Shown piece by piece: positions 1-64,000 of a stretch of DNA of 64,000 bases. The DNA lies in the NCBI GenBank assembly GCA_049602735.1, contig JBMYRW010000002.1, positions 3,760-67,759 on the forward strand, given 5' to 3'. The translations under genes were made by a program, and so were the position numbers. The stretch's first letter is position 1; each line of letters begins with the position of its first letter. The notes under the pieces are model-generated. The model had not been told where the DNA came from and did no database searches. It saw only the letters and a program-made list of their open reading frames with translations. The DNA comes from Thermoplasmatota archaeon (GTDB taxonomy: Archaea > Thermoplasmatota > E2 > JACPAO01 > JAHFTW01).

Positions 1-1044
1 GTGGCCGGGGACGCCAGGCTCCACGAGGGCCTCAAAGCCATGGGACGCCAGGCGCTCCAGGAGCTTGTGCCAACCGGCGGGACGGGTGCTTTCCCCGGTC
101 GCGTCCCGGCCTTGCTCCTGCGGCCGCTCGTCGCCCCGGGGCTCTTCGCGGTCGGGCGTGGCGCGGCGGCGTCCCGTCTGGATGACGGACTCCGTGACCG
201 TCTCTTGGACCAAGGCGCTGCCGGGCTCAGGGACCTGTCCATAGGCGGAGACGGCGGCTTCCTGGACGAGGGCTCGGGCATGCCCGGAGCGGTCGGCGCG
301 GCCCGCACGCCCTGGCTCCAGGTCGGAGACGCGGCGCACGGGGGCGCGGACGCTGCGGAAGCGGCTCTCCATCTCATGGATGAGGCGGCGGTGCTCGGCC
401 TCCTTGCGGCGCTCGCGCGCCTCCTTCTCGGCCTGCAGGCGCCGCTTGCGCTCTTCGCTCGTGAAGCGGTCGCGCAGGTCCTGGAAGAAGAGGGCCGGAT
501 CGAGTCGGACGTCATCCTGGGCGGCGACCAGGTGGACCGCCTGCACCGCGGCGAGGCGGCCGTCGAGGTCCGGGCCCAGCGCATCGGCCAAGGCATCGAG
601 CTGCGCGTCGCTGACGGCACCCACAGTGGGGGCTTCGATGTGGACGCCGAGGCGGGTGAGCTTGCGGGGATCTTGGGGGTCCCTGTAGACCAGCGTGGGC
701 AGCTCGTCGCCGAGGCGCTGACGCAGGGCGGTCGCCTGGCGGGCATCGAAGGCCATCCGGCGGGCCATCAAGGGCTCGAGAACAGATGGCGGGACCGCGT
801 GGGCGCGCCGCGCGCCGAGCAGGAGCACCTGGTCCAGTTGGCGCGTGTTGGCGGGCTCCACGAACTCGACGGCCCGCTCCAGGTCGTTGACCATGTCGGG
901 CTCTTCTTGGGGCACGCGGATCACCAGGACACGCTGGCCGTCGTCGTCCCACAGGCTGGACCCGTACTGGGGCGAGAGCTGCTGCCGCAGTTCGGCCAGG
1001 CGGGCGGCGGGGACGGGTGTGGTTCCCAGGCGGGCCGGGGACAT
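1..1044 (-). CDS. Hypothetical protein, 5' portion only (the C-terminus runs off the left window edge). The listed + ORF 1..1245 is its in-phase antisense frame.
   Basis: Manual translation of the minus strand in phase with + frame 1 gives an open frame from the window start to a TGA at 1150-1152. ATG candidates sit near 1044 and 1071. Composition is protein-like (W, Y, F, K, I, N, M present, e.g. LWDDDGQRVLVIRVPQEEPDMVNDLERAVEFVEPANTRQ), whereas the + ORF has S-N-N antisense composition. The ORF track does not list it because it lacks an in-window stop. Confidence 0.5.
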   Translation of the reverse strand, partial: MSPARLGTTPVPAARLAELRQQLSPQYGSSLWDDDGQRVLVIRVPQEEPDMVNDLERAVEFVEPANTRQLDQVLLLGARRAHAVPPSVLEPLMARRMAFDARQATALRQRLGDELPTLVYRDPQDPRKLTRLGVHIEAPTVGAVSDAQLDALADALGPDLDGRLAAVQAVHLVAAQDDVRLDPALFFQDLRDRFTSEERKRRLQAEKEARERRKEAEHRRLIHEMESRFRSVRAPVRRVSDLEPGRAGRADRSGHARALVQEAAVSAYGQVPEPGSALVQETVTESVIQTGRRRATPDREEPRGDERPQEQGRDATGESTRPAGWHKLLERLASHGFEALVEPGVPGH

Positions 1045-1551
1045 AGGAAGCCCATGGAGGCACGGGCTCATGAACCGTTCCAAGCGACCTCCCGGCGCCA
1101 AAGGGGGACCGATGCCCCCGTCGCCACGGCGCAGCACGCGAACATGGGCTCATGGCCAAGCATCCGATGGGACCACTGGAACCGATGGAAGCCTTCGCCC
1201 GAGCCCCCTTTCTGGAAGGGTGTTCCGAAGAGGGGGACCCCTTGATTTCAACTGCAACAAGAATTCTCTAAGGCAAGAGGTCTGTTCTGTTTCTTGTCAG
1301 GCAAGAGTCCCTGCCTCTTCATGTTCTTCTTCTTCTTCAACTCGCCGAGAGAACAGGGTGGACGTTTCCATGCGGACGCGAACAGCGCTTCTTCGAGGAC
1401 CAGGGTGAAAGGTTCCACGTGAAAAGAAGGGGTCGGGGTCTGGCCCCGCTCGACACCTGCACCTACGACGCTTAGAGTGCGCCGAACGGCCAGGAGGTGA
1501 GGGACGAAGCGTTGCGTGACGCGGACGGAACGACGTCGTGCAACAACGGCG

Positions 1552-3201
1552 CTAGGAACTGGCGCCGGGCAGGCTTCCGTGGACCAGGTCGCCATCGCTG
1601 ATCGTAGCTTCGACCCTCCAGGAGCGGGGCCGCTCGTCCGTATCACCCACGATCACCAGGTCTGCAAGGCAGCCAGGCTCGATGCGGCCAAGATCGGCGC
1701 GGTGGATCGACCAGGCGGCGCGGTCGGTGTAGAAGAAGACCGCTTCCTGCCAGGTGAGGCGTTGGCTCTCGACAGGGTGGTGGACGGCAGCATCGATGCC
1801 ACGCAGGGGGCCGAACGGCATGCCGTCGCTGCCGAATGCGAGCGGGACGCCGGCGGCCAGGAAGTCCCGGTAGCGGTTGTTGAGTTCGACGCGCGCGCCG
1901 AGCCGTTGGCCGTACATCCCCTCCTTGGTGCTCCATTCGCCCACGAAGTTGGGCTGGCAGCTGGCGACGATGCCCAGCTCCGCCGTGAGCGCCACCGCCT
2001 CCGGGTGGGGCAGCTCGTAATGCTCGAAACGGTGGCGCAGGCCGTGCTGCCAGCCTTCGGAGAGGTCCTCCGCAGCGGCAAGGCGGGCGTAGGCGGCCAG
2101 CCCCTGGTCGATGGCGGCGTCGCCGATCACGTGCAGGTGGAGTTGGATGCCGGCAGCGTGGGCCTTGGCCATCATCTGGTCCAGCTGTTCGTCCGTCCAG
2201 TTGCGCTTGCCCCGGTTGCCCGGGTCGTCGGCGTACTCCTCGCGCAGGTAGGCCGTGTTGCCGCCGAAGCTGCCGTCGAGGAAGATCTTCAGGCCGCCGT
2301 CCTGCAGCCAAGCCCCGTCGTCGCGGCCACGCGGCCGGCCCGTGTGGAACGGTTGGTCGGTGCCATCCGCGGCCTCCGCGCTGCCGGGCTTGTTTGCGCC
2401 GGCCACCGCGTCATCCAGGAATTGGGGGTAGATGTTGCTCGCCACGCGCACCGTCAGGTCGCCGCTGGCAGCACCCCGCAGCAGGGCGGCCCGGTAAGGG
2501 GCCTGGCTGTAGTCTCCAAGCGCCGTGACACCGAGGCTGTGGGCCAGCGCGCAGGCGTCCCGCACAGCGGCATCCAGCTCGTCGTCGCTGGAGGGGAGCA
2601 CTTCGTTGAGGTAGAGGCTCGCCTCTTCGTCCAGGCGCCCCGTGGCCAGATCGACCAGGTCGTCACGGTCCCATTTGGCGCGCACGAGGGGCAACGCCAC
2701 ACGGTTGGCGACCGCCGTGTGGCCGCAGATGCGCCGCAGCACGATGGGCCGGTCGGTGCCGACCGCTTCGTCCACTTCGGCCATGGTGGGCAGCCGCGGC
2801 TCGGGCCATCGGGACTCGTCGAGCGCTTCCGCGATCACACCGCCGTCGCCGGGGTTGGCCGCCAGCCACGTCCGCAGGCGCTCGAAGGCGTCCTCCAGGC
2901 TTTCCGCGTGGGCCAGGTCGGGCCGCAGGTTCTTGACGCTGGCGTGCAGGAAGTGCATGTGGGCATCGACGAAGCCGGGCAGCACCCGCGCGCCCCCGAC
3001 GTCCACGATGGCCTCCTCTGGGATCCCGGCCTTCAGGGCCGCAGCGCGCACCTCGTCGTCACTGCCGACCGCCACGATGCGTCCGTCCTTCCACGCCACA
3101 GCGGAGGCTTGGCTGCTGGGGGTCACCATGGTCCACAGGTCGGCGTTCACAAGGGCGCCGGCGGCGCGGCTGATGGGGCTTGAGGCGGACTCTTGGGGCA
3201 C
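1552..3201 (-). CDS. Amidohydrolase-family metal-dependent hydrolase (Amidohydro_3-like)
   Basis: 549 aa. N-terminal 'ALVNADLWTM' followed by the 'VDAHMHF' metal-binding motif, then internal HxH and D motifs typical of the amidohydrolase superfamily. The opposite-strand ORF 1516..3183 has antisense composition. Confidence 0.8.
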   Translation of the reverse strand: MPQESASSPISRAAGALVNADLWTMVTPSSQASAVAWKDGRIVAVGSDDEVRAAALKAGIPEEAIVDVGGARVLPGFVDAHMHFLHASVKNLRPDLAHAESLEDAFERLRTWLAANPGDGGVIAEALDESRWPEPRLPTMAEVDEAVGTDRPIVLRRICGHTAVANRVALPLVRAKWDRDDLVDLATGRLDEEASLYLNEVLPSSDDELDAAVRDACALAHSLGVTALGDYSQAPYRAALLRGAASGDLTVRVASNIYPQFLDDAVAGANKPGSAEAADGTDQPFHTGRPRGRDDGAWLQDGGLKIFLDGSFGGNTAYLREEYADDPGNRGKRNWTDEQLDQMMAKAHAAGIQLHLHVIGDAAIDQGLAAYARLAAAEDLSEGWQHGLRHRFEHYELPHPEAVALTAELGIVASCQPNFVGEWSTKEGMYGQRLGARVELNNRYRDFLAAGVPLAFGSDGMPFGPLRGIDAAVHHPVESQRLTWQEAVFFYTDRAAWSIHRADLGRIEPGCLADLVIVGDTDERPRSWRVEATISDGDLVHGSLPGASS

Positions 3202-3634
3202 GCTGGCCCAGTCGGCTGGTCGCCCATGACGCTTCGGGTCTTGGCCGGCGGTCGCCGTGCGGCACAGCCTGCCACAATCCTACTTGACGGATGGAAACGC
3301 ACGAGCCGTGCGAAGGCGTGCCATGAAGCGTGCTTCAAGCCGCTTTGAAGCAGACCCCCTGGGGCTTCCGTTGGAGGCTTCCAGGAGGTCTGTTACCAAC
3401 TCTGGTTGCATCTGGAGGGGTTTGTTACCAATGCATGGTTAACCCCCACGCGGTATCGAACAACTCCGGGTGGTGGCTCACGCCGCCGCCCGCGTCGCGG
3501 CTGGCCTCACAGTCGGCCGGGATGGGATGCACCTTGGTGGATGATCCCGCGTGGAGAGCCGCGTGCGGGGACACCTTCCCTTCCTCCCATTCCGCTGCCC
3601 TGCCTGACGCCGCCGCCTGTGGAGGCACACGACG

Positions 3635-6600
3635 ATGAGCAAGGACCTGCAACTGGATTTCACCGGCGGCGCCGGCAGCCCGCCCTCCCCCACCTCGGCG
3701 GAGCTGACGGACCTGGGCGCCCCTGAGACGCCGCCCTCTGAAGCCGCCCCGGCCCCCCTGGGCCTGCACGTGGACCGCCATTACACCACGCCGGGCCAGG
3801 ACCCCTATGCGGCGCTCGGCTGGAAGACCCGCAAGTCGGTCATCCAGAACCCGGACGGCTCCGTGGTGTTCCAGGTGGACGCGGCCGAGGTGCCCGACAC
3901 CTGGAGCCAGCTGGCCACCGACATCATCGTCTCCAAGTACTTCCGCAAGGCGGGCGTCCCCCAGGACGACGGCACGACCGGCGGCGAGACCTCCGCAGGC
4001 CAGGTCTGCCACCGCATCGCCACCACGATCCGCTGGTGGGGCGAGGAGCACGGCTACTTCGCCACCGCCGACGACGCCGAGACGTTCGAAGCGGAACTCA
4101 AGCACCTTCTGATCACCCAGCGGGGCGCCTTCAACAGCCCCGTCTGGTTCAACTGCGGCCACGAGCACGTCTACGGCATCCACGGCGGCAGCGGCAACTG
4201 GGCCTACAACGAAGAGACCGGCCAGGTCGAGAAGATCGACAACAACTACGCCCGGCCCCAGTGCAGCGCCTGCTTCATCCAGCGCGTCGAGGACAACCTC
4301 GTCGACGAGAAGGGCATCTTCGACCTGCTGGCCGCCGAGGCCCGCCTGTTCAAGTACGGCAGCGGCACCGGCAGCAACTTCAGCCGCGTGCGCAGCAAGT
4401 ACGAGAACCTCAGCGGCGGCGGCACCTCCAGCGGCCTCATGTCGTTCCTGAAGGTCCTGGACGCCGGCGCCGGGGCCACCAAGAGCGGCGGCACCACCCG
4501 CCGGGCCGCCAAGATGGTCAGCCTCGACATGGACCACCCGGAGATCCTCGACTTCATCACCTGGAAGGTCAACGAGGAGAAGAAGGTGGCAGCCCTCATC
4601 GCCGCCGGCTACGACTCTGACTTCAACGGCGAGGCGTACGGTACCGTCAGCGGCCAGAACAGCAACAACTCCGTGCGCGTGGCGGACGACTTCATGAACG
4701 CGGTCAAGGAGGACGGCGACTGGTCCACCTACCTGCGCACCCGCACGCCCGACGGCAAGCACATCGAGAGCGCCCAACCGGGCCCCCGCCAGGTCCACGC
4801 CACCTACAAGGCCCGCGAGCTGTGGGACAAGATCGGCTTCGCCGCCTGGGCCTGCGCCGACCCTGGCCTCCAGTACGACACCACGATCAACACGTGGCAC
4901 ACCTGCAAGGCGACGGGCAAGATCAACGGCTCCAACCCGTGCAGCGAGTACATGTTCCTCGACGACAGCGCCTGCAACCTGGCGTCGCTGAACCTCCTGC
5001 TCTTCATCGACTCCGAGGGCCGCTTCGACGTGGCCGCCTACCGCCATGCGGTGCGCGTCTTCTTCATCGCCCAGGAGATCCTCGTGGGCTTCAGCAGCTA
5101 CCCGACCCGTGAGATCGCCAAGAACTCCGAGGACTACCGTCCCCTGGGTCTTGGCTACGCCAACCTGGGCGCCCTCCTGATGGTCAGCGGCCTGCCGTAC
5201 GATTCCGAGGGCGGCCGTGCTGTCGCCGGCGCGCTCACGGCGATCCTCACCGGCCACGCCTACCGCGTCTCGGCGGAGATGGCGCAGGTCAAGGGCCCCT
5301 TCCGCGGCATCGAGGTCCAGGATGAGACCGGCCGCACCAACTGGGAGACCATGACCGAGGTCATCGGCATGCACCTGGACGCCGCCCGCCTCCTGCGCGA
5401 GACCGGCAGCCCGCTCCCGCAGATGCCCGGCCTCGGTGGCCCCACCGAGATGGCCCTTGCCCTGGGCGACGGTGGCCCCCTCGCTCGCTTCGCCAACACG
5501 TTCGACGCGGCGGTGGAGGACTGGGAGGCAGCCCTGGAGCTCGGCAAGCGCTTCGGCTGGCGCAACGCCCAGGCGACCGTGCTGGCCCCCACAGGCACCA
5601 TCGGCCTGCTGATGGACTGTGACACCACCGGCGTGGAGCCCGACTTCTCCCTGGTGAAGTTCAAGAAGCTGGCCGGCGGCGGTTACTTCAAGATCATCAA
5701 CCAGAGCGTCCCGGCGGCCCTGGAGAACCTGGGCTACAGCGACGAGGAGATCCAGCTCGTGGAGCGCTACGCGATCGGCCACGGCACCCTCGAGGGCGGC
5801 CCGGTCACCAAGGAGTCCCTCCTGGAGAAGGGCTTCACGGAGGAGCAGTACCAGGAGGCCTACGACGCCGTGGCCGCCAGCGGCTCCTTCAACGAGTGGA
5901 CCCCCGGCATCGACCCCAAGGCGATGCGCGCCGCCGGCTTCAGCAAGCAGGCCGTGGCGGAGCTCGTCGCCTACGTGGAGGGCCACCAGACCGTCGAGGG
6001 CAGCCTCGTCAAGGACGAACACCTGCCCATCTTCGACTGCGCCAACCGCTGCGGCGACGGCGAGCGCTTCATCCACCATGAGGGCCACATCCGTATGATG
6101 GCGGCGGCGCAGCCGTTCATCAGCGGTGCCATCAGCAAGACGATCAACATGCCCAACCAGGTCACCGTGGAGGACGTCCAGGGTGCCTACCAGCTCGGCT
6201 GGGAGCTCGATCTGAAGGCGGTCGCCCTGTACCGTGACGGCTGCAAGCTCAGCCAGCCCCTCAACACCAAGAGCGACAGTGAAGAGGAAGAGGAGGCGGA
6301 AGCCCCCGTCGTGGCGGCCCAGGCGGTCCCGATCCTGGTGGAAGGGCCCAAGCACGGTGAGACAGAGCAGCCTCCTCGTGACAACGACCAGGGCTTCAAG
6401 CGCACCGTGACCATCTACACGGCCCACGGCTCCGAGAAGCTGGACGTGCAGATCTGGGAGTACCCGGACGGCCGCCCCTGCGAGGTCTACGTCGGCGCCC
6501 GCAAGAGCGGCACCCTCACGGACAACTTCCTCAAGGAGATCGGCCGTAACTACAGCCGCCTCCTGCAACTCGGCCTCAGCCTCGATGAACTGACCCGCAA

Positions 6601-7081
6601 GCTCTCCAACGAGCACGGGCCGCTGGGCGGTCAGACCGACCACCGTTACATCAAGAGCTGCCTCGGCGTGCAGGACTTCCTGGGCAAGCTGCTGCGCTAC
6701 GAATACTTCGGCGAGACCGACTTCCTGTCCGTCAAGCCGGACCCCGAAGACCCGAACTACCTCCCCACGCGCCGTGAGGTCCTCGCAATGCTCCGCCTGG
6801 CCAAGCAGCGCCCGGCCACGGAGAAGACCCTGGCGGACTTCGAGGGCGTCGAAGCCGAGGCAACGGCCGCCACGGCGGACGCCGCTGTGGTGGAAGCACC
6901 CGTGGACGACGAAGAGGACGACCTCTCCCTACGCCTCGGCAAGGCCTCCAGCGACCCCAACGACGCCTACGCCAGCATGGGCGGCGACGCTCCGGCGTGC
7001 GACATGTGCGGCCATGTCACCGTGCGCAACGGTGCGTGCTACAAGTGCATGAACTGCGGCAACTCGATGGGTTGCAGCTGA
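3635..7081 (+). CDS. nrdJ: Adenosylcobalamin-dependent (class II) ribonucleoside-diphosphate reductase
   Basis: 1148 aa. Conserved class II RNR core (NSPVWFNCG, ACNL, CSEY-like motifs) and a C-terminal Cys-rich zinc-ribbon tail (CDMCGH..CYKCMNCGNSMGCS). There is an acidic low-complexity insertion (SDSEEEEEAEAP). The large antisense ORF 3425..6643 is spurious. Confidence 0.93.
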   Translation: MSKDLQLDFTGGAGSPPSPTSAELTDLGAPETPPSEAAPAPLGLHVDRHYTTPGQDPYAALGWKTRKSVIQNPDGSVVFQVDAAEVPDTWSQLATDIIVSKYFRKAGVPQDDGTTGGETSAGQVCHRIATTIRWWGEEHGYFATADDAETFEAELKHLLITQRGAFNSPVWFNCGHEHVYGIHGGSGNWAYNEETGQVEKIDNNYARPQCSACFIQRVEDNLVDEKGIFDLLAAEARLFKYGSGTGSNFSRVRSKYENLSGGGTSSGLMSFLKVLDAGAGATKSGGTTRRAAKMVSLDMDHPEILDFITWKVNEEKKVAALIAAGYDSDFNGEAYGTVSGQNSNNSVRVADDFMNAVKEDGDWSTYLRTRTPDGKHIESAQPGPRQVHATYKARELWDKIGFAAWACADPGLQYDTTINTWHTCKATGKINGSNPCSEYMFLDDSACNLASLNLLLFIDSEGRFDVAAYRHAVRVFFIAQEILVGFSSYPTREIAKNSEDYRPLGLGYANLGALLMVSGLPYDSEGGRAVAGALTAILTGHAYRVSAEMAQVKGPFRGIEVQDETGRTNWETMTEVIGMHLDAARLLRETGSPLPQMPGLGGPTEMALALGDGGPLARFANTFDAAVEDWEAALELGKRFGWRNAQATVLAPTGTIGLLMDCDTTGVEPDFSLVKFKKLAGGGYFKIINQSVPAALENLGYSDEEIQLVERYAIGHGTLEGGPVTKESLLEKGFTEEQYQEAYDAVAASGSFNEWTPGIDPKAMRAAGFSKQAVAELVAYVEGHQTVEGSLVKDEHLPIFDCANRCGDGERFIHHEGHIRMMAAAQPFISGAISKTINMPNQVTVEDVQGAYQLGWELDLKAVALYRDGCKLSQPLNTKSDSEEEEEAEAPVVAAQAVPILVEGPKHGETEQPPRDNDQGFKRTVTIYTAHGSEKLDVQIWEYPDGRPCEVYVGARKSGTLTDNFLKEIGRNYSRLLQLGLSLDELTRKLSNEHGPLGGQTDHRYIKSCLGVQDFLGKLLRYEYFGETDFLSVKPDPEDPNYLPTRREVLAMLRLAKQRPATEKTLADFEGVEAEATAATADAAVVEAPVDDEEDDLSLRLGKASSDPNDAYASMGGDAPACDMCGHVTVRNGACYKCMNCGNSMGCS

Positions 7082-7166
7082 GCACCGGGCCCTCCTTCTC
7101 CTTTCCTTCTCCCTGTTTTTGCAACGCCACGGCAACGCCCTTAGCGCGGGCGCCGGCTCAGCGCCT

Positions 7167-7712
7167 ATGCACAGACCACTCGCGCTCCTGGGCCTGCCAC
7201 TCCTGTTGCTGGCCGGCCTGGCCGGTTGCCTGGACGACCAAGAAGCCGGCAGCATCGACGCGGGCGGCGAGGCGGAAGGGCCCGCTGGCGAACGGCTCAC
7301 CGACCGTTCAGAACGCGGCGCCCAACGGGCCAACACGACACGTGAACCCATCCTTCAAGAGAGCATCACAGGACCTGGGAGCGCTCAGGCGACCATCCCG
7401 AACGGGACGTTGTACGTCTTGCTGACCCTGCGGCTTCAGACCCTCGCCGTCTTCCCAGAGATCACGATGACCGGATGTCCCTCCAAATCCCTCACGGTCA
7501 TCAGCTTCAGCGCCCTCGGCGAGATCACCTACACCAGGGAATGCCGGGACCCCGACGTCGGCGGCACGACGATCGAATGGACCTCCTCATCGCCGGTCAT
7601 GCTGGGGACTGTCGAAGCCGTCGCCCACGTCCTGGACGACGCCGCCGAGACGGAACCAGACGGTTCCGACGACGACCAGGCCGACGACGGCGCTTCAAGT
7701 ACCCCACGGTGA
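7167..7712 (+). CDS. Small acidic lipoprotein of unknown function
   Basis: Internal Met begins a signal peptide with lipobox: MHRPLALLGLPLLLLAGLAGCLDD. The mature protein is acidic. Start chosen by residue index within ORF 7119..7712. Confidence 0.6.
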   Translation: MHRPLALLGLPLLLLAGLAGCLDDQEAGSIDAGGEAEGPAGERLTDRSERGAQRANTTREPILQESITGPGSAQATIPNGTLYVLLTLRLQTLAVFPEITMTGCPSKSLTVISFSALGEITYTRECRDPDVGGTTIEWTSSSPVMLGTVEAVAHVLDDAAETEPDGSDDDQADDGASSTPR

Positions 7713-7952
7713 TGCTTCCCGTTGTCGCCTCATGCGACAGGAAGCGAACCACATGACACCCGATGAAGCCCTCCAGAACATGCACGCCCTCGCCTGGACC
7801 CCCGTCAGCAGCCGTGTGCTGAGCGCGCGGCCGACGAAGGCGTGACCACGCGCACAGTTCGGTGAAACCGAACACGCGTCGGCCTTTGCCACGAGCATCA
7901 AACCCCTCAGCGCGTTCTTCGCTTTGCCCACCAAGTGGGCGGAGACAACAAC

Positions 7953-8360
7953 ATGAAGAACGTGATTTGGGCCTTCATGGCCCTCATGGCCCTTGTCGGC
8001 CTGCCGAACGCGAGTGCCGTCAACCCGTATGAGGAAGGCAAGGATGCCTACCAAGAACTACGCAGCCTGTATGGTGGCGGCGGAAACTGCAGTAACTACG
8101 GCGTCGCCGTCAACTCCTACATTTTTTCGGACCCTGATTGCAGCAGTCAGACCTACTACCAACACTGCGATCAGGGCACCGGTGCCGGTGCTGGCGCCGG
8201 AGGCGGCGGAGCAGGGACCGACGTCGGGGCGGAAGCGACTGCCGGCACCCACTGCACTCAATCGAACAACGGTGGCTCTGACCATGAGGTGAAGGACCCG
8301 ACCGCGAGGATCGCGCAGGTTCTCGCTGAAGTCAACAGCGCTCTGAACGACGCGCTCTAG
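7953..8360 (+). CDS. Small secreted protein with a Gly/Ala-rich low-complexity segment
   Basis: MKNVIWAFMALMALVGLPNASA signal peptide with AxA cleavage site. 4 Cys. Locally lower GC. Confidence 0.5.
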   Translation: MKNVIWAFMALMALVGLPNASAVNPYEEGKDAYQELRSLYGGGGNCSNYGVAVNSYIFSDPDCSSQTYYQHCDQGTGAGAGAGGGGAGTDVGAEATAGTHCTQSNNGGSDHEVKDPTARIAQVLAEVNSALNDAL

Positions 8361-8369
8361 GGGAGGGAC

Positions 8370-8903
8370 ATGAAATCCATCATCACGCTGGTCGTTGTCA
8401 GCCTTTTGGCGACGGCGCCCGCTACGGTCGCGGATTCGCAAGAGGCTGCGCCGACTGTGCTTCCTGATGATTGTCGTCTGGACGCGCGGCCCGCCTTTGA
8501 AGGGTTCTTCCTTCGATGCGGTGAAGAGAACAAGGCTTGCGGAGTCTTGGCTCAACCAGCCTGTTGGAGCGTCCGCTTCGTCTGCTGGGGAATCGGCTAC
8601 CAGACTGAAAAAATGCTGTGGACCCATTGTGGGACGCAGCCTGGTTGCTGCGGCAACCTCACGTCGAATCGAGCCTACCCGGCCGCGTCGCCGTGGCAAT
8701 TGCTTCAGCAGAATTGCGACAACTATGGTATCGAGGTCAACCTGGTGGTCGGCAGTCACCCCTGCTATGGGGAGACTTGCAAGAACACCGGTGTTCGGGC
8801 CTCGGTGGCGGTCGCGGGCTCGCATTGCGGCCAGCGGGGCATCACCGTTTGTTTGGCACAGCATTGCAGCGCTGTTCGACCGCCGCCCCCCGTTTCCTTC
8901 TAG
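8370..8903 (+). CDS. Secreted cysteine-rich protein of unknown function
   Basis: MKSIITLVVVSLLATAPATVA signal peptide. About 20 Cys in 177 aa, including CxxC-like spacings. GGGAGG lies just upstream of the ATG. Confidence 0.55.
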   Translation: MKSIITLVVVSLLATAPATVADSQEAAPTVLPDDCRLDARPAFEGFFLRCGEENKACGVLAQPACWSVRFVCWGIGYQTEKMLWTHCGTQPGCCGNLTSNRAYPAASPWQLLQQNCDNYGIEVNLVVGSHPCYGETCKNTGVRASVAVAGSHCGQRGITVCLAQHCSAVRPPPPVSF

Positions 8904-8930
8904 GATAATTCGGGCCTTTCCCTTCTCCTT

Positions 8931-9914
8931 CTAGCAAAAACACCCGAGCACCCGCTCGGGGTTGATCCCCATGTCTTCTGCGACGGCGGTGGCCATCTCG
9001 GGGCATGGCTTGGCGCTGGCAGGCTCGGGCGGCTCCGGTAGGGCGGCGATGTACTCCTTGAGGTCGACGAAGCCGGCCGCGTCGAGGTCGCAGGCGGCCA
9101 CGAGCTTGTGGAAGCGGCTGCCCAGGAGCCCTTCGTCGGCCTGTTCGAAAAGTCGTTCGAGGCTGCCGTACTGGGTGATCGCCTTGACGGCGGTCTTGGG
9201 TCCGAACCCTTTGACGCCGGGGTGCCAGTCGGTGCCACAGACGATGGCGAGCTCTCGGAGCTGGTCGAGGCTGAGCCCGTGGGCGTCGATGTCCTCGAGG
9301 TGCAGCAGGAACGGCGCGGCGGCGCCCGCCTTGCGTAGGACCGTGGGGGCACCTGCCACCAGGGCGTCGAAGTCCTCCGTGGCCACCGCGTCGGCGTGGC
9401 CGGCATGGCACAGGGCAGCGGCGTACCGTTCGCCATCATGGTCGGCGCGGGTGACGGCGACGCCGAGCGGCTCCAGGAGTTTTGTGGCGTCGCCGATCAT
9501 GTCGTCGCTGAGGTAGACGGTGCCGCGCATGAGGCGGGCGTAGAGCTGGTGGTCGCCGGCCGCTTTGGCGGCGTTGGCGCGGGCCAGGGTCTCCTCCCGT
9601 TTGCGGATGCGTTCATCGACGGTCGCCTGCTTGCGGGGATGGACCTTGCCGTCCCAGATGATGATGGGTTCGGCGCCGCGTTCCCGGAACTGCTTGACCA
9701 GCCCCAGGAAGCCAAGGAGGTGGCCGATGGCGCGGCCGTCGTCGCCTCGCAGCACGTCCCCGTCACGTCCCCGTATGCTGGTGAGGTAACGGAAGGCGAC
9801 GTTGTGGGCGTCCACGGCGATGCGCTTGCCGTGGTACCAGTCGTTGGGCACCTCGTGTTGCGGGAACAGGTCGCGTAGGTTGACGCCCACGTCGCGGCGA
9901 CCCCTCTGGCCCAT
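8931..9914 (-). CDS. fen: Flap endonuclease 1 (archaeal FEN-1)
   Basis: Conserved FEN-1/XPG N and I domains (KRIAVDAHNVAFRYL, PIIIWDG, GTDWHPGVKGFGPKTA). Start is uncertain between ATG (MGQRG..., end 9914) and an in-frame GTG giving the MGVNLRDLF consensus. Confidence 0.9.
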   Translation of the reverse strand: MGQRGRRDVGVNLRDLFPQHEVPNDWYHGKRIAVDAHNVAFRYLTSIRGRDGDVLRGDDGRAIGHLLGFLGLVKQFRERGAEPIIIWDGKVHPRKQATVDERIRKREETLARANAAKAAGDHQLYARLMRGTVYLSDDMIGDATKLLEPLGVAVTRADHDGERYAAALCHAGHADAVATEDFDALVAGAPTVLRKAGAAAPFLLHLEDIDAHGLSLDQLRELAIVCGTDWHPGVKGFGPKTAVKAITQYGSLERLFEQADEGLLGSRFHKLVAACDLDAAGFVDLKEYIAALPEPPEPASAKPCPEMATAVAEDMGINPERVLGCFC

Positions 9915-10003
9915 TTGGAGCGACCGGTCAAGGGCCGCTGTGCCCTTGGGCACCTGGTCCCCTCGGCGCCGGTCTTTCTAGGAGCGACGGGGAGTTCTCG
10001 GTC

Positions 10004-11698
10004 ATGCGGCCGCCCAGAGGCCCAGGCAGCGCCATCCGTAAGGCCGCAGCGGCCGAGCAGCGGATCGCCTGGGTGCGCTTATCGGTGGTGGCGTTCAACA
10101 GCGTGGTCTACGCGCTGTGGATGCGTGGTGCGGGATGGCCTGAGTTGGCGTGGACCGTCATCGTGGCTGCCAATCTGTACAGTCTGGGCGTGACGTTGGG
10201 GCGCCCGGAGCGCCGGTTTCCCGCCATGGCGACGGCCATGTGGACGACGGTCACGGACGCCTTGCTGATCGTGTTGTGGTTGTCGGCCACCGGCGGCGCT
10301 GCGTCACCGTTCTGGATCCTCTGGTCGTTCTCGCTGGTGGCCATCGCGTTCCGTTTCGGGTCGAAGGAGACGTGGGCGGCAGGCGCCGTGTACGTGTTCC
10401 TGGAGGCGTCGCTCCTGGCACGCCAGGGTCTCTTCGCGTGGCCCATGGACCCGTTGGCGGCGGTGCGGGTGGGCTACATCGCGCTCTTTGGTGGGCTGGC
10501 CGGCGGCATGGCCGATTTCACCCGGGACGCTTTGGACCGCGAGCGGCGCCTGGATGACCTGTCGAAGCGGCTGCGGTCGTCCCAGGGAGACCTGGAGGCG
10601 GTGCTGGCCTATGCGCCGTCCATCGTGATGCGCGTGGACCGCGAGGGTCGGATCCTGTACATCAACCGCGTTGTGCCCGGCCTGGACGAGTCGGACGTCG
10701 TGGGTCGTTCCATGACGGAGTTCGTGCCTCCTGAGACCGCCGAACGGCTGCGGGGCTACCTGAAGCGCGTGGTGGAGAAGGGGGAGGCGGTGACGTACGA
10801 GGTGGAGGGCCTGGGTCCGGACGGTGCGCAGGCGATCTACGAGAGCCGCATGGCCCCGGTCCGCCACGGCGACGAGGCAGAGGGTGCGGTGCTGTTGACC
10901 CTGGATGTGACCCGCGAGCGCCGGCAGGCCCAGGAGGTCGCGGAGGCGCGGTTGGTGGAAGAGCGCCGCGAGGCGGAACTGCGTCGCCTGCGTGACGAGG
11001 ACGCCTTCCGCCGCGATCTGCTCAATGCGGTGGCCCATGAGCTCAACACGCCGCTGACGCCGTTGAAGTTGCAGCTCCATCTGTTGCGCCGCGACCCGCA
11101 GCGCCTGCAGGATGCCTTGGAGGTGCTGGAGCGCAACATGGACCGCCTGGCGTTCCTGGTCGGCGATCTCCTGGAGGTCTCACGGTTGCAGGAGCAACGC
11201 GGGGCGCTCCATCTGGAGAGCGTGGACCTTGGAGACCTGGTGGCCGAGGCGGTGGCGACGTTCCATGATCCTGCCGGCGACCAGGGGGTGGCGCTGACGC
11301 ATCTGCTCAAGCGGCCGTTGCCGCTGCAGGCGGACCGCATGCGCATCACTCAGGTGTTGTACAACCTCCTCTCGAACGCTCTGAAGTTCAGCCCGTCGGG
11401 ATCGACGATCCGCATCGAGGCGGCCGTCGAAGGCGACCGCGTCCGGTGCGCCGTGGTCGACGAGGGCCCGGGCTTGTCGAAGGAGGATGCCCGTCGCGTG
11501 TTCGAGCCGTTCGTCCAGGCCCACACGGGCAAGGGCGGCAGCGGCCTCGGGTTGCACATCACGAAGGGCATCGTGGAGGCCCACGGCGGAGCGATCGGTG
11601 TGGACAGCGCCGGCGCCGGTCAGGGTTGCTCCTTCTGGTTCGAGTTGCCTGCTGGTGGGCCCGCCAAGAAGCTCTCGCCGCCTCGTGAGGCTTCGTAG
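10004..11698 (+). CDS. Membrane sensor histidine kinase (TM region, PAS-like domain, HisKA, HATPase_c)
   Basis: N-terminal hydrophobic helices, PAS-like segment, H-box 'AHELNTPLTPL', and N/G1/G2 boxes (LLSNALKFSP, DEGPGL, GSGLGL). Confidence 0.85.
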   Translation: MRPPRGPGSAIRKAAAAEQRIAWVRLSVVAFNSVVYALWMRGAGWPELAWTVIVAANLYSLGVTLGRPERRFPAMATAMWTTVTDALLIVLWLSATGGAASPFWILWSFSLVAIAFRFGSKETWAAGAVYVFLEASLLARQGLFAWPMDPLAAVRVGYIALFGGLAGGMADFTRDALDRERRLDDLSKRLRSSQGDLEAVLAYAPSIVMRVDREGRILYINRVVPGLDESDVVGRSMTEFVPPETAERLRGYLKRVVEKGEAVTYEVEGLGPDGAQAIYESRMAPVRHGDEAEGAVLLTLDVTRERRQAQEVAEARLVEERREAELRRLRDEDAFRRDLLNAVAHELNTPLTPLKLQLHLLRRDPQRLQDALEVLERNMDRLAFLVGDLLEVSRLQEQRGALHLESVDLGDLVAEAVATFHDPAGDQGVALTHLLKRPLPLQADRMRITQVLYNLLSNALKFSPSGSTIRIEAAVEGDRVRCAVVDEGPGLSKEDARRVFEPFVQAHTGKGGSGLGLHITKGIVEAHGGAIGVDSAGAGQGCSFWFELPAGGPAKKLSPPREAS

Positions 11699-11729
11699 CC
11701 CCTTTTTCGCGCGGGGCCGTGGCCGCGTC

Positions 11730-12473
11730 ATGGACCTGGAAGGCAAGCGTGTGCTCGTGACGGGGGCGACGGCCGGCATCGGTGAAGCGACGGCACGTGC
11801 CTTCGTCGAGGCGGGGGCCCACGTGGTGCTCGCGGCGCGCCGACGGGAACGCCTGGATGCCCTGGTCGAAGAGCTCGGCGACCGCGCAGAGGCCTTGGTC
11901 CTGGACGTGGCGGACCGCGCGGCCGTGGAAGCGGCCCCCGCGGGGGCGTTCGAGGTGGACATCCTGGTCAACAACGCGGGCCTGGCGCGGGGCACCGACC
12001 CTTTGCACACGGCGGACCCGTCCGATTGGGAGGAGATGGTGGACACCAATGTCCTGGGGCTCCTGTACGTCACACGTCGCGTCGCCGCCGGGATGGCCGC
12101 GCGGGGCGAGGGTCACATCGTCAACCTGGGCAGTGTCGCCGGCCGCTGGACGTACCCTGGCGGAGGCGTCTATTGTGCCACCAAGCACGCGGTGCGGGCG
12201 CTCTCGGAGGGGCTCCGCATGGACCTGCACGGGTCCGGCGTACGTGTGACCAACATCGAACCCGGCCTTGTGGAGACGGAGTTCTCCATGGTCCGTTTTG
12301 GCGGCGACGAGCAACGCGCTGCGGCGGTCTATGAGGGCACGAGGGCCCTGTCGGCGCAGGATGTGGCGGAGACGATCCTCTGGTGCTGCGGGCGCCCAGC
12401 GCACGTCAACGTCCAGGAGCTGGTGCTCTTCCCGACGGACCAGGCGAGCGTCGGCATGGTGCTCCGGGCCTGA
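11730..12473 (+). CDS. Short-chain dehydrogenase/reductase (SDR) family oxidoreductase
   Basis: TGATAGIGEA Rossmann motif, NNAG, and catalytic YCATK. Confidence 0.85.
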   Translation: MDLEGKRVLVTGATAGIGEATARAFVEAGAHVVLAARRRERLDALVEELGDRAEALVLDVADRAAVEAAPAGAFEVDILVNNAGLARGTDPLHTADPSDWEEMVDTNVLGLLYVTRRVAAGMAARGEGHIVNLGSVAGRWTYPGGGVYCATKHAVRALSEGLRMDLHGSGVRVTNIEPGLVETEFSMVRFGGDEQRAAAVYEGTRALSAQDVAETILWCCGRPAHVNVQELVLFPTDQASVGMVLRA

Positions 12474-12532
12474 TCCGGGTCGTTTCACCCACCCCTCCCC
12501 ATGGACCAAGCCTAAGAGACCCATGCGAAGCC

Positions 12533-12742
12533 ATGGACGTGGTTCAGATCCCCGGAGGCTACGAAGTCCGCGGCGACACCTACCTGGTCAAGGACATCCT
12601 GAAGAAGCACGGCGCTCGATGGAACGGCATGGCCGGCGCGTGGACCTTCGACGATGAAGCAGCCGCCCACGCCGCGGCCAAGGTCGCCAGCACGGAGCTC
12701 GCGTACCGGAAGGAACTGGAAGCCCTCGAAGCGATGGCGTAG
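12533..12742 (+). CDS. Small hypothetical protein (69 aa)
   Basis: Protein-like composition (MDVVQIPGGYEVRGDTYLVKDILKKHGARWNG...). The upstream part of ORF 12383..12742 is R/P-rich and overlaps the SDR gene, so the internal ATG was taken. Confidence 0.4.
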   Translation: MDVVQIPGGYEVRGDTYLVKDILKKHGARWNGMAGAWTFDDEAAAHAAAKVASTELAYRKELEALEAMA

Positions 12743-12794
12743 GCGTCACGGCCAACGCCACAAGCACCAAGTGGCCAAAGAGGACCTCAGGTCC

Positions 12795-14021
12795 ATGGAC
12801 CTGCGTTGGTGGATGACGGTGCCTCTCCTGATGGCGGCCGTCGCTGGATGCCTCGACAACGAAGACGGCAGCGCCGCGGCCACGGCGCTCGAGGAGCCCC
12901 CAGAGCTTCCGAGCCTCCCCGAGACCATCAGTCGCTTCGGCGCCGTGGCGATCACGGACCTGGAGGGCAGCGGCCAGGGCATCTGGACCCATGGCGACAC
13001 GCTCTACATGACCAACGGCGGCGACCTCAACCTCGCCGACATCAGCGACCCCATGGATCCCAAGCAGCTTGGCGCCATCCAGGACATCGGCGCCCGGGAC
13101 GTGGACGTCCTCGAATGGGACGGCCGCATCTACGCGGTCCTGGCAGGCAGCAGCGACGGCCTGCACGTGGTGGACGTCACGGACCCCATGCGCCCCACGC
13201 TCACCGGCACCTTCCCGTTGCCCAGCGCCGGCGTGCACAACCTGGCCGCTGTGCCGGGTACTCCGTACGTGTATGCCAGTGGCGCCAGCGGCACCGGGAA
13301 GGCGATCGACGTGGTCGACATCTCGGACCCCGCCAACCCCCTCATCCACACCTTCCCCATCCCGGCCACCATGGGCGGCATCCCCGTCGAGTCCGACGGC
13401 TGCCACGACATCACCGTCCGCGCCGACCTGGAACGGGCGTACTGCGCCGGCGGTGGAGGTACCTACACAGGCCTCGGCGGCGAGACGTTCATCTGGGACA
13501 TCAGCGAAGGCGCCGGAGGCGTGACCAACCCCACGTGGGTGGCCATGATCGACGACCCGCGCCTCAAGTACCACCACCAGGCGTTCGTCAACCTGGAAGG
13601 GACGATCCTGATCATCAACGACGAGTTCATCGCCCCCAACTGCGTGCGCGTCGAGACGCCCCTGCCGGGCGCGGCGGACCCGCAGGTGCCGTTTGCGGCC
13701 GCGTGGATCTACGACGTCTCCGACGAGAGCTCCCCGCAGCAGATGGCGTTCATCCAGAACCCCAGCGGCATCGAAGCCGATGAGGGCGGGCAACCGAAGG
13801 TGAACTGCGGCAGCCACTTCGGCGACATCGTGCTGGGCCACGACGCGTTCGTGATGGGCTGGTACCAGGGCGGCACGGTCCTCGTGGACTTCAGCGACCC
13901 CGCCAATCCGCTCCTCTTGGACATCGCGGACGCCGCCGGCGGCTCCACTTGGGACGCCCGCGTACACGGCACGTACGTCCTGCACAGCTCCAACGACCTC
14001 ATCGTGACGCCCTTGGAGTGA
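12795..14021 (+). CDS. LVIVD-repeat beta-propeller lipoprotein
   Basis: Signal peptide with lipobox MTVPLLMAAVAGCLDNEDG. Repeated 'hhVDVSDPxNP' LVIVD-type motifs (LHVVDVTDPMRP, AIDVVDISDPANP, VLVDFSDPANP). Confidence 0.8.
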   Translation: MDLRWWMTVPLLMAAVAGCLDNEDGSAAATALEEPPELPSLPETISRFGAVAITDLEGSGQGIWTHGDTLYMTNGGDLNLADISDPMDPKQLGAIQDIGARDVDVLEWDGRIYAVLAGSSDGLHVVDVTDPMRPTLTGTFPLPSAGVHNLAAVPGTPYVYASGASGTGKAIDVVDISDPANPLIHTFPIPATMGGIPVESDGCHDITVRADLERAYCAGGGGTYTGLGGETFIWDISEGAGGVTNPTWVAMIDDPRLKYHHQAFVNLEGTILIINDEFIAPNCVRVETPLPGAADPQVPFAAAWIYDVSDESSPQQMAFIQNPSGIEADEGGQPKVNCGSHFGDIVLGHDAFVMGWYQGGTVLVDFSDPANPLLLDIADAAGGSTWDARVHGTYVLHSSNDLIVTPLE

Positions 14022-14077
14022 CGAAGCAAGGCCGGTTGACCGCAGCGCCTAAACAGAGGGCGGGAGGCTGTCGTCCC

Positions 14078-14614
14078 ATGCGCTCCTTGCTGCTGGCCGC
14101 CACGGTGGCTTTGGCCGCCATTGCCGGCTGCCTCGACGATGATGAACCTGCCACGGATGATGTCGGATCCGCGCCGGCAACGAGCATGGAGGACACTCCC
14201 GCTCTGCACAACGAGACGGTCACGGGCGACGCGACCACGACGATGTTCCTGTGGGTGGGCGCGGCTCTCTTCGATGAAGGCGCGTCCTTCCCCGTCAAGA
14301 GTGATGCCACCGAGTTGATCGTCAACATCACGGCCGACATGGTCACTCCGACGGACTACAACGTCCGCCTGGCCCCCGAGGGCTGCGATACCCTGTCGGG
14401 CTCCTGTTCTTACTACGTGGACATGGCCTCGGGCGAGGGTCAGTTCACCCTGAAGGACCCGGAAGCCGGGACGTGGAGTGTGGCGTTCTTCACGAACCAA
14501 GGCGTGGCTGTCGGTAGCTATGAACTGGAGATCGTGCAGTTCCTGGCGGCCGAAGAGCCGACGGACGCGGCGACCGACGACGACGCCGAGGCACCCTGCG
14601 ACCCAGCGTGCTGA
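14078..14614 (+). CDS. Acidic lipoprotein of unknown function
   Basis: MRSLLLAATVALAAIAGCLDDDEP lipobox. Acidic mature region with a CxxC pair at the C-terminus. Confidence 0.6.
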   Translation: MRSLLLAATVALAAIAGCLDDDEPATDDVGSAPATSMEDTPALHNETVTGDATTTMFLWVGAALFDEGASFPVKSDATELIVNITADMVTPTDYNVRLAPEGCDTLSGSCSYYVDMASGEGQFTLKDPEAGTWSVAFFTNQGVAVGSYELEIVQFLAAEEPTDAATDDDAEAPCDPAC

Positions 14615-14627
14615 AGCGCCTCGGCGT

Positions 14628-15365
14628 TCACCCCATCTTGTCGGGGTCGCCGGCGCCGCCGCCCAGGTAGATGTCCCTGACGGCCGGGTCCGAGAGGAGC
14701 TGGCGGCCAGGGCCATCCAGGCGGTTCTTGCCCATGACCAACAGGTAGGCGCGGTGGGCGGTCTCCAAGGCGAGCACCGCATTCTGCTCCACCATGACCA
14801 CCGCGACGCCCTCTTCGTTGACGGCCACGATGGCGTCCAGGACCTCTTCGACCACTTGGGGCGCCAAGCCCACGGAGGGTTCGTCGAGAAGCAGGACCTC
14901 TGGTTCGAGCATCAACGCGCGGCCCATGGCGAGCATCTGTTGCTCGCCGCCGGAGAGGCTGCCGGCCGGTTGCCGCATCCGTTCCCGTAGGCGCGGGAAA
15001 CGCTCGTAGACCGCTTCGGCGCGCTTGGGGACGAGCTCCTGATCCGGCAGCACGAAGCCGCCCATCCGGAGGTTCTCCTGGACGGTGAGGCTGGGGAACA
15101 CCGCCCGCCCCTGCGGCACGAAGCAGACGCCCCGGCGCACCATCTTCTCAGGCGTGGCGTTCGTGACCGCCTCACCCTGGTGATGGACGGTGCCTTGCTT
15201 GACCGGCACGAGGCCGAAGAGCGCCTTGAGGGCCGTGGTCTTGCCGGCTCCGTTGGGGCCGATGATGGCGACGATCTCACCGGGGTCGACCTTGAGGTCC
15301 AACTGGTGGAGGATCTGTACGCGGCCGTAGTAGGTGTCGATGGCGCGGGCTTCCAGGAGGCTCAT
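14628..15365 (-). CDS. livF: Branched-chain amino acid ABC transporter ATP-binding protein LivF
   Basis: Walker A GPNGAGKTT, signature LSGGEQQ, Walker B LLLDEP. Start MSLLEARAIDTYYG taken at the internal Met. Confidence 0.9.
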   Translation of the reverse strand: MSLLEARAIDTYYGRVQILHQLDLKVDPGEIVAIIGPNGAGKTTALKALFGLVPVKQGTVHHQGEAVTNATPEKMVRRGVCFVPQGRAVFPSLTVQENLRMGGFVLPDQELVPKRAEAVYERFPRLRERMRQPAGSLSGGEQQMLAMGRALMLEPEVLLLDEPSVGLAPQVVEEVLDAIVAVNEEGVAVVMVEQNAVLALETAHRAYLLVMGKNRLDGPGRQLLSDPAVRDIYLGGGAGDPDKMG

Positions 15366-16150
15366 GCGTCCCCTCCCCACGCGGCGCTGAACTTGCGGCC
15401 GGTGCCCAGGTACGCTTCGGCGACGCGCGGGTCGTTGCGGACGGTCTCTGGTTCGTCGTGCAGCAGCACGCGGCCTTGGTCCATGACGGCCACGTCGTCG
15501 CATTCGCTCATGATCATCTCGATGTCGTGTTCGATGACCAGGAACGTGCGGCCCCGGTCGTCGCTCAGCTCATGGACGAGCTGAAGCAGGCGCTTGCGCA
15601 GCGTCGGGTTGATGCCGCTCATGGGTTCGTCGAGGAGCACCAAGGGCGTCTCCAGGCTGAGCACGCGGGCGAACTCCACCAGCTTGCTCTGGCCGTAGCT
15701 GAGCTGCCCCGCCGGCACGTCGGCCCGGTGTCCCATGCCCACGAACTCCAGCCACTCCTCGGCCTTGGCGCGGGCGTCCCGTTCGACGCCTGACCAGCCC
15801 CCCAGGAGGGCCGTGGCGACGCGTTCGCCGGGGTGGTCGCGGGTGGCGACCAGGAGGTTGTCGAGGGCGCTGAGACGCGGGAGCAGTCGGACGAGCTGGA
15901 AGGTGCGGCCGATGCCCCGGCGGGCGATGAGGTGGGGAGGCAGGCCGTCGATGCGGGCCCCGGACAGGTGCACCGTACCGCCGTCGGGCTGCTGGAACCC
16001 TGTCACGCAGTCGAAGAGCGTCGTCTTGCCGGCGCCGTTGGGGCCGATGAGCCCCGTGATGCTGCCAGCCTGGACCTCCAGGTCGACGCCGCCGAGGGCC
16101 CGCAGGCCGCCGAAGCGCTTCTCGATGCCGCGGACGCGCAGCAGGCTCAT
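15362..16150 (-). CDS. livG: Branched-chain amino acid ABC transporter ATP-binding protein LivG
   Basis: 262 aa from MSLLRVRGIEKRFGG. Walker A GPNGAGKTT, LSYGQSK signature, LLDEP. Overlaps livF and livM by 4 nt each (ATGA couplings). Confidence 0.9.
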   Translation of the reverse strand: MSLLRVRGIEKRFGGLRALGGVDLEVQAGSITGLIGPNGAGKTTLFDCVTGFQQPDGGTVHLSGARIDGLPPHLIARRGIGRTFQLVRLLPRLSALDNLLVATRDHPGERVATALLGGWSGVERDARAKAEEWLEFVGMGHRADVPAGQLSYGQSKLVEFARVLSLETPLVLLDEPMSGINPTLRKRLLQLVHELSDDRGRTFLVIEHDIEMIMSECDDVAVMDQGRVLLHDEPETVRNDPRVAEAYLGTGRKFSAAWGGDA

Positions 16151-17166
16151 GGCTGATCCTCCTCGGCGCCCTTGGCGCCACGCGCACGGGGTCGGAGCAG
16201 GTCCCGCAGCCGTACGTCGCGGCCGCCCAGGATGCCGTTGGGCCGGGTGAGCATCAGGAGCAGCAGGACGAGGGAGAACAGCATGATGCGCAGGCTGGGC
16301 AGGTCCAGGTCGGTGGCGTCCGCGCCGCCCAGCACCTCGCCCAGCCACTGGGTGAACCCGAGGGCCACCTCGTCGATGAGGGTCACCAGCAGCGCTCCGA
16401 CGAGGGCACCGTGGTGGCTGCCGAGGCCGCCCAGGATCACCATGACGACGATGGTCACCATGAAGTGGAAACTGTAGCCGCTGGGGCTGAGGATCTGTAG
16501 GTGATGCACCCAGAGGCCCCCCGCGATGCCAGCGACGACGGCGCTGATCCAGAGGGCCTTGAGGCGCAGCCATTCCACGTCTTTGCCCATGGCGGCCGCT
16601 GCGTGCTTGTCCTCCCGGACGGCCTTCAGGACGCGACCCATGGGACTGCGTTTCATGCGTCCCAGCGCCGTGTGGATGACGAACGCCGCCGCACCCACCA
16701 ACAGCACTTCGAGGAGACGAGGCTCCATCCCGGTCGCGTCCCCCATGCAGGCCAGGTCGCATCCAAGCGGGTTGAGCGTCGGCACGCCGAACTTCCCGTT
16801 GGCGTAGAAGCCCACGAGGATCACCTGCGTCATGACGCCAAGGCCCAACGTCGCGATGGCGAAGTAGTCCCCTGAGAGCCGTAACGTCGGCACGCCCACG
16901 AAGAAGATGGCCGCTGTGGTGAAGATGACCCCCAACAGGAGGCCGCCGAAGAGGTCGAGGCCAAGGAGGTCCGGGTGGGTGCCGACGGTGCTGCCGAAGG
17001 CGCCCAGGGCGAAGAAGCCGACGTGGCCGAGCTGGAAGAGCCCCGTGTAACCGATGGCCAGATCGAGCGCCGAGGCCAGGATGAGGAACAACAGGAACCG
17101 CCACAGCAGCTCCAGCAGCAGCGACTCGTTGGTGACGAAGCCGAACAGATGCTCCACGAGGCTCAC
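16147..17166 (-). CDS. livM: Branched-chain amino acid ABC transporter permease LivM
   Basis: 339 aa polytopic membrane protein with LivM-like conserved segments. Confidence 0.88.
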   Translation of the reverse strand: MSLVEHLFGFVTNESLLLELLWRFLLFLILASALDLAIGYTGLFQLGHVGFFALGAFGSTVGTHPDLLGLDLFGGLLLGVIFTTAAIFFVGVPTLRLSGDYFAIATLGLGVMTQVILVGFYANGKFGVPTLNPLGCDLACMGDATGMEPRLLEVLLVGAAAFVIHTALGRMKRSPMGRVLKAVREDKHAAAAMGKDVEWLRLKALWISAVVAGIAGGLWVHHLQILSPSGYSFHFMVTIVVMVILGGLGSHHGALVGALLVTLIDEVALGFTQWLGEVLGGADATDLDLPSLRIMLFSLVLLLLMLTRPNGILGGRDVRLRDLLRPRARGAKGAEEDQP

Positions 17167-19034
17167 TTGCGCGCCACCCCCTGGTCACTCGGGATGAGGC
17201 CCCGCGGCCGCCACAGCAGGAAGAGGATCAGGATGGCGAACGCGATGGCGTTCTGGAAGCGGCTGTCGATGAACTGGCCGCCGACGTTCTCCGCGAGGCC
17301 GATGAGCACGCCGCCCAGGAAGGCACCTTGGATGTTGCCGATGCCGCCCACGACGGCTGCCGTGAACGCCTTGATGCCGACGTGCAGGCCGAGCGTCGGG
17401 TGCAGCGTGAAGCGCAGGCCCCACAGGGCGCCACCCACGGCCGCCATGGCGCTGCCCAAGAGGAACGTCCAACTGATGACCCGGTCGACCGGGAGGCCAA
17501 TGGTGCGGGCGGTCTCCATGTCGTCGGCGACGGCCCGCATCGCCTGACCCATCCGGCTGCGGCGCACCAGCCACGAGACACCGACGACGAGCAGGAGGCT
17601 GACGACGATGATCGTGAGGTCCAGGTTGCTCACCGGGGCCCCCAGGATGGTCCGGTCGGTCTCCAGCCACCTCGCCGTCGCCGAGTCGCGGTAGGTACCG
17701 GGCTCCGTGAACGTCCGGCGGCTGGTGCCGAACCAGAACTGGGCCGCCGACGAGAGCAACAGGCTGACGGCGATGGCGGTGATCAGCGGCGTCAGCCGGT
17801 CGCCGCCGCGCAACGGACGGTACGCCACCCGTTCGATGCCGACGCCGAGGGCCGCCGTGAGGGTGACGCTGGCGAGCACGGCCGCCCACAGGGGCAGCAC
17901 CGGGAACTGCACCACGAACAGCCAGGCGAAGTAGCCGCCCCAGGCGAACAGGTCGCCGTGGGCGAAGTTGATGAACTTCAGCACGCCGTAGACCATCGTG
18001 TAGCCCAGGGCGATGAGCCCGTACACGGCGCCGATGGAGAGCCCGAGCACCACGAAGCGCCCCAGGCCGCCGACGTCCGGCCACCGCAGCAGCTCCGTAG
18101 AGGCAGCGGCCTGTTGCCAGACGAGTCCTAGCACGAGGACGACGAGGCCGGTCGTCAGCCCCGTCCGAACCGCCGCTGCCGTGTCCCACGCCCCCTCCTG
18201 GGTGCGCCGTATCAGGAGGCTGCCCGCTGCGACCGGCACGCCCAGGCCGAGGGCGAGGCCCAGGGTGTCCATCACGGAATGGGCCGTCGGCGCGATGCGA
18301 CCCGCCGCCGCAAAGAGCAGCACAAGCAACAGGGCGGCGGCGGCCACCAGGCGCGTGCGGACGATGCGGGCACGCGTCGCGGCTTCCAGGTGCACCCAGC
18401 GCTCCAGGCGCGCTTCACGCCAAGCCCCCGCGCGGGCGGTGGCGACCTCCAGGCGGCCACGCAACGAAGGGACCCACGCGATCGCCAGAGCGCCGAGGCC
18501 CAGCAACCCCAGGAGCGAGGCGCCCAGATACGGCAGGCGCGTCGGAGGCGCCGCCCCTTCGCCGGCCGGCTCGCCCACGAACAGCAGAACGGGGTCCGGG
18601 TCGTTGTTGGACGGGTCCGGATCGTAGGCACCCGTGGTGAGCCGGGCGACGAGGTGCGTCGTGCCCACCGGGGTCGCTTCCGGCAGGACGAACGGGAGGC
18701 TGACGCGCCGGGTCGCCGTCTCGCCAACCTCCCACTGGCCCGCGAGGACGCCCAGGAGCGTACCATCCTCCAGCGCGAGCGTGATGTTCCACGCGGCAGG
18801 AACCGTCAGACTATTGTCGCGGCCACGGGCCTTCAGGCTAAGGGTGGCCTCCATGGCGGCGCCGGGGTCCGCCTGCACCTGGTTGGCGTTGAACGCACGA
18901 CCGTCGTCGCCCACCGTGAAGCTGACCTGGCCTTCGTACCGCAACAGGAGGTCGACGCTGCCTGCCTCCTGGCCCGCGACGCCCGTGGCAGGGGCCACCA
19001 GCACGAGGAGCATCAACAGGAGCGCCGGCCGCAC
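17163..19034 (-). CDS. livH: Branched-chain amino acid ABC transporter permease LivH with a ~300-aa N-terminal signal-peptide-bearing extension
   Basis: The C-terminal ~300 aa is a canonical LivH permease (GLSIGAVYGLIALGYTMVYGVLKFINFAHG...). The N-terminus has the signal peptide MRPALLLMLLVLVAPATGVAGQEAG followed by a non-permease domain. Confidence 0.85.
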   Translation of the reverse strand: MRPALLLMLLVLVAPATGVAGQEAGSVDLLLRYEGQVSFTVGDDGRAFNANQVQADPGAAMEATLSLKARGRDNSLTVPAAWNITLALEDGTLLGVLAGQWEVGETATRRVSLPFVLPEATPVGTTHLVARLTTGAYDPDPSNNDPDPVLLFVGEPAGEGAAPPTRLPYLGASLLGLLGLGALAIAWVPSLRGRLEVATARAGAWREARLERWVHLEAATRARIVRTRLVAAAALLLVLLFAAAGRIAPTAHSVMDTLGLALGLGVPVAAGSLLIRRTQEGAWDTAAAVRTGLTTGLVVLVLGLVWQQAAASTELLRWPDVGGLGRFVVLGLSIGAVYGLIALGYTMVYGVLKFINFAHGDLFAWGGYFAWLFVVQFPVLPLWAAVLASVTLTAALGVGIERVAYRPLRGGDRLTPLITAIAVSLLLSSAAQFWFGTSRRTFTEPGTYRDSATARWLETDRTILGAPVSNLDLTIIVVSLLLVVGVSWLVRRSRMGQAMRAVADDMETARTIGLPVDRVISWTFLLGSAMAAVGGALWGLRFTLHPTLGLHVGIKAFTAAVVGGIGNIQGAFLGGVLIGLAENVGGQFIDSRFQNAIAFAILILFLLWRPRGLIPSDQGVARK

Positions 19035-19090
19035 ACCCTGGAAGCCGGCGGTTTCAACATGGTGCTTTCGGAGCCGCCCGGAATCGCCAC

Positions 19091-19108
19091 GATTTCTATA
19101 CTATAGAG
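19091..19108 (+). promoter_or_regulatory. AT-rich TATA-like element upstream of livJ
   Basis: 'gatttctatactatagag' sits about 25-40 nt upstream of the livJ ATG in an otherwise GC-rich intergenic region. This fits an archaeal TATA box for a leaderless or short-leader transcript. Confidence 0.3.
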
Positions 19109-19131
19109 ACCTGGGCGCGCAGGTGAAACCC

Positions 19132-20271
19132 ATGCGTCTCCCCCGCTTCCCGACCGCGGCTTTCGTGGCCGTCCTGATGCTCAGCGTCGCCCTTGCCGGC
19201 TGCACCGGCTCCGACGACGGCGAAGACCCGGTCCACATGGGTGTCCTCATGCCGCTCACGGGTGTTGCTGCCACGCTGGGCGAACCGGCGTTCAAGGGCG
19301 CCGAACTGGCTGCCAAACAGATCAACGCCGCCGGCGGCGTGGACGGGCGTGAACTCATCCTCAACGTGGAGGACACGCAGTTCCCGGAGACGGAGGAGAC
19401 CCTGGCCGCCTACACGCGCCTGCAGGGCGACGGCATCCAGTTCATCGTGGGCGCCCTCGCCAGCGACTCCACGGCCGCCGTCAAGGAGCGCGCGGACACC
19501 GACAAGGTGGTCCTGATGAGCCCCAGCAGCACGCGCCCCAGCCTCAGCGGCGCCGGCCATGGCTACTTCTACCGCACGATCGCCAACGACGACGTGCAGG
19601 GACCCCAGGCGGCCGCGTTCGTCTACGAGGACCTGGACGCGGATGAGACCGTGGTCATGTTCCAGCAGACCGGCTACGCGGAGGGCCTCAAGGACGTCTT
19701 CGTGCCGGCCTACGAGGACCTGGGCGGCGACGTCACCGGCGACCCCATCAGCTGGACCGACGACGAGGCGAGCATGGCCAGCAAGGCCGCCGAGGCCGCC
19801 GCGCTTGCGCCCGAGTTCATCTGGATCTCCGGCCAGGCCCCTGAGATCGGGACGCTGATCAAGGAGCTGCGGGACGCTGGCTACTCCGGCGACATCATGA
19901 CCAGTGAAGCGGTCGAAGGTGACGACGTGTTCAACACGGGTGGCAGCGCCATCGACGGCGTCTACTTCACCAAGAGCAGCCCCGACCTGGCCTCCACGGC
20001 CTACCAGGACTTCCTGCTGGCCTACCAGGCCGAATACGGCACCGGCCCCGGCCCCTTCGACGTCTACGCGTTCGATGCGGTCTTCGTGGGCGCTGCCGCC
20101 ATCGAAGCGGTGGGCAACGACGGTGAGGCCATCAAGGAATGGTTGGACTCCAACAGCGTCAGTGGCCGCGTGAGCACCCCGACCATCTCGTTCCTCAACG
20201 GCGATGTCACCAGCGGTGGCTACACGCTCTGGCAGATCGACACGAGCGGCCGCGCCTTCGTGCCTGCCTGA
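19132..20271 (+). CDS. livJ: ABC transporter substrate-binding lipoprotein (LivJ/LivK-like, periplasmic binding protein type I)
   Basis: Lipobox MLSVALAGCTGSDDG. PBP1 fold signatures. Divergently adjacent to the livHMGF operon. Confidence 0.85.
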   Translation: MRLPRFPTAAFVAVLMLSVALAGCTGSDDGEDPVHMGVLMPLTGVAATLGEPAFKGAELAAKQINAAGGVDGRELILNVEDTQFPETEETLAAYTRLQGDGIQFIVGALASDSTAAVKERADTDKVVLMSPSSTRPSLSGAGHGYFYRTIANDDVQGPQAAAFVYEDLDADETVVMFQQTGYAEGLKDVFVPAYEDLGGDVTGDPISWTDDEASMASKAAEAAALAPEFIWISGQAPEIGTLIKELRDAGYSGDIMTSEAVEGDDVFNTGGSAIDGVYFTKSSPDLASTAYQDFLLAYQAEYGTGPGPFDVYAFDAVFVGAAAIEAVGNDGEAIKEWLDSNSVSGRVSTPTISFLNGDVTSGGYTLWQIDTSGRAFVPA

Positions 20272-20322
20272 GCCGTCGGACCAGGGCAAGCGCCATAGAC
20301 CAAGAGGGGCCGTGGTGCCACC

Positions 20323-21156
20323 ATGAGCTTCCACGGCGCCCTCTTGGACCGCTACCGCAGCCTCGACCCGCTCGCCCAGGACCTCCTCGACGTGGCCCTG
20401 GTGCTGCTGGTAGGATGGGTCGTGGTGCGCGTCGTGGACCGTTACCTCGACGGGACCCTGCGCCGCGCCCGTAAGGTCGATGCCACCCTGCGGGCGTTCC
20501 TGGTGCGCGCCGCCCGGGCGGCCGCGTGGCTGATCGTCATCGTGGTGGCGCTGGGGGTCTGGGGCATCGATGCGGCAGCGCTGGCGGGCGGCCTGGCTGT
20601 CGGTGGCTTCGTGATCGGCTTCGCCGTCAAGGACGTCCTGGGCAACCTGGCCGCCGGCGTGACGCTGCTCCTGTACCGGCCGTTCCATGAGGGGGAGACG
20701 GTAGAGATCGCAGGCATCGCCGGTGACATCGCCGAGCTCGGATTGGCCATGACGACGCTGAAGACCGGCGACGGCCGCGTCGTGACGATCCCCAACGGCA
20801 AGGTGTTGGGGGACCGCATCATCAACCACACGCGCGAGCCGCGCCGCCGCGCCGACGTCTTGGTGGGCGTCGGGTACGGCGATGACCTGGACGTGGCCGT
20901 GCAGGCGATCTTGAAGGCTGTGCGGGAGGACCCGCGCGTGATGGCTGAACCGGCCCCGAGCGTCCGCTTCACGGACCTGGGCGACAACGCCGTGGGTCTT
21001 CAGGTGAGGCCGTGGGTGAAGACGGAGGACTTCTGGCAGGCCAAGGCGGATCTGCACGCGACGGTGAAACGTGCGTTGGAGGCGGCCGGCTGCTCGATCC
21101 CGTACCCCCAACGCGACGTCCACGTGCATCAGGTGGCGGCGGCGGGCATCGCATGA
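20323..21156 (+). CDS. Small-conductance mechanosensitive channel (MscS family)
   Basis: TM helices followed by the conserved MscS beta-domain ([38 protein letters not shown]). Confidence 0.85.
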
Positions 21157-21458
21157 CGCCAGCGGTCCACCTGCTGGTCACCGGCAAGGTCCAGGGCGTC
21201 TATTTCCGGGAGTCCACGAGGGCGGAGGCGGACCGGCTGGGCGTCTCGGGCTGGGTGCGCAACCTGACCGACGGCCGCGTCGAGGCGCTCCTTGCTGGCC
21301 CCGGGGAAGCTGTCGAGGCGCTTGTCGCCTGGTGCCATCATGGGCCCCCGGCGGCGCGCGTGGACGACCTGGCCCGTACCCCTTCGAGCGAAGCGCCGGA
21401 TGGCCCGTTCCAGGTGCGCCCGACGGCAGAGCGCCCACACCAGGGCCTCAACGCATAA
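21153..21458 (+). CDS. acyP: Acylphosphatase
   Basis: VxGxVQGVxFR motif ([15 protein letters not shown]) and GWVRN. Start overlaps the mscS stop (ATGA). Confidence 0.8.
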
Positions 21459-21484
21459 GAAGGGACTCGCACGCTCGTTGGCCT

Positions 21485-22759
21485 ATGCGAAAATGGATCG
21501 TGCTCCCACTCCTGTTGGCGAGCCTGGCCGGCTGCCTCGGCGGCGAAGAAGAGGCGCCCTCGCAGGAAGCCGCAGCTCCCGCCGGTGACACGCCGCTCCA
21601 TGTCCAGGAGCTCCTGCCCGCCTCTTCGGCAGCCGCGAACGACGCCGTGCTGCCCCTCTGGGACGCCCTGGCCAACGCCACCGACGGCGCCGCCGCTACG
21701 GTGACCGTCACCGGCGATCCCGCGTTCCTCCTGGCGGCCGACCCCCGCAACGGCATGACCGACTTCGAGTTGGAACTCGTGCCCAGCAGCCTGCTGACCA
21801 ACGAGACCTGGCTGGAAGTGGACGGCGTGCGCTACGACATGCCGGACATCCGCGTCTACGAAGGCCACGTGGTCGGCGACGAGACCGCCGCCGCCCGCCT
21901 CACCGTCACGCCGGAATGGGCCCGCGGCACCGTGCGCCTCGACGACGTGTCGTACCGCATCCGCGTCAACATGGACGGCAACTTCCCCATCGGCATGGAG
22001 CTGCGCGACGGCTACGAAGGCGGCGACGAGGCCGGCTACCACCCCGCCCTGGCCGCGCCCGCGCCGTTCACGTTCGACAAGGACGGCCAGATGCCCCACG
22101 ACTGCCTGAGCCCAGTCCCCGACACCGCCAGCCCGCAGATGAACGTCCTGGGCGCCAGCGGCAACGACGTGCTCACCGCGCGCATCATCCTCGACGCCGA
22201 CGCCCTGTACGCCCAGACGCTCGGCCACGACACGTTCCCCATGATGGTCGCCATGCTGGCCGAAGTGGACGCCATCTACGACCACCAGATGGCCCTGCGC
22301 TACCAGATCATGGGCCTCCACGTGCACACCACGCCGGACGCCATGAGCGCCCCCGCGGACGCGGCGCCGCTCGGCGACCTGTCGGAGTACTGGAACGCCC
22401 GCAGCGACCTGCGCGACATGGTCCACCTCTACACCGGTCACCCGTCCAGTTACGCCCAGGCCAACTGCATCGGCGGCGCCGGCATGCCCGACCTCGCCTA
22501 CACCTTCACGACGATCCACTGGGCCAGCGAATCCAGCGGCAAGATGCGCCACGAGCAGACCTACGCCCATGAACTGGGCCACATCCTCAACGCCCACCAC
22601 CATTACGGCAACCCCCTCGAAGGCGGCCTGTCGACGACGGTGATGCACCAGGGCGGCGAGAAGGTCCACCCGGTCTTCAGCTGGGCCTCCAAGAGCGTCA
22701 TCCGCGGCTGGGCCGAGACCCACCTGGGTCAGCACGACCCGGCGCCTGAATCGGCCTGA
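21485..22759 (+). CDS. Secreted zinc metalloprotease lipoprotein (HExxH, reprolysin/M12B-like fold suspected)
   Basis: Lipobox MRKWIVLPLLLASLAGCLGG. Zinc-binding 'HELGHILNAHHHYG' motif near the C-terminus. Confidence 0.75.
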   Translation: MRKWIVLPLLLASLAGCLGGEEEAPSQEAAAPAGDTPLHVQELLPASSAAANDAVLPLWDALANATDGAAATVTVTGDPAFLLAADPRNGMTDFELELVPSSLLTNETWLEVDGVRYDMPDIRVYEGHVVGDETAAARLTVTPEWARGTVRLDDVSYRIRVNMDGNFPIGMELRDGYEGGDEAGYHPALAAPAPFTFDKDGQMPHDCLSPVPDTASPQMNVLGASGNDVLTARIILDADALYAQTLGHDTFPMMVAMLAEVDAIYDHQMALRYQIMGLHVHTTPDAMSAPADAAPLGDLSEYWNARSDLRDMVHLYTGHPSSYAQANCIGGAGMPDLAYTFTTIHWASESSGKMRHEQTYAHELGHILNAHHHYGNPLEGGLSTTVMHQGGEKVHPVFSWASKSVIRGWAETHLGQHDPAPESA

Positions 22760-22821
22760 GTGTCGGCGGCGCACCGGGCGGTTGCCGCAACACCTTTGAC
22801 GGCCGGCAGGGACCCAGGCGC

Positions 22822-24183
22822 ATGCGCCTGGCCCCTGCCATGCTGACTCTTCTGCTCCTGCCCCTGGCCGGCTGCCTCGACATCGGTGACGATGCCGGCG
22901 GCGACGAAGCCGCAGCCCCCACGTCCGCCCTGCTCGACGATGCCCTGGCCCTCTGGGACAGCGGCGCCCCGGCGGCCAACATCAACCTGGTGGGCGAATG
23001 GCGCAACGGCGGCGGCGCGGAGATCGACGCCTGGGAGAACTACCTCTTCGTGGACCGCGGCTCCGCCGTCCACATCCTGGACGTCACCGACCCGGCCCGC
23101 CCCGAAGAGGTGAGCGTGGTGGACCTGGCGCCCGGCGTCCTGGACGTCAAGGTCTCGGACGATGGGAACTGGATGTTCATCGGCGAGGATGCCGAAGGCA
23201 GCACCGCCCTGGCCGGACCTGTGAACGACGCGGTCGCCGCGACCCCTGTGGGCGGTGGTCCGTTCACCGGCGGCTTCTACGTCATCGACATCAGCGACAA
23301 GGAGAACCCCACCTACGTCAGCGAGCTGCTCGTGGGCCCCCGCCGCGGCCCCCACATGGTCTTCTACCACCAACAGGCGGACGGCACGGAACTGGTACTG
23401 GGCGCCAACGCAGACGTGAGCATCAACCGCTTCGACCGCGACGCCGGCACCCTCACCGAGCTCTCCCGCTACAGCCCCGACCTGATCTTCGACTTCAACC
23501 GCGACCCCGAGGTCTTCGACGTGCTCTACCAGGGCTGGGCGCACGACATGTTCGTCATGGAGGACCCCGTGGACAACGCGACCCTGATGTACGTGGCCAA
23601 CTGGGACGCCGGCCTGCGCATCGTGGACCTCACCGACCCCGCCAGCCCCGTCGAAGTGGGCGGCTGGAACGCCTTCCCCGAAGGCCACGAAGGCAACCTG
23701 CACACCGTCGCCACCGACTGGGTGGGCGACCGCCGCATCACCATCGGCACCGTGGAAGTGGGCTTCGCCGTCGTCGGCGGCTACCACTACGCCATGGGCA
23801 CCGACCGCAGCATCCTCTACGTCTGGGACACCACCGACCCCGCGAACATCGAACTCCTGGGCACCTGGGAGAACCCCGACAAGGAGCCCGCCGGCCGCGA
23901 CTACGTCCCCGACGAAGAGATCACCAGCACCCACAACTTCCAGTTCGAGGACGGCCGCATCTACCTGGCCCACTACGGCCTCGGCGTCTGGGTCCTCGAC
24001 GTCTCCACTCCCGAGAACCAGGCCGACCCCAAGGTCCTGGGCTACTACCTGGAAGAGGGCCAGAACACCTGGGACGTCCTCATCCAACGCGGTGTCACCT
24101 GGACCAGCGGCGTCGAAGGCGTCCTCGGCCTCCACTTCATCACCGACGAGGTCGGGGTGGGTGGACTGAACGGACGAGCCTAG
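22822..24183 (+). CDS. LVIVD-repeat beta-propeller lipoprotein (paralog of 12795..14021)
   Basis: Lipobox LLLLPLAGCLDIGDD. Repeated VLDVTDPARP, RIVDLTDPASP and VWDTTDPANI motifs. Confidence 0.8.
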   Translation: MRLAPAMLTLLLLPLAGCLDIGDDAGGDEAAAPTSALLDDALALWDSGAPAANINLVGEWRNGGGAEIDAWENYLFVDRGSAVHILDVTDPARPEEVSVVDLAPGVLDVKVSDDGNWMFIGEDAEGSTALAGPVNDAVAATPVGGGPFTGGFYVIDISDKENPTYVSELLVGPRRGPHMVFYHQQADGTELVLGANADVSINRFDRDAGTLTELSRYSPDLIFDFNRDPEVFDVLYQGWAHDMFVMEDPVDNATLMYVANWDAGLRIVDLTDPASPVEVGGWNAFPEGHEGNLHTVATDWVGDRRITIGTVEVGFAVVGGYHYAMGTDRSILYVWDTTDPANIELLGTWENPDKEPAGRDYVPDEEITSTHNFQFEDGRIYLAHYGLGVWVLDVSTPENQADPKVLGYYLEEGQNTWDVLIQRGVTWTSGVEGVLGLHFITDEVGVGGLNGRA

Positions 24184-24236
24184 GCGCGCGGCACCGCCGT
24201 CACAACCTTCATCCCTGACGCGGCCGCGTCAACGCC

Positions 24237-25805
24237 ATGCGTCTGCTCGTCCCATCCCTTGCCCTTCTCCTCTTGGCGGCCCCTCTGGCTTCGGCCGGCT
24301 TCGGTGAAGGCGCCCTCCTGTTCGAGGAGCTCGTGGTGGAGGGGGCGGAGAACGTGGGGGAGCCGACGATCGGAATCCCGTGGAACACGGACAGCCTGTT
24401 CTTCCACGCCGGCGCGACGACGATCAAGGGCGTCTTCGCGGACGATGACTCGGTGACGTGGACGGACGTGACGCCGCCGTACCAGTTGCCCATCAACCTG
24501 GATCCCATGTTGGTGGCGGACGAGGACACGGGGCGCGTCTTGGCGGGCGGCCTCCTGGGGCCGTGCAGTCTCATGTACTACTCGGACGACGATGGCGTGA
24601 CGTGGCTGCCGGCGGGCAACATGTGCAGCGGCGCGCAGTTCGACCATCAGTCGATCGGCATCGGTCCGAAGCCCGGCGTCGGGAACCCCACCAACTCGCC
24701 GCAGCTCCAGAACGCCTACTACTGTGGGCAGTTGGGGCTCATCGGTTGCTCGGTGAGCTTCGACGGCGGTGTCACGTGGACAGCGCCGACGCCGGCGGTC
24801 GTGCAGTTCGTGGATCCTGGCGGCGACGACACGGCGGCGTGCGGTGGCTTCCATGGCCATTGGCGCATCAGCCGGGTGACCGGGACGGCCATGCTCCCCG
24901 TGCCGGCCTGCGCGTCCCGTCACGGGCTCCTGGTGGCCAACGCGGGCCTGGACGGCACGGAAGTGGCCGGTGTCACGGGTCTCCTGTTCGAGGGGCGCAC
25001 GGTCGCCGGCAGCCACGAATGGGACGGGGGCTTCGACAGCAGCATCGGCATCAGCCGCGGCGAGGGCTGGATCTACTATGGCCAGGCGGACTACATGGGG
25101 GCCCGCATCGGGCTCTCGAAGGACGAAGGGCTGAGCTGGGAGAGCCTCGGCGAGGGCGCCGACACGACGACGTGGCTCGACGTGGGCCAGTTCCATGACC
25201 CGCCCGTGGTCGCCGCGACGTTCGCGGACGTGCAGGCGGGCGACGACGACCGCGCGGCGTTCACGTTCCTGGGCCTGGAGGACCTGGACGGCGATGGCGC
25301 CGGGGACGAGTACGGTGACCTGTACGCCTGCGATGAGCCGGCGGACGGCGAGAACCGTTACTGGAACTACTACGCGGCCTTCACCTATGACGCCGGTAAC
25401 ACGTGGGAGGTCCAGCGGCTCACGGACCACCCGGTGCAGGTGGGCGGCATCTGGGACGGTGGCGGCGGCAACCCCTGCCGCAACCTCCTCGACTTCAATG
25501 ACATGGACATCGACTCCGAGGGCCGCGTCCACATCGGTTACGCCGACGGCTGCATCGCCGAGTGCTGGAAGGTCGAAGGCGGTGGCGACGACCGCTACGC
25601 GGTGGAGCCGCGGGTGCTGCGCCAGGTGGCCGGCAACGGGCTCTTTGCGGCCTTCGACGAGGCGCCGCCTGGTGGTGCATCCCAACCGGAGCCATCAGAG
25701 CCTCTTGAGGACGGCGACGATGGGGAAGAGTCCCCGGCGCCTGGCCTGCTCCTGGTGGCCGTCGGCCTGGTCGCCGCGGCGTTCGTCGCCCGACGTCGGG
25801 TCTAG
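24237..25805 (+). CDS. Secreted BNR/Asp-box repeat protein (sialidase/glycosyl-hydrolase-like beta-propeller) with a PGF-CTERM-like C-terminal anchor
   Basis: Signal peptide MRLLVPSLALLLLAAPLASA. Four SxDxGxTW Asp-box repeats (SDDDGVTW, SFDGGVTW, SKDEGLSW, TYDAGNTW). C-terminal '[24 protein letters not shown]' follows a Glu/Asp/Pro-rich linker. Confidence 0.8.
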   Translation: MRLLVPSLALLLLAAPLASAGFGEGALLFEELVVEGAENVGEPTIGIPWNTDSLFFHAGATTIKGVFADDDSVTWTDVTPPYQLPINLDPMLVADEDTGRVLAGGLLGPCSLMYYSDDDGVTWLPAGNMCSGAQFDHQSIGIGPKPGVGNPTNSPQLQNAYYCGQLGLIGCSVSFDGGVTWTAPTPAVVQFVDPGGDDTAACGGFHGHWRISRVTGTAMLPVPACASRHGLLVANAGLDGTEVAGVTGLLFEGRTVAGSHEWDGGFDSSIGISRGEGWIYYGQADYMGARIGLSKDEGLSWESLGEGADTTTWLDVGQFHDPPVVAATFADVQAGDDDRAAFTFLGLEDLDGDGAGDEYGDLYACDEPADGENRYWNYYAAFTYDAGNTWEVQRLTDHPVQVGGIWDGGGGNPCRNLLDFNDMDIDSEGRVHIGYADGCIAECWKVEGGGDDRYAVEPRVLRQVAGNGLFAAFDEAPPGGASQPEPSEPLEDGDDGEESPAPGLLLVAVGLVAAAFVARRRV

Positions 25806-26305
25806 AGCGGCGAGGAGGCGACGGCAGCCGGCAACGGGAACCGCCCCTGGAGGCGAGGGTGGTCCACGATGAGTGTGGCCCCTGCAAGATCAGCGGCCGG
25901 CGGCAACGGGAACGCGAGGTAGATCACGGCGGTCGTGGCCTCGTCGGTCCCGTGGTCGCCGATGACCTGCGCCGGGACGCGGGTGCCCCCACATTCGAGG
26001 CTGAACGCCTGTTCGAGACCGGCGTAGAAGCCCAGTCGCGTCTTGATGTGGGCGGGGTCGGTCACTTCGACGCTGACGGTGCAGGTGGGGCGGTCCGGCC
26101 GGGGCGTCAGCTCGGCGTAGCCGGCCTTGATGGCGGCGCGGCTCTCGGGGTCCTCCTCCATCCACAGCATCTCGGCCACCTGGTGATCGATGGTGGTCTC
26201 GGACTCCCAGAGGAGGCTCACGTCGTCGGCGAGCGCCATCCGGCGGGGGGCCTTATGCTCCTGGATGAGGCGGTAGTGTTGGCGGCGCGCGGCGTCGACG
26301 GTCAT
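25802..26305 (-). CDS. Hypothetical protein, last gene of the fur-dps-rubrerythrin operon
   Basis: 167 aa with protein-like composition. The opposite-strand ORF 25859..26335 is antisense-type. Lies 16 nt downstream of the rubrerythrin gene on the same strand. Confidence 0.5.
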
Positions 26306-26321
26306 GGCTCCGCGTCCCTGT

Positions 26322-26762
26322 TCAGGCCGGGATGAGGCCGCTGGCCTCGCCGGTGAGGGCTTCCAGGGCCGATTCGAAGCGGCCGGCGTGGATCTTCTCC
26401 GCCTTCGCCATCACTTCGAACCATTCGGCGATCTCCGTGAAGCCTTCGTCGCGGGCGACGCGGGCGAAGCCGGGATACATCTCCGTGAACTCGTAGACCT
26501 CGCCGGCGATGGCGGCCTTCAGGTTCTTGGCGGTGTCTCCGATGGGCACGTCCGTGACGGGGTCGGTGTCGAGCCAGTCGAGGTGGCCAAACGCATGCTT
26601 GGTCTCGCCGTTGCTGATGCTCCGGAACAGCGAGGCGGCCTCCTCTTGGCCCTCCGTGTCGGCGCGTTCTGCGAAGTAGAGGTAGCGGCGGTTGGCCTGG
26701 GATTCGCCCGCGAAGGCGGCCTTCAGGTTGTCGAGCGTCTGGGTTCCTTGCAGGTCGGTCAT
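26322..26762 (-). CDS. Rubrerythrin-family ferritin-like diiron protein (no rubredoxin domain)
   Basis: Two ExxH diiron motifs in a four-helix-bundle layout ([13 protein letters not shown]...ETKHAF; [10 protein letters not shown]...EKIHAGRF). Confidence 0.85.
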
Positions 26763-26772
26763 GGGGGTCTCC

Positions 26773-27255
26773 TTATTCGAGGTGGGCGCGCAGCATCCAG
26801 GCGGTCTTCTCCGACACGCTGCGCCGGTCGTCCAGAAGGGCGATCGTGGACTCGTCCGCGTGCTCTTCGGCCAGGGGGCGCACGTCGCGGATCGTCCGGA
26901 TGAGGGCTTCGTGGCCCGCGGCGAGGTCGGCGACCATGGCGTCCCAGGAGGGCACGCCGTCGGCCTCGGCGATGGTGGCGTGGGCGGCCAGGGCGCTGCC
27001 GGAGCCGGGGGCGGGGAAGCCGAGGCTGCGGATGCGTTCGGCCAGGTCGTCGTTGGCGATCCACAGTTCGTTGTACTGGGTCTCGAAGAGCGCGTGGAGT
27101 GCCTGGAAATGGGGGCCGGTGACGTTCCAGTGGTAGCCGTGGGTCTTGAGGTAGAGCGTGTAGCTGTCGGCCAGGACGCGGGTGAGGCCGTCGGCGATGG
27201 CGGCGCGGGCGTCTTCTGGGATGCCGATGTCGATGGCGGTCTTGGTCGGGCTCAT
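26773..27255 (-). CDS. dps: Dps-family DNA-protecting ferritin-like protein
   Basis: Dps ferroxidase-site motifs (HWNVTGPHFQALHALFE, ELWIANDDLAERIRSLG). Confidence 0.88.
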   Translation of the reverse strand: MSPTKTAIDIGIPEDARAAIADGLTRVLADSYTLYLKTHGYHWNVTGPHFQALHALFETQYNELWIANDDLAERIRSLGFPAPGSGSALAAHATIAEADGVPSWDAMVADLAAGHEALIRTIRDVRPLAEEHADESTIALLDDRRSVSEKTAWMLRAHLE

Positions 27256-27623
27256 GGTCGTTCCTTCAGGGTTCCTTTGAGTTCGAGGGTGCAGTCGGCG
27301 GGGCCGTCGAAGTGCTCGGAGCAGACGGCGGCCAGTTCGGCCTGGAGGCCGGTGGGGAGCGGGAGGTCGATGAGGCGGTCGGTGGCCGTGTCGCGCAGAT
27401 GGAGGTGGGGTGTGGTGTTGTGGTCGTAGCGGGCGTGGCCGTCGACCTGCCAGAGGGCCACGTCGCCGTCGGAGACGAGGCGGCCGAGGTTGCGGTATAC
27501 GGTGGCCAGGCTGACGCGGGGCAGCTGGCCGCGCACGTGCGCGAAGACCTCATCGGCAGTGGGGTGGTCCAGTTCGTGGACCGCGGCGAGGACCGCCTTG
27601 GACTGCCGGCTATTGGCTGCCAT
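27252..27623 (-). CDS. Fur-family transcriptional regulator (PerR/Fur-like)
   Basis: Fur DNA-binding helix 'SLATVYRNL', HxH/CxxC-type metal-site residues, ~123 aa. Overlaps the dps start by 4 nt. An ATG at 27621-27623 is preferred over the upstream TTG. Confidence 0.85.
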   Translation of the reverse strand: MAANSRQSKAVLAAVHELDHPTADEVFAHVRGQLPRVSLATVYRNLGRLVSDGDVALWQVDGHARYDHNTTPHLHLRDTATDRLIDLPLPTGLQAELAAVCSEHFDGPADCTLELKGTLKERP

Positions 27624-27630
27624 CAATCAG

Positions 27631-27651
27631 AAGTAGTAACTGTTCCTACTT
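27631..27651. promoter_or_regulatory. Palindromic operator candidate (AAGTAG-N9-CTACTT) immediately upstream of the fur start
   Basis: A perfect 6-bp inverted repeat in an AT-rich stretch, 8 nt from the fur ATG, in the divergent fur/ndk intergenic region. This is the typical position for an autoregulatory Fur/PerR box. Confidence 0.4.
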
Positions 27652-27733
27652 AGTGGTTGGGCCCAGGGCTGCCGCGCCGGGAGCCGCCCCTGTCGACCGT
27701 GCGTTTTTCAAACGCACCTTGGTCGCGCGGCCC

Positions 27734-28186
27734 ATGGCAGTCGAAACCACCTTCGTCATGATCAAGCCGGACGCCGTGCGCCGCGGACTCGTGGGCCAGA
27801 TCGTCGCCCGCTTCGAGGCCAAGGGCCTCAAGATCAAGGCCATGCGCCTGGAAGCCCCTGACGCCGACGTCGTCGCCAAGCACTACGAAGTCCACAAGGA
27901 GCGCCCCTTCTACAAGGCCCTCGTGGACTACATCATGGCCGGCCCCGTCGTCCCCATGATGGTCGAAGGCGAGAGCGCCATCAGCGTCAGCCGCGCCCTG
28001 ATGGGTGCCACCAACCCCGTCGAGGGCAAGCCGGGCGAGATCCGCTTCGACTTCGGCCAGACCATCGGCCGCAACATCATCCACGGCAGCGACGCCCCCG
28101 AGACCGCCGAGTTCGAGCTGGGCCTCTGGTTCCCCAACGGTGGCGCCGACTACGAGACCACCAGCGAAGGCTGGCTCTTCGAATAG
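27734..28186 (+). CDS. ndk: Nucleoside diphosphate kinase
   Basis: Near-canonical NDK sequence (ETTFVMIKPDAV, catalytic NIIHGSD). Confidence 0.93.
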   Translation: MAVETTFVMIKPDAVRRGLVGQIVARFEAKGLKIKAMRLEAPDADVVAKHYEVHKERPFYKALVDYIMAGPVVPMMVEGESAISVSRALMGATNPVEGKPGEIRFDFGQTIGRNIIHGSDAPETAEFELGLWFPNGGADYETTSEGWLFE

Positions 28187-28240
28187 GCCAATGTGCGTGC
28201 CAAAAGGACGATTAACCGAGGGCGCAATAGTGGAGTTGGC

Positions 28241-28483
28241 ATGGCGCAGTTGATGTCTCCCCGACAGATCGACCCTTCGGTGCTCCTTGAGTTTATCAGG
28301 CGCATGGGATACGACGTTGATGGTGAGTATATTACCAAAGAGGGTGGTCCCTACCACGATCCATGCACGGGCCTTCCCGTGAAATTCAACAAAATGATTA
28401 TCCTACAAGGTAGTGCGATTATTTTGGATGACAATCCAGTCAGCTTGGATTGGTACATGGACGAGTATCCGGGAACCCTTTAA
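28241..28483 (+). CDS. Hypothetical small protein (low-GC cassette, gene 1)
   Basis: ~80 aa from MAQLMSPRQIDPSVLLEFIRRMGYDVDGEY... No family recognised. Its stop abuts the next start. Confidence 0.45.
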   Translation: MAQLMSPRQIDPSVLLEFIRRMGYDVDGEYITKEGGPYHDPCTGLPVKFNKMIILQGSAIILDDNPVSLDWYMDEYPGTL

Positions 28484-29119
28484 ATGGGCGTCCGCCCAGC
28501 GGACATCGAAAGGGATGCCAAGGCGCTAGAGAAGCTTTGGCTAAGCAAGGACCTCCAGCTCGTACCAGATTCGAACGTTACGCCGCTGAAAAATGCCAGA
28601 GCCTCCCCAGAATTACGGCGTTTGAAAGAATATACGGTTGACGGCCAAGAACTACGCTGGCTTCGCATGGGGCTTGTAATGCGTGGCAAGCACGCCGATC
28701 TGGAGTACATAAATGAAATTAAAAGGGCACTTAGGCGTACGCAAGGCGACCCTGCTGTTTACGTAGCTCAGGCTGTTCAGTGCGGGGCGTTGGCTGAGGT
28801 TGTAACCTGGGCCGAAGCTACTTACGTTGCAGCTCAGGCAAGAATCGCGGTTAGAAAATTCATTGACCAAATCGAAACCACGACAGTATTTGTTGACATG
28901 GATGACGACTCTGATTATGTAGGGAATTTGGTCCTTTCAAGATTGAGGGTTAATTCACCAGATTGCTTCTTGCTTGCAGCAAGCGGAAGGGCGGTTTCCA
29001 TAGCTAAGAACGCCATGGGTGTGGTTGGTGCGCCCTTCGGGTATTCGATGAAAATCATAGACGAAGGAAATGTCTTCACTACACTGTTCACTCGAAAATT
29101 TATTGGCATGGAAGACTAA
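28484..29119 (+). CDS. Hypothetical protein (low-GC cassette, gene 2)
   Basis: 211 aa with normal protein composition and non-native codon usage. No family recognised. Confidence 0.55.
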   Translation: MGVRPADIERDAKALEKLWLSKDLQLVPDSNVTPLKNARASPELRRLKEYTVDGQELRWLRMGLVMRGKHADLEYINEIKRALRRTQGDPAVYVAQAVQCGALAEVVTWAEATYVAAQARIAVRKFIDQIETTTVFVDMDDDSDYVGNLVLSRLRVNSPDCFLLAASGRAVSIAKNAMGVVGAPFGYSMKIIDEGNVFTTLFTRKFIGMED

Positions 29120-29213
29120 GCGTCGCAGCCATGCGCAGCATTGCTGAACAAAGCTTACGGGCACCTGACCCCGTGCGATAACCCCTTCACCTTTCCCTCC
29201 AACTCTCTCTCCT

Positions 29214-30119
29214 GTGCGCCGCGCGCTGTTCGCCCTCATAGGGGTGCTCCTTCTGTTGGTCGCGGCCGACATCGGCCTCGACGCCTACATGTCCAGCGTC
29301 GCCGCCGACCGGATGGGCAACCACGACTTCGAGCGGGACCACGTCGTGACGCCGGCCGACTACGGTATGGCCTTCGAGGCGCTGCGCCTCGATTCGGACG
29401 GCCTCGCCCTGGCCGCCTGGTGGATCCCCGGCAACCAGACCGCCCCCGTGGTGGTCCTGGTGCATGGCCACGGCGCCACCATGGCGAAGTCCCTGGAGCG
29501 CTGGGGTCCGAACCTGCACGGTGCCGGCTACAACCTGTTCGCCGTCGATCTGCGCAACCATGGCGCTTCCGACGATGGCCCGGTCGGCGTCACATTCGGC
29601 GCCTCCGAGTGGCGTGACGTCGCTGCGGCCGTGGCGGCCGCCCGTGAGCGCGCCCCTGGTGCGCCGGTGGCACTGTACGGATCCTCCATGGGGGCAGCGA
29701 CGGTCCTCCTGGCAGCCGCTCAGGACCCCACGATCGCTGCCGTGGTCGCTGATTCAGGGTACGCCAGTTTCCGCTTCCAGGCCCACTTGGACGGCAAACA
29801 GGAGGGCTTCCCAGCTTTCCTCATCGACCGGGCGCTCGACGCCATGGACGAACGCGCCGGCGGTGGCGCGGACGCGCCCACGAGCGTCGATGCAGTGGCC
29901 GCCATCCAGGCCATCCGGGCCCCTGTGCTGGTGGCCCATTGCGCCGATGACGCAAGGGTGCAGCCGGCCTCCTTCGAGCGCTTGGCACCCTACGCGACGC
30001 AGACCTGGTTCGAGCCCTGCCCGACCGCCGTGCTCAGCGAGACGCACCACGTGGAAGGCTTCGCGCAGCCAGGCTACAACGAGATGGTGCTGCGGTTCCT
30101 CGCGGCCGCGATGCCCTGA
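29214..30119 (+). CDS. Alpha/beta-hydrolase fold protein with an N-terminal membrane anchor
   Basis: HGHG oxyanion motif, GxSxG nucleophile elbow (YGSSMGA), Asp/His triad candidates. N-terminal hydrophobic helix. Confidence 0.8.
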   Translation: MRRALFALIGVLLLLVAADIGLDAYMSSVAADRMGNHDFERDHVVTPADYGMAFEALRLDSDGLALAAWWIPGNQTAPVVVLVHGHGATMAKSLERWGPNLHGAGYNLFAVDLRNHGASDDGPVGVTFGASEWRDVAAAVAAARERAPGAPVALYGSSMGAATVLLAAAQDPTIAAVVADSGYASFRFQAHLDGKQEGFPAFLIDRALDAMDERAGGGADAPTSVDAVAAIQAIRAPVLVAHCADDARVQPASFERLAPYATQTWFEPCPTAVLSETHHVEGFAQPGYNEMVLRFLAAAMP

Positions 30120-30157
30120 CGCAGCCCCTCTTTAGCGGACGCCACGGTGCCGCCCGC

Positions 30158-30781
30158 GTGCACCTCTACGGTCACCTCTCCTCAGGCAACGCGTACAAGC
30201 CGTGGCTGCTGCTCAAGCTCCTCGGCCGCGACTTCGACCACACGCCCACCGGTTTCTGGGAGGAGACGCGGATGCCCGAGTTCCGGGCGCTGAATCCGAA
30301 TGGCAAGGTGCCGGTCCTGGTGGACGACGACTTCGTGCTCTGGGAGTCCAACGCCATCCTCTGCTACCTGGCGGAGGGGACGCCTTGGCTGCCGCGGGCG
30401 GACGAGGCAGGCGGCCGGACCCGGGCGAAGGTGCTGCAATGGCTGTTCTTCGAGCAGTACAGCCACGAGCCGTTCGTCGCCACCATGCGGGCGGCCATGC
30501 ACTTCCAGCCTGTGGGGCCGGAGCGGGACGCCTTCGTCGAGGGCAAGCGCAAGGGGGCCGAGCACGCCCTGGGCGTCATGGAGGGTCAACTGGCGGCGAC
30601 ACCGTGGCTTGCCGGCGACGCGCCGACCGTGGCCGACCTCAGCCTGTTCGCCTACACCTCCACCGCCGAGGAAGGGACGCTCAGCCTCGATGGCTATCCC
30701 GCCATCCGGGCCTGGCTGGACCGCGTGCGGGCCCTGCCGGGCTTTGCACCTCAGCCGCCGTTCGAGGACCCGCGGCTTTAG
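30158..30781 (+). CDS. Glutathione S-transferase family protein
   Basis: Thioredoxin-like N-domain (HLYGHLSSGNAYKPW...VPVLVDDDFVLWESNAILCYL) and helical C-domain. GTG start. Confidence 0.8.
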   Translation: MHLYGHLSSGNAYKPWLLLKLLGRDFDHTPTGFWEETRMPEFRALNPNGKVPVLVDDDFVLWESNAILCYLAEGTPWLPRADEAGGRTRAKVLQWLFFEQYSHEPFVATMRAAMHFQPVGPERDAFVEGKRKGAEHALGVMEGQLAATPWLAGDAPTVADLSLFAYTSTAEEGTLSLDGYPAIRAWLDRVRALPGFAPQPPFEDPRL

Positions 30782-30855
30782 GCCGCTGTTCAGGACAGCT
30801 CTCGGAGGCAGGATGAAAGATCGACCTTCTCAAGCCGCCGCTGCCGGACCATCGA

Positions 30856-31179
30856 CTAGCCTACGATGGCCAGGTCAAGCATGCTGATGCACTGGACCTC
30901 CGCCGCGATTCCCTTCGGGCAAGAAGGAACGATACCGCTGCCGCCGCAGGACTTGCTCACGTAGACCCAGGTCTCTTGGTCGAAAGGATCCATCGCCAGC
31001 CCCACGCCGAGGCCGGTCTCCCGCTCGCACAGGTCGATCAAGCATTGGGGGCCGAGGCCGGTGGACGGTCCAAGCACGAGGATGGGAGCGTCCTGTCCGC
31101 TGCATCCCGGGTAGGCGCCGGCCTCGCCTGGCATGGCAACGGTCGAAAGCAGGCAGGCCACAAGGCAGGTGCGTAGCAT
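30856..31179 (-). CDS. Small secreted cysteine-rich protein
   Basis: N-terminal hydrophobic signal MLRTCLVACLLSTVAMPGEAGA. 10 Cys in 107 aa. Confidence 0.45.
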   Translation of the reverse strand: MLRTCLVACLLSTVAMPGEAGAYPGCSGQDAPILVLGPSTGLGPQCLIDLCERETGLGVGLAMDPFDQETWVYVSKSCGGSGIVPSCPKGIAAEVQCISMLDLAIVG

Positions 31180-31255
31180 AGGTCCTGGTGGCCGCTCACC
31201 TACTTAGGCGACCGGCTACCAGATGTTTTCAGTCGAACCCGACCGGTTGAAGCCT

Positions 31256-32017
31256 TCAGAGGGCCGGTCCGGGGTACGGGCCGGGCACGCAATCGTCGTG
31301 GATGATGCGCGCAGGCCACGCCTCATACGTGGTCCGCTGGGACATGGGCCCACCGAGGCACGTCCATTCCAGGATCTCCTTGCAGTAGGAGGGGATGCGC
31401 AGCGTCGGGGACGCGTCGAAGCAGACGGTCACGCCGCCCGTGTAGCTGTCCGGGTCTTCGCCGGGCTCGCCGGGCGCCGCAGAGGCTGAGCGCACCACGC
31501 GGCAGTCGGCCGTCTTGGGGTGGCTCGATTCAGCGTGGCAGAGGAACTGGAGCACGCGGGCGTCCACGATGATGCAGTCGGTCTGAAGGTTCGTGCCGAC
31601 GTTCACCCAGACGTCACGATGGGGCTGCACGCGCTTCTCCATGTAGAAGAAGCCGTGGCAGGGCGGGTTCGCCTCGGAGCGGGTGCTGCCGCCGTCGCCG
31701 CAGTAGGTCTGCCATTCGACGGGGCCGAGGCGGAACACGGTGTAGGGGCCACCCGGCTGCACGCAGGCGAATCCGGGGAAGGACGGCGACGTGATCACGA
31801 CGGTCGTGCAGGCGAGCGGGTCCTTGCCGGGGCCGATGCCCTGGCTGTCCACGGCCACCGACGTGCGGCGCGCGAGCGGCACTGTCTGCTCCCCCGTGGC
31901 GGGTCCATAACAAGGGGAAGGGGAAGGAGGGTCCTCCGGGCTCGCGACGGCGCCAGGGGCACCCAGGACGAGCAGACCAAGGACGATGCTGGCGGCGAAG
32001 ATGCGAGTGGAGGTCAT
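31256..32017 (-). CDS. Secreted cysteine-rich protein
   Basis: Signal peptide MTSTRIFAASIVLGLLVLGAPGAVASP. About 16 Cys in 253 aa. Confidence 0.6.
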   Translation of the reverse strand: MTSTRIFAASIVLGLLVLGAPGAVASPEDPPSPSPCYGPATGEQTVPLARRTSVAVDSQGIGPGKDPLACTTVVITSPSFPGFACVQPGGPYTVFRLGPVEWQTYCGDGGSTRSEANPPCHGFFYMEKRVQPHRDVWVNVGTNLQTDCIIVDARVLQFLCHAESSHPKTADCRVVRSASAAPGEPGEDPDSYTGGVTVCFDASPTLRIPSYCKEILEWTCLGGPMSQRTTYEAWPARIIHDDCVPGPYPGPAL

Positions 32018-32025
32018 GGTGCACC

Positions 32026-32946
32026 TCAGGACAGGCTCGGGCCGCTACCCGGGGGCGGGCGGCACACGAGGAGCTTGACGTGGAAGGGGCCGACGTGGCG
32101 CTCCGTGGTGCTGCCACTGCCGCCGACGCAGGCGCCGAAGGGCTCCACGTCGATGTCGCATTCGCCGTTGGCGCCCTCATCGTAGCGGCCCCAGACGGCG
32201 TCGCGGATGACGGCGGGGGTGCCGTCGCGGGCGTCGCAGTAGTCGGAGGCGCTGCGGGGGGAGCTCACGCCGCAGCCGGGCACGAGCACGTCGACGCGGT
32301 CGATGACGATCGTGGTGCTGCCGCCGATGGGCTCGGTGCAGGCGAAGCCCTTGCCGACGGTCACCGTGGTGTCGAGGCAGGGGTTCTTGTCCTGCTCCAC
32401 GTCGACCACGACGTCCACGGGGGCCGGCGTGTCGGTGATGGGGCAGGGGTCGATGGGGATGCCGGGCGCGCGGGCGGCGTTGGTGGTGCCGCTGGTGCAC
32501 TGGTACTCGTAGACGGTGACGACGTCGGCGTCCACGATGGGCACGTATTCGCCGTTCCAGACGCACTCCACGAGGTGGATGTAGACGTCGATGCGGCAGT
32601 TGTGGTGCTGTTCGGCCTTGATGAAGGCGACCTGTTCGTTCTGGCGGGGGCAACCGGTGGTGGCCATGCTCAGTTCGATGCGGTCGGTGAGGCCACCGTC
32701 ACAGTAGTAGACGGCCACGCGGTCGCCATCGACCTCGCGTTCGACCTTACCGCCCCAGCCACCGACGCAGATGATGTCCTCGAACACGACGACCTCCTTG
32801 CTACAGTCCTCGCGGCGGGTGATCCGTACCTGGCCGTCCAGGTAGTCCTTCTTCGTACATTCATCCGACTCAGCAGCGGCGCCGGGCACGAAGGCCAGGC
32901 CGGTCATGAGCAGGCTTGCAACAACCAGAAGCGTTGGGAAACGCAT
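32026..32946 (-). CDS. Secreted cysteine-rich protein
   Basis: Internal start MRFPTLLVVASLLMTGLAFVPGAAAES. Over 20 Cys. The R/P-rich 100-aa 5' extension of the ORF was rejected. Confidence 0.6.
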   Translation of the reverse strand: MRFPTLLVVASLLMTGLAFVPGAAAESDECTKKDYLDGQVRITRREDCSKEVVVFEDIICVGGWGGKVEREVDGDRVAVYYCDGGLTDRIELSMATTGCPRQNEQVAFIKAEQHHNCRIDVYIHLVECVWNGEYVPIVDADVVTVYEYQCTSGTTNAARAPGIPIDPCPITDTPAPVDVVVDVEQDKNPCLDTTVTVGKGFACTEPIGGSTTIVIDRVDVLVPGCGVSSPRSASDYCDARDGTPAVIRDAVWGRYDEGANGECDIDVEPFGACVGGSGSTTERHVGPFHVKLLVCRPPPGSGPSLS

Positions 32947-33062
32947 GCCCGCGCATCGGTCACTTCGTTTTGACCTTGTGGCGTGTGCGCGTTGCCTACG
33001 CGGGCCGTCCAGCGGCATCGCGGCCCCCTTCGGCCCCCGAAATCGGCATATAAGGCACCTGG

Positions 33063-35135
33063 GTGGGCGCCAGCATGAGCGACGACCGAACCGAAGAGGA
33101 GCGCCTGGCGGACGAGATGGCCGCCGAGCTCGAGGCAGAGTTCGCGGATCACTTCGATGATGTCGAAGAGACCACCGCCGAACCTGAAGAGGAGCACGAC
33201 CCGTACGACGACGGCCTCTTCGACGAGCCCGACGAGGCGCCCGCACCGGCCGCGGAGCCCAAGGACGACACGATCCAGGTCTCCGAGGAGGCCATCGCCA
33301 AGGCGAAGGCGGCGGCCAAGGGCGCCAAGGAGGGTGACGCGGACAAGGCGCTCGGCGCGCTTTCGGCCAAGAGCGACAAGGGGTACACCCGTCACCCCAT
33401 CGTGAGTGTCCTGGGCCACGTGGACCACGGCAAGACGTCGATCCTGGACCGCATCCGGGGCACCAAGGTGTTCGACCGCGAAGCCGGCGCCATCACGCAG
33501 CACATCGGTGCCAGCGAAGTGCCGATGGAGACGATCCACGAGCGCGCTGGCAAGCTGCTGGCGGGCAAGAACTTCGGTGTCCCAGGCCTCCTGTGCATCG
33601 ACACCCCTGGTCACCACGCCTTCAGCAGCCTGCGCGGCCGCGGCGGCCAACTGGCCGACATCGCCGTCCTCGTGGTCGACCTCAACGAGGGCTTCAAGCC
33701 GCAGACGCTCGAATCACTCAACATCCTCAAGCGCGCCAAGACGCCGTTCGTGGTGGCCGCCAACAAGGTGGACCGCATCGAAGGCTGGCAGACCGGCGAC
33801 AAGCCGTTCATCCTCAACGTGCGCGAGCAGCGCGACGACGTGCTGGCCCGCTTCGACGAGAAGTTCTACACGCTCATCGGCGCGTTCTACGACCAGGGCA
33901 TGCCGGCGGAGCGCTACGACCGCGTGGACGACTTCACCAAGAACATCGCCATCGTGCCCACCTGCGCCACCAGCGGCGAAGGTATCAGCGACCTGCTGGC
34001 GATGCTGGTCGGCCTGGCGCAGAAGTTCCTGGAGGACCGCCTGGAGACCGACGAGGAGCTGCCCGGCGAAGGCACCGTCCTGGAGGTCAAGGAGGACAAG
34101 GGCCTCGGCCAGGCGCTCGACGTCGTCCTCTACGCGGGCTCCATCCGCAGCGGCGATCGCGTGCTGCTCGGGACGCAAGGGGAACCGGTGGAGACGACCA
34201 TCCGCGCCCTCCTGAAGCCGAGTCCCAACGACGACATGCGGGACGCCCGCAAGGCCTTCGAGGACGCCGACGAGATCGTCGCCGCGGCCGGCATCAAGCT
34301 CATCTGCCCCAACGCCGAGGACGTCGTGTCGGGCGCGCCCCTGCGGGTGCTACGGGAGGACAACGAGGAGGAGGCGTGGGCCGCCGTGGAGGCCGCCAGC
34401 CGCATCAACATCCCCCTCGACGACACGGGCCTGTACATCAAGGCGGACACCATCGGCTCCTTGGAGGCGCTGGCGGGCGAACTGAAGGCGCACGGCATGC
34501 GCATCCGCAACGCTGCGGTGGGTGACATCAGCCGCCGCGACGTGATCGAAGCGGCCGCCATGACCGATCCGACCCAGCGCGCGCTCCTGGGCTTCAACGT
34601 CAAGCTGCTCCCCGGCGTCGAGACCGAGGCGGACGAACGGGAGCTGCCCGTCTTCGTCTCCAAGGTCATCTACACCCTGATGGACGAGCACGGCGAATGG
34701 CTCGCCGAGACCCAGCGCCGCATCGCCGCCGAGCAGCGCAAGGAGTACATCCACCCCGCCAAGGTGCGGTTCCTGCCCGGCTGCAGCTTCCGCCAACGCG
34801 ACCCCGCCGTCTTCGGCGTGCGCATCCTGGGTGGCCAGGTGATGCCCGGTCGACCCCTGGTGCGCCAGGACGGCCGCCAGATCGGTCGCATCCAGTCCAT
34901 CCAGAAGGAGAGCCGCACGGTCACGGTGGCGAAGTTGGGCGACGAGGTCGCCCTGAGCGTCCCCGGCCTGACGCTTGGCCGCCAGATCAAGGAGGACGAC
35001 ATCCTGTACATGGACATCCCTGAAGGGGACGCCAAGTGGCTGCTGCGCCAGGGCAACCTGAGCACGGACGAACGCGAGGTCCTGGAGGAGCTCGCCGCCA
35101 CCAAGAGGAAGGAAGACAAGTTCTGGGCCATGTGA
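33063..35135 (+). CDS. infB: Translation initiation factor aIF5B (IF-2 homolog) with a ~110-aa acidic N-terminal extension
   Basis: G-domain motifs (VLGHVDHGKTS, DTPGH, NKVD), beta-barrel domains and C-terminal domain IV. The N-terminus is D/E-rich. Confidence 0.92.
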   Translation: MGASMSDDRTEEERLADEMAAELEAEFADHFDDVEETTAEPEEEHDPYDDGLFDEPDEAPAPAAEPKDDTIQVSEEAIAKAKAAAKGAKEGDADKALGALSAKSDKGYTRHPIVSVLGHVDHGKTSILDRIRGTKVFDREAGAITQHIGASEVPMETIHERAGKLLAGKNFGVPGLLCIDTPGHHAFSSLRGRGGQLADIAVLVVDLNEGFKPQTLESLNILKRAKTPFVVAANKVDRIEGWQTGDKPFILNVREQRDDVLARFDEKFYTLIGAFYDQGMPAERYDRVDDFTKNIAIVPTCATSGEGISDLLAMLVGLAQKFLEDRLETDEELPGEGTVLEVKEDKGLGQALDVVLYAGSIRSGDRVLLGTQGEPVETTIRALLKPSPNDDMRDARKAFEDADEIVAAAGIKLICPNAEDVVSGAPLRVLREDNEEEAWAAVEAASRINIPLDDTGLYIKADTIGSLEALAGELKAHGMRIRNAAVGDISRRDVIEAAAMTDPTQRALLGFNVKLLPGVETEADERELPVFVSKVIYTLMDEHGEWLAETQRRIAAEQRKEYIHPAKVRFLPGCSFRQRDPAVFGVRILGGQVMPGRPLVRQDGRQIGRIQSIQKESRTVTVAKLGDEVALSVPGLTLGRQIKEDDILYMDIPEGDAKWLLRQGNLSTDEREVLEELAATKRKEDKFWAM

Positions 35136-35184
35136 GCCTCTCCCCCCGCGATTTCCTTATCCGTGGGGGAAAACTGGAACCAAC

Positions 35185-36480
35185 GTGACGCGTTTCCTCT
35201 TCGTCTCACTGGACGTCAGCCTCATCGGTGACATCGCCTGGCGCGTAGCCGACGAAGGGCACGAGGTGCGGTACTTCATCGGCGCCGAGGGCGACCGGGA
35301 GATCGCCGACGGATTCGTCACCAAGACCACCGACTGGAAGGCCGACGTGGACTGGGCGGACGTGATCGTCTTCGATGACATCTGGGACGGCGACCACATC
35401 GGCGTCGGCAAGATCGCCCAGGAGCTGCGGGCCAAGGGCAAGGCCGTCGTGGCGGGGACACCGGACACCGACCTCCTGGAAGACGACCGGGGCTTCGCCA
35501 TGAAGATCCTGGAGGAGCACGGCGTCAAGACGACGCGCCACAAGACGTTCACCGACTTCGACGAGGCGATCGCCCAGGTGGAGAAGGACCGCTGCGCGTA
35601 CGTCATCAAGCCCCTGGGCGAGGTGCAGAACGTCAAGCGGCTGCTCTACGTGGGCCACCGCCCCGACGGCGGCGACGTGATCGACGTGCTGCACGCGTAC
35701 AAGAAGGCCTGGGGCCACCGGATGAAGGGCTTCCAGTTGCAGAAGAAGGTCCACGGCGTGGAGATCGCCGTCTGCGGCTTCTTCAACGGCAAGAAGTTCA
35801 TCGAACCCATCAACATCAACTTCGAACACAAGAAGCTCTTCGACGGCAACATCGGCCCCAGCACCGGCGAGATGGGCACCAGCATGTTCTGGAGCCGCCG
35901 CAACCAGCTCTTCAACGAGACGCTGGGGCGCCTGGAGGGCTGGCTCGCCGAGACGGGTTACGTGGGCAGCATCGACCTCAACTGCATCGTCAACGGCACC
36001 GGCATCTACCCGCTGGAGTTCACGCCGCGCTTCGGCTACCCGACGATCATGCTCCAGGCGGCCAGCATGAAGACGCCCATCGGCGAGTTCCTGGCGGGCC
36101 TCGCGCGCGGCGAGGACGTCCAGTTGAAGATCAACAAGGGGTTCCAGGTGGGCGTGCGCATCTGCCTGCCGCCGTTCCCGTTCAGCGACCCCAAGACGTT
36201 CGAAGAGGAGACCAACAACGCGGCGATCGTCTTCCAGGACGGCAAGACCGACGGCGTCCACATCCAGGACGCCAAGCGCGTCGATGGCCAATGGCGCGCG
36301 GCGGGGGGCGTCGTGCTCTTCGTGGTGGGCCAGGGCAACACGATGCAGGAGGCGCGGCAGCAGGCGTACCGCCGCGTCAAGAACATCATCATCCCCAACA
36401 TGTACTACCGCACGGACATCGGCCAGCGGTGGATCGACGGCGACGGCGACCGGCTGCTCTCCTGGGGCTACCTGACCTGA
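35185..36480 (+). CDS. ATP-grasp enzyme of the phosphoribosylamine-glycine ligase (GARS/PurD) family, N-terminally divergent
   Basis: Central and C-terminal GARS signatures (HKKLFDGNIGPSTGEMG ~ HKRVGDKDTGPNTGGMG; LNCIVNG..EFTPRFGYPTIM; YYRTDIGQRWI ~ FCRKDIGWRAI). It lacks the N-terminal GGREHA motif. GTG start. Confidence 0.65.
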   Translation: MTRFLFVSLDVSLIGDIAWRVADEGHEVRYFIGAEGDREIADGFVTKTTDWKADVDWADVIVFDDIWDGDHIGVGKIAQELRAKGKAVVAGTPDTDLLEDDRGFAMKILEEHGVKTTRHKTFTDFDEAIAQVEKDRCAYVIKPLGEVQNVKRLLYVGHRPDGGDVIDVLHAYKKAWGHRMKGFQLQKKVHGVEIAVCGFFNGKKFIEPININFEHKKLFDGNIGPSTGEMGTSMFWSRRNQLFNETLGRLEGWLAETGYVGSIDLNCIVNGTGIYPLEFTPRFGYPTIMLQAASMKTPIGEFLAGLARGEDVQLKINKGFQVGVRICLPPFPFSDPKTFEEETNNAAIVFQDGKTDGVHIQDAKRVDGQWRAAGGVVLFVVGQGNTMQEARQQAYRRVKNIIIPNMYYRTDIGQRWIDGDGDRLLSWGYLT

Positions 36481-36493
36481 AGGCCTGGCTGCC

Positions 36494-37474
36494 ATGATCG
36501 CCGCCTCCCAGAGCCTCTGGCTCGACGTCCTGCTGGTCGCGGCCGGCATCGCCCTCCTGGCCGGCGGCGGCGAAGCGCTCATCCGCGGCGCTTTGGCCAT
36601 CGCCCGACGCCTCGGCATCTCTCCCCTCCTGACCGGCCTCGTCATCGTGGGCTTCGGCACCTCCATGCCGGAACTGGCGGTCTCCGTCGATGCCACCCTG
36701 GCCGGCACCCCCGACATCGCCATCGGCAACGTGGTCGGCAGCAACATCGGCAACATCCTGTTCATCCTGGGCCTCTGCGCCGTCATCACACCCCTGGCGG
36801 TCTCCCCCGTCGCCCTGCGGCGGGACTCCCTGGTGGTCATCGCGGCCAGCGGCTTGTTCGTCCTGGTCGCCTGGGGAGGCGTTGTGGCCCGACTGGAAGG
36901 CGTCCTGCTGCTCACGCTGCTGGCCACCTACGTCGGCTGGACCTACTGGCAGGAACGCGCCAAGGCCGGCCCCCCGGCGGAACTGCACCAACAGGAAGGC
37001 CAAGCGATCGAAGCGGTCCCCCACCGTTGGCCCGTCGCCGTCCTCCTGCTCGTGGCCGGCCTGGGGCTCCTGATCCTCGGCGCCCAGCTTCTTGTCCAAG
37101 GCGCCCAGAGCCTCGCCCGGGAAGCCGGTCTCTCCGAAGCCGCCATCGGCCTCACCGTCGTCGCCATCGGCACCTCCCTCCCCGAACTCTCCGTCTCCGT
37201 CATGGCCGCCACGCGCCGCCAAGGCGACGTCGCCATCGGCAACATCCTGGGAAGCAACATCTTCAACGTCCTGGGGATCCTCGGCGTCGCAGCGATCACC
37301 AGCCCCCTCGCCGTGGGCGAACGCATGGCCAGCTTCGACCAATGGGTCATGCTCGGATCTGCCGTCCTCCTGCTCGTGTTCCTGGCGACCAGGAGGCGGC
37401 TGGGGCGCGTCGAGGGTGGATTGCTGCTTGTGGGGTATGCGGGGTATGTTGGGGCGAGCTTCTTGGTGATGTAG
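36494..37474 (+). CDS. Ca2+/Na+ antiporter (CaCA family, YrbG-like)
   Basis: Two alpha-repeat regions (GTSMPELAVSV and GTSLPELSVSV), ~10 TM helices. Confidence 0.85.
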   Translation: MIAASQSLWLDVLLVAAGIALLAGGGEALIRGALAIARRLGISPLLTGLVIVGFGTSMPELAVSVDATLAGTPDIAIGNVVGSNIGNILFILGLCAVITPLAVSPVALRRDSLVVIAASGLFVLVAWGGVVARLEGVLLLTLLATYVGWTYWQERAKAGPPAELHQQEGQAIEAVPHRWPVAVLLLVAGLGLLILGAQLLVQGAQSLAREAGLSEAAIGLTVVAIGTSLPELSVSVMAATRRQGDVAIGNILGSNIFNVLGILGVAAITSPLAVGERMASFDQWVMLGSAVLLLVFLATRRRLGRVEGGLLLVGYAGYVGASFLVM

Positions 37475-37560
37475 CGTGCTGCAAGGTCGTCAAGAAAAGC
37501 AATGATCTGAACCCGTGGTCGCTTGAACCAATGTAGGGCAACGAGGAAGGTGTGCGGACG

Positions 37561-38745
37561 TCATGGCATGAAGGCTTCTCGAAGTTCCGTGGCCGTAGCG
37601 TCCATCGTGTCCGCGAGCGTGACATGGTCGCACTCCTGGAACACAAGAAAGTCCGGAAGGGCATCCGCAAGTGCTTCGGCCAGGTCGGCCAGATCGAGGT
37701 CTTCAACTTCGAGATGAAAGTGGAGGATCTCGAGACGGCGCTCCTTCCGGTGGCGCTTGCAGTCCATCCTTCCAACAAACCGCCCGGCGTACAGGAGGGG
37801 CAAGCAGAAGTAACCATAGCGGCGCTTGGCCCGTGGAACAAAGCATTCGAGGCGATAATCGAATCCGAAGAGTTCCAGCAACCGGTCGCGCTGGATGATG
37901 GCGTTGTCGAACGGCGACAGGATCTGAAGGCGGTCATCGACCGGCGGCGGTTCATCAAGATCCAACGTTGAAGAAGCCAGGAACTGCGACCCATCATCGT
38001 CCGTGACCAGTTCCAACTCGCCTGCATCAAGGCGCGACGCGACGTTCTCCTCAACGGCCGCCTTCAGGCCTGCCAATTTCCTTCCATAGGCAATGTGCTT
38101 CACCTGGAAAATGCCGTGGGCGCGCTCATGGCGAGCAACGAGGCGATCCGCGAACTCCTCCAACGTCGGGGCTTCCGAATCGACGCCAGCCGGCAAGACC
38201 CGTTCCGTGAGGTCGTACGTCTTCTGCCCTCCTTCGCGGCTTGCGACCATCAACGCGCCTTCCATGAACAATTGTTCGAGCGCCTGCTTGGCGGGCTTCC
38301 AATCCCACCAGCCACCACCCTTTCGTCCACCGGACTTGAAATCACTGGAGCGCAGGGGCCCCTCGGCACGGATCCGTCGCAGAACGCCGGCCATCATGTC
38401 CCGGTCCGGATCCTTGTACCAATGCACCTGCCCATCGCGAAGGGCGTGCTTGTACGGCAAGGAATAACGAAAATCCTCCATCGGCATGAGCGCGGCGGCG
38501 TGCGCCCAATGCTCGAACGCTTTGCCCTCCGCCAACAGCCGGTGCGTCATCGGCGAATCGAACCTGGGCACGCGTGAGAAGAGGACATGGTGGTGCGCTT
38601 GTTGCACCACGGAGATGGCATCGACCTGGACGTAGCCAAGATGCTGGAGGCAGCGCGTGGCCCCTTCGAAGCCGGACCCGAAACGGCTCGCCTGCTGCAA
38701 CCCTTGTGCTTGAAGGGCCAATCGGCCTAGATCTGCCTGCTTCAA
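37561..38745 (-). CDS. Winged-helix DNA glycosylase of the YcaQ/AlkZ family (HTH_42; interstrand-crosslink repair glycosylase-like)
   Basis: Close motif-level match to E. coli YcaQ: HHVLFSRV..EHWAHAAALMP, GWWDWKPAK, FDYRLECFVPRAKRRYGYFCLPLLYAGRFVGRMDCKRHR. Confidence 0.8.
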   Translation of the reverse strand: MKQADLGRLALQAQGLQQASRFGSGFEGATRCLQHLGYVQVDAISVVQQAHHHVLFSRVPRFDSPMTHRLLAEGKAFEHWAHAAALMPMEDFRYSLPYKHALRDGQVHWYKDPDRDMMAGVLRRIRAEGPLRSSDFKSGGRKGGGWWDWKPAKQALEQLFMEGALMVASREGGQKTYDLTERVLPAGVDSEAPTLEEFADRLVARHERAHGIFQVKHIAYGRKLAGLKAAVEENVASRLDAGELELVTDDDGSQFLASSTLDLDEPPPVDDRLQILSPFDNAIIQRDRLLELFGFDYRLECFVPRAKRRYGYFCLPLLYAGRFVGRMDCKRHRKERRLEILHFHLEVEDLDLADLAEALADALPDFLVFQECDHVTLADTMDATATELREAFMP

Positions 38746-38861
38746 GCTCTTCGATGGAGGGATGTTGGCGTTGTTCTTGGGGGTGTCTAACGGCTCTCGA
38801 AGGAACCTGCGGCGAGCGTAGCGAGGCGTCGGGTTGAGCGATTCGTTAGGAGGCGCCGCGG

Positions 38862-39599
38862 CTACCGGGCTTTGCCTTGGGTTGCCGAAAGGTGCACGGC
38901 GAGCGACTTGAGGAAGGCGGTGATACTGATTTCGGGCTCCTCGTCGATCCAGTCACCGCTGTCGGTTGCGGTGGCCGGCGACATGAGTAGCGCGGTGCCG
39001 TCGTAGAGGAGCTGAACCCGGAGCTTCTGGCAAAACAACACGTACCGCTTGGCGTACGATGCTTGGCCGAACTCGGGCAATGGGTCGAAGTGCGGCGAGA
39101 AAACCTTGACCGGCGCGCGCGATTTGGGAGCGTCTTCCAGGAGCATGAGCCACCCGAGCCACGGAGAGCTTGCCCCGAATGCGCCGTGGTCAATGGCTGC
39201 GCGCGTGTCGGCCGCCGTGCCCATGGCTTCCTCCGTGCGGTTGTTGAAGTTGTTCCCGAAGCTCGGGCCGACCTGGGACTTCAGCTCGATGGCGGCGAGG
39301 AGTTGGCCGTCGTGAAGGACCAAGAGATCCCATTGCTTGCTGGCCCGGTAGAATCCGGGCAACTCCAAACGGGATCCCGTGTGAACGGATTCCTCGGGGA
39401 GTCCGACGTGGTGGACGACTTCGCGGATGAGTTCGACGAAGCCGTCCATGTGCTTGCCCCCCGTGACTTGGGAGCGGGCACCGTAGTCTTGGACCGTGCC
39501 GGCTTCCACTTGCTTGGTTGCCTGTCCTTGGCGGGTTCGCCAGTAGTGGCGGACGGCATCCCGGATGTGTGCTTCCAAGTCGGCCGGCAGTAGGTCCAC
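38862..39599 (-). CDS. Type II restriction endonuclease-like protein (XhoI/PaeR7I-like, from recollection)
   Basis: 245 aa directly downstream of, and co-oriented with, the methyltransferase. Contains 'LLAAIELKSQVGPSFGNNFNNRTEE', which I associate with the XhoI REase family. Family assignment is from memory only. Confidence 0.55.
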   Translation of the reverse strand: MDLLPADLEAHIRDAVRHYWRTRQGQATKQVEAGTVQDYGARSQVTGGKHMDGFVELIREVVHHVGLPEESVHTGSRLELPGFYRASKQWDLLVLHDGQLLAAIELKSQVGPSFGNNFNNRTEEAMGTAADTRAAIDHGAFGASSPWLGWLMLLEDAPKSRAPVKVFSPHFDPLPEFGQASYAKRYVLFCQKLRVQLLYDGTALLMSPATATDSGDWIDEEPEISITAFLKSLAVHLSATQGKAR

Positions 39600-39606
39600 G
39601 TCTTAG

Positions 39607-41046
39607 CTAGGCCGGCACAGAGACTAAAGTCCGTTGTTTCGAGAACGCGGCCGGGACCGGAAGCCGGGCCAAGGTCTTGGATTGGAGGCGAAGGTGGCCC
39701 CCTGCCGCGCTCATGCAATGGCCTTCCAGCCAGGCTCGGGCCTTCTCCGAATTGAGATACTCGGCGAGCACCTCCAGTTGGTCCATGTCTTTGGGGATGA
39801 TGTAGTACACCGAATGCTTGGGCATGGAGCCCGTGCGGTCGATGTGGAAAACCGGAGTCCTCTGGATGTCCTGGACCACGATTTTGGGTCCTTCGAACTC
39901 CTTTGGGCGCGGTCGTTCGTGGTACTCATACCAGGCGCGGCTCCCCTTCGCGTGGCACGATCGCTTGACAAGCCGCTCGCGGTGGTGCGCCATGGCCAGG
40001 TACTCTGCCGCTGCGCCGAGAGAGGCCTCTGGCACAAGCCGTCCTGCGCCGTCGTAGGGGAACACCATCTGCGATCGGGGCTCGATGGCTTCGCCTTCAA
40101 CCGCCGGCAGATCACGACCGGACAACGCAGGCCGTACGTACTCCGCCGGAATCATGCGGGCTTCGTCTGGAGCCAGTTCGAAGACCGCGTCGGCTCCTGT
40201 GGCGACGCCTACACCGATCCGAGAGCAAACGTCGGCCAATGTCAGGACTCCTTCGTCAACGTCTGACTCCCCGAACAGGCAAAACCAGGGGGACTCGCAG
40301 AGGGATGCTTGCTCGACTGAACGGGACTCCCCCTTCCGCTCATCGTGGACCTGAACACGGTGCTTTGGACCGGGACGTTGGTTGAGTAGATGCGTGATCG
40401 CCGGGTACGTGACAAGGTCGGGGAATGCGTCTTCGGCCAGAATCACGACTCCGCGCAGCTCCCGTGTCGCAAGGAGCTTGCGTAGGCCACTTCCACTCCA
40501 GACCTGGGCGTACTTCTGGGGCGTGATGAAGCAGAGTTGACCCTCAGAAGCCAAGAGCCGCAATCCTTGTTCGAAGAACAGGAAGTAGAGGTCGTACCGG
40601 TTTACGGCGCTCTGGAATTGCCGGCGGTAGCGCCGGCGGTCAAGTTCAGCGAGCCCCTCCAAACGCACGTAGGGCGGGTTGCCGATGACCAAGTCGAAGC
40701 CGGCCTCCTCGAAGCGCGTGAAGTCGCACTCCACTACCAAACTGGCCAGGTCGGCATCGGTTGGCTGGAATCCATGCTCTGCCAGCACGTGCTGGGCCTG
40801 CTCGCGGCAGACTGACAACGGTTTGGGGTCCAACTCGACGCCGCGCACGCGCTCAACGACCCAACTCAAGGGGTGTCCGTGCGTCGCTGCGTAGCTGGCG
40901 TACTCTTCCAGGATTGGCAGGAAGAATGCACCTTCCCCGCAACCGGGGTCCAAGACGTACGCTCCACGTTCAGCCAGCTTTGGTAGGCTAGCCATCGCGA
41001 GCATCCGCTGGACAATCCCTGGTGGCGTCGGGTGCTGACCGATCAT
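39607..41046 (-). CDS. N6-adenine DNA methyltransferase (gamma-class, Eco57I/TaqI-like N6_Mtase)
   Basis: AdoMet motif I 'VLDPGCGEGAF' and catalytic motif IV 'VIGNPPYV' in gamma-class order. 479 aa. Confidence 0.85.
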   Translation of the reverse strand: MIGQHPTPPGIVQRMLAMASLPKLAERGAYVLDPGCGEGAFFLPILEEYASYAATHGHPLSWVVERVRGVELDPKPLSVCREQAQHVLAEHGFQPTDADLASLVVECDFTRFEEAGFDLVIGNPPYVRLEGLAELDRRRYRRQFQSAVNRYDLYFLFFEQGLRLLASEGQLCFITPQKYAQVWSGSGLRKLLATRELRGVVILAEDAFPDLVTYPAITHLLNQRPGPKHRVQVHDERKGESRSVEQASLCESPWFCLFGESDVDEGVLTLADVCSRIGVGVATGADAVFELAPDEARMIPAEYVRPALSGRDLPAVEGEAIEPRSQMVFPYDGAGRLVPEASLGAAAEYLAMAHHRERLVKRSCHAKGSRAWYEYHERPRPKEFEGPKIVVQDIQRTPVFHIDRTGSMPKHSVYYIIPKDMDQLEVLAEYLNSEKARAWLEGHCMSAAGGHLRLQSKTLARLPVPAAFSKQRTLVSVPA

Positions 41047-41580
41047 GGCATCCCAACTCTCGAAGCTAATAGAGTATTATAAGTGTCGAGGCGGGCGCGG
41101 CGAAACCACGCTGGGGGGTTGGAAGTGGCTTCGGCGACCTCGTCGAAGCCCCCTGGCTTGTGGCCCCAGGTCGGCTCCGCATGACCTCGTGACGAGGAGC
41201 TAGTTCACCCGTTGCACTGATTGTCATCGGGGCGGGTCTGGGGGCGTCCTACTGTGCCGGCGAGGAGTAATCGGACGTTAGCACGGAAGATTGAGTTTCC
41301 CTTGCCGCCGGGATGCAGTGGGTGGATTGCATTCCTGGGTTTGGTATTGGTTGGAAGTGGCGTCTGGCTGGCAGCGCGTCGGGAGGGGTAGGATCAGGCG
41401 CCACGAAACTAGTTGTTCAACAGTTCCGCTGAACAGGGGTCTACGAATTCCTCATTGCGTCGCGATGGGCCGGCGCGGCCCGTTTCTAGAGGCGACCAAT
41501 GTGGAACGAATGAAAATCCCGATGTTCAACGAGTTATTCCGCTGGCCGCATAACAGGAAGCCACGATTCCCACACGTGCC

Positions 41581-42873
41581 CTAAACGATTGCAGCCATCC
41601 GATGCAAATGCCGTCTCGCCATCACCGGCACTTCATACCACCCAACGGAAACCCCCCGCTCCTCCACTTCGACCAAGGCCTCAGAAGTCGAAGCCCCACA
41701 CGTCGGACACCGCCACCCGGCGTCGGCCCCGGCACTCTTCATCCGATCCCCACACGCACAGGTCGGGTTGGCCACTTTCACCTTGGACTCCGCCAGGGAA
41801 ACGACACGCAGTTTCTCCAGATGCACGGTGGCATCCCGCAACGCCCCGACCACTTCGACGGCATCGCCAGGCCGCAATGCGCGCACCACGTCGCGGAATT
41901 TCTTGGTGGGCTCGAACGCCGCCGCCTGGAACGCCCTACCAACAGGATCCTCCAGATCGACCAGGACATGCCCGCCACTCCGGGTCCTCGGCATCCCGGC
42001 CACGGTTGCCGCGAGGTGGACGGTCCCCAGTTCTGGCGCTTCGGCGAGTGCTTCCACGGGGGTGACGTGGTCGCCGCTGGCCTGGTTGGTGGCCCAGAGG
42101 AGCCAGCCGTCGATGGGTTCCCGGGCGGCGGCGCCGAGGGCGCGTACGCCCCAGTCCCGCAGCTTCTCCGGGTCGCGGCCGCGTAGCCCCAGGAGGACGG
42201 GGCACGGCGTGGCGGGAACGCAGGCGAGGCGTCCCTCTTCGGGGTCGGTGGTGTGGAACGTGATGCCGGCGCGGTCCAGGCCCTGCAGGGGCCCCGGTTC
42301 GACGGCGCGGGGTTTGCCCCATTGGGGCGGTTGACGGTAGGCGATCAGTTCGTAGCTGCTCGGGGGGCCCGGCCAGGCGGCCGCTGCGGCGCAACCGACA
42401 AGCGCCCGGTCGTCGCCCCGCGTTTGGAGGAGGGCGCCGCTGGCTTCCAGGTCGGCGCGGGCCTGCGGGGGGTCGACGACGGTGCGCACGGCGGCCCAGT
42501 AGGCCCACGGGAGGGGCAGCGGGCGGGGCAGCAGCGCGACGGCGGGGTTGGCGTCCCCTTGGGCGACGTTGTCGAGGGCGTTCCAGACGGCCTCCAACCG
42601 TTCCGGCGTCGGTTCGGCGGGGCGCCCTTCTGGGAAGGCGAGAATCTCGCGGCCTTGCAGTTCGCCGATGCGGGTCTGGGCCCCTTCCGGGTGGCCCAGC
42701 GGCACGGCGACGGCGGCGTTGCCGCGGGTCTTCCACGGGACGTTGGGGTTCAGACGCACCAGGCGCGGCAGGGCCAGCGGCGCCAGGTCGGGCAGGGCGA
42801 GGAGCGCGTGGAAGAGGGCGTGGGTGGTGCAGCCGCCGCCTGGGCCGTCCGTGTCGTCGAAGGCGAGGAGCAC
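41581..42873 (-). CDS. tiaS: tRNA(Ile2) 2-agmatinylcytidine synthetase TiaS
   Basis: N-terminal 'LLAFDDTDGPGGGCTTHA' matches the TiaS TCKD signature (DDTDS..GMCTTY). C-terminal Zn-ribbon CxxC...CxxC. Archaea-specific enzyme. Confidence 0.85.
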   Translation of the reverse strand: MLLAFDDTDGPGGGCTTHALFHALLALPDLAPLALPRLVRLNPNVPWKTRGNAAVAVPLGHPEGAQTRIGELQGREILAFPEGRPAEPTPERLEAVWNALDNVAQGDANPAVALLPRPLPLPWAYWAAVRTVVDPPQARADLEASGALLQTRGDDRALVGCAAAAAWPGPPSSYELIAYRQPPQWGKPRAVEPGPLQGLDRAGITFHTTDPEEGRLACVPATPCPVLLGLRGRDPEKLRDWGVRALGAAAREPIDGWLLWATNQASGDHVTPVEALAEAPELGTVHLAATVAGMPRTRSGGHVLVDLEDPVGRAFQAAAFEPTKKFRDVVRALRPGDAVEVVGALRDATVHLEKLRVVSLAESKVKVANPTCACGDRMKSAGADAGWRCPTCGASTSEALVEVEERGVSVGWYEVPVMARRHLHRMAAIV

Positions 42874-42967
42874 GGCGCCGCCGAGCCGCGCGGCCGCTAT
42901 GGTTTCTTCGCGAACAGGCCAAGGCCTGTGCGAATCGGTTCAATACTCCGGCGAGGCTCGCCCCGTG

Positions 42968-43918
42968 ATGGTCTCAGCGCTGCGCACGGTCGGCCTGCGG
43001 AAACGGTACAAGGACGTGGAGGCCCTCAAGGGCATCGACCTGGAGGTGAAGCGGGGCGAAGTGTTCGGCTTCCTGGGGCCCAACGGCGCCGGCAAGACGA
43101 CGTTCACCAAGTGCGTCACCGGCTTCGTGCGCCCCGACGCCGGCCAGATCGAGGTGCTGGGCGTCGATGCCCGCGCCGAGTCCGTCCGCGTCAACCGCTA
43201 CCTGGGCCTCGTGCCGGACCAGTACGACTTCTACCCGAACCTGACGGGACGCCAGCACCTGGACTTCTACGGCCGCCTCAACGGCATGAGCGCCGGCAAG
43301 CGCCGCAGCCGCATCGACGAGGTGCTGACCCTGGTGAAGATGCACGAACGCGCCGACAGCCGCACCAAGGAGTACAGCCACGGCATGAAGCAGCGCATCT
43401 GCATCGCCCAGGCGCTCCTGCACGAGCCGGCGATCGTCATCCTCGACGAGCCCACCAACGGCCTCGACCCGCAAGGCGCCTACGAGCTGCGGGAGATGAT
43501 CCGCGGCCTGGCCAAGGACGGCACGACGATTTTCCTCAACAGTCACCAACTGCACGAGGTGGAGCAGACGTGCGACCGCGTCGCCATCCTGCAACGGGGC
43601 CGCCTCCGGGCGCTCAACCGCATCGACGAACTCAAGCGCATGGCGTCCGCCGGCGCGGCAGGCACAGCGGCCGGCGTCCGCCTGAGGCTTCTCAACCCCA
43701 CCAAGGGGCGCTTCGACGTGGCGCGCAAGGTGCTCGGCGAGGCCCCGACGACGGACGGCAACCAGCTCCTCTTCAACGCCGACGACGAACAGACCGCCGC
43801 TGTGGTGGCCGCCCTCGCCGCCGCCGGTGGCAGGATCGCTGAGGTGCAGCGGCAGGAGGCCGGCCTGGAGTCGATCTTCTTGCAGCTCACCGGCCAGGAT
43901 GACGAGGTGCAGGCATGA
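42968..43918 (+). CDS. ABC transporter ATP-binding protein (ABC-2 type)
   Basis: Walker A GPNGAGKTT, Q-loop, signature 'YSHGMKQR', Walker B ILDEPTNGLD, H-loop. Internal ATG chosen; upstream ORF portion is junk. Confidence 0.88.
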   Translation: MVSALRTVGLRKRYKDVEALKGIDLEVKRGEVFGFLGPNGAGKTTFTKCVTGFVRPDAGQIEVLGVDARAESVRVNRYLGLVPDQYDFYPNLTGRQHLDFYGRLNGMSAGKRRSRIDEVLTLVKMHERADSRTKEYSHGMKQRICIAQALLHEPAIVILDEPTNGLDPQGAYELREMIRGLAKDGTTIFLNSHQLHEVEQTCDRVAILQRGRLRALNRIDELKRMASAGAAGTAAGVRLRLLNPTKGRFDVARKVLGEAPTTDGNQLLFNADDEQTAAVVAALAAAGGRIAEVQRQEAGLESIFLQLTGQDDEVQA

Positions 43919-44811
43919 GCGCCATCTGGGAGATCGCCCGCAACGAGGCGCTGCAGCACATCCGCACCAAGCGCCTAGTGGTCATCGGCGCCCTGACGCT
44001 CCTGAGCCTGATGCTCCTGACCATCGTCCTGCCATCGACGCTGTTTGGCCTCAACGACGTGGACGTGAGCGATGAATTCGGCGACCAGACCGACGTCTCC
44101 CTGCAGAACTTCGCGTTCCTGTTCTTCCTCAACGCCTCCATCGTGGGCGGCTACCTGCTCGTCCAACTGTTGGCCATGGTGCTCACGGCCGACGGCATCT
44201 CGTCCGAATGGCAACGCAAGACGCTGTTCCTGGTCCTCTCCAAGCCGGTCTCACGCACGGCGTTCGTGGTGGGCAAGTTCATCGGCGGCGTGGTGCCGCT
44301 CCTGATCCTGTACGTGGTCCTCTTCACCCTCGACTATCTCGTCATGATCGCCCTCTACAGCGGCACGCCGAGCCCCGAGCAGTTCGGCCGCTTCTTCGGC
44401 GCCGTCGGCATCCTTCTCCTGGGAGCCACGTCGTTCGCCGCCATGGCGCTGTTCTTCTCCACGCTGCTGCGCTCGTCGGCCGGCAGCATGGTCTGGACGC
44501 TCCTGGTGGGCATCCTGGTGTTCCCCATCGTGGGCGCCATCGGCGACTTCACCCTCGGCGGCGACGAGCGCGACGGCCCCGTGGAGGACCCGGACGCCTT
44601 CCGGTACGACTGGAGCCACTATGTCTCCCCGGGTCACGTGATGACCAAGGCGGGCGACGTGCTCCTGGGCGAGGACATTGGCCTCGGCCTGTCGCTCATC
44701 CCGACCAATCCACCGGCATCGACGCTCGGAGCGATCCTTGCGGGCTTCGTGCAGATCCTCGTGTTCCTTGGTGGCGCCTTGCTGGTGGTCAACCTGAGGA
44801 ACTTCGAGTAG
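43915..44811 (+). CDS. ABC-2 family transporter permease
   Basis: Six predicted TM helices. Start overlaps the ATPase stop (ATGA). Confidence 0.8.
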   Translation: MSAIWEIARNEALQHIRTKRLVVIGALTLLSLMLLTIVLPSTLFGLNDVDVSDEFGDQTDVSLQNFAFLFFLNASIVGGYLLVQLLAMVLTADGISSEWQRKTLFLVLSKPVSRTAFVVGKFIGGVVPLLILYVVLFTLDYLVMIALYSGTPSPEQFGRFFGAVGILLLGATSFAAMALFFSTLLRSSAGSMVWTLLVGILVFPIVGAIGDFTLGGDERDGPVEDPDAFRYDWSHYVSPGHVMTKAGDVLLGEDIGLGLSLIPTNPPASTLGAILAGFVQILVFLGGALLVVNLRNFE

Positions 44812-45766
44812 CCTCGACGAGTGCCAGCAGCGCTTCCAGGTCCGGCGCCTGGTTGAACGCCACGCGGAGCTTCTTCGCCCCCGGCGCGCCCTGCACGAAG
44901 CGGGTCGCTTGCCGCCTTAGGTCGCCCACGTGGGTGATGCCGATGGCGCGGGCCCGTTCCAGGTAGGTCGCCAGGGCGTCGAGGCGGACATCCATGTCGG
45001 GGCCGTCGCCGGCCGGTCGGCCGTCGAGGGCGGCGCGCAGCCGCTCGAAACAGGTGGGATCATGCATGGCGGCGCGGCCGATGAAGATCCCCGCGCAAGC
45101 GGTCTGGTCCCGCATGGCGACGGCGGTCTCGGGGCCGGTGACATCGCCGTTGCCGATCACGGGGACGTCGAGGTGCTCCACGAGCTTCCCGATGGCGTCC
45201 CAGTCCGCCTTGCCGCCGTAGCCTTGCACGACGGTGCGGCCGTGAAGCGTCACCCAGGCTGCTCCGGCGTCCTGCACGGCTTGCCCGACCTCCAGGTACG
45301 TGCGGTGGGCGTCGTCGTGGCCCAGGCGCATTTTGACCGAGACCGGCCCGGCGCCCACCTCTTCGGCGGCGTCCGCCGCGGCGCCCACGACCGTGCCGGC
45401 GAGGGCGGGGTCACGTGTGAGGAACGCCCCGGCGCACGCCTTGAGGATCTTGGGGCTGGGGCAGCCCAGGTTGAGGTCGATGAAGTCGGGTGGGGCGTCC
45501 ATGGCGGCCACTTGGCGCACCGCTTCCGCCATCTGGTCCGCGTCGCCGCCCATCAGCTGGACGCCGTAGGGGGCCTCCTCCGGCCAGGGTTGCACCATGC
45601 GCCAGCTGCCTTGGTTGCCGTGGACGAGTCCGGCCGCGCCCACCATCTCGCTGCACGTCACGTCGGCGCCCCAGTCGCGCGCGAGGGAGCGAAAGGCGGC
45701 GTCGGTGACGTCCACCATGGGGCTGAGGAACAGCGGCGTTTCGATGGCGTGGCCGGCGACGTCCAT
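44789..45766 (-). CDS. dus: tRNA-dihydrouridine synthase (Dus family, FMN TIM-barrel)
   Basis: LSPMVDVTD, catalytic 'DLNLGCP', VKMRLG, and 'HGRT' motifs. Confidence 0.88.
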   Translation of the reverse strand: MDVAGHAIETPLFLSPMVDVTDAAFRSLARDWGADVTCSEMVGAAGLVHGNQGSWRMVQPWPEEAPYGVQLMGGDADQMAEAVRQVAAMDAPPDFIDLNLGCPSPKILKACAGAFLTRDPALAGTVVGAAADAAEEVGAGPVSVKMRLGHDDAHRTYLEVGQAVQDAGAAWVTLHGRTVVQGYGGKADWDAIGKLVEHLDVPVIGNGDVTGPETAVAMRDQTACAGIFIGRAAMHDPTCFERLRAALDGRPAGDGPDMDVRLDALATYLERARAIGITHVGDLRRQATRFVQGAPGAKKLRVAFNQAPDLEALLALVEATRSSSG

Positions 45767-45773
45767 GCCGGCC

Positions 45774-46757
45774 CTACAGTTCGCGGATGTCGGTGCCGCG
45801 GCGCCGGCTGGCGTAGCCGCGGCGGGGTTCCACGTCGATCGTGTCGAGCTGGATGTCGTCGTCGGCGCCAGCGCTGGCGGCCACGGGTCGCACGTCGTCG
45901 GCGTCCCAGGAGATCTCCCCGGGGGCGAGGGGCGCTTCTTCTTGGCGCGCTACCGGCGGTTCGGGCTCGAACTCAGGCTCGGGCGCTTCGTCGAAGCTGG
46001 GAAGCGCGATCGGCATCTCGACCTCTTCAAGCTCTTCGACGGGGCTGGGCGCGTCCTGGTTGGCTGCGGCTGCCTCCGGCCGTGCCTCTTCGACGACGTA
46101 GCAGCGTTCGAAGCCGCCGCGGCGCTTCAGTTTGGCCTGCTTGACCTGGCGCAGCGCGTCGCGGTCGTAGTCGCGGGCGCGGATGAACGCCTCCAGGGCC
46201 TCCAGCACGTCCGCCACCTCCTCCTTCTCGTCGCCCAGGCCGGCCGCCTCCAGCTCGCGGGCCTCTTCGGCCACCTTGCGCTTCAGGTACGCCGCGCGCT
46301 GTTCGCGGGGCACTTCACGGAAGGCCACGTTGTGGCCGGATTCCCGCACCAGGCGGGGGATCTGGTCGCGCACGAGGCGCCCGGAGAACGGCTTGATCGT
46401 GTCGTAGAAGGCGTCGAGGGCCGCCAGGACCGCTTGACCGTCGTCGGCGGCCACGGGCGTCGTGACGCAGGCCGCCAAGAGGGCCGGGAGGGGCTCGCCG
46501 GCGCCGTGCAGGCCCAGCACGGGCTTGTTGTCGGCGTGGGCGAGAGCGACGAGGGTCACGGTGGCCGCGTCCGTCTCTCCGTCGAGGACCGCCAGCACGG
46601 CGTCCACATCCTGCACGAGGGCCCGGGGCCCGCCGGAGCCGGCGTCGTCGGGGGAGGCGACCACGTGGCCGTCCTCGTCGAGGCGGCGTTGGAGGGAGGC
46701 GAGGAAGCTGCGCTGGGCGATGCTGCGTTGCGGTCCTGCGAGGAGGATGCGGGCCAC
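45774..46757 (-). CDS. Fusion protein: nucleoside 2-deoxyribosyltransferase-like N-domain plus MazG/HisE-like NTP pyrophosphohydrolase domain, with an acidic C-terminal tail
   Basis: N-domain '...ARILLAGPQRS...ADNKPVLGLHG' (NDT-like Rossmann). Middle 'LVRDQIPRLVRESGHNVAFREVPREQRAAYLKRKVAEEARELEAA..EEVADVLEALEAF' (MazG/PRA-PH-like). Probable GTG start; the R/P/S-rich 5' part of ORF 45774..46904 was rejected. Confidence 0.65.
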   Translation of the reverse strand: MARILLAGPQRSIAQRSFLASLQRRLDEDGHVVASPDDAGSGGPRALVQDVDAVLAVLDGETDAATVTLVALAHADNKPVLGLHGAGEPLPALLAACVTTPVAADDGQAVLAALDAFYDTIKPFSGRLVRDQIPRLVRESGHNVAFREVPREQRAAYLKRKVAEEARELEAAGLGDEKEEVADVLEALEAFIRARDYDRDALRQVKQAKLKRRGGFERCYVVEEARPEAAAANQDAPSPVEELEEVEMPIALPSFDEAPEPEFEPEPPVARQEEAPLAPGEISWDADDVRPVAASAGADDDIQLDTIDVEPRRGYASRRRGTDIREL

Positions 46758-46779
46758 GGCGGCGCGAGCCCCGGCCGCC

Positions 46780-47163
46780 TTAAGCGGTTTGAGGGGCGAC
46801 CTGGCCGTTGGCGGCGTGGGCGAAGCGCGTCTTGCCTTCGGGGCAGACGGTCTGGTAGGAGCAGACCCAGTCTTCCAGGGCGCTGAGCACCGGGAAGAGG
46901 GCAAGGCCGCTCTCGGTGAGGGCGTAGTCGACGCGCGGCGGGGTCTCCTGGTACGCGGTCCGGCTCACGATGCCGGCCTCGTCAAGCTCCGAGAGGCGCT
47001 GGCTGAGGGTGACGGGGTTGACGCCGAGCTGCTTCTTGATGTCGTTGAAGCGCCGGGGGCTCTCCTGTCGCAGGGCCCAGATGATCGGCAGCGCGTAGCG
47101 GCGGCCCAGGAGTGTCATGGCGTCCGAGAAGGGGCAGCAGTCAGGGGCCGCGGGCGTCGCCAT
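46780..47163 (-). CDS. HxlR-family winged-helix transcriptional regulator
   Basis: CPFSDAMTLLGRRYALPIIWAL...FNDIKKQLGVNPVTLSQRLSELDEAGIV. Internal ATG chosen. Confidence 0.8.
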   Translation of the reverse strand: MATPAAPDCCPFSDAMTLLGRRYALPIIWALRQESPRRFNDIKKQLGVNPVTLSQRLSELDEAGIVSRTAYQETPPRVDYALTESGLALFPVLSALEDWVCSYQTVCPEGKTRFAHAANGQVAPQTA

Positions 47164-47208
47164 AGGTGGTGTGTGGCGCCGCTTCTTCTTAGTATAGTCG
47201 GTTAACCA

Positions 47209-47223
47209 GTACAAACCTTGTAC
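47209..47223. promoter_or_regulatory. Perfect palindrome GTACAA-N3-TTGTAC in the divergent HxlR/winged-helix-regulator promoter region (adjacent GGTTAACC palindrome and TATA-like 'ttagtatag')
   Basis: Read directly from the sequence, in an 88-bp AT-richer intergenic region between two divergently transcribed regulator genes. Confidence 0.4.
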
Positions 47224-47251
47224 CTTAAGAGTAAAGGAAGCTAACTGGACT

Positions 47252-47551
47252 GTGATGACAGCCGACTGCAACACCGTCCTCAAGCAGCTACCCGACGTCC
47301 CGGAGAGCACCCGCAAGGTGGTCTGCGAACTCGCCAGCCACCAACCCCTCACCGGCCTCGAACTCCGCGAAGCGACCGGACTCCCCCGCCGCACCGCCTA
47401 CGCCGCCATCAAGCGGCTCAAGGAACTCGGCGTCCTGAAGGAACGCCTCAGCTTCCGCGACAGCCGCCAGACCTACTACTGGCTCGACGAGGCCACCATC
47501 GCCCCGCAGGCCGCGGCTCCCGGCCCGGCCCCCCAGATCGTCGCCGCCTGA
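47252..47551 (+). CDS. Small winged-helix DNA-binding transcriptional regulator (TrmB/MarR-like)
   Basis: 99 aa. HTH 'LTGLELREATGLPRRTAYAAIKRLKELGVLKE'. Confidence 0.7.
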   Translation: MMTADCNTVLKQLPDVPESTRKVVCELASHQPLTGLELREATGLPRRTAYAAIKRLKELGVLKERLSFRDSRQTYYWLDEATIAPQAAAPGPAPQIVAA

Positions 47552-47558
47552 CCGGCCG

Positions 47559-48386
47559 CTAAGCGTCCCAGTGGACGCTGCGGCGCCAATCGACGCCCAC
47601 CGTACGAGCCCCCAGCTTCGGCACCAACGCCGCCTTGCGCTTGTGCTCACTGCCACGCACCAGGCCATCGATGCGCAGCACCTCCTCCAGAGGGATACCG
47701 GTACGCGCCGCGATCGTGGACGGCTGGGCGTTGAACTCGAAGCCCTTCAGGATGCGGTCCAGGTCATCGTACGACATCCCCAGCTCCTCCTCGTCCGTCT
47801 GCCCCGGCCACAGCCCCGCCGACGGAGGCTTCGTGATGAGCACCTCCGGCAGCCCCACGTGCTCCGCCAGCTCCCGCACCTGCGTCTTGTAGAGGTCCCC
47901 CAAGGGTTGCAGGTCGTTGCCGCCGTCGCCGAACTTCGTGAAGTAGCCGGTGAGCAGCTCCGACTTGTTGCCCGTGCCGCACACGAGCGCCCCCCGCCGC
48001 TGAGCCTCCGCGTAGAGCAACAGCATGCGACAACGGGCCTTCGCGTTGGCCCGCGCCGCGCCCTCCAAGGGGCCGCCGAGCGCTGCCTCCGCGCCTTCGA
48101 GCACCGGCGCGATCGACCGCTCCAACGCCTCGATCCCCAGATGCTCGGCCGTCAGCCTGCCATGGGCGGCGTCCTCCGGTTCGCTGCCGTCCGACGGCAT
48201 CAGCAGCCCAACAACACGGTCCGTCCCCAGCGCCCGCACGCACAGCGCCGCCGCGAGCGCCGAATCGAGGCCCCCGGAAAGGCCCAGGACGACGCCGTCA
48301 GCGCGCGCACGGCGCACGTGGTCGCGGATGAACGTCGTGACGATCGCCTCCCATTCTACGGGGCCGTCCAGGGCAGGCTGCTGCAC
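47559..48386 (-). CDS. nadE: NH3-dependent NAD+ synthetase
   Basis: PP-loop 'VLGLSGGLDSA', and 'CGTGNKSELLTGYFTKFGDGGNDLQPLGDLYKTQV'. Probable GTG start near 48386; the W/R-rich 5' extension was rejected. Confidence 0.85.
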   Translation of the reverse strand: MQQPALDGPVEWEAIVTTFIRDHVRRARADGVVLGLSGGLDSALAAALCVRALGTDRVVGLLMPSDGSEPEDAAHGRLTAEHLGIEALERSIAPVLEGAEAALGGPLEGAARANAKARCRMLLLYAEAQRRGALVCGTGNKSELLTGYFTKFGDGGNDLQPLGDLYKTQVRELAEHVGLPEVLITKPPSAGLWPGQTDEEELGMSYDDLDRILKGFEFNAQPSTIAARTGIPLEEVLRIDGLVRGSEHKRKAALVPKLGARTVGVDWRRSVHWDA

Positions 48387-48505
48387 GACGCGGCCAGCAG
48401 CGCCTCCGTCTTCTGCCTTCCGTGGCCCCCACGCGCAGGCGAACGGCTGCCGAAGCCGCACTCGGGTTGCCCGCGTTTTATGTACTAGTTGGTAAGGATA
48501 CGCCC

Positions 48506-49567
48506 ATGGCGCGCCCCATCCTGATCGCGGCCCTTCTGATCGCCAGTGTGCTACCCAGTGCGCATGCCGACACACCCAGCGGGACCGTCGTGGCCACCGG
48601 CCACATCGACACCTTCCATCTGTCCCACTCCGACGATCTCGTCGATTTCTTGATCTTCACGTCGCAATGGCGCAATGAATGGCCGGACGACCCGGACACG
48701 GACTATTCGTTCTGGGCGAACGTCACCGACGGCATGTGGCTCGAGACGCACACCCACCCCGAGCCGCTCTTGGAAGACCCGTACGCGGCCGCCCCGTACG
48801 ATGTCGACATCGAGCTGTGGGGTGAGATCACGTGGACGGACGGCTTCAGCGGCAACACGTACGTCAGCGAAGACTGGATCAAGAGCTGCGACACCACCCT
48901 GGGCGACGTCTTCGAATGCGAAGCCAGCCGCGCCAGCCACGGCGACCACACCGAGACCTACGACTACGAGATCACCCACGCCCTCGTGATCGCGCGCCTC
49001 GGCACCGACCTGGACGTCACGCTCCTTTCCGTGCCAGAACCGACGCCCACGCCACCCCCGGGCCTGGAGGAAGTCAACGAGACCTACGCGCTGGTCTACG
49101 ACGCGTTCTATGATGAAGCCGGGCCCATCGTCAACGAGACCGGCCTGTTCGACCCCGAACCCTCGGAGCCGGAACCCAAGACGCACAATGGGACCATGAC
49201 AGCCGCGGAAGTGGCCGCCTTTTCGCTCATCCGCCTCGCCACAGGCAACGACGCGCCGTCCTGCGATGCCCGTATCGACGACATCCAGCCCGGCACAGGC
49301 TTCAACCTGACGAGCGCGCTGGGAGATGAATTTGATGTCAAATTCATTGAATTCGACGGCTTCGGCCTATCACACGTCTGGCATTTCCATGGCGACGGCG
49401 ATGACTGGGGCAACGTCCCGGCCGACGCCCAATACGCGTGCATCCAGTTCGAAGACGACGGCATCGGCGACGGCCTCTTCGGAGTCTACTCTTACACCGA
49501 CGGCCTTCCCGCGCGCGCCTCCAACGACCACACGCCGATCGATGAATACAACGTGATCCACCTCTAG
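48506..49567 (+). CDS. Secreted acidic hypothetical protein
   Basis: Signal peptide MARPILIAALLIASVLPSAHADTPSG. D/E/T-rich mature region. Confidence 0.65.
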   Translation: MARPILIAALLIASVLPSAHADTPSGTVVATGHIDTFHLSHSDDLVDFLIFTSQWRNEWPDDPDTDYSFWANVTDGMWLETHTHPEPLLEDPYAAAPYDVDIELWGEITWTDGFSGNTYVSEDWIKSCDTTLGDVFECEASRASHGDHTETYDYEITHALVIARLGTDLDVTLLSVPEPTPTPPPGLEEVNETYALVYDAFYDEAGPIVNETGLFDPEPSEPEPKTHNGTMTAAEVAAFSLIRLATGNDAPSCDARIDDIQPGTGFNLTSALGDEFDVKFIEFDGFGLSHVWHFHGDGDDWGNVPADAQYACIQFEDDGIGDGLFGVYSYTDGLPARASNDHTPIDEYNVIHL

Positions 49568-49622
49568 GCCACCCGCGGCGCCTGCACGAAACAGCCAAGC
49601 GGGGCGGGCCGCTCGAACCGTC

Positions 49623-50417
49623 GTGAAGCTCGCCCTGTTCAGCGCCGCCGCCCGCCTGGGCGACGTGGAAGCCAACGTCGCCGCAGCAGCCGCCAGCGTC
49701 CAAGAGGCCGGCGCCGACGTGGCCGTCTTCCCCGAGCTCCACCTCACCGGCTACAACATCGGCGACGACGTCACCCGCCTCGCCTTCGCGGGCGAGGACG
49801 AGCGGCTCGAACCCCTGCGCTCCGCCGCCGCCGCGGCCCGTTGCGCCGTGGTCGCCGGTGCCCCCCGCACGCCCCGCCCCGGCATCACCCACAACAGCGC
49901 GGCCCTCATCGACGCCGACGGCAGCCTCTCCTGGTACGACAAGCGCTGCCTCGCCACGTTCACCACGTTCCGCGAAGGGCTCTTCTTCCAGCCCGGCGGC
50001 AGCAGTCCCGTCTGGGAGACCGCCCACGGCCGTATCGGCCTCAGCATCTGCTACGACCTCTACTTCCCCGAGTTCCAACGGCAGCAGGCGCTCGACGGCG
50101 CCGACCTCCTGCTCAACATCAGCGCCAGCCCGGCCACCACCCGGCGGTTCTTCCAGGCGATCCTGCCCGCCCGCGCCATCGAGAACGCCTCCTTCGCCGC
50201 CCAATGCAACGTCGTGGGCGCCCAGGACGGCGTCGTCTTCTGGGGCGGCAGCCACGCCATCGGCCCCCGCGGCGACCTCCTGGCCGCAGCCGAGCCGTTC
50301 CAGGACACCCTGACCCTCGTCGACATCGACTGGGACGACCTGGGCCCCGCCCGCGAGTTCCGTCCGACCCTCCGCGACGCCGCGGCCGCCGAGGCCGCAG
50401 CCCAATGGGCGGCCTGA
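49623..50417 (+). CDS. Carbon-nitrogen hydrolase (nitrilase superfamily)
   Basis: Catalytic E (VFPEL), K, and C (GLSICYDLYFPE) triad context. GTG start. Confidence 0.85.
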   Translation: MKLALFSAAARLGDVEANVAAAAASVQEAGADVAVFPELHLTGYNIGDDVTRLAFAGEDERLEPLRSAAAAARCAVVAGAPRTPRPGITHNSAALIDADGSLSWYDKRCLATFTTFREGLFFQPGGSSPVWETAHGRIGLSICYDLYFPEFQRQQALDGADLLLNISASPATTRRFFQAILPARAIENASFAAQCNVVGAQDGVVFWGGSHAIGPRGDLLAAAEPFQDTLTLVDIDWDDLGPAREFRPTLRDAAAAEAAAQWAA

Positions 50418-50419
50418 GG

Positions 50420-51106
50420 ATGCGCTGCGTCGCCCTGCTCTCAGGAGGCAAGGACTCTGTGGCGGCCATCGACGTCGCCCGCGGCCACGGCTGGGAGGTC
50501 CCCGTCGCCCTGTGCATCGTGCCCGCCGAGGACGACGCATGGATGTTCCACACACCCAACCTGGCCGTCGTGGACGCCGTCGCCCAAGCCCTGGACCTGG
50601 AGTTGGTCCGCGCGCCGTGCCGATCGGGCCCTGAAGAAGAGGTGGCCGACCTGGAAACCGCGCTCGCCCAGGTCAAGGAAGAGCACGATGTGGGCGCGGT
50701 CGTCTCCGGCGCCTTGGCCAGCGAATACCAACGCACCCGCATCGACGCCATCGGCCACCGCCTCGGCCTTGCGACCTTCGCGCCCCTGTGGCATGTCGAC
50801 CCGGACACCTACATGGACGGACTCGTGGCGGCCGGCTACGACATCCGCATCGCCCGCGCCGCCGCCGACGGACTCGACGAGACCTGGGCCGGCCGCCGGC
50901 TCGATGCCCAGGCACTCGCAGAGCTGCGGGCGAACCCGAGCCGGCCCCACATCGCCGGCGAAGGCGGCGAGTTCGAGACGCTGGTGCTGGACGGACCAGG
51001 CTACCAGAAGAGGATCGAAGTGGAAGAAGAAGAGGTGGAGGCGACCGCCAGCCGCTCCACGTGGCACGTCAAGCGGTGGCGGCTGTCTGCCGTCAGACGA
51101 TGTTGA
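50420..51106 (+). CDS. dph6: Diphthine-ammonia ligase (Dph6/MJ0570-like PP-loop ATPase)
   Basis: PP-loop 'ALLSGGKDS', and 'EGGEFETLVLDGP' C-terminal motif. GAGGA lies 5 nt before the ATG. Confidence 0.75.
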   Translation: MRCVALLSGGKDSVAAIDVARGHGWEVPVALCIVPAEDDAWMFHTPNLAVVDAVAQALDLELVRAPCRSGPEEEVADLETALAQVKEEHDVGAVVSGALASEYQRTRIDAIGHRLGLATFAPLWHVDPDTYMDGLVAAGYDIRIARAAADGLDETWAGRRLDAQALAELRANPSRPHIAGEGGEFETLVLDGPGYQKRIEVEEEEVEATASRSTWHVKRWRLSAVRRC

Positions 51107-52664
51107 TGGAGTAGACGTCGCTGTCGATCCCTTGGTTGCCTTCGAAGCTCACGGAGCCGCTGGCGCGGTACTTGCCGGCCAGCAGGGGAATCTCGGTGGG
51201 GACCTCAGCGACGCTCGGGAACACCTGCCAACAGCGGTTCAAGAACAGACGCGGCACCTCGAACTCGGCTTCGCCCAGGGCATCGGTCTGCTCGACGCTG
51301 CGCCAGCTGCGGCACGGCGTGTTCTCCAAGACGATGTTGACGGCGCCCGTGTTGCTCTGGTAGTCGACGTTCATGACGACATCCGCGTCCTCAATGGGGG
51401 TGCCGCTGAGGTACCGGACGTCCACGTCGATGACCGGCTGGCCGTAGAAGCGGTAGTAGCGCTGCGTCGCCTGGACGCGCACGTCCAGCTCATCCGTCAT
51501 GTCCACGCAGACGTCGTCGGTCGCCGTGAGGCCTTGACTGTCGTAGACGGTCAGCTCCAGGCATTGGGTGGCCAGGTCCGTGAACGAGCCGGTGTACGTG
51601 TCGGTCGTGCCGACGATGAGCCCCTCGTGGCGCCATTCATAGCTCGTGATGCCGCCGTCCTCCGGGTCGCTGCTGCCGCTGCCGTCGAAGGTCACGGATT
51701 CGCCGAGGTTGGCGAGCGTGTGGCTGGCGGAAGCCACCGCCGTGGGGGGCGTGTTGGCGTTGGGATCACTCGTACCGGCCTCGCAGCCACCCTCTGGGAC
51801 CGCTTCCAACACCATGTTGTCGAAGAACACAATGGAGTCGTACCACACGTCGTAGCGTTCATACAGGGAGAGCGTGAGCGTCTGGGGCACGCCGGGCTCG
51901 ACGGGGGTCTGGGCACGCAGGATCGGCGTGGCGTACCGGATGTGCTCGGGCGGCTGGTACCCGTACTCACCGTCCCTCCACGCCTGCTGGTTGCCCCAAG
52001 GCATGCCGGCCGTGGAGCCCAGCGCAGCAAAGCCGGTGGCATACTCGGAGATGGGATTGCCGTCGCCATCGACGGCGAAGTTGCCGGGCGCGTTCGTGCC
52101 TCCGAACTCCTCGAAGGAAAGCGGAGCCGGCCCCATTTGGGCGACGAAACCGTCCTCGAACCAGCGGCCATCAACGCCCTTGCGCCCGGGTTCTTCCTGG
52201 GTCACGAACTGGAAATCGAAGCGCAGGCAGTTGATGCCTGGCGCAGGCGTGAAATCGAAGGCGAGACGCGTCATGTCCTTGTCATCGACGGTCTCGTCAC
52301 CCTGCGTGGTGCCTCTGTACGAGCCGAGGAGCGACGGGAGCAGGATGTTCCCTAGCCCCCCGGTCGTCAACCAAGCAAAGCCCTCGCCGTGCAGGGGGAA
52401 CTCGCTGTACGGTCGCTCCGGGACGGCCGTCCCGTGCCCGTACCCCTGATAGCTCACGACGGCCGTCACCGAATCCAACGTCGTTGGATCGGCCGGCACG
52501 TGCTCCAACATGGAAGCCAGCGATGAGTCTCCGGACTGGAACGACGCTTGACCCAGCGGCGCCAAGGCAGCGGTCAGGAAAAGGACGGTGAGCGCCAAGG
52601 GCACGGCGCGGGCTCGAGCTTCCATGCTGGCCGCAGGCGACGTTTCTTTATTAACTAGGTACAA
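51093..52664 (-). CDS. Secreted protein with an N-terminal beta-sandwich (choice-of-anchor-like?) domain, a PKD domain and a C-terminal beta domain (paralog 1)
   Basis: Signal peptide. PKD signature 'VTFDGSGSSDPEDGGITSYEWRHEG'. About 70% identical over long stretches to 52721..54205. Confidence 0.8.
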   Translation of the reverse strand: MYLVNKETSPAASMEARARAVPLALTVLFLTAALAPLGQASFQSGDSSLASMLEHVPADPTTLDSVTAVVSYQGYGHGTAVPERPYSEFPLHGEGFAWLTTGGLGNILLPSLLGSYRGTTQGDETVDDKDMTRLAFDFTPAPGINCLRFDFQFVTQEEPGRKGVDGRWFEDGFVAQMGPAPLSFEEFGGTNAPGNFAVDGDGNPISEYATGFAALGSTAGMPWGNQQAWRDGEYGYQPPEHIRYATPILRAQTPVEPGVPQTLTLSLYERYDVWYDSIVFFDNMVLEAVPEGGCEAGTSDPNANTPPTAVASASHTLANLGESVTFDGSGSSDPEDGGITSYEWRHEGLIVGTTDTYTGSFTDLATQCLELTVYDSQGLTATDDVCVDMTDELDVRVQATQRYYRFYGQPVIDVDVRYLSGTPIEDADVVMNVDYQSNTGAVNIVLENTPCRSWRSVEQTDALGEAEFEVPRLFLNRCWQVFPSVAEVPTEIPLLAGKYRASGSVSFEGNQGIDSDVYSINIV

Positions 52665-52720
52665 CCAAAAGATGACGAACAGGAGAATGAAGGAAAAGGG
52701 ACGCCGTTCGGCGATCGTTG

Positions 52721-54205
52721 TTACAAGAGGGCGATGCCGTACCGGTCCGAGTCAGAGCCGCCGTTGCCGTCCTTGGCGACCGAGCCGACGGCGCGGTAGT
52801 CGCCGCCCGCGACCGGGAGCTGCGTCGGGACCTCGACGAGGCCGGGCAAGGCACCGAGGCAGCGCTCGACGACGAAGAACGGCACGTCGAACGAGGCGCG
52901 GCCGTTGCTGGCGGTGGTGCCGGAGGCGGACCAGTCGGGGCAAGGGGTCTGGCCGAGGATGCTGTTGACGGGCCCGATGTCGTTCGTGTAGGAGACGCTC
53001 AGGCCGACGGTGCCGCCGACCACGGGTTCACCGCTCTGGTAGAGCGCCTGCACGTGCACGCGCGGCTGCTGGTAGAACGCGTAGCTGTTGCGGCTGGCCC
53101 AGACGTCCACTTGCAGTTCGTCCGTGAGGTCCACGCAGACGGAGTCGACGCCGGTGGCTCCGAGGCTGTCGAAGACGGTGAGCTCCAGGCATTCCGTCGC
53201 CAGGTCGGCAAAGGAAGTGGCGTAGGTGGCCGCCGTGGAGACCAGGTTGCCGCCGTGGCGCCATTCATACGCAGAGACCGCGCCGTCCTCGGGGTCGCTG
53301 CTGGCGGTGCCGTCGAAGGTCACCGTCTCACCGAGGTTGGCCAGGGCATGGCTCGCCTGGGCCACGGCGGTCGGGGGTTCGTTGACGGCGATGACGCCAG
53401 GGTCGCAGCCCTCGGGGCCGGCGGCGCCGACGAACAGGTTGTCGATGAAGACCGTCGAGTCGTAGATGCTGTCGCCCTGGTCGAAGATCGACAGGAACAG
53501 GGTGTGGGCGCCCGGTCCCACGGGCGTCTGGGCACGCAGCAGGGCGCTGGCACCGTCATAGGAGGTGCCGGCGGCGTTGGCGGCGTTCATGGACGCGGCA
53601 CCGGCGGCGTTGATGCTGATCACGTCACCGTTCTCATCGAAGGCGAAGTTGTCCGGCGCCATGATGTCGCTGCCCATGGTCGTCCAGGTGGTGTCGTCCA
53701 GTTCGGCGATGAAGGCGTCATTGTAGTCCGTGCCCACCCATTCCGGGTATTCCTCCGAGAGGAAGCGGAAGTCGAAGCCGAGGCAGTCGCCGCCGACGGG
53801 CGTCGTGAAGCTGATGGCCAGGACGGTGACGTCCCAGTCCGTGTCGCCGCGGGCGTTGCCGCCGCCGAGTCCCACGCCGTCGCTGCCGGTGGTGCCGGTG
53901 GTGGCGAGCGCGGGGTCGCCGGTGGTCAAGATCGTGTACGTGTCGCCATCGACGGGGAAGCCGGCCAGGGGTTCGTCGCTGGTGGCATGGGGCATGCCGG
54001 ACGGCGGTAGCTCCAGGAACGTCGCGGCGGTCACGAGACCCAGTTGGGCCTCCATGGCGGCCACCAGGGCGTCAGGGTCAGCGGTCGGCGTCATGGCACC
54101 GTGGCCGGCAGGGGCCAACGCCAGGACGAGGGCGAGCGTCACGGAAACGGTCAGGGCGCGCCTCATGAGAATCAATCCACGCCGCTCGAAGTGGCGTCGA
54201 TTCAT
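52721..54205 (-). CDS. Secreted protein with an N-terminal beta-sandwich domain, a PKD domain and a C-terminal beta domain (paralog 2, tandem duplicate)
   Basis: Signal peptide. PKD signature 'VTFDGTASSDPEDGAVSAYEWRHGG'. Collinear similarity to paralog 1. Confidence 0.8.
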   Translation of the reverse strand: MNRRHFERRGLILMRRALTVSVTLALVLALAPAGHGAMTPTADPDALVAAMEAQLGLVTAATFLELPPSGMPHATSDEPLAGFPVDGDTYTILTTGDPALATTGTTGSDGVGLGGGNARGDTDWDVTVLAISFTTPVGGDCLGFDFRFLSEEYPEWVGTDYNDAFIAELDDTTWTTMGSDIMAPDNFAFDENGDVISINAAGAASMNAANAAGTSYDGASALLRAQTPVGPGAHTLFLSIFDQGDSIYDSTVFIDNLFVGAAGPEGCDPGVIAVNEPPTAVAQASHALANLGETVTFDGTASSDPEDGAVSAYEWRHGGNLVSTAATYATSFADLATECLELTVFDSLGATGVDSVCVDLTDELQVDVWASRNSYAFYQQPRVHVQALYQSGEPVVGGTVGLSVSYTNDIGPVNSILGQTPCPDWSASGTTASNGRASFDVPFFVVERCLGALPGLVEVPTQLPVAGGDYRAVGSVAKDGNGGSDSDRYGIALL

Positions 54206-54244
54206 GTAGCTTCGCCCTGTTGGAATTTCATCGACCCGGATTTT

Positions 54245-54688
54245 CTACAGATTACAGCGCAGATCGTGGACCTTGAAGCCCAGAGGCGCCAGGCGGGCCG
54301 CCACCAGGCTGCGATGGCAGGCGCCGGCGTCCGCTTCGAAGCAGACGAGGCAGACGCGTTCCTCCTGGGCGGTCCGCGCGAGGCCGGCCAGGGCCTCCGG
54401 CGCTCCGTCCAGCCGCGCCTCGAAGGCTGCAGCGAAGGTCTCCCACGACCCGCCGGCCTTGTACGGGTTGCGGATCTCCGGCGGTGCTCCCAGTCGCTTG
54501 CGGTTCTCGTAGGCGATGTCGGCGGCATCGAGATGCTCCGCCAGGACGTTCTTGCTGAACCCCTTCTTGCGGCTGAGTGGTCGCTCGCGGACATCGACGA
54601 CGCGTTGGATGCCGGCCGCCTGCAGCGTCGCCACGAACGCCGCCACGTCGGCCCCTTCGTAGCCCAGGGTCCAGATCGCCTTCTCCAC
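54245..54688 (-). CDS. DUF488-family protein
   Basis: Characteristic 'MEKAIWTLGYEG' N-terminus and the Cys/His cluster 'CLVCFEADAGACHR'. Confidence 0.85.
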   Translation of the reverse strand: MEKAIWTLGYEGADVAAFVATLQAAGIQRVVDVRERPLSRKKGFSKNVLAEHLDAADIAYENRKRLGAPPEIRNPYKAGGSWETFAAAFEARLDGAPEALAGLARTAQEERVCLVCFEADAGACHRSLVAARLAPLGFKVHDLRCNL

Positions 54689-54808
54689 GCGCAGCAGACG
54701 GCTGGCCGGGGCATGGGGATTGCGGCGCCCGCGCTTCCGATTCGTTCCAGCATTGAGCTAGATAGGTTGAAATGAGCATCCAGGGCTGACGACGCGGCTG
54801 GTCACTGT

Positions 54809-54829
54809 AGACGCACTGGTAACGCGTCT
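54809..54829. promoter_or_regulatory. Inverted repeat AGACGC-N9-GCGTCT in the divergent promoter region between the DUF488 gene and the giant surface-protein gene
   Basis: Read directly from the sequence, about 25-45 nt upstream of the 54855 start. Confidence 0.35.
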
Positions 54830-54854
54830 CCCTTGGCTCTACATACACTAGAGG

Positions 54855-57800
54855 TTGGTCTCGATGGCTGGAACATCCCTCCCCCTGCTCGCACGTCCCA
54901 AGACGCTCATTTCGCTGGTCCTGGTCCTTCTGATGGTGGCTCCCGCCTCCATCATCGGCGCCGTGAGCGCCCAAGAAGCGCCCGCCCCGGTCGAACCGAC
55001 GATCTCGGAGCTGCCCGACGCCGAACGCGAGGCGTTCGTCGACCTGTATCTCGACGTGTTCGTGAGGGGGGTCGTCCCCCTCAACGACACGCCCGGCGTG
55101 TACCCCGACTACACCGGCGAGCTACAACAAGAGCTCGCGGACGAGGTCCTGGAAGGCATGCGTGCCGACCCGACCTTCGCGCCCAACCTTGACCCCGTCA
55201 ACGCCGGCCCCGCGCTCGGCTTCTCCACCCCCGAAGACCCTCTGATCGACCGCGAGACCGGTGAACCCGTCACCCAGGACCGCGTCGACGACCTCTACCG
55301 CGCCTTCCTGCTCGGCCTCGTCTTCAACCGCGAGGTGTTCATCGACAACATCCAAGCGGTCGCCGAGGACACCATGTCCCCCGAGGACGCCGAGGCCCCC
55401 CCGGCCGACCCGGCCGGCACCAGTGAACAGGAGAACCCCATCCGCCGCGAGTTCTACGAAGAACCGCTGAAGCACTGGGGCAACACCGACCCCAACGCCA
55501 CCCAGCCGCCCTCCTTCGAAGGACTCGGCCCCGTGCTGCTCGAACAGCCCGGCATCCCCGAGGGCGTCACCTACAGCACCAACGTGGACGTCCCCGCGGC
55601 GCTCCGCGACCTCACGCCTGCCCAGGGACCAGCCACCCTGCCCATGGCGATGCCCACCGACCTCGTCCAGACCGTCGAACCCCCGCAGCTCACCGACCCC
55701 GAGCTGCTGGCCGAACCGTCCGACCTCGCCGCCGCCCTCCCGACCAGCCCCCTGGGCGCGGTGCCCGTGGACGCCTGGGACGACCCCAACTTCCAACTCC
55801 GTCTGCCCCCGCTCCTTGAGTTCCTGCGTGACCTTGCCAACCTCGCCACGCACGAGCTCTTCGAACTGATGGGCATCCTCGTCGACGACGCGGCCATCCC
55901 GGCCAAGATCAGCGGCAACCTGCAGCAGGTGGCCCCTGAGGTCTACGAGCACATCCTCGACCTCGATGTCACGGCGGCCGAGTTCGCCGGCAAGCTGGAG
56001 TCCCTCCTGCGCCCGGCCACCATCGTCGCCGACACCAATGCCCTGCCCGAAGACCTGGAAGCGCTGGTCGCCTCCCTCCTCGAACGGGCCAATGAACTGC
56101 AGTACGCCGGCACCGTCAACGGCGTCGACTTCGAAGGCACCTGGGGCATCCCGGAAGCCATCGACATCGACAGCGACGGCCTGGCCGACCTGCTCGTCCA
56201 GCTCACCCTCAGCCCGGCGGTCGTGCCCATCGAGGACGGCCTGCTGGAGATGCGCCCCCACCTCATCGTGGAGCGCACCAACGGCGTGTGGGCCCTCGAT
56301 GCCCTCGACGACCTGCCGGCCCTCCCGGGCGCACCCTTCCCGGTGCCCATGCCGGCCTCGACGCAATTGGCCGGCGCCCCGCTCACCGGCGAGCAGCTGC
56401 TCGTGGCCGGTGTGGCCACCAGCGTCCCCGCGCCTCTGCAACCGTTCCTCCCCAGCGGCAGTGCCTTCCCGTACGACATGACGGTGGCCTTCCCGCTGGC
56501 CGACACGGACGCCGTGGCGGTCTTCGACGCCCACTTCCCCGGCGGCGCTGACCACTTCGAAGCGATCCTCGAGGACCTTGGGCCCTCCGTGCAGATCGCC
56601 ACGACCGGGTCCCCGGGCGCCTTCGAGTTCCTGGCTTCCATCCTGCACGAGGGTGCCCCCGGTGGCGACACGTCCACCCTGTCCCTCGCCGGTGACCAGG
56701 CCCCCGAACTGCTGGGCGCTGCGGCCGCCATCAACGCCGCCGCCGGCACCAGCATGCTCGACCTGACGCCCCTGCTGCCCATGGACCTGGAGGTCGGGCT
56801 GCTGCGCGACGGCCCTGCCGGTCGCCTCGCCCTGGCCGCCAGCAGCCAAGAGATGCCCCCCACGACCATCGTGAACGAGGGCGCCGACCTCGCCATCGAG
56901 ACCGTCGAAGGGGCCAACCTCGCCATCGCGCGCCAGGACTTCCTCTCTGACGACACCTTCGACCACGCGGGCCTTGTCCTTGGCAACGCCGCTGCCCAGA
57001 TCGACGCCACGCTCACCGAAGCCGGCTTCGACATCGGCCTCGACGAACGCGGCGCCGACGTGCACGCCATCGCGGGCCTGGTCGACGACGGTGACTACGA
57101 GCACGCCACCTGGGCGTTCATCGAGAACGCCGGGTACGGCATCGCCATCGACACCTCCGCCGGTGGCCTCACCTTTGACAGTGACAGCCACGTGGACGAC
57201 CTGCGTGCCGTGCGCGCCAAGACGGCCGCTGCGGCCCTCATGGGCACCGTGAGCGGCTTCAAGGTCACCGACGAGCTGACCGCCTTCGGCATGCCCGGCG
57301 CCCAAGAAGCCAGCGTCGTCCCCCAGGACGGCGGCTTCGACATCCAGAGCCTCACCGACCGCGACGTGCCCTTCCTGCTGGACATCGAACAGACCACGGC
57401 CCGCGGCCTGGAGGCGGAGCGCTTCAGCTTCTCCAACCTGCCCGGCTCCCTGGCGGTGGATGTCCGCGACGGTAGCATCAACGTCGGTGGCAACTCCCCG
57501 ATCGACCTGGTGACCGGCCAGCTGTCCCGTCCCCTCGACGGCGCCGGCATGGACCCCACCAAGGGCTTCGTCGTCCTCGATGACCTCAACGGCCAGGCCT
57601 CCGTGGCCATGGACGAAGCCAACGTGAACGTCCAGGCCAGCGGCGACCTCGCCTCCGGTAACGTGCTCGCCTCCAACGTCATCGACGGCGTGGGCGACCC
57701 GCAGTTCATCGCCATCCCCGGCAACCACATGCTGGCCGACGTGGTCGGCACCGCCCGCCAGTACTCGGCCCAGGTGACCGGCATGGCCAGCCTCGGCGAA

Positions 57801-60800
57801 GGGCTGGGCGGCCTGATCAGCGGCCTCGCGGGCGGCCTGGGCGGCATCGCCCTGGAGTTGGCCCTCGACGGCCCCCTCTGCTGGAGCTTCGGTAAGGACG
57901 GCAACAAGCTGGAGATGTGTGTCAGCAACGTCCCGGACCGCCTCGAGATCGACCTGAACCTGGTGCCCAACCCGTCGCTGACCTACAGCGCCAGCGAAGA
58001 GATCGACGAGATCACCATCAACCTGCAGGCGCCCCAGGTGGACATCCTGTTCTTCGTGCACGGCCTCCCCGAGACCGTCACGATGGAGTTCACGCGCGCC
58101 GGCATGGACCTCATCATGAGCGACCGCATCGACGCCATCGGCATGATCGCGGAGCTCGCCGACACGACGATTACCGCCATCGCCGAATCGATCCCCTCCG
58201 AGCTCCACTTCGGTTGGGACAACGGCGGCATGGACCCCGGCATCCCCGCCGGTGACGCCATCGGCCGCGTCTACGCCGCTGTGAGCCGCCCCGGCTTCAG
58301 CTTCTTCGTGGACATCGAGCACCTGCCCCCTGTCCAGTTCGCTTGGAGTGACGGCAGCCTCGACCTGGACATGAGCGGCGACAAGATCGGCTCCATCGAG
58401 ATGCAGCTGCTGCTCAACCCCGCCGGCAACCCCGCCGGACGCCTGCAGCTGCTCGCCTTGGCAGAGGAGATCCCCGGCGTCCACGCCAACTGGGACCCCT
58501 TGGGCGGCGAGTTCGGCACCGACGGCAGCCTCGGCGGCATCACGCTCAAGATCGTGCTCGGCCCCACGGCAGCGCCCTCGTTGACCATGATCTTCGAGAT
58601 CCTCGATGTGCCCCAGATCGATGGGGCCTCCTGGGAGGACGGCCGTTTCGACCTGCCCCTGGTGGGTGGTCGCATCGGCAGCGTCACCTTCCAGTTCATC
58701 GCCGGAGACATGGACCTGTTCCTGCAGGCGCTCGGTGTGCCTGGCCTCTCGGCCCAATGGGACGACGCAGGCGGTTCCTTGTCTTCGGACGGGCCTCTTG
58801 ACAAGATCACGGCGTACTTTGCCAAGGGCACCAGCGCCCCGAGTATGAGCATCTTCTTCGAGATCGAGGACGTGCCTCAGCTCAACGGCATCACCTGGGG
58901 CGACGGCATCGACATGGACTTCTCGGGCGGTCGCATCGGTCGTATCGCGTTCCAGTTCGTCAGTGACCAGCTCTTCGACTCGGATGACATCGTGTTCTTC
59001 CTGGAAGCGTTGGGTCTGCCCGGGTTCAACATCGACATGAATGCCAAGACGGTGAGCACGACGGGCGTCCTGGACAGTCTGCTCATCTTCCTGCGCCGCG
59101 GTCCTGCACTTGATCCGACCCTGTTCGCCAGCCTGGAACTGGAGGGCGTGCCGGCCATCAACGCGGGCGCGTGGGACGAAGGCCTTGGCCTCGGGTTCAG
59201 CCCCGTCGATGCCCGCATCGACCGCATCAACTTCCTGTTCCTGAGCAACCCCGCCGGCACCGCCAGCGACCTCCTGTTGGACGTCACGGCGCTCGGTCTT
59301 CCTGGTATCTCTTTGGACACGACGACCGGCACGATCAGCACGACCAACGTGCTGGACCTGATCTCCCTGGACTTCCGCCTCGGCGACCTGCTGGACCCCA
59401 CGCTCCTGATGCTCTTCGAGCTGGAGGGCGTGCCCAAGATCGTGGCGGGTCTGTACGGCGAGGACGAGTTCAGTCTTGGCTTCTCGCCGGCCTCGGACAC
59501 CATCGACCGCCTGGAGCTCCTGTTCCAGGTGCGCACGCCGTCCACGCCCATCGAGAACGAACTGCAGATCCACCTGCTGGCCCACGGCCTGCCCGGCATC
59601 GTGCTCGGCTTCGAGGACCGCGCCGGCACCATCGGCACCAGCGCCACGTTGGACGACCTGCTGCTGCACTTCCACTTTGGTCCCCGCGGCACGCCGCTCA
59701 TCGAGACCAACCTGCTGCTGGACACGGTGCCTCAGATCACCGCCGGCGGTTGGACCGATGGCAGCTTCGACCTCGACCTGGCCGGCCGCATCGACCAGAT
59801 CCTCCTGGAGTTCATCCTGAACCCTGACGGCCTGGACGCGGTGCCCACGGATGCCAACGACCTGTACCTGATCCTCAACGCCGAAGGCGTGCCCGGCATC
59901 GACGTCGGCTTCGTCAACGGCGGCGGCACGATCGGCACCGACGACACCCTGGACCTCATCGACCTGCGGGCCATCCTTGGCCCCCGCAGCGGCCTCACGC
60001 TCACCGGCGAAGGCCTGAGCCTGCAGCTGACCATCGAAGGTGTTCCCGCCGTCACCGGCAGCTGGGACGACGAAGGCTTCGACCTGGGCCTCGCCGGCCG
60101 CATCGATGAGATCCTCCTGGAGTTCATCGTCGACCAGGCTGGCAGCGCCACGGACCTGTTCCTGCGCGCCTTCGCCCAAGGCATCCCCGGCATCGACCTG
60201 GGCTTCACCGACGGCGGCGGCACGATAGGCACCACCGGCACCTTGGACCTCCTGGACGTGCGCGCCATCCTGGGTGCCCGCAGCGGCCTGAACCTGGCCG
60301 GCACCGGCCTGTTCGCACGCCTGACGGCCACCAGCGTCCCCATGATCACCGCCGGTGCCTGGGATGACGCCAGCATGAACCTGGACCTGTCCGGCAAGAT
60401 CGGCGGTCTCACGCTGGAGTTCTTCGTCAACGAGGCGCTCAACGCCAACGACATCTACCTCCTGCTGGACGCCTCCGGCATCCCGACGCTGTCCTTCGCC
60501 AAGAGCGACACGGGCTTCGGTCTGGAGACGCCCGACGGGCTCGATTACGTCTCCCTGATCTTCCGCAAGGGTGTCTTCAACTACGACCCCCACGCGTACG
60601 GCCCCACCTTCGTGGGCGCCTGGATCCGCCCCGACGGTGTCGGCACCTCCTGGCCTGGCAACCCGCAGTTCGCGGTGTCGGCCAAGGTCAGCGGCATCAA
60701 GGAAGTGGTCTGGAGCACCAACGACGCCACGGAATCCCAGTCGCTGGACCTCGAGTTCACCGGCCTGCGGGACATCCGGGCCATCGTCGACCTGGAGACG

Positions 60801-62621
60801 GCGGCGTTCCTCGCCGAAGCCGACCTGAGCCTGACGAACCTGCCCGCAGACGTCTCGCTGGACATCACGCCCGACGTGGTGGGCTTCGCGAGCGCCAACG
60901 GCTGCGTCGGCTTCTCCTGCCTGGCCAAGACCCCTTGGCTACAAGGTAAGGTCAACGTGGGCACCCGTGGCGCCGCCAACGCCATGCCGGAGCCGTTCTG
61001 GCCCTGGCAGACCGTCAGCGAGCCGGGCTCCTTGTGCCCCCGCAACGCCGGCTTCGGGACCTACAACTCGCCCTGTGGCATCATGGGCAACACGTTCATC
61101 GACGTGCAGGACGGCGGCTTCGCGTCCAAGTGGAAGCTCGACCTGCCGCTGCCGGACGCCATCTCGTTCACCAAGAGCGCCGGTGACGGTGTGCCGACGT
61201 ACAGCCTGAACACGGGCTCCGTCAAGGTGGGCAAGCTGGACATCCGTGTCAACACGGAACTGCCCCTGCCCATCTACCCCCACGAGCTCAACCTCATGGC
61301 GGTGGCGACCGTGAGCAACCTGCCCACGAGCCTCTCGGTGGTGCAGGGCATGGGCAACGCGGCCGAAGGTGGCAAGCCGACGATCAACGTCAACACGGGT
61401 CAGCCCATCGACAAGATCTTCGTCGGCCTCCGTCTCGATGGCTCCTGGTACCATGACCCTGGACTCATCACCGTGAGCAACTCCAACATCAACGACAACG
61501 GGTTCCCGATCTGGCTGATGGTGGAGGATGTGCCCACGACGGTGAGCCTGTCCACCGGCAAGTCCAGCTACCAGACGTCCAACTGTCAGAGCTGCAACCC
61601 GCCGGTGCCGTTCATCAACTACAACGCGGCCAGCAACACGCTGGACGCCATGGTGTACACCAACATCGGCGACCTGTGGGGTCTCATCTCCCGCGCGGCC
61701 ATCGACCTCGCCGGCGATGTGATCCCGGACTGGCTCGAGGGCCTGGCCAACTACGACAGCCAGGGCCACCTGCTCATCCAGGCGGTCGACATCCCGTCCG
61801 ACGGCATCGCCCTCTTCAAGTCGGGCAACTCGTTCCACGTGGATGCCAGCCCCATCCTGAACCAGCGCCTCACGAAGTTCTTCGTGGACTTCCAGCTCAA
61901 GTTCAGCGACGGTGACGGCCGGCCCAGCTCCTGCATCATCTGCCTGGGCATCGCCGACCTGAAGTACTACTGGCACTACAGTTGGTGGTTCGGCATCGAG
62001 ACCCTGAGCCTCCTGTTGGAGGACCTGGGCAGCGTCGGCATCGACCCGGGCATCGAGAGCATCGTCAACATTGACGGGCGGTTGGTGTTCCACTTCCGTG
62101 CCGGTGCCGGCTTCGACTTCGGTGCCGGTCTGGAGTTCTACGTGGCCGGCATCCGGTTCTTGTGCGTCTGCATCGAGAGTCCGACGATCAGCTTGATCCT
62201 CGATCCAGGCTTCATCTCGTTCGAGGTGTTGTCCTGGAGTTGTTGTCAGTTCGATTACTTCTGGATCGGTTCACCGTTCCATGGAACAGGCTACTATTGG
62301 GCGCCAAGAGGTCACTTCTGTCTCTGTGACTGGCACTGGTACGCCAAGCTCGGCGGCACCTACCCCGGCAACTGGGGTTTCGACCTGCCCATCGCGATCC
62401 CACCGATCGTTCCGTTCCGCGGTCTGGATATCGCGTACGGAACGCATCACGTGTTCATGAATCCAAGACTGCTGCTCTGTGCGGGCGGTGATTGGCGTGA
62501 ACCAGAAGTGGTCTGCGTCTCCTTGGGACGACTGTACCCGACCGAGTTCATCGTGGTCTACGCGATGCTGCGTTACTTCAGCATCAGCATCTCCACGGGG
62601 AGCGAGCACCACCACCATTAG
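54855..62621 (+). CDS. Giant secreted cell-surface protein (2588 aa): signal peptide, ~1050-aa acidic N-terminal region, at least 8 tandem ~95-aa repeats, and a ~240-aa aromatic/Cys-rich C-terminal module ending in HHHH
   Basis: Uninterrupted ORF with protein-like, acidic composition throughout. Signal peptide LISLVLVLLMVAPASIIGAVSAQEAP. The opposite-strand 1823-aa ORF is antisense-type. A GGAGG Shine-Dalgarno for the next gene overlaps the stop. Confidence 0.9.
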   Translation: MVSMAGTSLPLLARPKTLISLVLVLLMVAPASIIGAVSAQEAPAPVEPTISELPDAEREAFVDLYLDVFVRGVVPLNDTPGVYPDYTGELQQELADEVLEGMRADPTFAPNLDPVNAGPALGFSTPEDPLIDRETGEPVTQDRVDDLYRAFLLGLVFNREVFIDNIQAVAEDTMSPEDAEAPPADPAGTSEQENPIRREFYEEPLKHWGNTDPNATQPPSFEGLGPVLLEQPGIPEGVTYSTNVDVPAALRDLTPAQGPATLPMAMPTDLVQTVEPPQLTDPELLAEPSDLAAALPTSPLGAVPVDAWDDPNFQLRLPPLLEFLRDLANLATHELFELMGILVDDAAIPAKISGNLQQVAPEVYEHILDLDVTAAEFAGKLESLLRPATIVADTNALPEDLEALVASLLERANELQYAGTVNGVDFEGTWGIPEAIDIDSDGLADLLVQLTLSPAVVPIEDGLLEMRPHLIVERTNGVWALDALDDLPALPGAPFPVPMPASTQLAGAPLTGEQLLVAGVATSVPAPLQPFLPSGSAFPYDMTVAFPLADTDAVAVFDAHFPGGADHFEAILEDLGPSVQIATTGSPGAFEFLASILHEGAPGGDTSTLSLAGDQAPELLGAAAAINAAAGTSMLDLTPLLPMDLEVGLLRDGPAGRLALAASSQEMPPTTIVNEGADLAIETVEGANLAIARQDFLSDDTFDHAGLVLGNAAAQIDATLTEAGFDIGLDERGADVHAIAGLVDDGDYEHATWAFIENAGYGIAIDTSAGGLTFDSDSHVDDLRAVRAKTAAAALMGTVSGFKVTDELTAFGMPGAQEASVVPQDGGFDIQSLTDRDVPFLLDIEQTTARGLEAERFSFSNLPGSLAVDVRDGSINVGGNSPIDLVTGQLSRPLDGAGMDPTKGFVVLDDLNGQASVAMDEANVNVQASGDLASGNVLASNVIDGVGDPQFIAIPGNHMLADVVGTARQYSAQVTGMASLGEGLGGLISGLAGGLGGIALELALDGPLCWSFGKDGNKLEMCVSNVPDRLEIDLNLVPNPSLTYSASEEIDEITINLQAPQVDILFFVHGLPETVTMEFTRAGMDLIMSDRIDAIGMIAELADTTITAIAESIPSELHFGWDNGGMDPGIPAGDAIGRVYAAVSRPGFSFFVDIEHLPPVQFAWSDGSLDLDMSGDKIGSIEMQLLLNPAGNPAGRLQLLALAEEIPGVHANWDPLGGEFGTDGSLGGITLKIVLGPTAAPSLTMIFEILDVPQIDGASWEDGRFDLPLVGGRIGSVTFQFIAGDMDLFLQALGVPGLSAQWDDAGGSLSSDGPLDKITAYFAKGTSAPSMSIFFEIEDVPQLNGITWGDGIDMDFSGGRIGRIAFQFVSDQLFDSDDIVFFLEALGLPGFNIDMNAKTVSTTGVLDSLLIFLRRGPALDPTLFASLELEGVPAINAGAWDEGLGLGFSPVDARIDRINFLFLSNPAGTASDLLLDVTALGLPGISLDTTTGTISTTNVLDLISLDFRLGDLLDPTLLMLFELEGVPKIVAGLYGEDEFSLGFSPASDTIDRLELLFQVRTPSTPIENELQIHLLAHGLPGIVLGFEDRAGTIGTSATLDDLLLHFHFGPRGTPLIETNLLLDTVPQITAGGWTDGSFDLDLAGRIDQILLEFILNPDGLDAVPTDANDLYLILNAEGVPGIDVGFVNGGGTIGTDDTLDLIDLRAILGPRSGLTLTGEGLSLQLTIEGVPAVTGSWDDEGFDLGLAGRIDEILLEFIVDQAGSATDLFLRAFAQGIPGIDLGFTDGGGTIGTTGTLDLLDVRAILGARSGLNLAGTGLFARLTATSVPMITAGAWDDASMNLDLSGKIGGLTLEFFVNEALNANDIYLLLDASGIPTLSFAKSDTGFGLETPDGLDYVSLIFRKGVFNYDPHAYGPTFVGAWIRPDGVGTSWPGNPQFAVSAKVSGIKEVVWSTNDATESQSLDLEFTGLRDIRAIVDLETAAFLAEADLSLTNLPADVSLDITPDVVGFASANGCVGFSCLAKTPWLQGKVNVGTRGAANAMPEPFWPWQTVSEPGSLCPRNAGFGTYNSPCGIMGNTFIDVQDGGFASKWKLDLPLPDAISFTKSAGDGVPTYSLNTGSVKVGKLDIRVNTELPLPIYPHELNLMAVATVSNLPTSLSVVQGMGNAAEGGKPTINVNTGQPIDKIFVGLRLDGSWYHDPGLITVSNSNINDNGFPIWLMVEDVPTTVSLSTGKSSYQTSNCQSCNPPVPFINYNAASNTLDAMVYTNIGDLWGLISRAAIDLAGDVIPDWLEGLANYDSQGHLLIQAVDIPSDGIALFKSGNSFHVDASPILNQRLTKFFVDFQLKFSDGDGRPSSCIICLGIADLKYYWHYSWWFGIETLSLLLEDLGSVGIDPGIESIVNIDGRLVFHFRAGAGFDFGAGLEFYVAGIRFLCVCIESPTISLILDPGFISFEVLSWSCCQFDYFWIGSPFHGTGYYWAPRGHFCLCDWHWYAKLGGTYPGNWGFDLPIAIPPIVPFRGLDIAYGTHHVFMNPRLLLCAGGDWREPEVVCVSLGRLYPTEFIVVYAMLRYFSISISTGSEHHHH
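58090..60600 (+). repeat. In-frame coding tandem repeats (period ~280-300 nt, i.e. ~93-100 aa; 8 clear plus ~2 degenerate units) within the giant gene
   Basis: Recurring units of the form 'hLxALG(V/L/I)PG(I/L)..(W)DD.GG.(I/L)..DG.LD.I.L.F..G.........(F/L)E(I/L)(E/D)(G)VP.I.(A)G.W.DG.FDL.L.GRI(D/G).I.(F/L)(Q/E)F'. The (V/L/I)PG anchor recurs near 58735, 59015, 59300, 59590, 59890, 60185 and 60480. Confidence 0.75.
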
Positions 62622-62625
62622 GAGG
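62621..62625 (+). promoter_or_regulatory. Shine-Dalgarno-like GGAGG, 8 nt upstream of the ATG at 62634
   Basis: 'cattaGGAGGaaccaacgATG' read directly from the sequence. Confidence 0.5.
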
Positions 62626-62633
62626 AACCAACG

Positions 62634-64000
62634 ATGACCCACGACAAACTCAACAAGAAGACCCCGCAGACGATCGCCGCCCTCGCCATGGCCTTCGCCC
62701 TGGTGATGGCGCCTGGGCTGGCCAGCGGCGCGCCCCTGGCCGGCGTACCCGGCGTGTTCGAGGTCGGCACGATCGATGCCCCCGGCGAATCAGGTGATTC
62801 AGGGGGGACAAGCAGCGAAACGGGGCCCTTCAACTCGGAGAGCTCGTCCGATTCGACCACGTGCATCATCCCCTGGTTCAGTGGCTGTCTCTTCGAGTTC
62901 ACGGAGCACGAAGAGGAGCAGCACGACCACTACGATTCGGAGTCCACGTACTTCGAGTGGGCGACCAACGACACGCGCAACGGCTACTATGTCAGCGTGC
63001 TCGACGGCGTCTTCTGGACCCGTGTCGCCAGCGGTGACTACGAGCACGAGGAGTCCTCCGGCGCTGACGCCGAGGGCAGCCACTACGACCGGGAGTACTA
63101 CGGCAACAACCTGGGCTTCTCCACGGAGAGCATCGAGGAGAGCGACTACTTCCTGGACAACGACTACGCCAGCTACGAGTCTGTCTCTCAGACGACGGCT
63201 GACGCCGGCTTCGATGCGGGCGCTGCTGGCGCCAGCGTCGGCCTGGACCGCCAACAGAACGGCCAGGAAGGCTCGTCCACGTCTGAGGAGTCCAACAGCT
63301 CCGAGCGCGAGGAGTTCAACCTGTTCGGCATCCCGATCCATGAATCGGGTGCTTCGGAGAGCCACAGCCTGGAGGAGGAGTACCAGCGCTACTGGAACGA
63401 GACGAGCCTCCAGTCGACCATCTTCATCGTCAACCCGGTGGACAACACCACGGTCAACATCGTGGGCCTGAGCCTGTCCAAGGGTGACGAAGAGGAGTCC
63501 GGCAGCTCCCAGGGCAGCGACTCGTCGTCGTCCTACACGGACGTGCTGGGCTTCAACGTCGTCGGCCAGGAAGACGAGTCGGACCACGATTCGTCCTTCT
63601 ACCGCTACAACGAGTGGCTGGACCTGACGGTGGACGTCATCGACGGCACCCTTCAGGGCAGCGTGCTCTACGAGCATGGCAACGAGGAGTCGGAGAGCTT
63701 CGAGCACGAGCGCAGCGTCACGGAAGTGGTCGGCCTGCCGTTTGGCAGCGAATCCACGGAGGACCAGGAATCGAGTTCCTCCTGGCGCCGTGCCACGATC
63801 GCCATCGACGCTGCTGAGGATGCTGGCTCCGTCGTGGTCTCCCATTGGAACGAAGATTCCGAGAGCGAGAGTCAGACGGAGGACGACACGATCGTCATCA
63901 TCCCGATCGGCAGCACGGGCGAGGAGGAATCCGAGCACCACTCCGACGGCTACGGCTTCGGCATCGAGCTGGGCGACGGCGAGGTGCTGTGGCTCACCGG
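62634..64000 (+). CDS. Secreted, extremely acidic Ser/Glu/Asp-rich protein (N-terminal 455 aa only; runs off the right window edge)
   Basis: Manual translation. Signal peptide MTHDKLNKKTPQTIAALAMAFALVMAPGLASGAP, then an S/E/D/Y-rich sequence with no stops to the window end. Not in the ORF track because there is no in-window stop. The listed ORFs 62776..63471(+) and 62799..63941(-) have spurious composition. Confidence 0.8.
   Translation, partial: MTHDKLNKKTPQTIAALAMAFALVMAPGLASGAPLAGVPGVFEVGTIDAPGESGDSGGTSSETGPFNSESSSDSTTCIIPWFSGCLFEFTEHEEEQHDHYDSESTYFEWATNDTRNGYYVSVLDGVFWTRVASGDYEHEESSGADAEGSHYDREYYGNNLGFSTESIEESDYFLDNDYASYESVSQTTADAGFDAGAAGASVGLDRQQNGQEGSSTSEESNSSEREEFNLFGIPIHESGASESHSLEEEYQRYWNETSLQSTIFIVNPVDNTTVNIVGLSLSKGDEEESGSSQGSDSSSSYTDVLGFNVVGQEDESDHDSSFYRYNEWLDLTVDVIDGTLQGSVLYEHGNEESESFEHERSVTEVVGLPFGSESTEDQESSSSWRRATIAIDAAEDAGSVVVSHWNEDSESESQTEDDTIVIIPIGSTGEEESEHHSDGYGFGIELGDGEVLWLT

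What the first reader, a model, noticed from the sequence alone, without database searches (positions are those of the whole stretch)
28187..29120. Low-GC two-gene cassette of unknown function inserted between ndk and a hydrolase gene
GC drops to ~50% over ~930 bp. Two abutting ORFs (~80 aa and 211 aa; stop and start at 28481-28486) use A/T-ending codons foreign to this genome. Neither protein matches a family I recognise. A small and a larger protein, translationally coupled, on a compositional island is the signature of mobile toxin-antitoxin or abortive-infection defence modules. This is a candidate novel system.
Basis: seen in the sequence. Interest (0 to 1): 0.6.

Follow-up and report, generated by a model that had tools for sequence, protein, structure and literature searches.

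The report
Mobile two-gene archaeal cassette, function unknown
A 1-kb AT-rich insert next to the ndk gene of a Thermoplasmatota archaeon carries a small-plus-large gene pair from a previously undescribed family that rides on integrative elements and transposons in other uncultured archaea; its biochemical function is unknown and is most plausibly toxin-antitoxin-like or defensive.

Summary
Window 28187-29120 is 49.8% GC in a 67% GC genome, the only such dip in 64 kb. It holds two abutting genes, ORF1 (28241-28483, 80 aa) and ORF2 (28484-29119, 211 aa), joined by TAAATG.

Neither protein matches Pfam, NCBIfam, PADLOC, PHROGs or PDB. They are not orphans, though. An exhaustive HMMER search found about 55 distant ORF2 homologs. 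In 12 of 12 independent genomic contexts (archaeal wherever markers allow a call), the ORF2 homolog follows an ORF1 homolog of 80-84 aa. The two genes overlap, abut or lie within 13 nt of each other.

Both genes are under purifying selection. The pair is AT-richer than its flanks in all 12 contexts, and no third gene is conserved.

In relatives the pair is cargo of:
- a 3.0-kb tRNA-Lys integrative element with 127-nt att repeats;
- a 6.7-kb DDE transposon with 10-bp inverted ends and 9-bp target duplications.

Mobility and novelty are supported. A toxin-antitoxin or defence function remains an inference (about 45%). The C-terminal domain gives only sub-threshold Alba similarity.

The parts
27734..28186 (+). 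ndk (nucleoside diphosphate kinase). Native left flank; stop codon TAG at 28184-28186.
   Evidence: Pfam NDK E 2.8e-50; GC3 0.93.
28191..29182 (+). Inferred inserted segment (about 0.99 kb, roughly 50% GC). It lies between the ndk stop (+GGCC) and the CT-rich tract that follows ndk directly in the closest relatives.
   Evidence: GC profile. L027/L028 share TTCGAATAGGCC with the window and then diverge. The CT-rich tract is displaced to 29183-29215. The boundaries are inferred, not proven.
28187..28240 (+). 54-nt spacer upstream of ORF1, with an SD-like GGAG at 28232-28235 (5 nt before the ATG) and only a weak A/T-rich box (GATTAA). Homologs carry clear TATA-like boxes about 30-40 nt upstream of their ATG.
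   Evidence: Sequence; upstream regions of 12 contexts. Promoter function was not tested.
28241..28483 (+). ORF1: 80-aa acidic protein (pI 4.4). It is the small partner of the conserved pair.
   Evidence: 31-38% identical over full length to the small ORFs upstream of ORF2 homologs. Leave-one-out HMM gives 80 bits, E 5e-27. 14 columns are invariant among the six aligned small proteins. No Pfam, PADLOC, PHROG, NCBIfam or PDB hit.
28481..28486 (+). TAAATG stop-start junction. ORF1 and ORF2 are in the same frame, separated by a single stop codon, which suggests termination-reinitiation coupling.
   Evidence: Sequence. The two closest relatives, L122 and L123, also abut (TGAATG); other relatives overlap by 4-17 nt or are 3-13 nt apart.
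28484..29119 (+). ORF2: 211-aa protein (pI 6.6). The N-terminal ~125 aa are helical with conserved motifs (QMGLxLR, GLHIAQxVQxG). The C-terminal ~85 aa form an alpha/beta domain (FVxxxD ... P ... SGxA ... Y) with sub-threshold Alba similarity.
   Evidence: 57 hits at E<=1e-3 among 1.84 billion representatives: the query itself, one spurious repeat protein (P0049) and about 55 true homologs. Alignment A1. Leave-one-out HMM gives 126.7 bits, E 5e-41. Alba hits in 4 of 54 members, below threshold. hhalign probability 14.7%.
29183..29215 (+). CT-rich tract (CCCTTCACCTTTCCCTCCAACTCTCTCTCCTGT). Probably the native 3' tract of ndk, displaced by the insertion. It overlaps the hydrolase start by 2 nt.
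   Evidence: Only 5 such tracts on the + strand of the 64 kb. Similar tracts lie 10-30 nt after the ndk stop in L027, L028, L030 and L031.
29214..30119 (+). Alpha/beta hydrolase gene. Right flank, with native composition.
   Evidence: Pfam Hydrolase_4 E 5.9e-17 and Abhydrolase_1; GC3 0.86.

Best explanation
SHOWN: The island is a horizontally acquired, self-contained two-gene operon of about 1 kb. It encodes a small acidic 80-aa protein followed, in tight translational linkage, by a 211-aa protein. Both belong to a previously undescribed gene-pair family of uncultured archaea. The pair is the only conserved unit. It occurs as cargo on integrative elements and a DDE transposon, and as 'naked' 1-kb AT-rich islets between housekeeping genes. 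The window copy is such an islet, sitting between the ndk stop codon and what looks like the native 3' CT-rich tract of ndk.

INFERRED (about 45%): It works as an addiction or defence-type module, in the manner of type II toxin-antitoxin or Abi pairs. The two proteins would be made in fixed stoichiometry through translational coupling. The small acidic protein would bind and hold in check the larger, neutral-to-basic protein. The larger protein's conserved helical N-domain and possibly Alba-like alpha/beta C-domain would act on nucleic acid. Loss of the element, or infection, would upset the balance and release the large protein's activity, which would favour retention of the carrying element or protect the host.
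For: Foreign origin:
- GC 0.498 vs 0.673, z = -5.2.
- GC3 0.51-0.58 vs 0.86-0.93 in neighbouring genes.
- Absent downstream of ndk in 12 contigs with 68-81% identical NDK, and no A1/A3 HMM hit in any of the 80 ndk loci.

Real genes in a real family:
- About 55 ORF2 homologs.
- Leave-one-out HMM E-values of 5e-41 (ORF2) and 5e-27 (ORF1).
- pN 0.11-0.30 against saturated pS 0.6-0.9 for both genes.

Obligate pair:
- 12 of 12 distinct contexts have small followed by large, with 1:1 co-occurrence.
- The genes overlap by 4-17 nt, abut, or lie 3-13 nt apart. In five overlapping relatives (L107, L110, L115, L118; degenerate in L117), a GAGGAG formed by the conserved EEY codons sits 7 nt before the large gene's ATG.
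- No recurrent third gene.

Mobility:
- L107 has a 127-nt direct repeat (97% identical) overlapping the 3' end of tRNA-Lys. It brackets a 3,014-bp element made of integrase + pair + one membrane protein.
- L110-L114 share a 6,733-bp block that is 100% identical in different flanks. It has a perfect 10-bp TIR and 9-bp TSDs at two sites, and carries a SWIM/DDE transposase, an N6_N4 methyltransferase and the pair.
- In L115 an integrase lies directly upstream.

Context and composition:
- The pair is AT-richer than its flanks in 12 of 12 contexts, and the dip is confined to about 1 kb in the window, L118, L128 and L132.
- Charge asymmetry: small pI 4.2-5.0, large pI 6.6-9.3.
Against: - No homology to any known toxin, antitoxin or defence protein: PADLOC, Pfam, NCBIfam, PHROGs and PDB are all negative for 54 large and 6 small homologs.
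- The conserved polar residues of ORF2 (E43, R67, Q99, Y187) do not form a recognisable catalytic motif.
- At long range the small protein is more conserved than the large one (32-38% vs 21-24%). This is the opposite of the usual fast-evolving antitoxin.
- Only 1-2 of 12 contexts are clearly defence islands.
- There is no usable structure. Single-sequence AF2 gave pLDDT 33 and 46.
- The window copy has no integrase, tRNA or flanking repeats, so how it got there is unknown.
Confidence: 0.45

Rival explanations
1. A non-toxic maintenance or regulatory module of archaeal mobile elements. For example, the large protein could be an element-encoded DNA- or chromatin-binding (Alba-like) or replication/immunity protein, with the small protein as its cofactor. 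The window copy would then be the surviving remnant of a decayed integrative element.
For: In L107 and L115 the pair lies immediately downstream of the integrase, in the same orientation. In L107 it makes up most of a 3-kb element that has no other candidate for element functions. Weak but collinear Alba similarity in the C-terminal domain. The small partner is well conserved, as expected for a structural cofactor. The AT-rich composition would suit a protein dealing with AT-rich foreign DNA.
Against: The pair stays intact in at least 6 contexts with no integrase or transposase gene called in the sequence held around it (window, L117, L118/119, L122, L128, L130). It is also a passenger on a DDE transposon that needs no such function. 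The small protein is acidic, unlike excisionases or repressors. The Alba match is below threshold (16 bits against a cut-off of 25; hhalign 14.7%).
Confidence: 0.3
2. A remnant of an archaeal virus (provirus fragment) encoding virion or early proteins.
For: AT-rich relative to the host, and adjacent to integrases in some relatives.
Against: No relative was found in IMG/VR with five queries, in 50,697 phage records or in PHROGs. No viral hallmark genes lie in any of the 12 contexts.
Confidence: 0.07
3. Native lineage-specific genes of this archaeon that merely have odd composition, or an assembly/binning chimera, or chance ORFs.
For: Only one genome carries this exact sequence. No flanking repeats or recombinase in the window.
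Against: Homologs occur in unrelated contexts and hosts spanning 35-67% GC, and both genes are under purifying selection. The cassette is absent from related ndk loci. An independent Logan assembly gives the same junctions. The GC3 shift of 0.35-0.4 is confined to the two ORFs.
Confidence: 0.04

Closest known systems
Type II toxin-antitoxin operons (for example epsilon/zeta, with a small acidic antitoxin upstream of a larger toxin; or archaeal VapBC)
   Same: Two co-directional, translationally coupled genes, with a small acidic product first and a larger neutral-to-basic product second. The distribution is patchy and MGE-borne. The pair occurs as solitary ~1-kb AT-rich islets and as transposon or integrative-element cargo.
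   Different: No sequence similarity to any known toxin or antitoxin family. There is no Walker motif (zeta) and no PIN, RelE, HEPN or other recognisable catalytic signature. The small partner is the better conserved one at long range. Toxicity and neutralisation are untested.
Alba / Sso10b superfamily (Pfam PF01918; archaeal DNA/RNA-binding chromatin protein; beta-alpha-beta-alpha-beta-beta IF3-C fold)
   Same: The C-terminal ~85 aa of the ORF2 family has a hydrophobicity pattern compatible with beta-alpha-beta-alpha-beta-beta, and an SG-x-A motif where Alba has RG-[RK]-A at the beta2/alpha2 junction. 4 of 54 members give collinear sub-threshold Pfam Alba hits, and hhalign aligns the same alpha1-beta2-alpha2 segment.
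   Different: Scores are below the gathering threshold (best 16.3 bits shown, against 25). hhalign probability is only 14.7%. The PDB profile search does not retrieve Alba. There is an extra ~125-aa helical N-domain. The family is MGE-borne and paired with a small partner, unlike chromosomal Alba.
Passenger (cargo) genes of archaeal tRNA-targeting integrative elements and of IS-derived transposons
   Same: Relatives sit inside a tRNA-Lys integrative element bounded by 127-nt att repeats, and inside a TIR/TSD-bounded DDE transposon alongside a DNA methyltransferase.
   Different: The window copy has lost, or never had, the vehicle. There is no integrase, transposase, tRNA, att site or TIR within the island.
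Abortive-infection and defence-island genes (for example AIPR, AbiE; PADLOC / DefenseFinder systems)
   Different: No PADLOC model matches any of the 54 large or 6 small proteins consistently. The association is seen in a minority of contexts and was not tested statistically.

Membership tests
Type II toxin-antitoxin system | Two adjacent co-directional genes forming one tightly coupled operon | tested here: met
   TAAATG junction in the window. Overlap of 4-17 nt, abutment or a 3-13 nt gap in all 12 contexts.
Type II toxin-antitoxin system | Homology of either partner to a known toxin or antitoxin superfamily | tested here: not met
   Pfam, NCBIfam, PADLOC, PHROGs and PDB are negative for the window proteins and for 54 large and 6 small homologs.
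Type II toxin-antitoxin system | The large product is growth-inhibitory and is neutralised by direct binding of the small product | not testable with these tools
   Needs expression and rescue assays plus a complex model. Only charge asymmetry (pI 4.4 vs 6.6-9.3) is available.
Type II toxin-antitoxin system | Patchy distribution associated with mobile elements | tested here: met
   Absent from related ndk loci. Cargo of an integrative element and a transposon.
Known anti-phage defence systems (PADLOC-DB v2) | Match to a defence-system protein model | tested here: not met
   0 families for both window proteins. Only scattered single-member chance hits among the 54 homologs.
Known anti-phage defence systems (PADLOC-DB v2) | Statistical enrichment in defence islands | tested here: inconclusive
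   [not shown]
Alba superfamily (PF01918) | Score at or above the Pfam gathering threshold, or a confident profile-profile match | tested here: not met
   Alba hits in 4 of 54 members, best E 9e-4. The two seen in detail score 16.3 and 14.7 bits against a cut-off of 25. hhalign probability 14.7%, P 0.0018. No Alba chain in the PDB profile search.
Alba superfamily (PF01918) | Beta-alpha-beta-alpha-beta-beta (IF3-C) fold | tested here: inconclusive
   The only model is single-sequence AF2 with pLDDT 33. The conserved pattern in A2 is compatible with the fold but does not prove it.
Native housekeeping gene of the ndk locus | Conserved presence, synteny and native composition in relatives | tested here: not met
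   12 contigs with 68-81% identical ndk have other genes downstream with native GC (0.56-0.73) and no A1/A3 hit.
Integrative element or transposon (the window copy itself) | Recombinase gene plus att direct repeats or TIR/TSD at the borders | tested here: not met
   No tRNA in 64 kb. No flanking repeats. There is no room for another gene: 54 nt upstream and 94 nt downstream. These features are met only in relatives L107 and L110-114.

The most novel reading that the evidence does not exclude
The pair founds a new family of two-component toxin-antitoxin or anti-virus systems, found so far only in uncultured archaea. Its effector would combine a novel helical domain with an Alba-like nucleic-acid-binding domain and would be controlled by a novel 80-aa acidic partner. 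The module would spread as a minimal 1-kb unit on integrative elements and transposons across hosts spanning 35-67% GC.
Probability: 0.3. Interest if true: 0.7.

Novelty: new variant of a known kind. Interest (0 to 1): 0.55.

Why it matters
Far fewer archaeal defence and addiction modules are catalogued than bacterial ones, and most catalogues are built from bacterial models. This study defines a two-gene family that no curated library covers (Pfam 2025, NCBIfam 2026, PADLOC, PHROGs, PDB). It also gives hard evidence that the family moves: att repeats in a tRNA-Lys element, TIR/TSD in a 100%-identical multi-site transposon, and solitary 1-kb islets. The result is a concrete, cloneable candidate of two genes totalling less than 1 kb for toxicity/rescue and phage or virus challenge tests. 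If the C-terminal domain is truly Alba-like, it would link a core archaeal chromatin/RNA-binding fold to mobile-element biology. If the pair proves to be a benign MGE gene pair, the interest falls to that of a new DUF pair.

Tried and rejected
1. Curated libraries gave no meaningful hit for either window protein. Pfam showed only dsrm at E 0.037 for ORF1, which did not recur in 5 other small proteins and was rejected as chance. PADLOC, PHROGs and NCBIfam gave nothing.

2. The word-indexed homolog search found only the proteins themselves. Only the exhaustive phmmer search found the family. The profile re-search through the word index returned just 8 proteins.

3. The models have pLDDT 33 and 46 and are unusable, so no fold search was run. 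This was the main lost opportunity.

4. PDB profile searches with the full-length, C-terminal and small-protein profiles returned only noise.

5. The Alba hypothesis was tested by hhalign against Sso10b alone (7.4%) and against four verified PDB Alba sequences (14.7%). The result is inconclusive.

6. The genome-contig scan with the hydrolase returned only 30-37% identical bacterial homologs, so no close relative genome was found. The metagenome scan with ORF2 found nothing.

7. IMG/VR (5 scans) and phage and plasmid tblastn found nothing.

8. Conserved flanking non-coding sequence, terminal repeats around the pair, and a recurrent third gene were all looked for and not found.

9. Rfam found nothing in 27600-29400.

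10. P0049 (760 aa) was rejected as a spurious hit to a repeat protein.

11. Literature searches for the run accession and for Alba / integrase / TA in archaea found nothing relevant.

12. Host taxonomy of the relatives could not be assigned.

Full report
**1. Observation**

The window comes from a ~67% GC archaeon. NCBI names the two proteins 'MAG: hypothetical protein ACPGQL_00835/_00840 [Thermoplasmatota archaeon]', and an archaeal TiaS gene lies at 41584-42873.

Between ndk (27734-28186; Pfam NDK E 2.8e-50) and an alpha/beta hydrolase gene (29214-30119), GC falls to 0.498 over 28187-29120.
- This is the lowest 930-bp window in the 64 kb, at z = -5.2. The next lowest elsewhere is 0.595.
- Two ORFs fill the island: ORF1 at 28241-28483 (80 aa) and ORF2 at 28484-29119 (211 aa), joined by TAAATG in the same frame.
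- Their GC3 is 0.58 and 0.505, against 0.86-0.93 for six neighbouring genes.
- An independent Logan assembly of run SRR27204701 has the same arrangement.

**2. Not orphans: a conserved gene pair**

Curated libraries give nothing for either protein: Pfam, PADLOC, PHROGs and NCBIfam. The word-indexed search of 5.8 billion proteins returns only the proteins themselves.

The exhaustive phmmer search of 1.84 billion cluster representatives gives a different picture.
- It finds 57 hits at E <= 1e-3 for ORF2. These are the query itself, one spurious repeat protein, and about 55 homologs of 160-247 aa at 19-32% identity.
- They align over the full length. G63 is invariant, and E43, R67, A95, Q99, P159, A170 and Y187 are nearly invariant.

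I recovered genomic contexts for ten homologs. With the window this makes 12 distinct contexts.
- In every one, an 80-84 aa ORF sits immediately upstream on the same strand.
- These small ORFs are homologous to ORF1: 31-38% identity over the full length, with 14 columns invariant among the six aligned small proteins. This also fixes the ORF1 start at ATG 28241.
- Leave-one-out HMMs score the window proteins at 126.7 bits (ORF2, E 5e-41) and 80 bits (ORF1, E 5e-27).
- An HMM scan of all ORFs in all 132 fetched loci shows strict 1:1 co-occurrence. There are no extra copies in the window and none in the 80 ndk loci.

Among four relatives, pN is 0.11-0.30 while pS is saturated at 0.6-0.9 for both genes, so both encode proteins under purifying selection.

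The junction is always tight.
- It abuts (TAAATG or TGAATG) in the window and its two closest relatives, L122 and L123, which are also from high-GC hosts.
- It overlaps by 4-17 nt in most other relatives and leaves a 3-13 nt gap in two.
- In five overlapping relatives (L107, L110, L115, L118; degenerate in L117), a GAGGAG formed by the conserved EEY codons of the small gene lies 7 nt before the large gene's ATG.

The small proteins are acidic (pI 4.2-5.0) and the large ones neutral to basic (pI 6.6-9.3).

**3. Mobility**

The closest ndk loci available are 12 contigs with 68-81% identical NDK. They carry other genes with native GC downstream of ndk and have no cassette.

Three of the four closest have a CT-rich tract 10-30 nt after the ndk stop. 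In the window such a tract lies at 29183-29215, directly after the cassette, and it is one of only five on the + strand. L027 and L028 share TTCGAATAGGCC with the window and then diverge. I infer an insertion of about 0.99 kb (roughly 28191-29182) between the ndk stop and its native 3' tract.

In relatives the pair clearly travels.

| Locus | Evidence |
|---|---|
| L107 | A 127-nt direct repeat (97% identical; 6481-6607 and 9495-9621) overlaps the 3' part of tRNA-Lys(UUU). It brackets a 3,014-bp element of tyrosine integrase + pair + one membrane protein. GC drops from 0.56-0.60 to 0.34-0.39 over the cargo. |
| L110-L114 | A 6,733-bp block is 100% identical in contigs with different flanks. 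It ends in a perfect 10-bp TIR (GGCTTTGCTC...GAGCAAAGCC) with 9-bp target duplications (GCAAATAGG in L110; GCCCTGAAA in L112/L114). It carries a SWIM/DDE_Tnp_1 transposase, an N6_N4 methyltransferase, unknown ORFs and the pair. |
| L115 | A 393-aa integrase lies directly upstream, inside a region of many small ORFs with a second integrase. |
| L117 | The pair sits alone between housekeeping genes. |
| L128, L130 | No integrase or transposase gene is called near the pair. |
| L118 | The pair lies 318 nt after a complete archaeal 16S rRNA gene. |

Three further points:
- The pair is AT-richer than its flanks in 12 of 12 contexts (-0.036 to -0.20). In the window, L118, L128 and L132 the dip is confined to the pair.
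- No third gene recurs, and no flanking non-coding sequence is conserved.
- The window copy has no integrase, tRNA, att site or TIR.

**4. What the proteins look like**

The N-terminal ~125 residues of ORF2 are predicted helical and carry the conserved motifs QMGLxLR and GLHIAQxVQxG. The C-terminal ~85 residues form an alpha/beta unit with the pattern FVxxxD ... P ... SGxA ... Y.

The evidence for an Alba-like C-domain is weak.
- 4 of 54 members give sub-threshold Pfam Alba hits (best E 9e-4).
- Two of these were examined and are collinear with the C-domain: P0051 residues 152-200 match Alba positions 4-51, and P0019 residues 167-212 match Alba positions 19-64.
- hhalign of the C-domain profile against four PDB-verified Alba sequences aligns alpha1-beta2-(G-x-A)-alpha2, but with only 14.7% probability.
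- PDB profile searches do not retrieve Alba.

The Alba link is therefore a lead, not a finding.

ORF1's only hit, dsrm at E 0.037, does not recur in homologs.

**5. Mechanism**

Shown: this is a foreign, self-contained, tightly coupled two-gene operon from an undescribed family, archaeal wherever the host can be identified, that travels as MGE cargo.

Inferred, at about 45%: it acts as an addiction or defence-type module. The small acidic protein would bind and restrain the larger, possibly nucleic-acid-binding protein. This reading rests on:
- the architecture of the pair;
- the charge asymmetry between the two proteins;
- the solitary-islet behaviour;
- carriage on a transposon or integrative element alongside a methyltransferase;
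- one defence-island neighbour.

Against it:
- there is no homology to any toxin, antitoxin or defence family;
- there is no catalytic signature;
- the small partner is the better conserved at long range;
- few contexts are clearly defensive.

The main rival, at about 30%, is a non-toxic MGE maintenance or regulatory pair, such as an element-encoded Alba-like DNA-binding protein plus a cofactor. Three observations count against it. The pair stays intact in at least six contexts without any called integrase or transposase gene. It rides on a transposon that needs no such function. And the small protein is acidic.

Provirus remnant (about 7%) and native gene or artefact (about 4%) are unlikely.

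**6. Comparison and novelty**

The pair works most like a type II TA or Abi-style two-gene cargo module. It fails the homology criterion for membership in any known TA or defence family, and it fails the threshold for Alba.

It is best described as a new variant of a known kind: an MGE-borne two-gene accessory module built from two undescribed protein families. None of Pfam (2025), NCBIfam (2026), PADLOC v2, PHROGs v4 or PDB covers it.

**7. Verdict**

Its 'mobile' and 'novel' claims are upheld and considerably strengthened. Its TA/Abi reading remains a plausible but unproven inference.

Interest is 0.55. The result is a concrete, testable archaeal candidate system, but its function is still unknown.

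Noticed in passing
window 37564-41046 (region 37-42 kb, about 62% GC): A second, milder low-GC region holds an AlkZ-like DNA glycosylase (37564-38550, -), an XhoI-family restriction endonuclease (38865-39599, -; Pfam E 1.4e-70) and an adjacent Eco57I/TaqI_C-type N6 methyltransferase (39610-41046, -). This is a type II R-M system about 10 kb from the cassette.
   Followed up: partly
window 26322-27626 (- strand): A rubrerythrin - Dps/ferritin - Fur cluster lies divergent from ndk. It is an oxidative-stress and iron regulon with native composition.
   Followed up: no
window 27734-30781 vs L027:1-833 and L028:156-1276: In the closest ndk relatives (81% aa identity), a GST homolog (52-56% identical to the window GST at 30158-30781) lies immediately upstream of ndk and divergent from it. 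In the window, Fur occupies that position and GST is 2 kb downstream and co-directional. The ndk neighbourhood has therefore been rearranged. The intervening hydrolase has only 30-37% identical homologs in the species-representative genome collection, all bacterial (Dehalococcoidia, Streptomyces).
   Followed up: partly
L110:4110-10842 (= L111:3888-10620, L112:2532-9264): A 6.73-kb DDE (SWIM + DDE_Tnp_1) transposon, 100% identical at several insertion sites, with a 10-bp perfect TIR and 9-bp TSDs. Besides the pair it carries an N6_N4 methyltransferase and unknown 309-, 388-, 93-, 62- and 122-aa ORFs. L111 and L113 have junctions without matching TSDs, which suggests recombination between copies or assembly across repeats.
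   Followed up: partly
L107:6459-9621: A minimal 3.0-kb integrative element in tRNA-Lys(UUU), with 127-nt att repeats. It consists of a 254-aa tyrosine integrase starting 3 nt after attL, the pair, and a 183-aa protein with four apparent hydrophobic transmembrane segments.
   Followed up: yes
L118:4123-7448: A complete archaeal 16S rRNA (5963-7448), a 5S rRNA (4123-4235) and a 113-nt tRNA, probably intron-containing (5478-5590, -), lie just upstream of the pair. The 16S could give the host taxonomy but no reference database was available.
   Followed up: no
L122:1188-1928: The 740-nt non-coding stretch after the pair contains two copies of a 26-nt tRNA-like motif (GGxCGGCTTAGCTCAxxCGTTxGxCG; 1241 and 1619) and three copies of GTTATGCGCCAT (1753-1798). 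A perfect 12-nt inverted repeat (16-27 / 1195-1206) brackets the pair, though about 0.16 such pairs are expected by chance. ARAGORN finds no tRNA.
   Followed up: partly
[not shown]
   Followed up: no
window 28481-28486; L122:504-509; L123:524-529: In the high-GC subfamily the two genes are in the same reading frame, separated by a single stop codon (TAA or TGA), so stop-codon read-through would give a fusion protein. No naturally fused homolog (~310 aa) was among the 57 hits.
   Followed up: partly

Follow-up and report, generated by a model that had tools for sequence, protein, structure and literature searches.

Genes and Features of the Locus

The locus lies toward the 3′ end of a 64,000-nucleotide stretch of DNA (the window) from a high-GC Thermoplasmatota MAG, and its features are collected in Table 1. 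Every open reading frame listed in an earlier note on this DNA was found to be present upon translation, including the one encoding the very large secreted repeat protein (hereafter the giant), which matched exactly on a Logan contig and in an NCBI record, where it is named MAG hypothetical protein ACPGQL_00970, Thermoplasmatota archaeon. The next gene on the same strand encodes an acidic protein (the partner), likewise annotated as hypothetical, which we read at full length on the parent contig (L001, 16287–19058). The gene directly divergent from the giant, across an intergenic region of 175 nt, is that of a DUF488 protein and not, as the earlier note had it, one of the two PKD-type genes, which follow farther out. 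Shortly beyond the window, the other strand encodes an FG-GAP β-propeller lipoprotein and a lipoprotein of ∼385 aa.

Table 1. Positions of the Genes and Sequence Features in the Window
Feature	Position	Strand	Description
PKD-A	51093..52625	-	510 aa, tandem paralog of PKD-B; outside the conserved unit
PKD-B	52721..54205	-	494 aa, secreted; choice-of-anchor L + PKD-like + C-terminal domain; outside the conserved unit
DUF488	54245..54688	-	147 aa, divergent neighbor of the giant; outside the conserved unit
Inverted repeat AGACGC-N9-GCGTCT	54809..54829		DUF488/giant intergenic region; 6-bp arms, 9-nt loop
Giant	54864..62621	+	2585 aa, pI ∼4.05; first gene of the conserved pair; ORF and translation
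Giant, signal peptide	54864..54971	+	aa 1–36, core ISLVLVLLMVAPASIIGAV; predicted Sec-type
Giant, tandem repeats	58059..60572	+	nine β-rich units of ∼92–105 aa (∼95), aa 1066–1903
Giant, C-terminal region	60573..62618	+	aa 1904–2585; Trp-rich, ends HHHH
AGGAGG Shine-Dalgarno-like motif	62620..62625	+	overlaps the giant TAG stop; 8 nt before the partner ATG at 62634
Acidic partner	62634..64000	+	455 of 923 aa in the window; gene runs past the window end

Conservation of the Giant and Its Partner

Homologs of the giant and the partner adjoin on the same strand at all of the approximately 10 independent loci (L001–L005 and L010–L014, with L006–L009 being repeats of the same places), the giant homolog lying directly 5′ of the partner homolog at 12 of 12 pair junctions, with a gap of 4–27 nt. 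The Shine-Dalgarno motif that the earlier note placed 8 nt before the downstream ATG is present, and most of the 12 homologous junctions likewise have a GGAGG-like motif shortly 5′ of the partner start codon. The two genes are still linked at ∼30% identity between homologs, and they have been duplicated as pairs: tandemly duplicated pairs occur, with L002 and L003 each carrying two complete pairs and a third giant, and L005 and L010, which belong to one MAG, holding at least three giants between them. In line with this co-inheritance, pairwise identities among the giant C-termini parallel those among the partners (r = 0.96 between the two matrices), with a-type and b-type orthologs.

The two genes remain together in every known relative, all within an uncommon group of archaea from sand and soil, the pair-bearing sources being beach-sand MAGs, one soil MAG, and a farmland-soil metagenome. 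Only 4 proteins of the giant family were found among 5.8 billion clusters, and a profile search with the partner gave 9 matches among 1.84 billion representatives. Neither protein has a sequence match in Pfam, NCBIfam, or the PDB, and because they lack such relatives, they define new protein families; the suggestion that this could be a previously undescribed arrangement therefore holds up for the pair, both members of which are hypothetical in annotation and match no Pfam or NCBIfam model. Taking the conservation together, we consider it probable, if by no wide measure, that the functional unit is a two-gene operon, the giant followed by the acidic partner, rather than a cassette of five genes.

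Architecture of the Two Exported Proteins

The predicted signal peptide of the giant has a Kyte-Doolittle maximum of 2.59 (aa 16–34) and a probable cleavage site, read by eye, at the VSA/QE boundary, and an equivalent N-terminal hydrophobic segment is found in all homologs of the giant and of the partner. It is followed by a conserved N-terminal region (∼1050 aa) and then by the nine tandem repeats, which bear out the earlier description of a giant repeat protein; these were recovered by an iterated HMM, and the units align with each other. The repeats are the variable-length part of the protein, homologs having 2, 7, 9, or at least 12 of them by the repeat HMM. The C-terminal region, which is among the best-conserved segments, holds 16 of the 18 cysteines as eight close pairs (a ninth pair lies at aa 1006/1019), and 10 of 11 homologs retain the H-x-H(H) terminus. 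An AF2 model of this region is all-β but of low confidence (pLDDT 37), and a Foldseek search with it returned zero matches.

The sole strongly hydrophobic segment of the giant (score >2) is its signal peptide, with weaker internal segments reaching 1.6–1.7. The C-terminus (...STGSEHHHH) has no terminal transmembrane (TM) segment and matches no NCBIfam sorting-signal model, and neither an archaeosortase/PGF-CTERM tripartite signal nor a lipobox cysteine is present, such that the giant is predicted to have no membrane anchor of its own. We note that N-glycosylation sequons are depleted in the giant (2 observed vs 10.4 ± 3.1 expected), which is unusual among archaeal surface proteins and is an indirect hint against an abundant S-layer glycoprotein.

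The partner comprises, in order, a signal peptide, an ectodomain rich in S/E/G/D that extends to ∼aa 680, hydrophobic helices at ∼685–790, and a tail of ∼130 aa. The ectodomain is very acidic and built of degenerate β-repeats, with weak internal repeats detected. It had been described as essentially a Ser/Glu/Asp/Tyr polymer, a description that does not survive closer inspection: these four residues make up 39.6% of the in-window part, 6 of 903 windows of 20 aa are of low entropy, and ∼56 positions are invariant across 14 homologs. Similarly, the partner is indeed acidic and carries a signal peptide, but its extreme acidity is not peculiar to it, as pI values of 4.05–4.5 are calculated for the remaining exported products of this locus. 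The AF2 model of the partner has a pLDDT of 34 overall and of 50–79 for aa 430–670, and because the models of both proteins are of such low confidence (37 and 34), no fold can be assigned to either.

The hydrophobic segments of the partner at aa 687–705 and 737–755 score 1.75–2.35 in every listed homolog; the second stretch reaches from ∼aa 737 to 782, with ∼130 residues after it. In one homolog (P0012), the partner domain continues at its C-terminal end into a fused stretch of Big_3_5 and FG-GAP_2 repeats that is ∼2900 aa long, and as these fused repeats are of extracellular type, the region after the hydrophobic segments would face the outside. The same fusion ties the partner to FG-GAP, which is a separate neighboring lipoprotein gene in L001 and L005. 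Only the neighboring FG-GAP and 385-aa proteins carry a LAGC-type lipobox, and they are likely accessory parts in one subclade; accessory genes vary among subclades, and the wider module is thus not fixed. We note also that the first hydrophobic helix of the partner contains two conserved Asp residues and has an uninterrupted core of only ∼13 residues, and these segments may form a helical domain that is buried instead of transmembrane helices.

Proposed Surface Complex

Based on these features, we infer that the giant and the partner interact physically, are anchored at the membrane, and function as a surface fiber. Each protein is exported by its Sec-type signal peptide. The giant has its conserved N-terminal region, a stalk of ∼95-aa repeats (2 to at least 12 units, differing between paralogs), and the strongly conserved C-terminal region rich in Cys pairs and Trp, with a His-rich tip. 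The partner has its very acidic ectodomain of degenerate β-hairpin repeats followed by a hydrophobic helical hairpin, which is most likely embedded in the cytoplasmic membrane so that its two ends point outward, and would thereby serve as the membrane-bound base that keeps the giant at the cell surface, possibly by way of the giant's own conserved C-terminal domain. The outcome would be a fiber or coat element of variable length, involved in attachment or envelope building in these particle-associated sand and soil Thermoplasmatota.

Alternative Readings of the Locus

The pair could also be a two-component S-layer analog, in which a regular lattice would cover the cell, its outer canopy made of the giant and its membrane-anchored stalk of the partner. 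The arrangement follows the slaA–slaB logic of a large, β-rich, anchorless secreted protein with a smaller anchored partner, both proteins being exported, the partner having hydrophobic helices, and the pair being conserved across the clade. However, the several paralogous pairs per MAG, with repeat counts of 7, 9, and at least 12, fit fibers of differing length better than a single lattice; the anchor of the partner would be a hairpin and tail, not a coiled coil with a single TM helix; neither protein matches the sequence of any solved S-layer protein; and the giant is depleted in sequons, whereas SlaA and SlaB are glycoproteins. We therefore regard a lattice as possible but unlikely.

The earlier note had proposed a larger assembly, in which the two PKD paralogs, DUF488, the giant, and the partner form one surface cassette around a shared divergent regulatory region. 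The five genes do adjoin physically, signal-like N-termini are present on all but one of the five proteins, and the DUF488/giant intergenic region does contain the small inverted repeat. Synteny in relatives, which had been set beforehand as the test that could refute the cassette, retains the giant and the partner but not the rest, as homologs of the PKD, choice-of-anchor L, and DUF488 proteins are absent up to 10 kb from the pair at every other locus. In loci whose sequence extends 5′ of the giant, that side is occupied instead by another giant/partner pair (L002 and L003), the gene for a ∼390-aa lipoprotein coming after the preceding pair (second giant of L005), a GT-C glycosyltransferase (L004 and L011), or an HhH-GPD gene (L012). 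The inverted repeat, one of 8 pairs of equal size within 301 nt, does not exceed chance expectation and is not conserved 5′ of homologous giants. DUF488, a full-length match to PF04343 (95.9 bits vs a gathering threshold of 22.2) in the DUF488-N3a subclade (39.7 bits), has no signal peptide or N-terminal hydrophobic segment by hydropathy, and is a cytoplasmic member of an intracellular domain family.

The PKD proteins themselves are tandem paralogs, both with an N-terminal hydrophobic signal-like segment, as had been claimed, but the ∼70% identity given for them applies to DNA only (69% over ∼516 nt); the proteins are 42% identical (33% over the N-terminal half and 53% over the C-terminal half, where the PKD models align; BLASTP E = 9e-102). 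PKD-A matches PF22352 (29.7 bits vs a gathering threshold of 27) and has no direct match to the choice-of-anchor L models NF038133 and PF26766, while PKD-B scores 68.8 bits on NF038133 (cutoff 27), has PF26766 (Choice_anch_L) precomputed for its product, and falls just under the cutoff of the PKD models PF18911 and PF22352 (24.7 and 23.5 bits). PKD-B, and by homology PKD-A, are thus ordinary choice-of-anchor L/PKD secreted proteins with a signal peptide and both domains, differing from that family in having no recognizable C-terminal sorting signal, and they have no conserved link to the pair. Furthermore, the repeats of the giant are unrelated to the PKD domain (hhalign probability 0.08%). 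Synteny largely refutes the cassette, which we consider very improbable, and the PKD/choice-of-anchor L paralogs and DUF488 are, to judge from their absence elsewhere, chance neighbors.

We also consider it very unlikely that the two genes form an export pair, in which the giant would be translocated or assembled by a partner acting as a β-barrel-like pore or platform, as in two-partner secretion, autotransporter β-domains, or ushers. The AF2 model of the partner does predict ∼12 long antiparallel strands (aa 425–678, pLDDT 50–79), its Foldseek matches are almost all outer-membrane β-barrels (BrkA and CymA at a probability of 0.95–0.96, and also FimD, PapC, EspP, and BamA), and its composition is rich in Gly/Tyr/Asp/Ser. 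However, the model is of low confidence, with Foldseek TM-scores of ≤0.33 and rmsd values of 12–17 Å, and the alternating hydrophobic stretches of 5–7 residues per strand, set between long acidic loops, are too short for a membrane-spanning barrel. No POTRA, Omp85, TPS, or usher domain was found in Pfam or NCBIfam at E values up to 10, the giant has a Sec signal of its own, and no second membrane is evidenced in the lineage; to our knowledge, the archaeal host has no outer membrane. A variant in which the partner is a true β-barrel-like platform for assembly or translocation, with its α-helical hairpin as the tether to the cytoplasmic membrane, and in which the pair is an archaeal analog of the two-partner or usher export of a giant fiber, is highly improbable; if true, this Thermoplasmatota clade would have to possess an outer barrier or an envelope protein that forms a barrel. 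Finally, a toxin or competition system, with the giant as a secreted polymorphic toxin and the partner as its cognate or immunity protein, would accommodate the tandem paralogy that is common in contact-dependent inhibition and Rhs-type loci, but is extremely unlikely, as the C-terminal region of the giant is among its most conserved rather than most variable parts, no Rhs/YD, toxin, or immunity domains were found in Pfam or NCBIfam, and the partner is itself large and exported, unlike the small immunity proteins of the cytoplasm.

Significance of the Pair

Synteny thus reduces a plausible five-gene story to two genes encoding very large exported proteins that have been kept and duplicated together. 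Thermoplasmatota cell envelopes range from wall-less to S-layered, and the pair is probably a main surface feature of an uncultured sand and soil lineage of this phylum. Should the pair be a variable-length fiber on an acidic membrane base, it would give cryo-ET, proteomics, and studies of adhesion a concrete object, and a 10-kb hypothetical block would become an annotatable module.

Comparison with Known Systems

Among characterized systems, the proposed complex loosely resembles SlaA/SlaB of the Sulfolobales (PMC10903991; PMC6911244), in that there are two exported proteins, the large one β-rich, with a signal peptide and anchorless, and the smaller one, like SlaB, with an N-terminal β ectodomain and a C-terminal membrane-associated helical part. 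SlaA (1424 aa) and SlaB (475 aa, with a C-terminal TM helix) are glycoproteins, with 14 predicted N-glycosylation sites in SlaB (PMC10903991), and SlaA itself has virtually no homology with structurally characterized proteins. No sequence similarity to SlaA or SlaB was found, with no match in Pfam or NCBIfam and nothing relevant from profile searches against PDB sequences, and the partner does not have, as SlaB does, a C-terminal coiled coil with one TM helix at its end. Moreover, the giant is nearly double the size of SlaA, with a tandem-repeat stalk that varies in length; the partner is double the size of SlaB and is an extremely acidic protein built of repeats, with a hydrophobic hairpin and an external tail; there are also several paralogous pairs per genome, and few N-glycosylation sequons in the giant.

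The resemblance to TpsA/TpsB lies in a giant exoprotein gene that adjoins the gene of a ∼900-aa β-rich partner, and that to autotransporter and usher barrels in the low-confidence partner model. Neither a TPS domain nor POTRA with a 16-strand barrel nor usher domains were found, and, in contrast to two-partner secretion, the strands of the partner have no membrane-length hydrophobic faces, its hydrophobic segments being α-helical instead.

Bacterial giant repeat adhesins of the RTX/LapA and Bap types are very large, acidic, secreted proteins with conserved ends, in which repeat copy number sets the length. The giant is like them in size, acidity, and secretion, and in having conserved end domains with a tandem-repeat spacer between them. 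It differs in that no T1SS genes, RTX, Ig-like/BIg, or cadherin repeats, or LapG/LapD-type retention module were found with Pfam and NCBIfam, nor were RTX or HlyD/ABC-exporter genes found in any locus. Rather, the giant is predicted to be exported by a Sec signal peptide, and its retention would make use of the partner encoded alongside it.

Gene Layout of the Locus

All of the open reading frames (ORFs) that the earlier note had named at 51093–64000 are present in the sequence, and they are listed in the table below together with the other genes discussed here. The window has a GC content of ~68% and encodes TiaS, an archaeal marker, and the Rfam and tRNA scans of it were empty. NCBI lists a protein identical to the giant under the name 'MAG: hypothetical protein ACPGQL_00970 [Thermoplasmatota archaeon]', and the same sequence is found on the Logan contig L001, which runs on for 10 kb past the window. 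Two further ORFs, at 54202–54753 (−) and 62776–63471 (+), were rejected as genes, being Arg-rich alternative-frame artifacts of high-GC DNA.

Coordinates of the features discussed, as window positions unless a contig is named
Feature	Position	Strand	Length	Remarks
Alpha/beta hydrolase, then GST	29214–30781			hydrolase with weak PETase-like match
AlkZ-like DNA glycosylase	37561–38745	−		
XhoI-family restriction endonuclease	38862–39599	−		
Eco57I/TaqI_C-type N6 methylase	39607–41046	−		
Secreted acidic protein	48706–49567 (L001 2159–3220)	+	353 aa	signal peptide; pI 4.05
PKD-A	51093–52625	−	510 aa	
PKD-B	52721–54205	−	494 aa	
DUF488	54245–54688	−	147 aa	
Giant	54864–62621	+	2585 aa	
Acidic partner	from 62634, past window end (L001 16287–19058)	+	923 aa (complete)	
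Two lipoprotein genes	L001 19088–21750	−		just past window end; 4-nt overlap; LAGC-type lipoboxes
GT-C glycosyltransferase	L004 65–1483; L011 475–1932	−		divergent from short giants; 67% identity between loci

We also observed two regions of lower GC content elsewhere in the window. The patch spanning 37561–41046 (0.62, vs ~0.68) is probably an acquired type II restriction-modification island, and the deepest dip (0.599 at 28–30 kb, within 27650–30000) includes ORFs at 27650–28357 (−) and 28484–29119 (+) that have no Pfam match.

PKD Paralogues, DUF488, and the Region Upstream of the Giant

The minus-strand paralogues PKD-A and PKD-B do stand in tandem, but the ~70% identity attributed to them matches the DNA only (69% over ~516 nt), with the proteins sharing 42% (33% in the N-terminal and 53% in the C-terminal halves). 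PKD-A reaches the threshold of a PKD model, whereas in PKD-B a choice-of-anchor L domain scores 68.8 bits and the PKD match stays below threshold; neither paralogue contains an N-x-S/T sequon. The immediate divergent neighbor of the giant is the gene of the DUF488 protein, which has no signal peptide, whereas a PKD gene had been described in this place. The inverted repeat at 54809–54829 exists, with 6-bp arms around a 9-nt loop. Eight inverted pairs of this stem size, this one included, occur within 301 nt, and the aligned upstream regions of homologous giants contain neither a conserved motif nor a conserved inverted repeat. We note, in addition, that the secreted acidic 353-aa protein, which has no Pfam or NCBIfam match, is encoded ~1.5 kb beyond PKD-A, with CN-hydrolase and Diphthami_syn_2 genes in between.

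Distribution and Co-Duplication of the Giant/Partner Pair

A word-index search of 5.8 × 10^9 protein clusters returned the giant itself with only three homologues, and four homologues of the partner, and the same type of search with the giant alignment gave no further members, while an exhaustive HMM search of 1.84 × 10^9 representatives with the partner profile retrieved nine proteins in total. Across 185,579 species genomes, the partner occurs in four MAGs, all labeled Thermoplasmatota (three from beach sand and one from soil). Scans of JGI metagenomes (two) and of viral sequences (one) yielded zero relatives, and thus a viral or mobile origin is not indicated.

The fetched contigs provided ~10 independent loci (GC 60–71%), and in all of these a same-strand partner lies directly 3′ of the giant, at a distance of 4–27 nt and, at most junctions, with a GGAGG-like motif. 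In the window, the SD-like AGGAGG indeed lies exactly 8 nt before the partner ATG, where it overlaps the giant stop codon. Contigs L002 and L003 each carry two complete tandem pairs and a third giant, and no fewer than three giants occur in a single sand MAG, represented by L005 and L010. Pairwise identities among the giant C-termini and among the partners form congruent matrices (r = 0.96), with clear a-type and b-type orthologous pairs, indicating that the two genes have been passed on and duplicated together, down to ~30% identity.

A two-gene core of giant and partner is therefore strongly supported by synteny, which the earlier note had named as the check to make. No homologues of the PKD, choice-of-anchor L, or DUF488 proteins were found in the other loci, such that the five-gene cassette proposed in the earlier note is not supported; the observation in that note is partly confirmed and its interpretation partly supported. 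What is new here does not concern the PKD/DUF488 neighborhood; it is the obligate pairing of giant and partner, each an orphan protein family.

Other Neighbors of the Pair

The gene upstream of the giant differs among loci, being part of another giant/partner pair in L002 and L003, a ~390-aa lipoprotein gene trailing the preceding pair in the case of the second giant of L005, and an HhH-GPD gene in L012, a farmland-soil contig. Directly upstream of the 1861–1863-aa giants of L004 and L011 lies a multi-TM GT-C (PMT_2/STT3-like) glycosyltransferase gene, the product of which may be a candidate glycosylator of the pair's products. Of the two lipoproteins on L001, the first is a 502-aa FG-GAP beta-propeller with a homologue also in L005, and the second (385 aa) has relatives near pairs in L002, L003, and L005 (39–42% identity), and zero matches in PDB, Pfam, and NCBIfam. 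FG-GAP modules are also tied to the partner by the homologue P0012 of L012 (3782 aa), in which the C-terminus of the partner continues into ~2900 aa of Big_3_5 and FG-GAP_2 repeats; this fusion further implies that the region following the partner's hydrophobic segments is extracellular. Beyond the fused partner come two further very large beta-helix (NosD/SIBA-E_N) proteins, making L012 10001–31349 a surface-protein island of >20 kb.

Sequence Anatomy of the Giant

The giant comprises a signal peptide (aa 1–36), an N-terminal region in which aa 51–150 and 900–1150 form conserved blocks, nine tandem repeats of 92–105 aa each (aa 1066–1903), and a C-terminal region of ~680 aa that is among the best-conserved parts of the protein (61–69% identity between paralogues). 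Each repeat looks, by eye, like two related ~45-aa halves of the form G-V-P-x-I...W-x-D-G-x-F-D-L...G-R-I-x-x-I-x-L-x-F. Homologues have 2, 7, 9, or at least 12 repeat units, and this number explains most of the size range of the giants, from 1861 to >3370 aa. Searches of Pfam and NCBIfam with the whole protein, with its three thirds, and with the repeat consensus (E up to 10) gave a chance LRR_6 match only, and the repeats were rejected as PKD relatives, with hhalign detecting no relation to the PKD domain.

All 18 cysteines of the giant fall in nine close pairs, including CxxC, CxC, and CC, with CxxC, CxC, CC, and CxC pairs in the last 230 aa. The protein ends in HHHH (62607–62618), a natural His tag, and 10 of 11 homologues retain an H-x-H(H) terminus. 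Judged from these residues, the His tip and the Cys pairs suggest a metal site or unusual local disulfides. Past the signal peptide, only weak hydrophobic segments are present (scores 1.6–1.7), the NCBIfam models found no sorting signal, and N-x-S/T sequons are depleted (2 vs 10.4 ± 3.1 expected).

Sequence Anatomy of the Partner and Structural Models

The partner had been described as essentially a Ser/Glu/Asp/Tyr polymer. It is indeed acidic (in-window composition S 14.9%, E 13.0%, K+R 3.1%), a property common to all exported proteins of the locus (pI 4.05–4.5), but it is not a polymer, as only 6 of 903 20-aa segments are of low complexity and ~56 positions, among which Gly, aromatic residues, and Cys are frequent, are invariant across 14 homologues. 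A signal peptide is followed by a conserved Cys pair (C77 and C85) and an ectodomain of weak ~60–75-aa repeats, in which short alternating hydrophobic strands, such as [IVL]xG[IVL]P[IFL]G, stand between long S/E/D loops; the sequons N255 and N460 are invariant. Conserved hydrophobic helices at aa ~687–705 and ~737–782, around the motifs ATWCVDPGVPLP and CFW.TVP.EARNPQ, precede a C-terminal tail of ~130 aa. The whole partner has no match in Pfam or NCBIfam.

Likewise, neither family profile found a match among PDB sequences. AF2 models were built from a 5-sequence alignment for the partner and a 4-sequence alignment for the last 862 aa of the giant, and with pLDDT values of 34 and 37, respectively, they are unusable for fold assignment. 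At this low confidence, both are essentially all-beta, in the partner up to its helical region. Foldseek gave no usable match for the giant model (TM-scores ≤0.16), and nearly all matches of the partner model were outer-membrane beta-barrels (BrkA, CymA, ushers, and BamA; TM-scores ≤0.33). The alternating hydrophobic stretches of the partner are only 5–7 residues long and do not support such a barrel, and we take the modeled resemblance as an unconfirmed hint.

Interpretation and Comparison with Known Systems

Giant and partner constitute an operon, rare and restricted to one clade, whose two genes encode exported proteins and have been inherited and duplicated together. The giant has a repeat stalk of variable length and lacks an anchor, and the partner has hydrophobic helices with both flanks predicted to be outside. 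On balance, we lean toward a model in which the partner would sit in the membrane as a base for the giant, the two would form a surface fiber or coat element, and this element would serve attachment or envelope structure in particle-associated Thermoplasmatota. The pair could instead build a single S-layer lattice, but the presence of several pairs with differing stalk lengths per genome fits fibers better; a toxin system and an export pore pair are weaker readings still of the same two genes. We consider the pair a good candidate for an envelope or adhesion system that is specific to the lineage, a role that we infer.

The two-component S-layer of Sulfolobales, SlaA/SlaB, combines a large unanchored canopy protein with a smaller anchored stalk protein (PMC10903991). 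Giant and partner do not belong to this system by sequence, by anchor architecture, or by the glycosylation hint; however, in its combination of a large unanchored and a smaller anchored protein, SlaA/SlaB is the closest functional analogy to the pair.

Follow-up and report, generated by a model that had tools for sequence, protein, structure and literature searches.

A giant, predicted secreted repeat protein of Thermoplasmatota and its downstream partner are candidate components of a cell-surface system

A Thermoplasmatota genome carries, within the 64,000-nucleotide stretch of DNA analyzed here (the window), one giant gene whose product contains repeats of unfamiliar sequence. What is such a protein built from, and what might it do for the cell? 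To our knowledge, the cell envelopes of Thermoplasmatota that have yet to be cultured are almost wholly uncharacterized. A first-pass annotation had described the product as a secreted protein with tandem repeats of a new domain, and we followed up its claims with profile searches, structure prediction, and comparison of homologous loci.

RESULTS

The reading frame and its start site

A single frame on the plus strand runs from 54855 to 62621 without interruption, 2588 codons when counted from a TTG, just as the first-pass annotation had reported. Its GC content by codon position (0.656/0.444/0.902) marks a coding frame and matches the pattern of other genes of the window. The NCBI annotation of a Thermoplasmatota MAG includes the same protein (P0001; 100% identity) and starts it at ATG 54864, which gives 2585 aa. 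We favor ATG 54864 because a Shine-Dalgarno-like AGAGGT overlaps the TTG at 54855 and because this choice agrees with the NCBI annotation, and we conclude that it is likely the start codon.

54850 to 54855, plus strand: Shine-Dalgarno-like AGAGGT, read from the sequence, 9 nt upstream of ATG 54864
54864 to 62621, plus strand: giant protein gene, 2585 aa from the ATG (2588 codons from TTG 54855), stop codon TAG at 62619-62621
55122 to 60593, minus strand: antisense ORF of 1823 aa, GC by codon position 0.909/0.441/0.691, considered a non-gene

GC-rich genomes generate long spurious ORFs, and one does lie on the opposite strand here; its codon-position GC mirrors that of the sense frame, and we therefore regard it as a shadow of the GC-rich coding frame. 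The giant frame itself might likewise be a GC-rich open frame, or an assembly chimera, that encodes no protein. Its GC3 of 0.90, however, comes with the codon-position pattern of neighboring genes in the window. Moreover, full-length homologues with 36 to 61% identity occur in independent assemblies, with architecture and neighboring gene kept, and an identical protein is present in an independent Logan assembly. We conclude that an artefact has next to no chance of being the explanation, since conservation of this kind in effect refutes it. The window gave no matches in Rfam and tRNA scans.

Export signal and composition

The giant protein begins with MAGTSLPLLARPKT-LISLVLVLLMVAPASIIGAV-SA/QEAP (the slash marks the predicted cleavage site), with n, h, and c regions arranged as in a Sec signal peptide. 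The call was made from the sequence pattern and a Kyte-Doolittle scan. A small-x-small (AxA-type) cleavage site is kept in the homologues P0002, P0003, P0006, and L008, and the sites seen in homologues are ASA/QD, ARA/DH, and AQS/EP. The signal peptide could instead be an uncleaved anchor, in which case the partner protein described below would be unneeded for tethering.

54864 to 54971, plus strand: predicted Sec signal peptide of 36 aa, cleavage after VSA and before QEAP, called from the sequence pattern and a Kyte-Doolittle hydrophobic segment

Aspartate and glutamate make up 13.6% of the giant protein and lysine and arginine 4.3%, with a computed pI of about 4.05. Both the opening Sec signal peptide and the very acidic character claimed at first pass are thus upheld. 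Secreted-looking proteins of the window share a pI of ~4.05 and a K+R content of 3 to 5%, and most cytoplasmic ones have a pI of 4.7 to 6.2. Acidity due to a salt-in halophilic lifestyle was rejected, as the cytoplasmic proteins of the window are just mildly acidic. We conclude that the composition, judged against that of its neighbors, is of the extracellular type. All 18 cysteines fall in 9 close pairs.

N-glycosylation sequons are depleted in the giant protein (2 observed versus 10.3 +/- 3.0 in shuffles). Such depletion is unusual for an archaeal surface glycoprotein and counts against placement at the surface.

A repeat array of ~47-aa hairpin modules

Self-BLAST of the whole giant protein gave no off-diagonal matches, and the repeats surfaced only with fragment queries. 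Fragment BLAST and iterated HMM searches found 10 in-frame repeat stretches at aa 1060 to 1909. Seven of these are full units (periods of 89 to 100 aa; individual E-values of 1e-25 to 1e-31), flanked by a half unit on the C-terminal side and some 1.5 degenerate units on the N-terminal side. The earlier count of at least 8 units is therefore right for the total of stretches and slightly too high for full units, and the consensus motif proposed with it agrees with the alignment consensus.

58029 to 60572, plus strand: run of 17-18 hairpin modules of ~47 aa each, at aa 1059-1906 in TTG numbering, located by a half-module HMM
58434 to 60443, plus strand: seven full ~95-aa doublet units, located by fragment BLAST and iterated HMM searches
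58434-58700, 58701-58979, and 58980-59261, plus strand: units 1-3
59262-59552, 59553-59852, 59853-60146, and 60147-60443, plus strand: units 4-7

A unit of ~95 aa, as first described, is present but can be refined to a doublet of a ~47-aa module, since half A is homologous to half B (hhalign probability 94.6%, E = 7e-8). An HMM of the half module (45 positions) gave 17 matches with E-values of 2e-6 to 1e-19 and one further weak match. The units are acidic, with D/G-rich turns and the motif WDD.GG..DG.LD, and in the alignment consensus their strands carry an alternating hydrophobic face. At the protein level the units are 23 to 56% identical to one another, and Tandem Repeats Finder detected no DNA tandem repeat of ~285-bp period. 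We conclude from these identities that the repeat units are old and diverged.

Predicted structure of the repeat region

An AlphaFold model of units 5-7 with the C-terminal half unit had a mean pLDDT of 80.7 and a pTM of 0.73. The model was all-beta, with strands of 18 to 20 residues and a 6-residue turn at the junction of units 6 and 7, and a pTM of this value indicates that the three and a half units form one rigid body. Foldseek comparison of the model with the PDB and with viral models returned nothing significant.

The first-pass annotation had expected a beta-sandwich with Ca-binding loops, and on that view the giant protein could be a beads-on-a-string adhesin in which each ~95-aa unit is a discrete, self-folding, Ca-binding domain. 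Acidic units with D/G-rich turns suit such an adhesin, as do a varying unit number that recalls adhesin stalks and the retention of one full unit by short homologues (see below). AlphaFold, however, gave a continuous beta meander with long strands, 6-residue turns at unit junctions, and the pTM of a single body, and the elementary repeat is ~47 aa. In addition, the phase of a putative domain is ambiguous because repeat arrays open on a B half and close on an A half, and no Ig-like, cadherin, or RTX profile matched. We consider separate beads distinctly unlikely and conclude that the repeat region is predicted to be a continuous beta-meander rod rather than a series of separate domains.

Length variation among homologues

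Unit number differs widely among relatives. There is one full unit in P0005 and P0006; 5 units are found in L009 and the L001 paralogue; 7 in the window protein, P0002, and L008; at least 8 in L012; and 27 in L007. Moreover, paralogues of 5, 7, and 27 units coexist in one MAG. L007, L008, L009, and L012 together supply roughly 80 unit sequences. Orthologous units are 40 to 60% identical and non-orthologous pairs 25 to 40%, except for the unit 6/7 pair (~50%), and units 6-27 of L007 are an expansion of the unit 6/7 type (40 to 71% identical). Because units have diverged and the DNA repeat is undetectable, each paralogue appears to be of stable length, so that differing rod lengths would be supplied by differing paralogues. 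In P0003, beta-gamma-crystallin/Inhibitor_I36 domains are inserted in unit loops, which argues that the loops are exposed and the setting extracellular.

The terminal regions

The regions on either side of the array match no known domain or PDB sequence in the searches indicated below.

54972 to 58028, plus strand: N-terminal ~1020 aa, comprising a conserved segment, Pro/acid-rich linkers, and then a beta-rich region, with no known domain
60582 to 62618, plus strand: C-terminal ~680 aa, beta-rich, the best-conserved part of the giant protein
62607 to 62618, plus strand: natural C-terminal HHHH, of which H-x-H is conserved in homologues

The conserved N-terminal segment (aa ~100-200) is 60% identical to that of P0002, and about 450 non-beta, Pro/acid-rich residues separate the N-terminal hydrophobic segment from the beta region. 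The C-terminal ~680 aa are 49 to 70% identical to P0002, rising to 61 to 70% over the last ~490 aa, and contain 8 of the 9 close Cys pairs. This region had no sequence relative in the PDB, and an AlphaFold model of the C-terminal 725 aa (pLDDT 48) was set aside from fold searches. The terminal H-x-H is invariant in six aligned homologues, and H-x-H-type ends occur in five further loci, the endings across the family being HHHH, SHTH, SHRH, DHRH, YHDH, KHKH, and SHDHWF. A His-tag or cloning artefact was rejected as the source of HHHH, given that H-x-H is kept in natural homologues.

An undescribed and rare family

The whole giant protein had no Pfam and no NCBIfam matches, even at E<=10. Searched singly against Pfam, 19 units gave no meaningful match, only two chance ones to unrelated families (E = 0.25 to 0.28), and a unit profile found no matches among PDB sequences. 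Profiles of standard surface repeats were unmatched, namely, cadherin, PKD, Big_1/2/3, He_PIG, CARDB, fn3, Rib, G5, RTX HemolysinCabind, RHS/YD, and MORN. The earlier impression that the repeat matches no standard family, which a hit to cadherin, CARDB, Big_2, or He_PIG would have overturned, survives these searches. RTX and YD/Rhs readings were rejected for want of a profile match, the Rhs reading also because a closed Rhs-type shell is incompatible with 1 to 27 units. We conclude that the repeat module is undescribed, being new to Pfam, NCBIfam, and the PDB.

When 1.84 billion proteins were searched exhaustively with a profile, from whose alignment the L001 paralogue rows were left out, five true relatives only were found. 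A GTDB genome scan placed the family in four Thermoplasmatota MAGs only, and a JGI metagenome scan yielded no confirmed locus. MAGs with the family derive from sand and soil. The relatives are unannotated, and a literature search returned nothing on the family. P0007-P0009 were rejected as relatives; they are unrelated repeat proteins with Inhibitor_I78, G2F, and Big domains that share just the short motif GVP..IT...GR[IL]. The family is marked by a signal peptide, a conserved N-terminal segment, an array of A/B hairpin modules, a C-terminal region that is rich in Cys pairs and finishes in H-x-H, and a partner gene immediately downstream. The window protein shows every one of these features and shares them with P0002, P0003, P0005, P0006, L006-L009, and L012. 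We conclude that, across the databases searched, the family is extremely rare and specific to a Thermoplasmatota lineage.

The downstream partner gene

The partner gene follows the giant gene closely and is preceded by a purine-rich motif.

62621 to 62626, plus strand: GGAGGA, read from the sequence, overlapping the stop codon of the giant gene and 7 nt before the partner ATG
62634 to 64000, plus strand: partner gene, which runs past the end of the window; the full protein of 923 aa is encoded at L005 16287-19058

The partner carries a signal peptide and a Ser/Asp/Glu-rich region of ~650 aa, followed by two hydrophobic segments (aa 687-763) and a C-terminal region of ~160 aa. Like the giant gene, it had no Pfam or NCBIfam match in the window, and the L003 partner is fused to Big_3_5/FG-GAP domains. 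A partner lies directly downstream, after a gap of 12 to 27 nt, in 9 of the 10 giant genes with readable downstream DNA. Counting against a two-gene system, one giant gene in L012 is followed by a second giant gene with no partner between. Over 28 cassette pairs, pairwise identities of giants and partners were correlated (r = 0.95; Spearman 0.80, p = 3e-7). We conclude from this correlation that the partner co-evolves with the giant protein.

A conserved cassette that pairs a large, acidic secreted protein with one anchored in the membrane would also be expected of an S-layer-type pair like SlaA/SlaB of the Sulfolobales, the giant protein providing a lattice-forming canopy and the partner a membrane stalk rather than the two making a protruding fibre. 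S-layer genes are typically lineage-restricted and fast-evolving, and so are the sequences here. On the other hand, one genome with several paralogous cassettes of very different rod length is a poor fit to one uniform lattice, neither gene resembles a known S-layer family, and archaeal S-layer proteins are usually heavily N-glycosylated, whereas sequons are depleted here. We rate a lattice as unlikely.

The neighborhood also bears on transport. The giant protein could be a covalently concatenated, LptA-like jellyroll whose continuous hydrophobic groove would ferry lipids or similar hydrophobic cargo away from the cytoplasmic membrane, toward an outer layer or membrane or into a neighboring cell, much as is done by the Lpt bridge, AsmA/TamB/YhdP, and VPS13-type proteins. 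Its giant size, its modular beta repeats, a hydrophobic segment at the N terminus, and strands with an alternating hydrophobic face are consistent with such a bridge. No OstA/LptA/LptC, AsmA, DUF490, or Chorein_N profile matched, however, and the LPD-3 structure 9cap_A compared with the repeat model at a Foldseek E of just 0.056 and a TM of 0.14. In known bridge proteins the groove begins at the membrane, whereas here an AxA site and the ~450 non-beta residues intervene between the hydrophobic N terminus and the beta region. A range of 1 to 27 units among one genome's paralogues is ill-suited to a fixed intermembrane gap, and globular crystallin domains sit inside P0003 units. Finally, no conserved ABC transporter or lipid-handling gene adjoins the cassette in any locus examined; the ABC genes at 42.5 to 44.8 kb of the window are 10 kb from it and absent from the other loci. 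We find a hydrophobic-cargo bridge very unlikely.

DISCUSSION

What, then, might the giant protein do? We propose, with about an even chance of being right, that it serves as the rod in a cell-surface system that is encoded by two genes and specific to one Thermoplasmatota clade. Sec would export the protein, with the signal peptide probably cut after VSA. The pLDDT-81 model and profile comparison suggest that the central part is a single unbroken ribbon, two layers thick, whose antiparallel beta strands are long and kinked. Its building blocks are ~47-aa hairpin modules, A and B types by turns. With the standard beta-strand spacing of ~4.8 A, each ~95-aa A+B unit should add four strands, or about 2 nm, and by the same geometry the array of the window protein would add roughly 15 to 17 nm and that of the 27-unit paralogue >50 nm. 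Unit number would thereby set rod length genetically, and the identity matrices show that arrays change in length when entire A+B units are duplicated close to their C-terminal end. The well-conserved C-terminal region, with its many Cys pairs and His residues and its invariant H-x-H, is the likely interaction end. The partner, probably translationally coupled, most likely tethers the rod to the membrane of the cell or serves as its base. Together, the two proteins may act as a spacer or fibre at the surface or as a scaffold of the envelope, with a defined reach and possibly adhesive, and the adhesin or S-layer-associated role first suggested for the giant protein is plausible. The family thus points to a specific pair of genes as candidates for a surface structure of one clade, and its natural variants of 1 to 27 units offer a length series for studying how a beta-ribbon rod is constructed and how its reach is used.

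The sole structural lead is a resemblance of the predicted repeat region to the LptA jellyroll. Like the predicted region, the OstA-like jellyrolls of LptA, LptH, LptC, and the LptD N-terminal domain, which form the LPS bridge in bacteria, place consecutive antiparallel strands head to tail in a long ribbon. The giant protein differs in having no sequence relationship and no significant Foldseek similarity to them, in joining its modules covalently in one chain with longer strands (18-20 aa) and highly variable length, and in having an archaeal host in which neither an Lpt ABC transporter nor an outer-membrane partner is encoded close by. We know of no bridge-type conduit of the Lpt/AsmA/VPS13 kind in archaea. 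It is highly improbable that the family is the archaeal counterpart, a single-chain jellyroll conduit tens of nanometers long that carries isoprenoid lipids or other hydrophobic cargo and has length paralogues for different gaps, but the resemblance makes archaeal bridge-type conduits a testable question.

Bridge-like lipid transfer proteins are giant and mostly beta, with repeated beta-meander modules whose number determines length and with an N-terminal hydrophobic segment (PMC11126948). The giant protein shares its size, beta-meander modules, and N-terminal hydrophobic segment with AsmA/TamB/YhdP/YdbH, VPS13, ATG2, and BLTP1. It differs from them in matching none of their profiles, in a long non-beta N-terminal region that is probably cleaved from the membrane segment, and in a family range of 1 to 27 units within one genome that is far wider. 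MORN arrays, OspA, and the CPAP/SAS-4 G-box are also elongated beta-hairpin sheets, but these consist of one layer and have repeats of 23 aa with short strands, whereas the strands predicted here have double the length, bend at a conserved G-x-P-G, and are lined with alternating hydrophobic residues on both arms, and no MORN profile matches.

Two surface systems are alike in other ways. The genes for SlaA and SlaB of the Sulfolobales are adjacent and co-oriented and encode, respectively, a large acidic protein that is secreted and a second protein anchored in the membrane, and the giant and partner genes share that arrangement and those predicted protein types. The present cassette differs in lacking sequence similarity and in being multi-copy with differing lengths. 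The Gram-positive "periscope" proteins, such as SasG and Rib, are secreted surface rods in which the number of tandem repeats sets length and varies among relatives. Periscope repeats have almost the same DNA sequence and rapidly gain or lose copies, whereas the units of the giant protein are diverged and leave no DNA repeat. What the giant family shares with the periscope proteins is a set of predicted rod-forming tandem repeats in differing copy number, here 1, 5, 7, at least 8, and 27.

The giant gene and its genomic setting

54855..62621, + strand: uninterrupted ORF for the giant protein, 2588 codons counted from TTG

The long uninterrupted ORF reported by the first-pass annotation was borne out, as its GC content at codon positions 1/2/3 (0.656/0.444/0.902) is coding-type and follows the same pattern as other genes of the window (68% GC). 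Moreover, an identical protein of 2585 aa, P0001, is present in the protein database under the title 'MAG: hypothetical protein ACPGQL_00970 [Thermoplasmatota archaeon]', begun three codons downstream at ATG 54864. The ATG is the better start, as AGAGGT lies 9 nt 5′ of it and overlaps TTG 54855. The antisense ORF of 1823 aa (55122..60593) was rejected as a shadow, since its codon-position GC of 0.909/0.441/0.691 mirrors that of the giant gene. We conclude that the giant gene is a genuine gene and consider the chance of an artefactual ORF with no real protein product to be negligible.

Other features of the window are as follows:

3635-7081, + strand: class II (B12-dependent) ribonucleotide reductase, 1148 aa, with a C-terminal TSCPD domain
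12654-14021, 22822-24183 and 24237-25805, + strand: acidic proteins (pI 4.05-4.7) with LVIVD or BNR/Asp-box repeats
37561-38745: AlkZ-like DNA glycosylase, adjoining the restriction-modification genes
38862-39599, - strand: XhoI-family restriction endonuclease
39607-41046, - strand: Eco57I/TaqI-like N6 DNA methylase, adjoining the endonuclease
41581-42873, - strand: TiaS (tRNA-Ile2 agmatidine synthetase) domains
51093-52664 and 52721-54205, - strand: two paralogous, very acidic, secreted-looking proteins directly upstream of the giant gene, both with a weak PKD domain and one called Choice_anch_L in its Logan record

TiaS is an archaeal marker and is consistent with the Thermoplasmatota assignment. 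The restriction-modification genes (38862-41046) are probably a horizontally acquired island, as GC content is 0.62 in the 38-42 kb stretch versus about 0.68 elsewhere. Candidate extracellular proteins are abundant in the window.

Export, acidity and the C-terminal end

The N terminus of the giant protein has a basic stretch and a hydrophobic core of 20 residues followed by VSA/QEAP, where the slash marks the putative cleavage point. Homologues have ASA/QD, ARA/DH or AQS/EP at that position. Both the layout and the recurring cleavage-type site support the Sec signal peptide that had been proposed, and the protein is likely exported and cleaved. The ORF is also very acidic, as claimed, with 13.6% D+E versus 4.3% K+R. 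Most cytoplasmic proteins of the window show mild acidity (pI 4.7-6.2), whereas every secreted-looking protein lies near pI 4.05, and therefore acidity marks extracellular proteins in this organism. The mild acidity of most cytoplasmic proteins also excludes a salt-in halophile as the cause.

All 18 cysteines fall into nine pairs spaced 1 to 13 residues apart, eight of which lie in the C-terminal region. The protein ends in HHHH (window 62607-62618), and because a terminal H-x-H is invariant throughout the family (HHHH, SHTH, SHRH, DHRH, YHDH, KHKH and SHDHWF), that ending is natural. Metal binding and sorting are examples of candidate roles for it.

The repeat unit is a doublet

Repeats were located by BLAST with 100-aa fragments and by iterated HMM searches. 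The first-pass annotation had counted at least 8 well-conserved tandem units of ~93-100 aa; ten in-frame repeat stretches were indeed found (aa 1060-1909), but only seven are full units (periods 89-100 aa, each E 1e-25 to 1e-31), flanked by a half unit on the C-terminal side and about 1.5 degenerate units on the N-terminal side. The alignment consensus, A.DL.L.L.A.G.PGI.......GG.I.T...LD.I......G....P.....L.I..VP.I....W....F.L....GRI..I...F, agrees with the motif proposed earlier. At the DNA level, no tandem repeat of that period was found.

Profile-to-profile comparison aligned the two halves of the unit, A and B, over 40 columns (probability 94.6%, E 7e-8), and a half-module HMM of 45 positions detected 18 consecutive modules from aa 1059 to 1906, 17 of them significant and one weak. 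By these comparisons, the ~95-aa unit is a doublet of a ~47-aa module. Units of the same rank in the window protein and in P0002, a database relative, share 40-60% identity. Non-orthologous pairs share 25-40%, with the exception of units 6 and 7, which share about 50%. Judged by these identities, the array is old.

The whole giant protein matched no Pfam/NCBIfam family even at E<=10, nineteen single units gave just two chance Pfam matches (E~0.25), and PDB sequence relatives were found for neither the unit profile, the C-terminal-region profile nor the N-terminal 1057 aa. Thus, as the first reading had suspected, the unit has no confident profile match to an established domain family in Pfam, NCBIfam or PDB. 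We conclude that, as far as sequence goes, this is a new family.

Relatives share one plan and a narrow distribution

When 5.8 billion clusters were searched by word index, the giant protein itself and P0002 (2586 aa, 52% identical) were the only matches. An exhaustive HMM search with the unit profile against 1.84 billion representatives returned eight proteins, five of which belong to the family:

P0001: the query protein itself
P0003: 3156 aa, Logan SRR33394504
P0004: 288-aa fragment
P0005: 1840 aa, annotated Candidatus Thermoplasmatota
P0006: 1864 aa, farmland soil

The remaining three, repeat proteins that carry Inhibitor_I78, G2F or Big domains, were rejected as unrelated. One of these, the eukaryotic P0007 (2281 aa), reached E 1e-8, yet only 37 of 95 profile positions were covered. 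Its Inhibitor_I78 repeats have a short motif in common with the B half (GVPQ.IT.D...GRLN..I), a likeness that is probably convergent.

Among 185,579 GTDB species genomes, the family occurs in four Thermoplasmatota MAGs only (three 'Mix_sand', one soil MAG), with up to three loci per genome; a JGI metagenome scan gave no confirmed locus. All members have a signal peptide, a conserved N-terminal segment, a beta-rich region, an A/B array that opens with a B half and closes with an A half, and a C-terminal region. The latter, about 680 aa, is the best-conserved part, with 49-70% identity to P0002 that reaches 61-70% in the final ~490 aa.

The array is predicted to be a continuous meander

AlphaFold was run on units 5-7 together with the half unit at the C-terminal end (346 aa in all), with an in-register alignment whose 11 rows are units taken from the window protein, P0002 and P0003-P0006. 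Mean pLDDT was 80.7 and pTM 0.73, and all five models had pLDDT between 75 and 81. The predicted structure is all-beta with four long strands of 18-20 residues per unit, and the sequence places kinks in these strands at the invariant G-x-P-G / V-P and at T...LD. Because a turn of six residues links the two long strands that meet where unit 6 passes into unit 7, the array is predicted, with moderate to good confidence, to be one continuous antiparallel meander and not beads on a string. The beta-sandwich units that had been expected did not appear in the model. A classical Ca-binding bead adhesin is accordingly improbable, as both the modelled meander and the ~47-aa elementary module count against it.

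Foldseek comparison of the model with PDB and with viral models yielded no match at E<=1e-3, and TM stayed below 0.25. Hydrophobic residues alternate along both arms of every long strand, which suggests a two-layer, V-shaped, LptA-like cross-section; that the array is an archaeal bridge-type conduit seems very improbable. With a standard beta-strand spacing of ~4.8 A and four strands per unit, each unit would add about 2 nm of length. The C-terminal 725 aa were modelled poorly (pLDDT 48) and were left out of all structural reading.

Array length varies by whole doublets

The array has one full unit in P0005 and P0006; five at locus L009 and in a paralogue at L001; seven in the window protein, P0002 and L008; at least eight at L012, where the ORF is cut; and 27 at L007 (2-12139, contig JBFJVP010000040.1; ORF of at least 4046 aa, N terminus cut off). 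A single MAG, Mix_sand19.2022.05.G.106, holds paralogues of 5, 7 and 27 units. Units 1-5 of L007 are of the old diverged type and units 6-27 (97-101 aa each, 40-71% identical) are copies of the unit 6/7 type. The array therefore grows by whole A+B doublets near its C-terminal end, which explains why the 95-aa period is the visible one.

P0003 carries insertions of beta-gamma-crystallin / Inhibitor_I36 / syncollin-like type at aa ~1310-1490 and ~2070-2700, placed within units (in the loop ahead of the GRI strand and between halves) as well as in loops of the C-terminal region. The unit loops that accept them must therefore be exposed.

Paralogues of several lengths count against an S-layer-type envelope pair. 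So does sequon depletion: the giant protein has two N-x-S/T sequons, both within its first 215 residues, versus 10.3 +/- 3.0 in composition-matched shuffles (window 54864-62618). We consider such a pair unlikely.

A partner gene travels with the giant gene

62634 to the window end, + strand: partner gene, cut by the window end, starting 12 nt past the giant stop

GGAGGA overlaps the giant stop codon ahead of the partner start. The full partner is 923 aa (16287-19058 of L005, a Logan assembly of the window organism) and comprises a signal peptide, about 650 aa rich in Ser/Asp/Glu and a 160-aa C-terminal region, with two hydrophobic segments in aa 687-763. Downstream DNA can be read for ten giant genes, and in nine of these (L001 twice, L002, L003, the P0003 contig, L006, L008, L009 and the window) a homologue (36-51% identity) follows at 12-27 nt. 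The lone exception was L012, where a second giant gene (2881-9759) follows the first (1-2544) with no partner between. Tandem cassettes are frequent (L001, L006, L008), and the L003 partner is fused to Big_3_5 / FG-GAP domains. The partner is confined to the MAGs that carry the giant family, and Pfam and PDB relatives of it were not found.

Identities of the giant C-terminal region and the partner were correlated over 28 cassette pairs (r = 0.95, Spearman 0.80, p = 3e-7), and the two resolve identical orthologue groups. The cassette was therefore inherited and duplicated as one unit. No other conserved neighbour genes were found across the loci compared; the upstream PKD-type acidic pair is not conserved beside the cassette in other genomes.

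The best-supported reading, to which we give about an even chance, is that giant protein and partner make up a two-gene rod system at the cell surface. The former would be exported and lose its signal peptide, and its modules would fold into an unbroken beta ribbon, with unit number setting the length. Its C-terminal region, conserved and rich in Cys and His, would be the interaction end, and the partner, probably co-translated and anchored via its hydrophobic segments, would hold or seed the rod at the membrane. Tethering by the partner, like the biological role, is putative.

Giant surface proteins built of repeats are an already known kind. This one stands apart by a module without a sequence family and a predicted architecture of rod rather than bead type; its partner gene is obligate, and its distribution among archaea is narrow.
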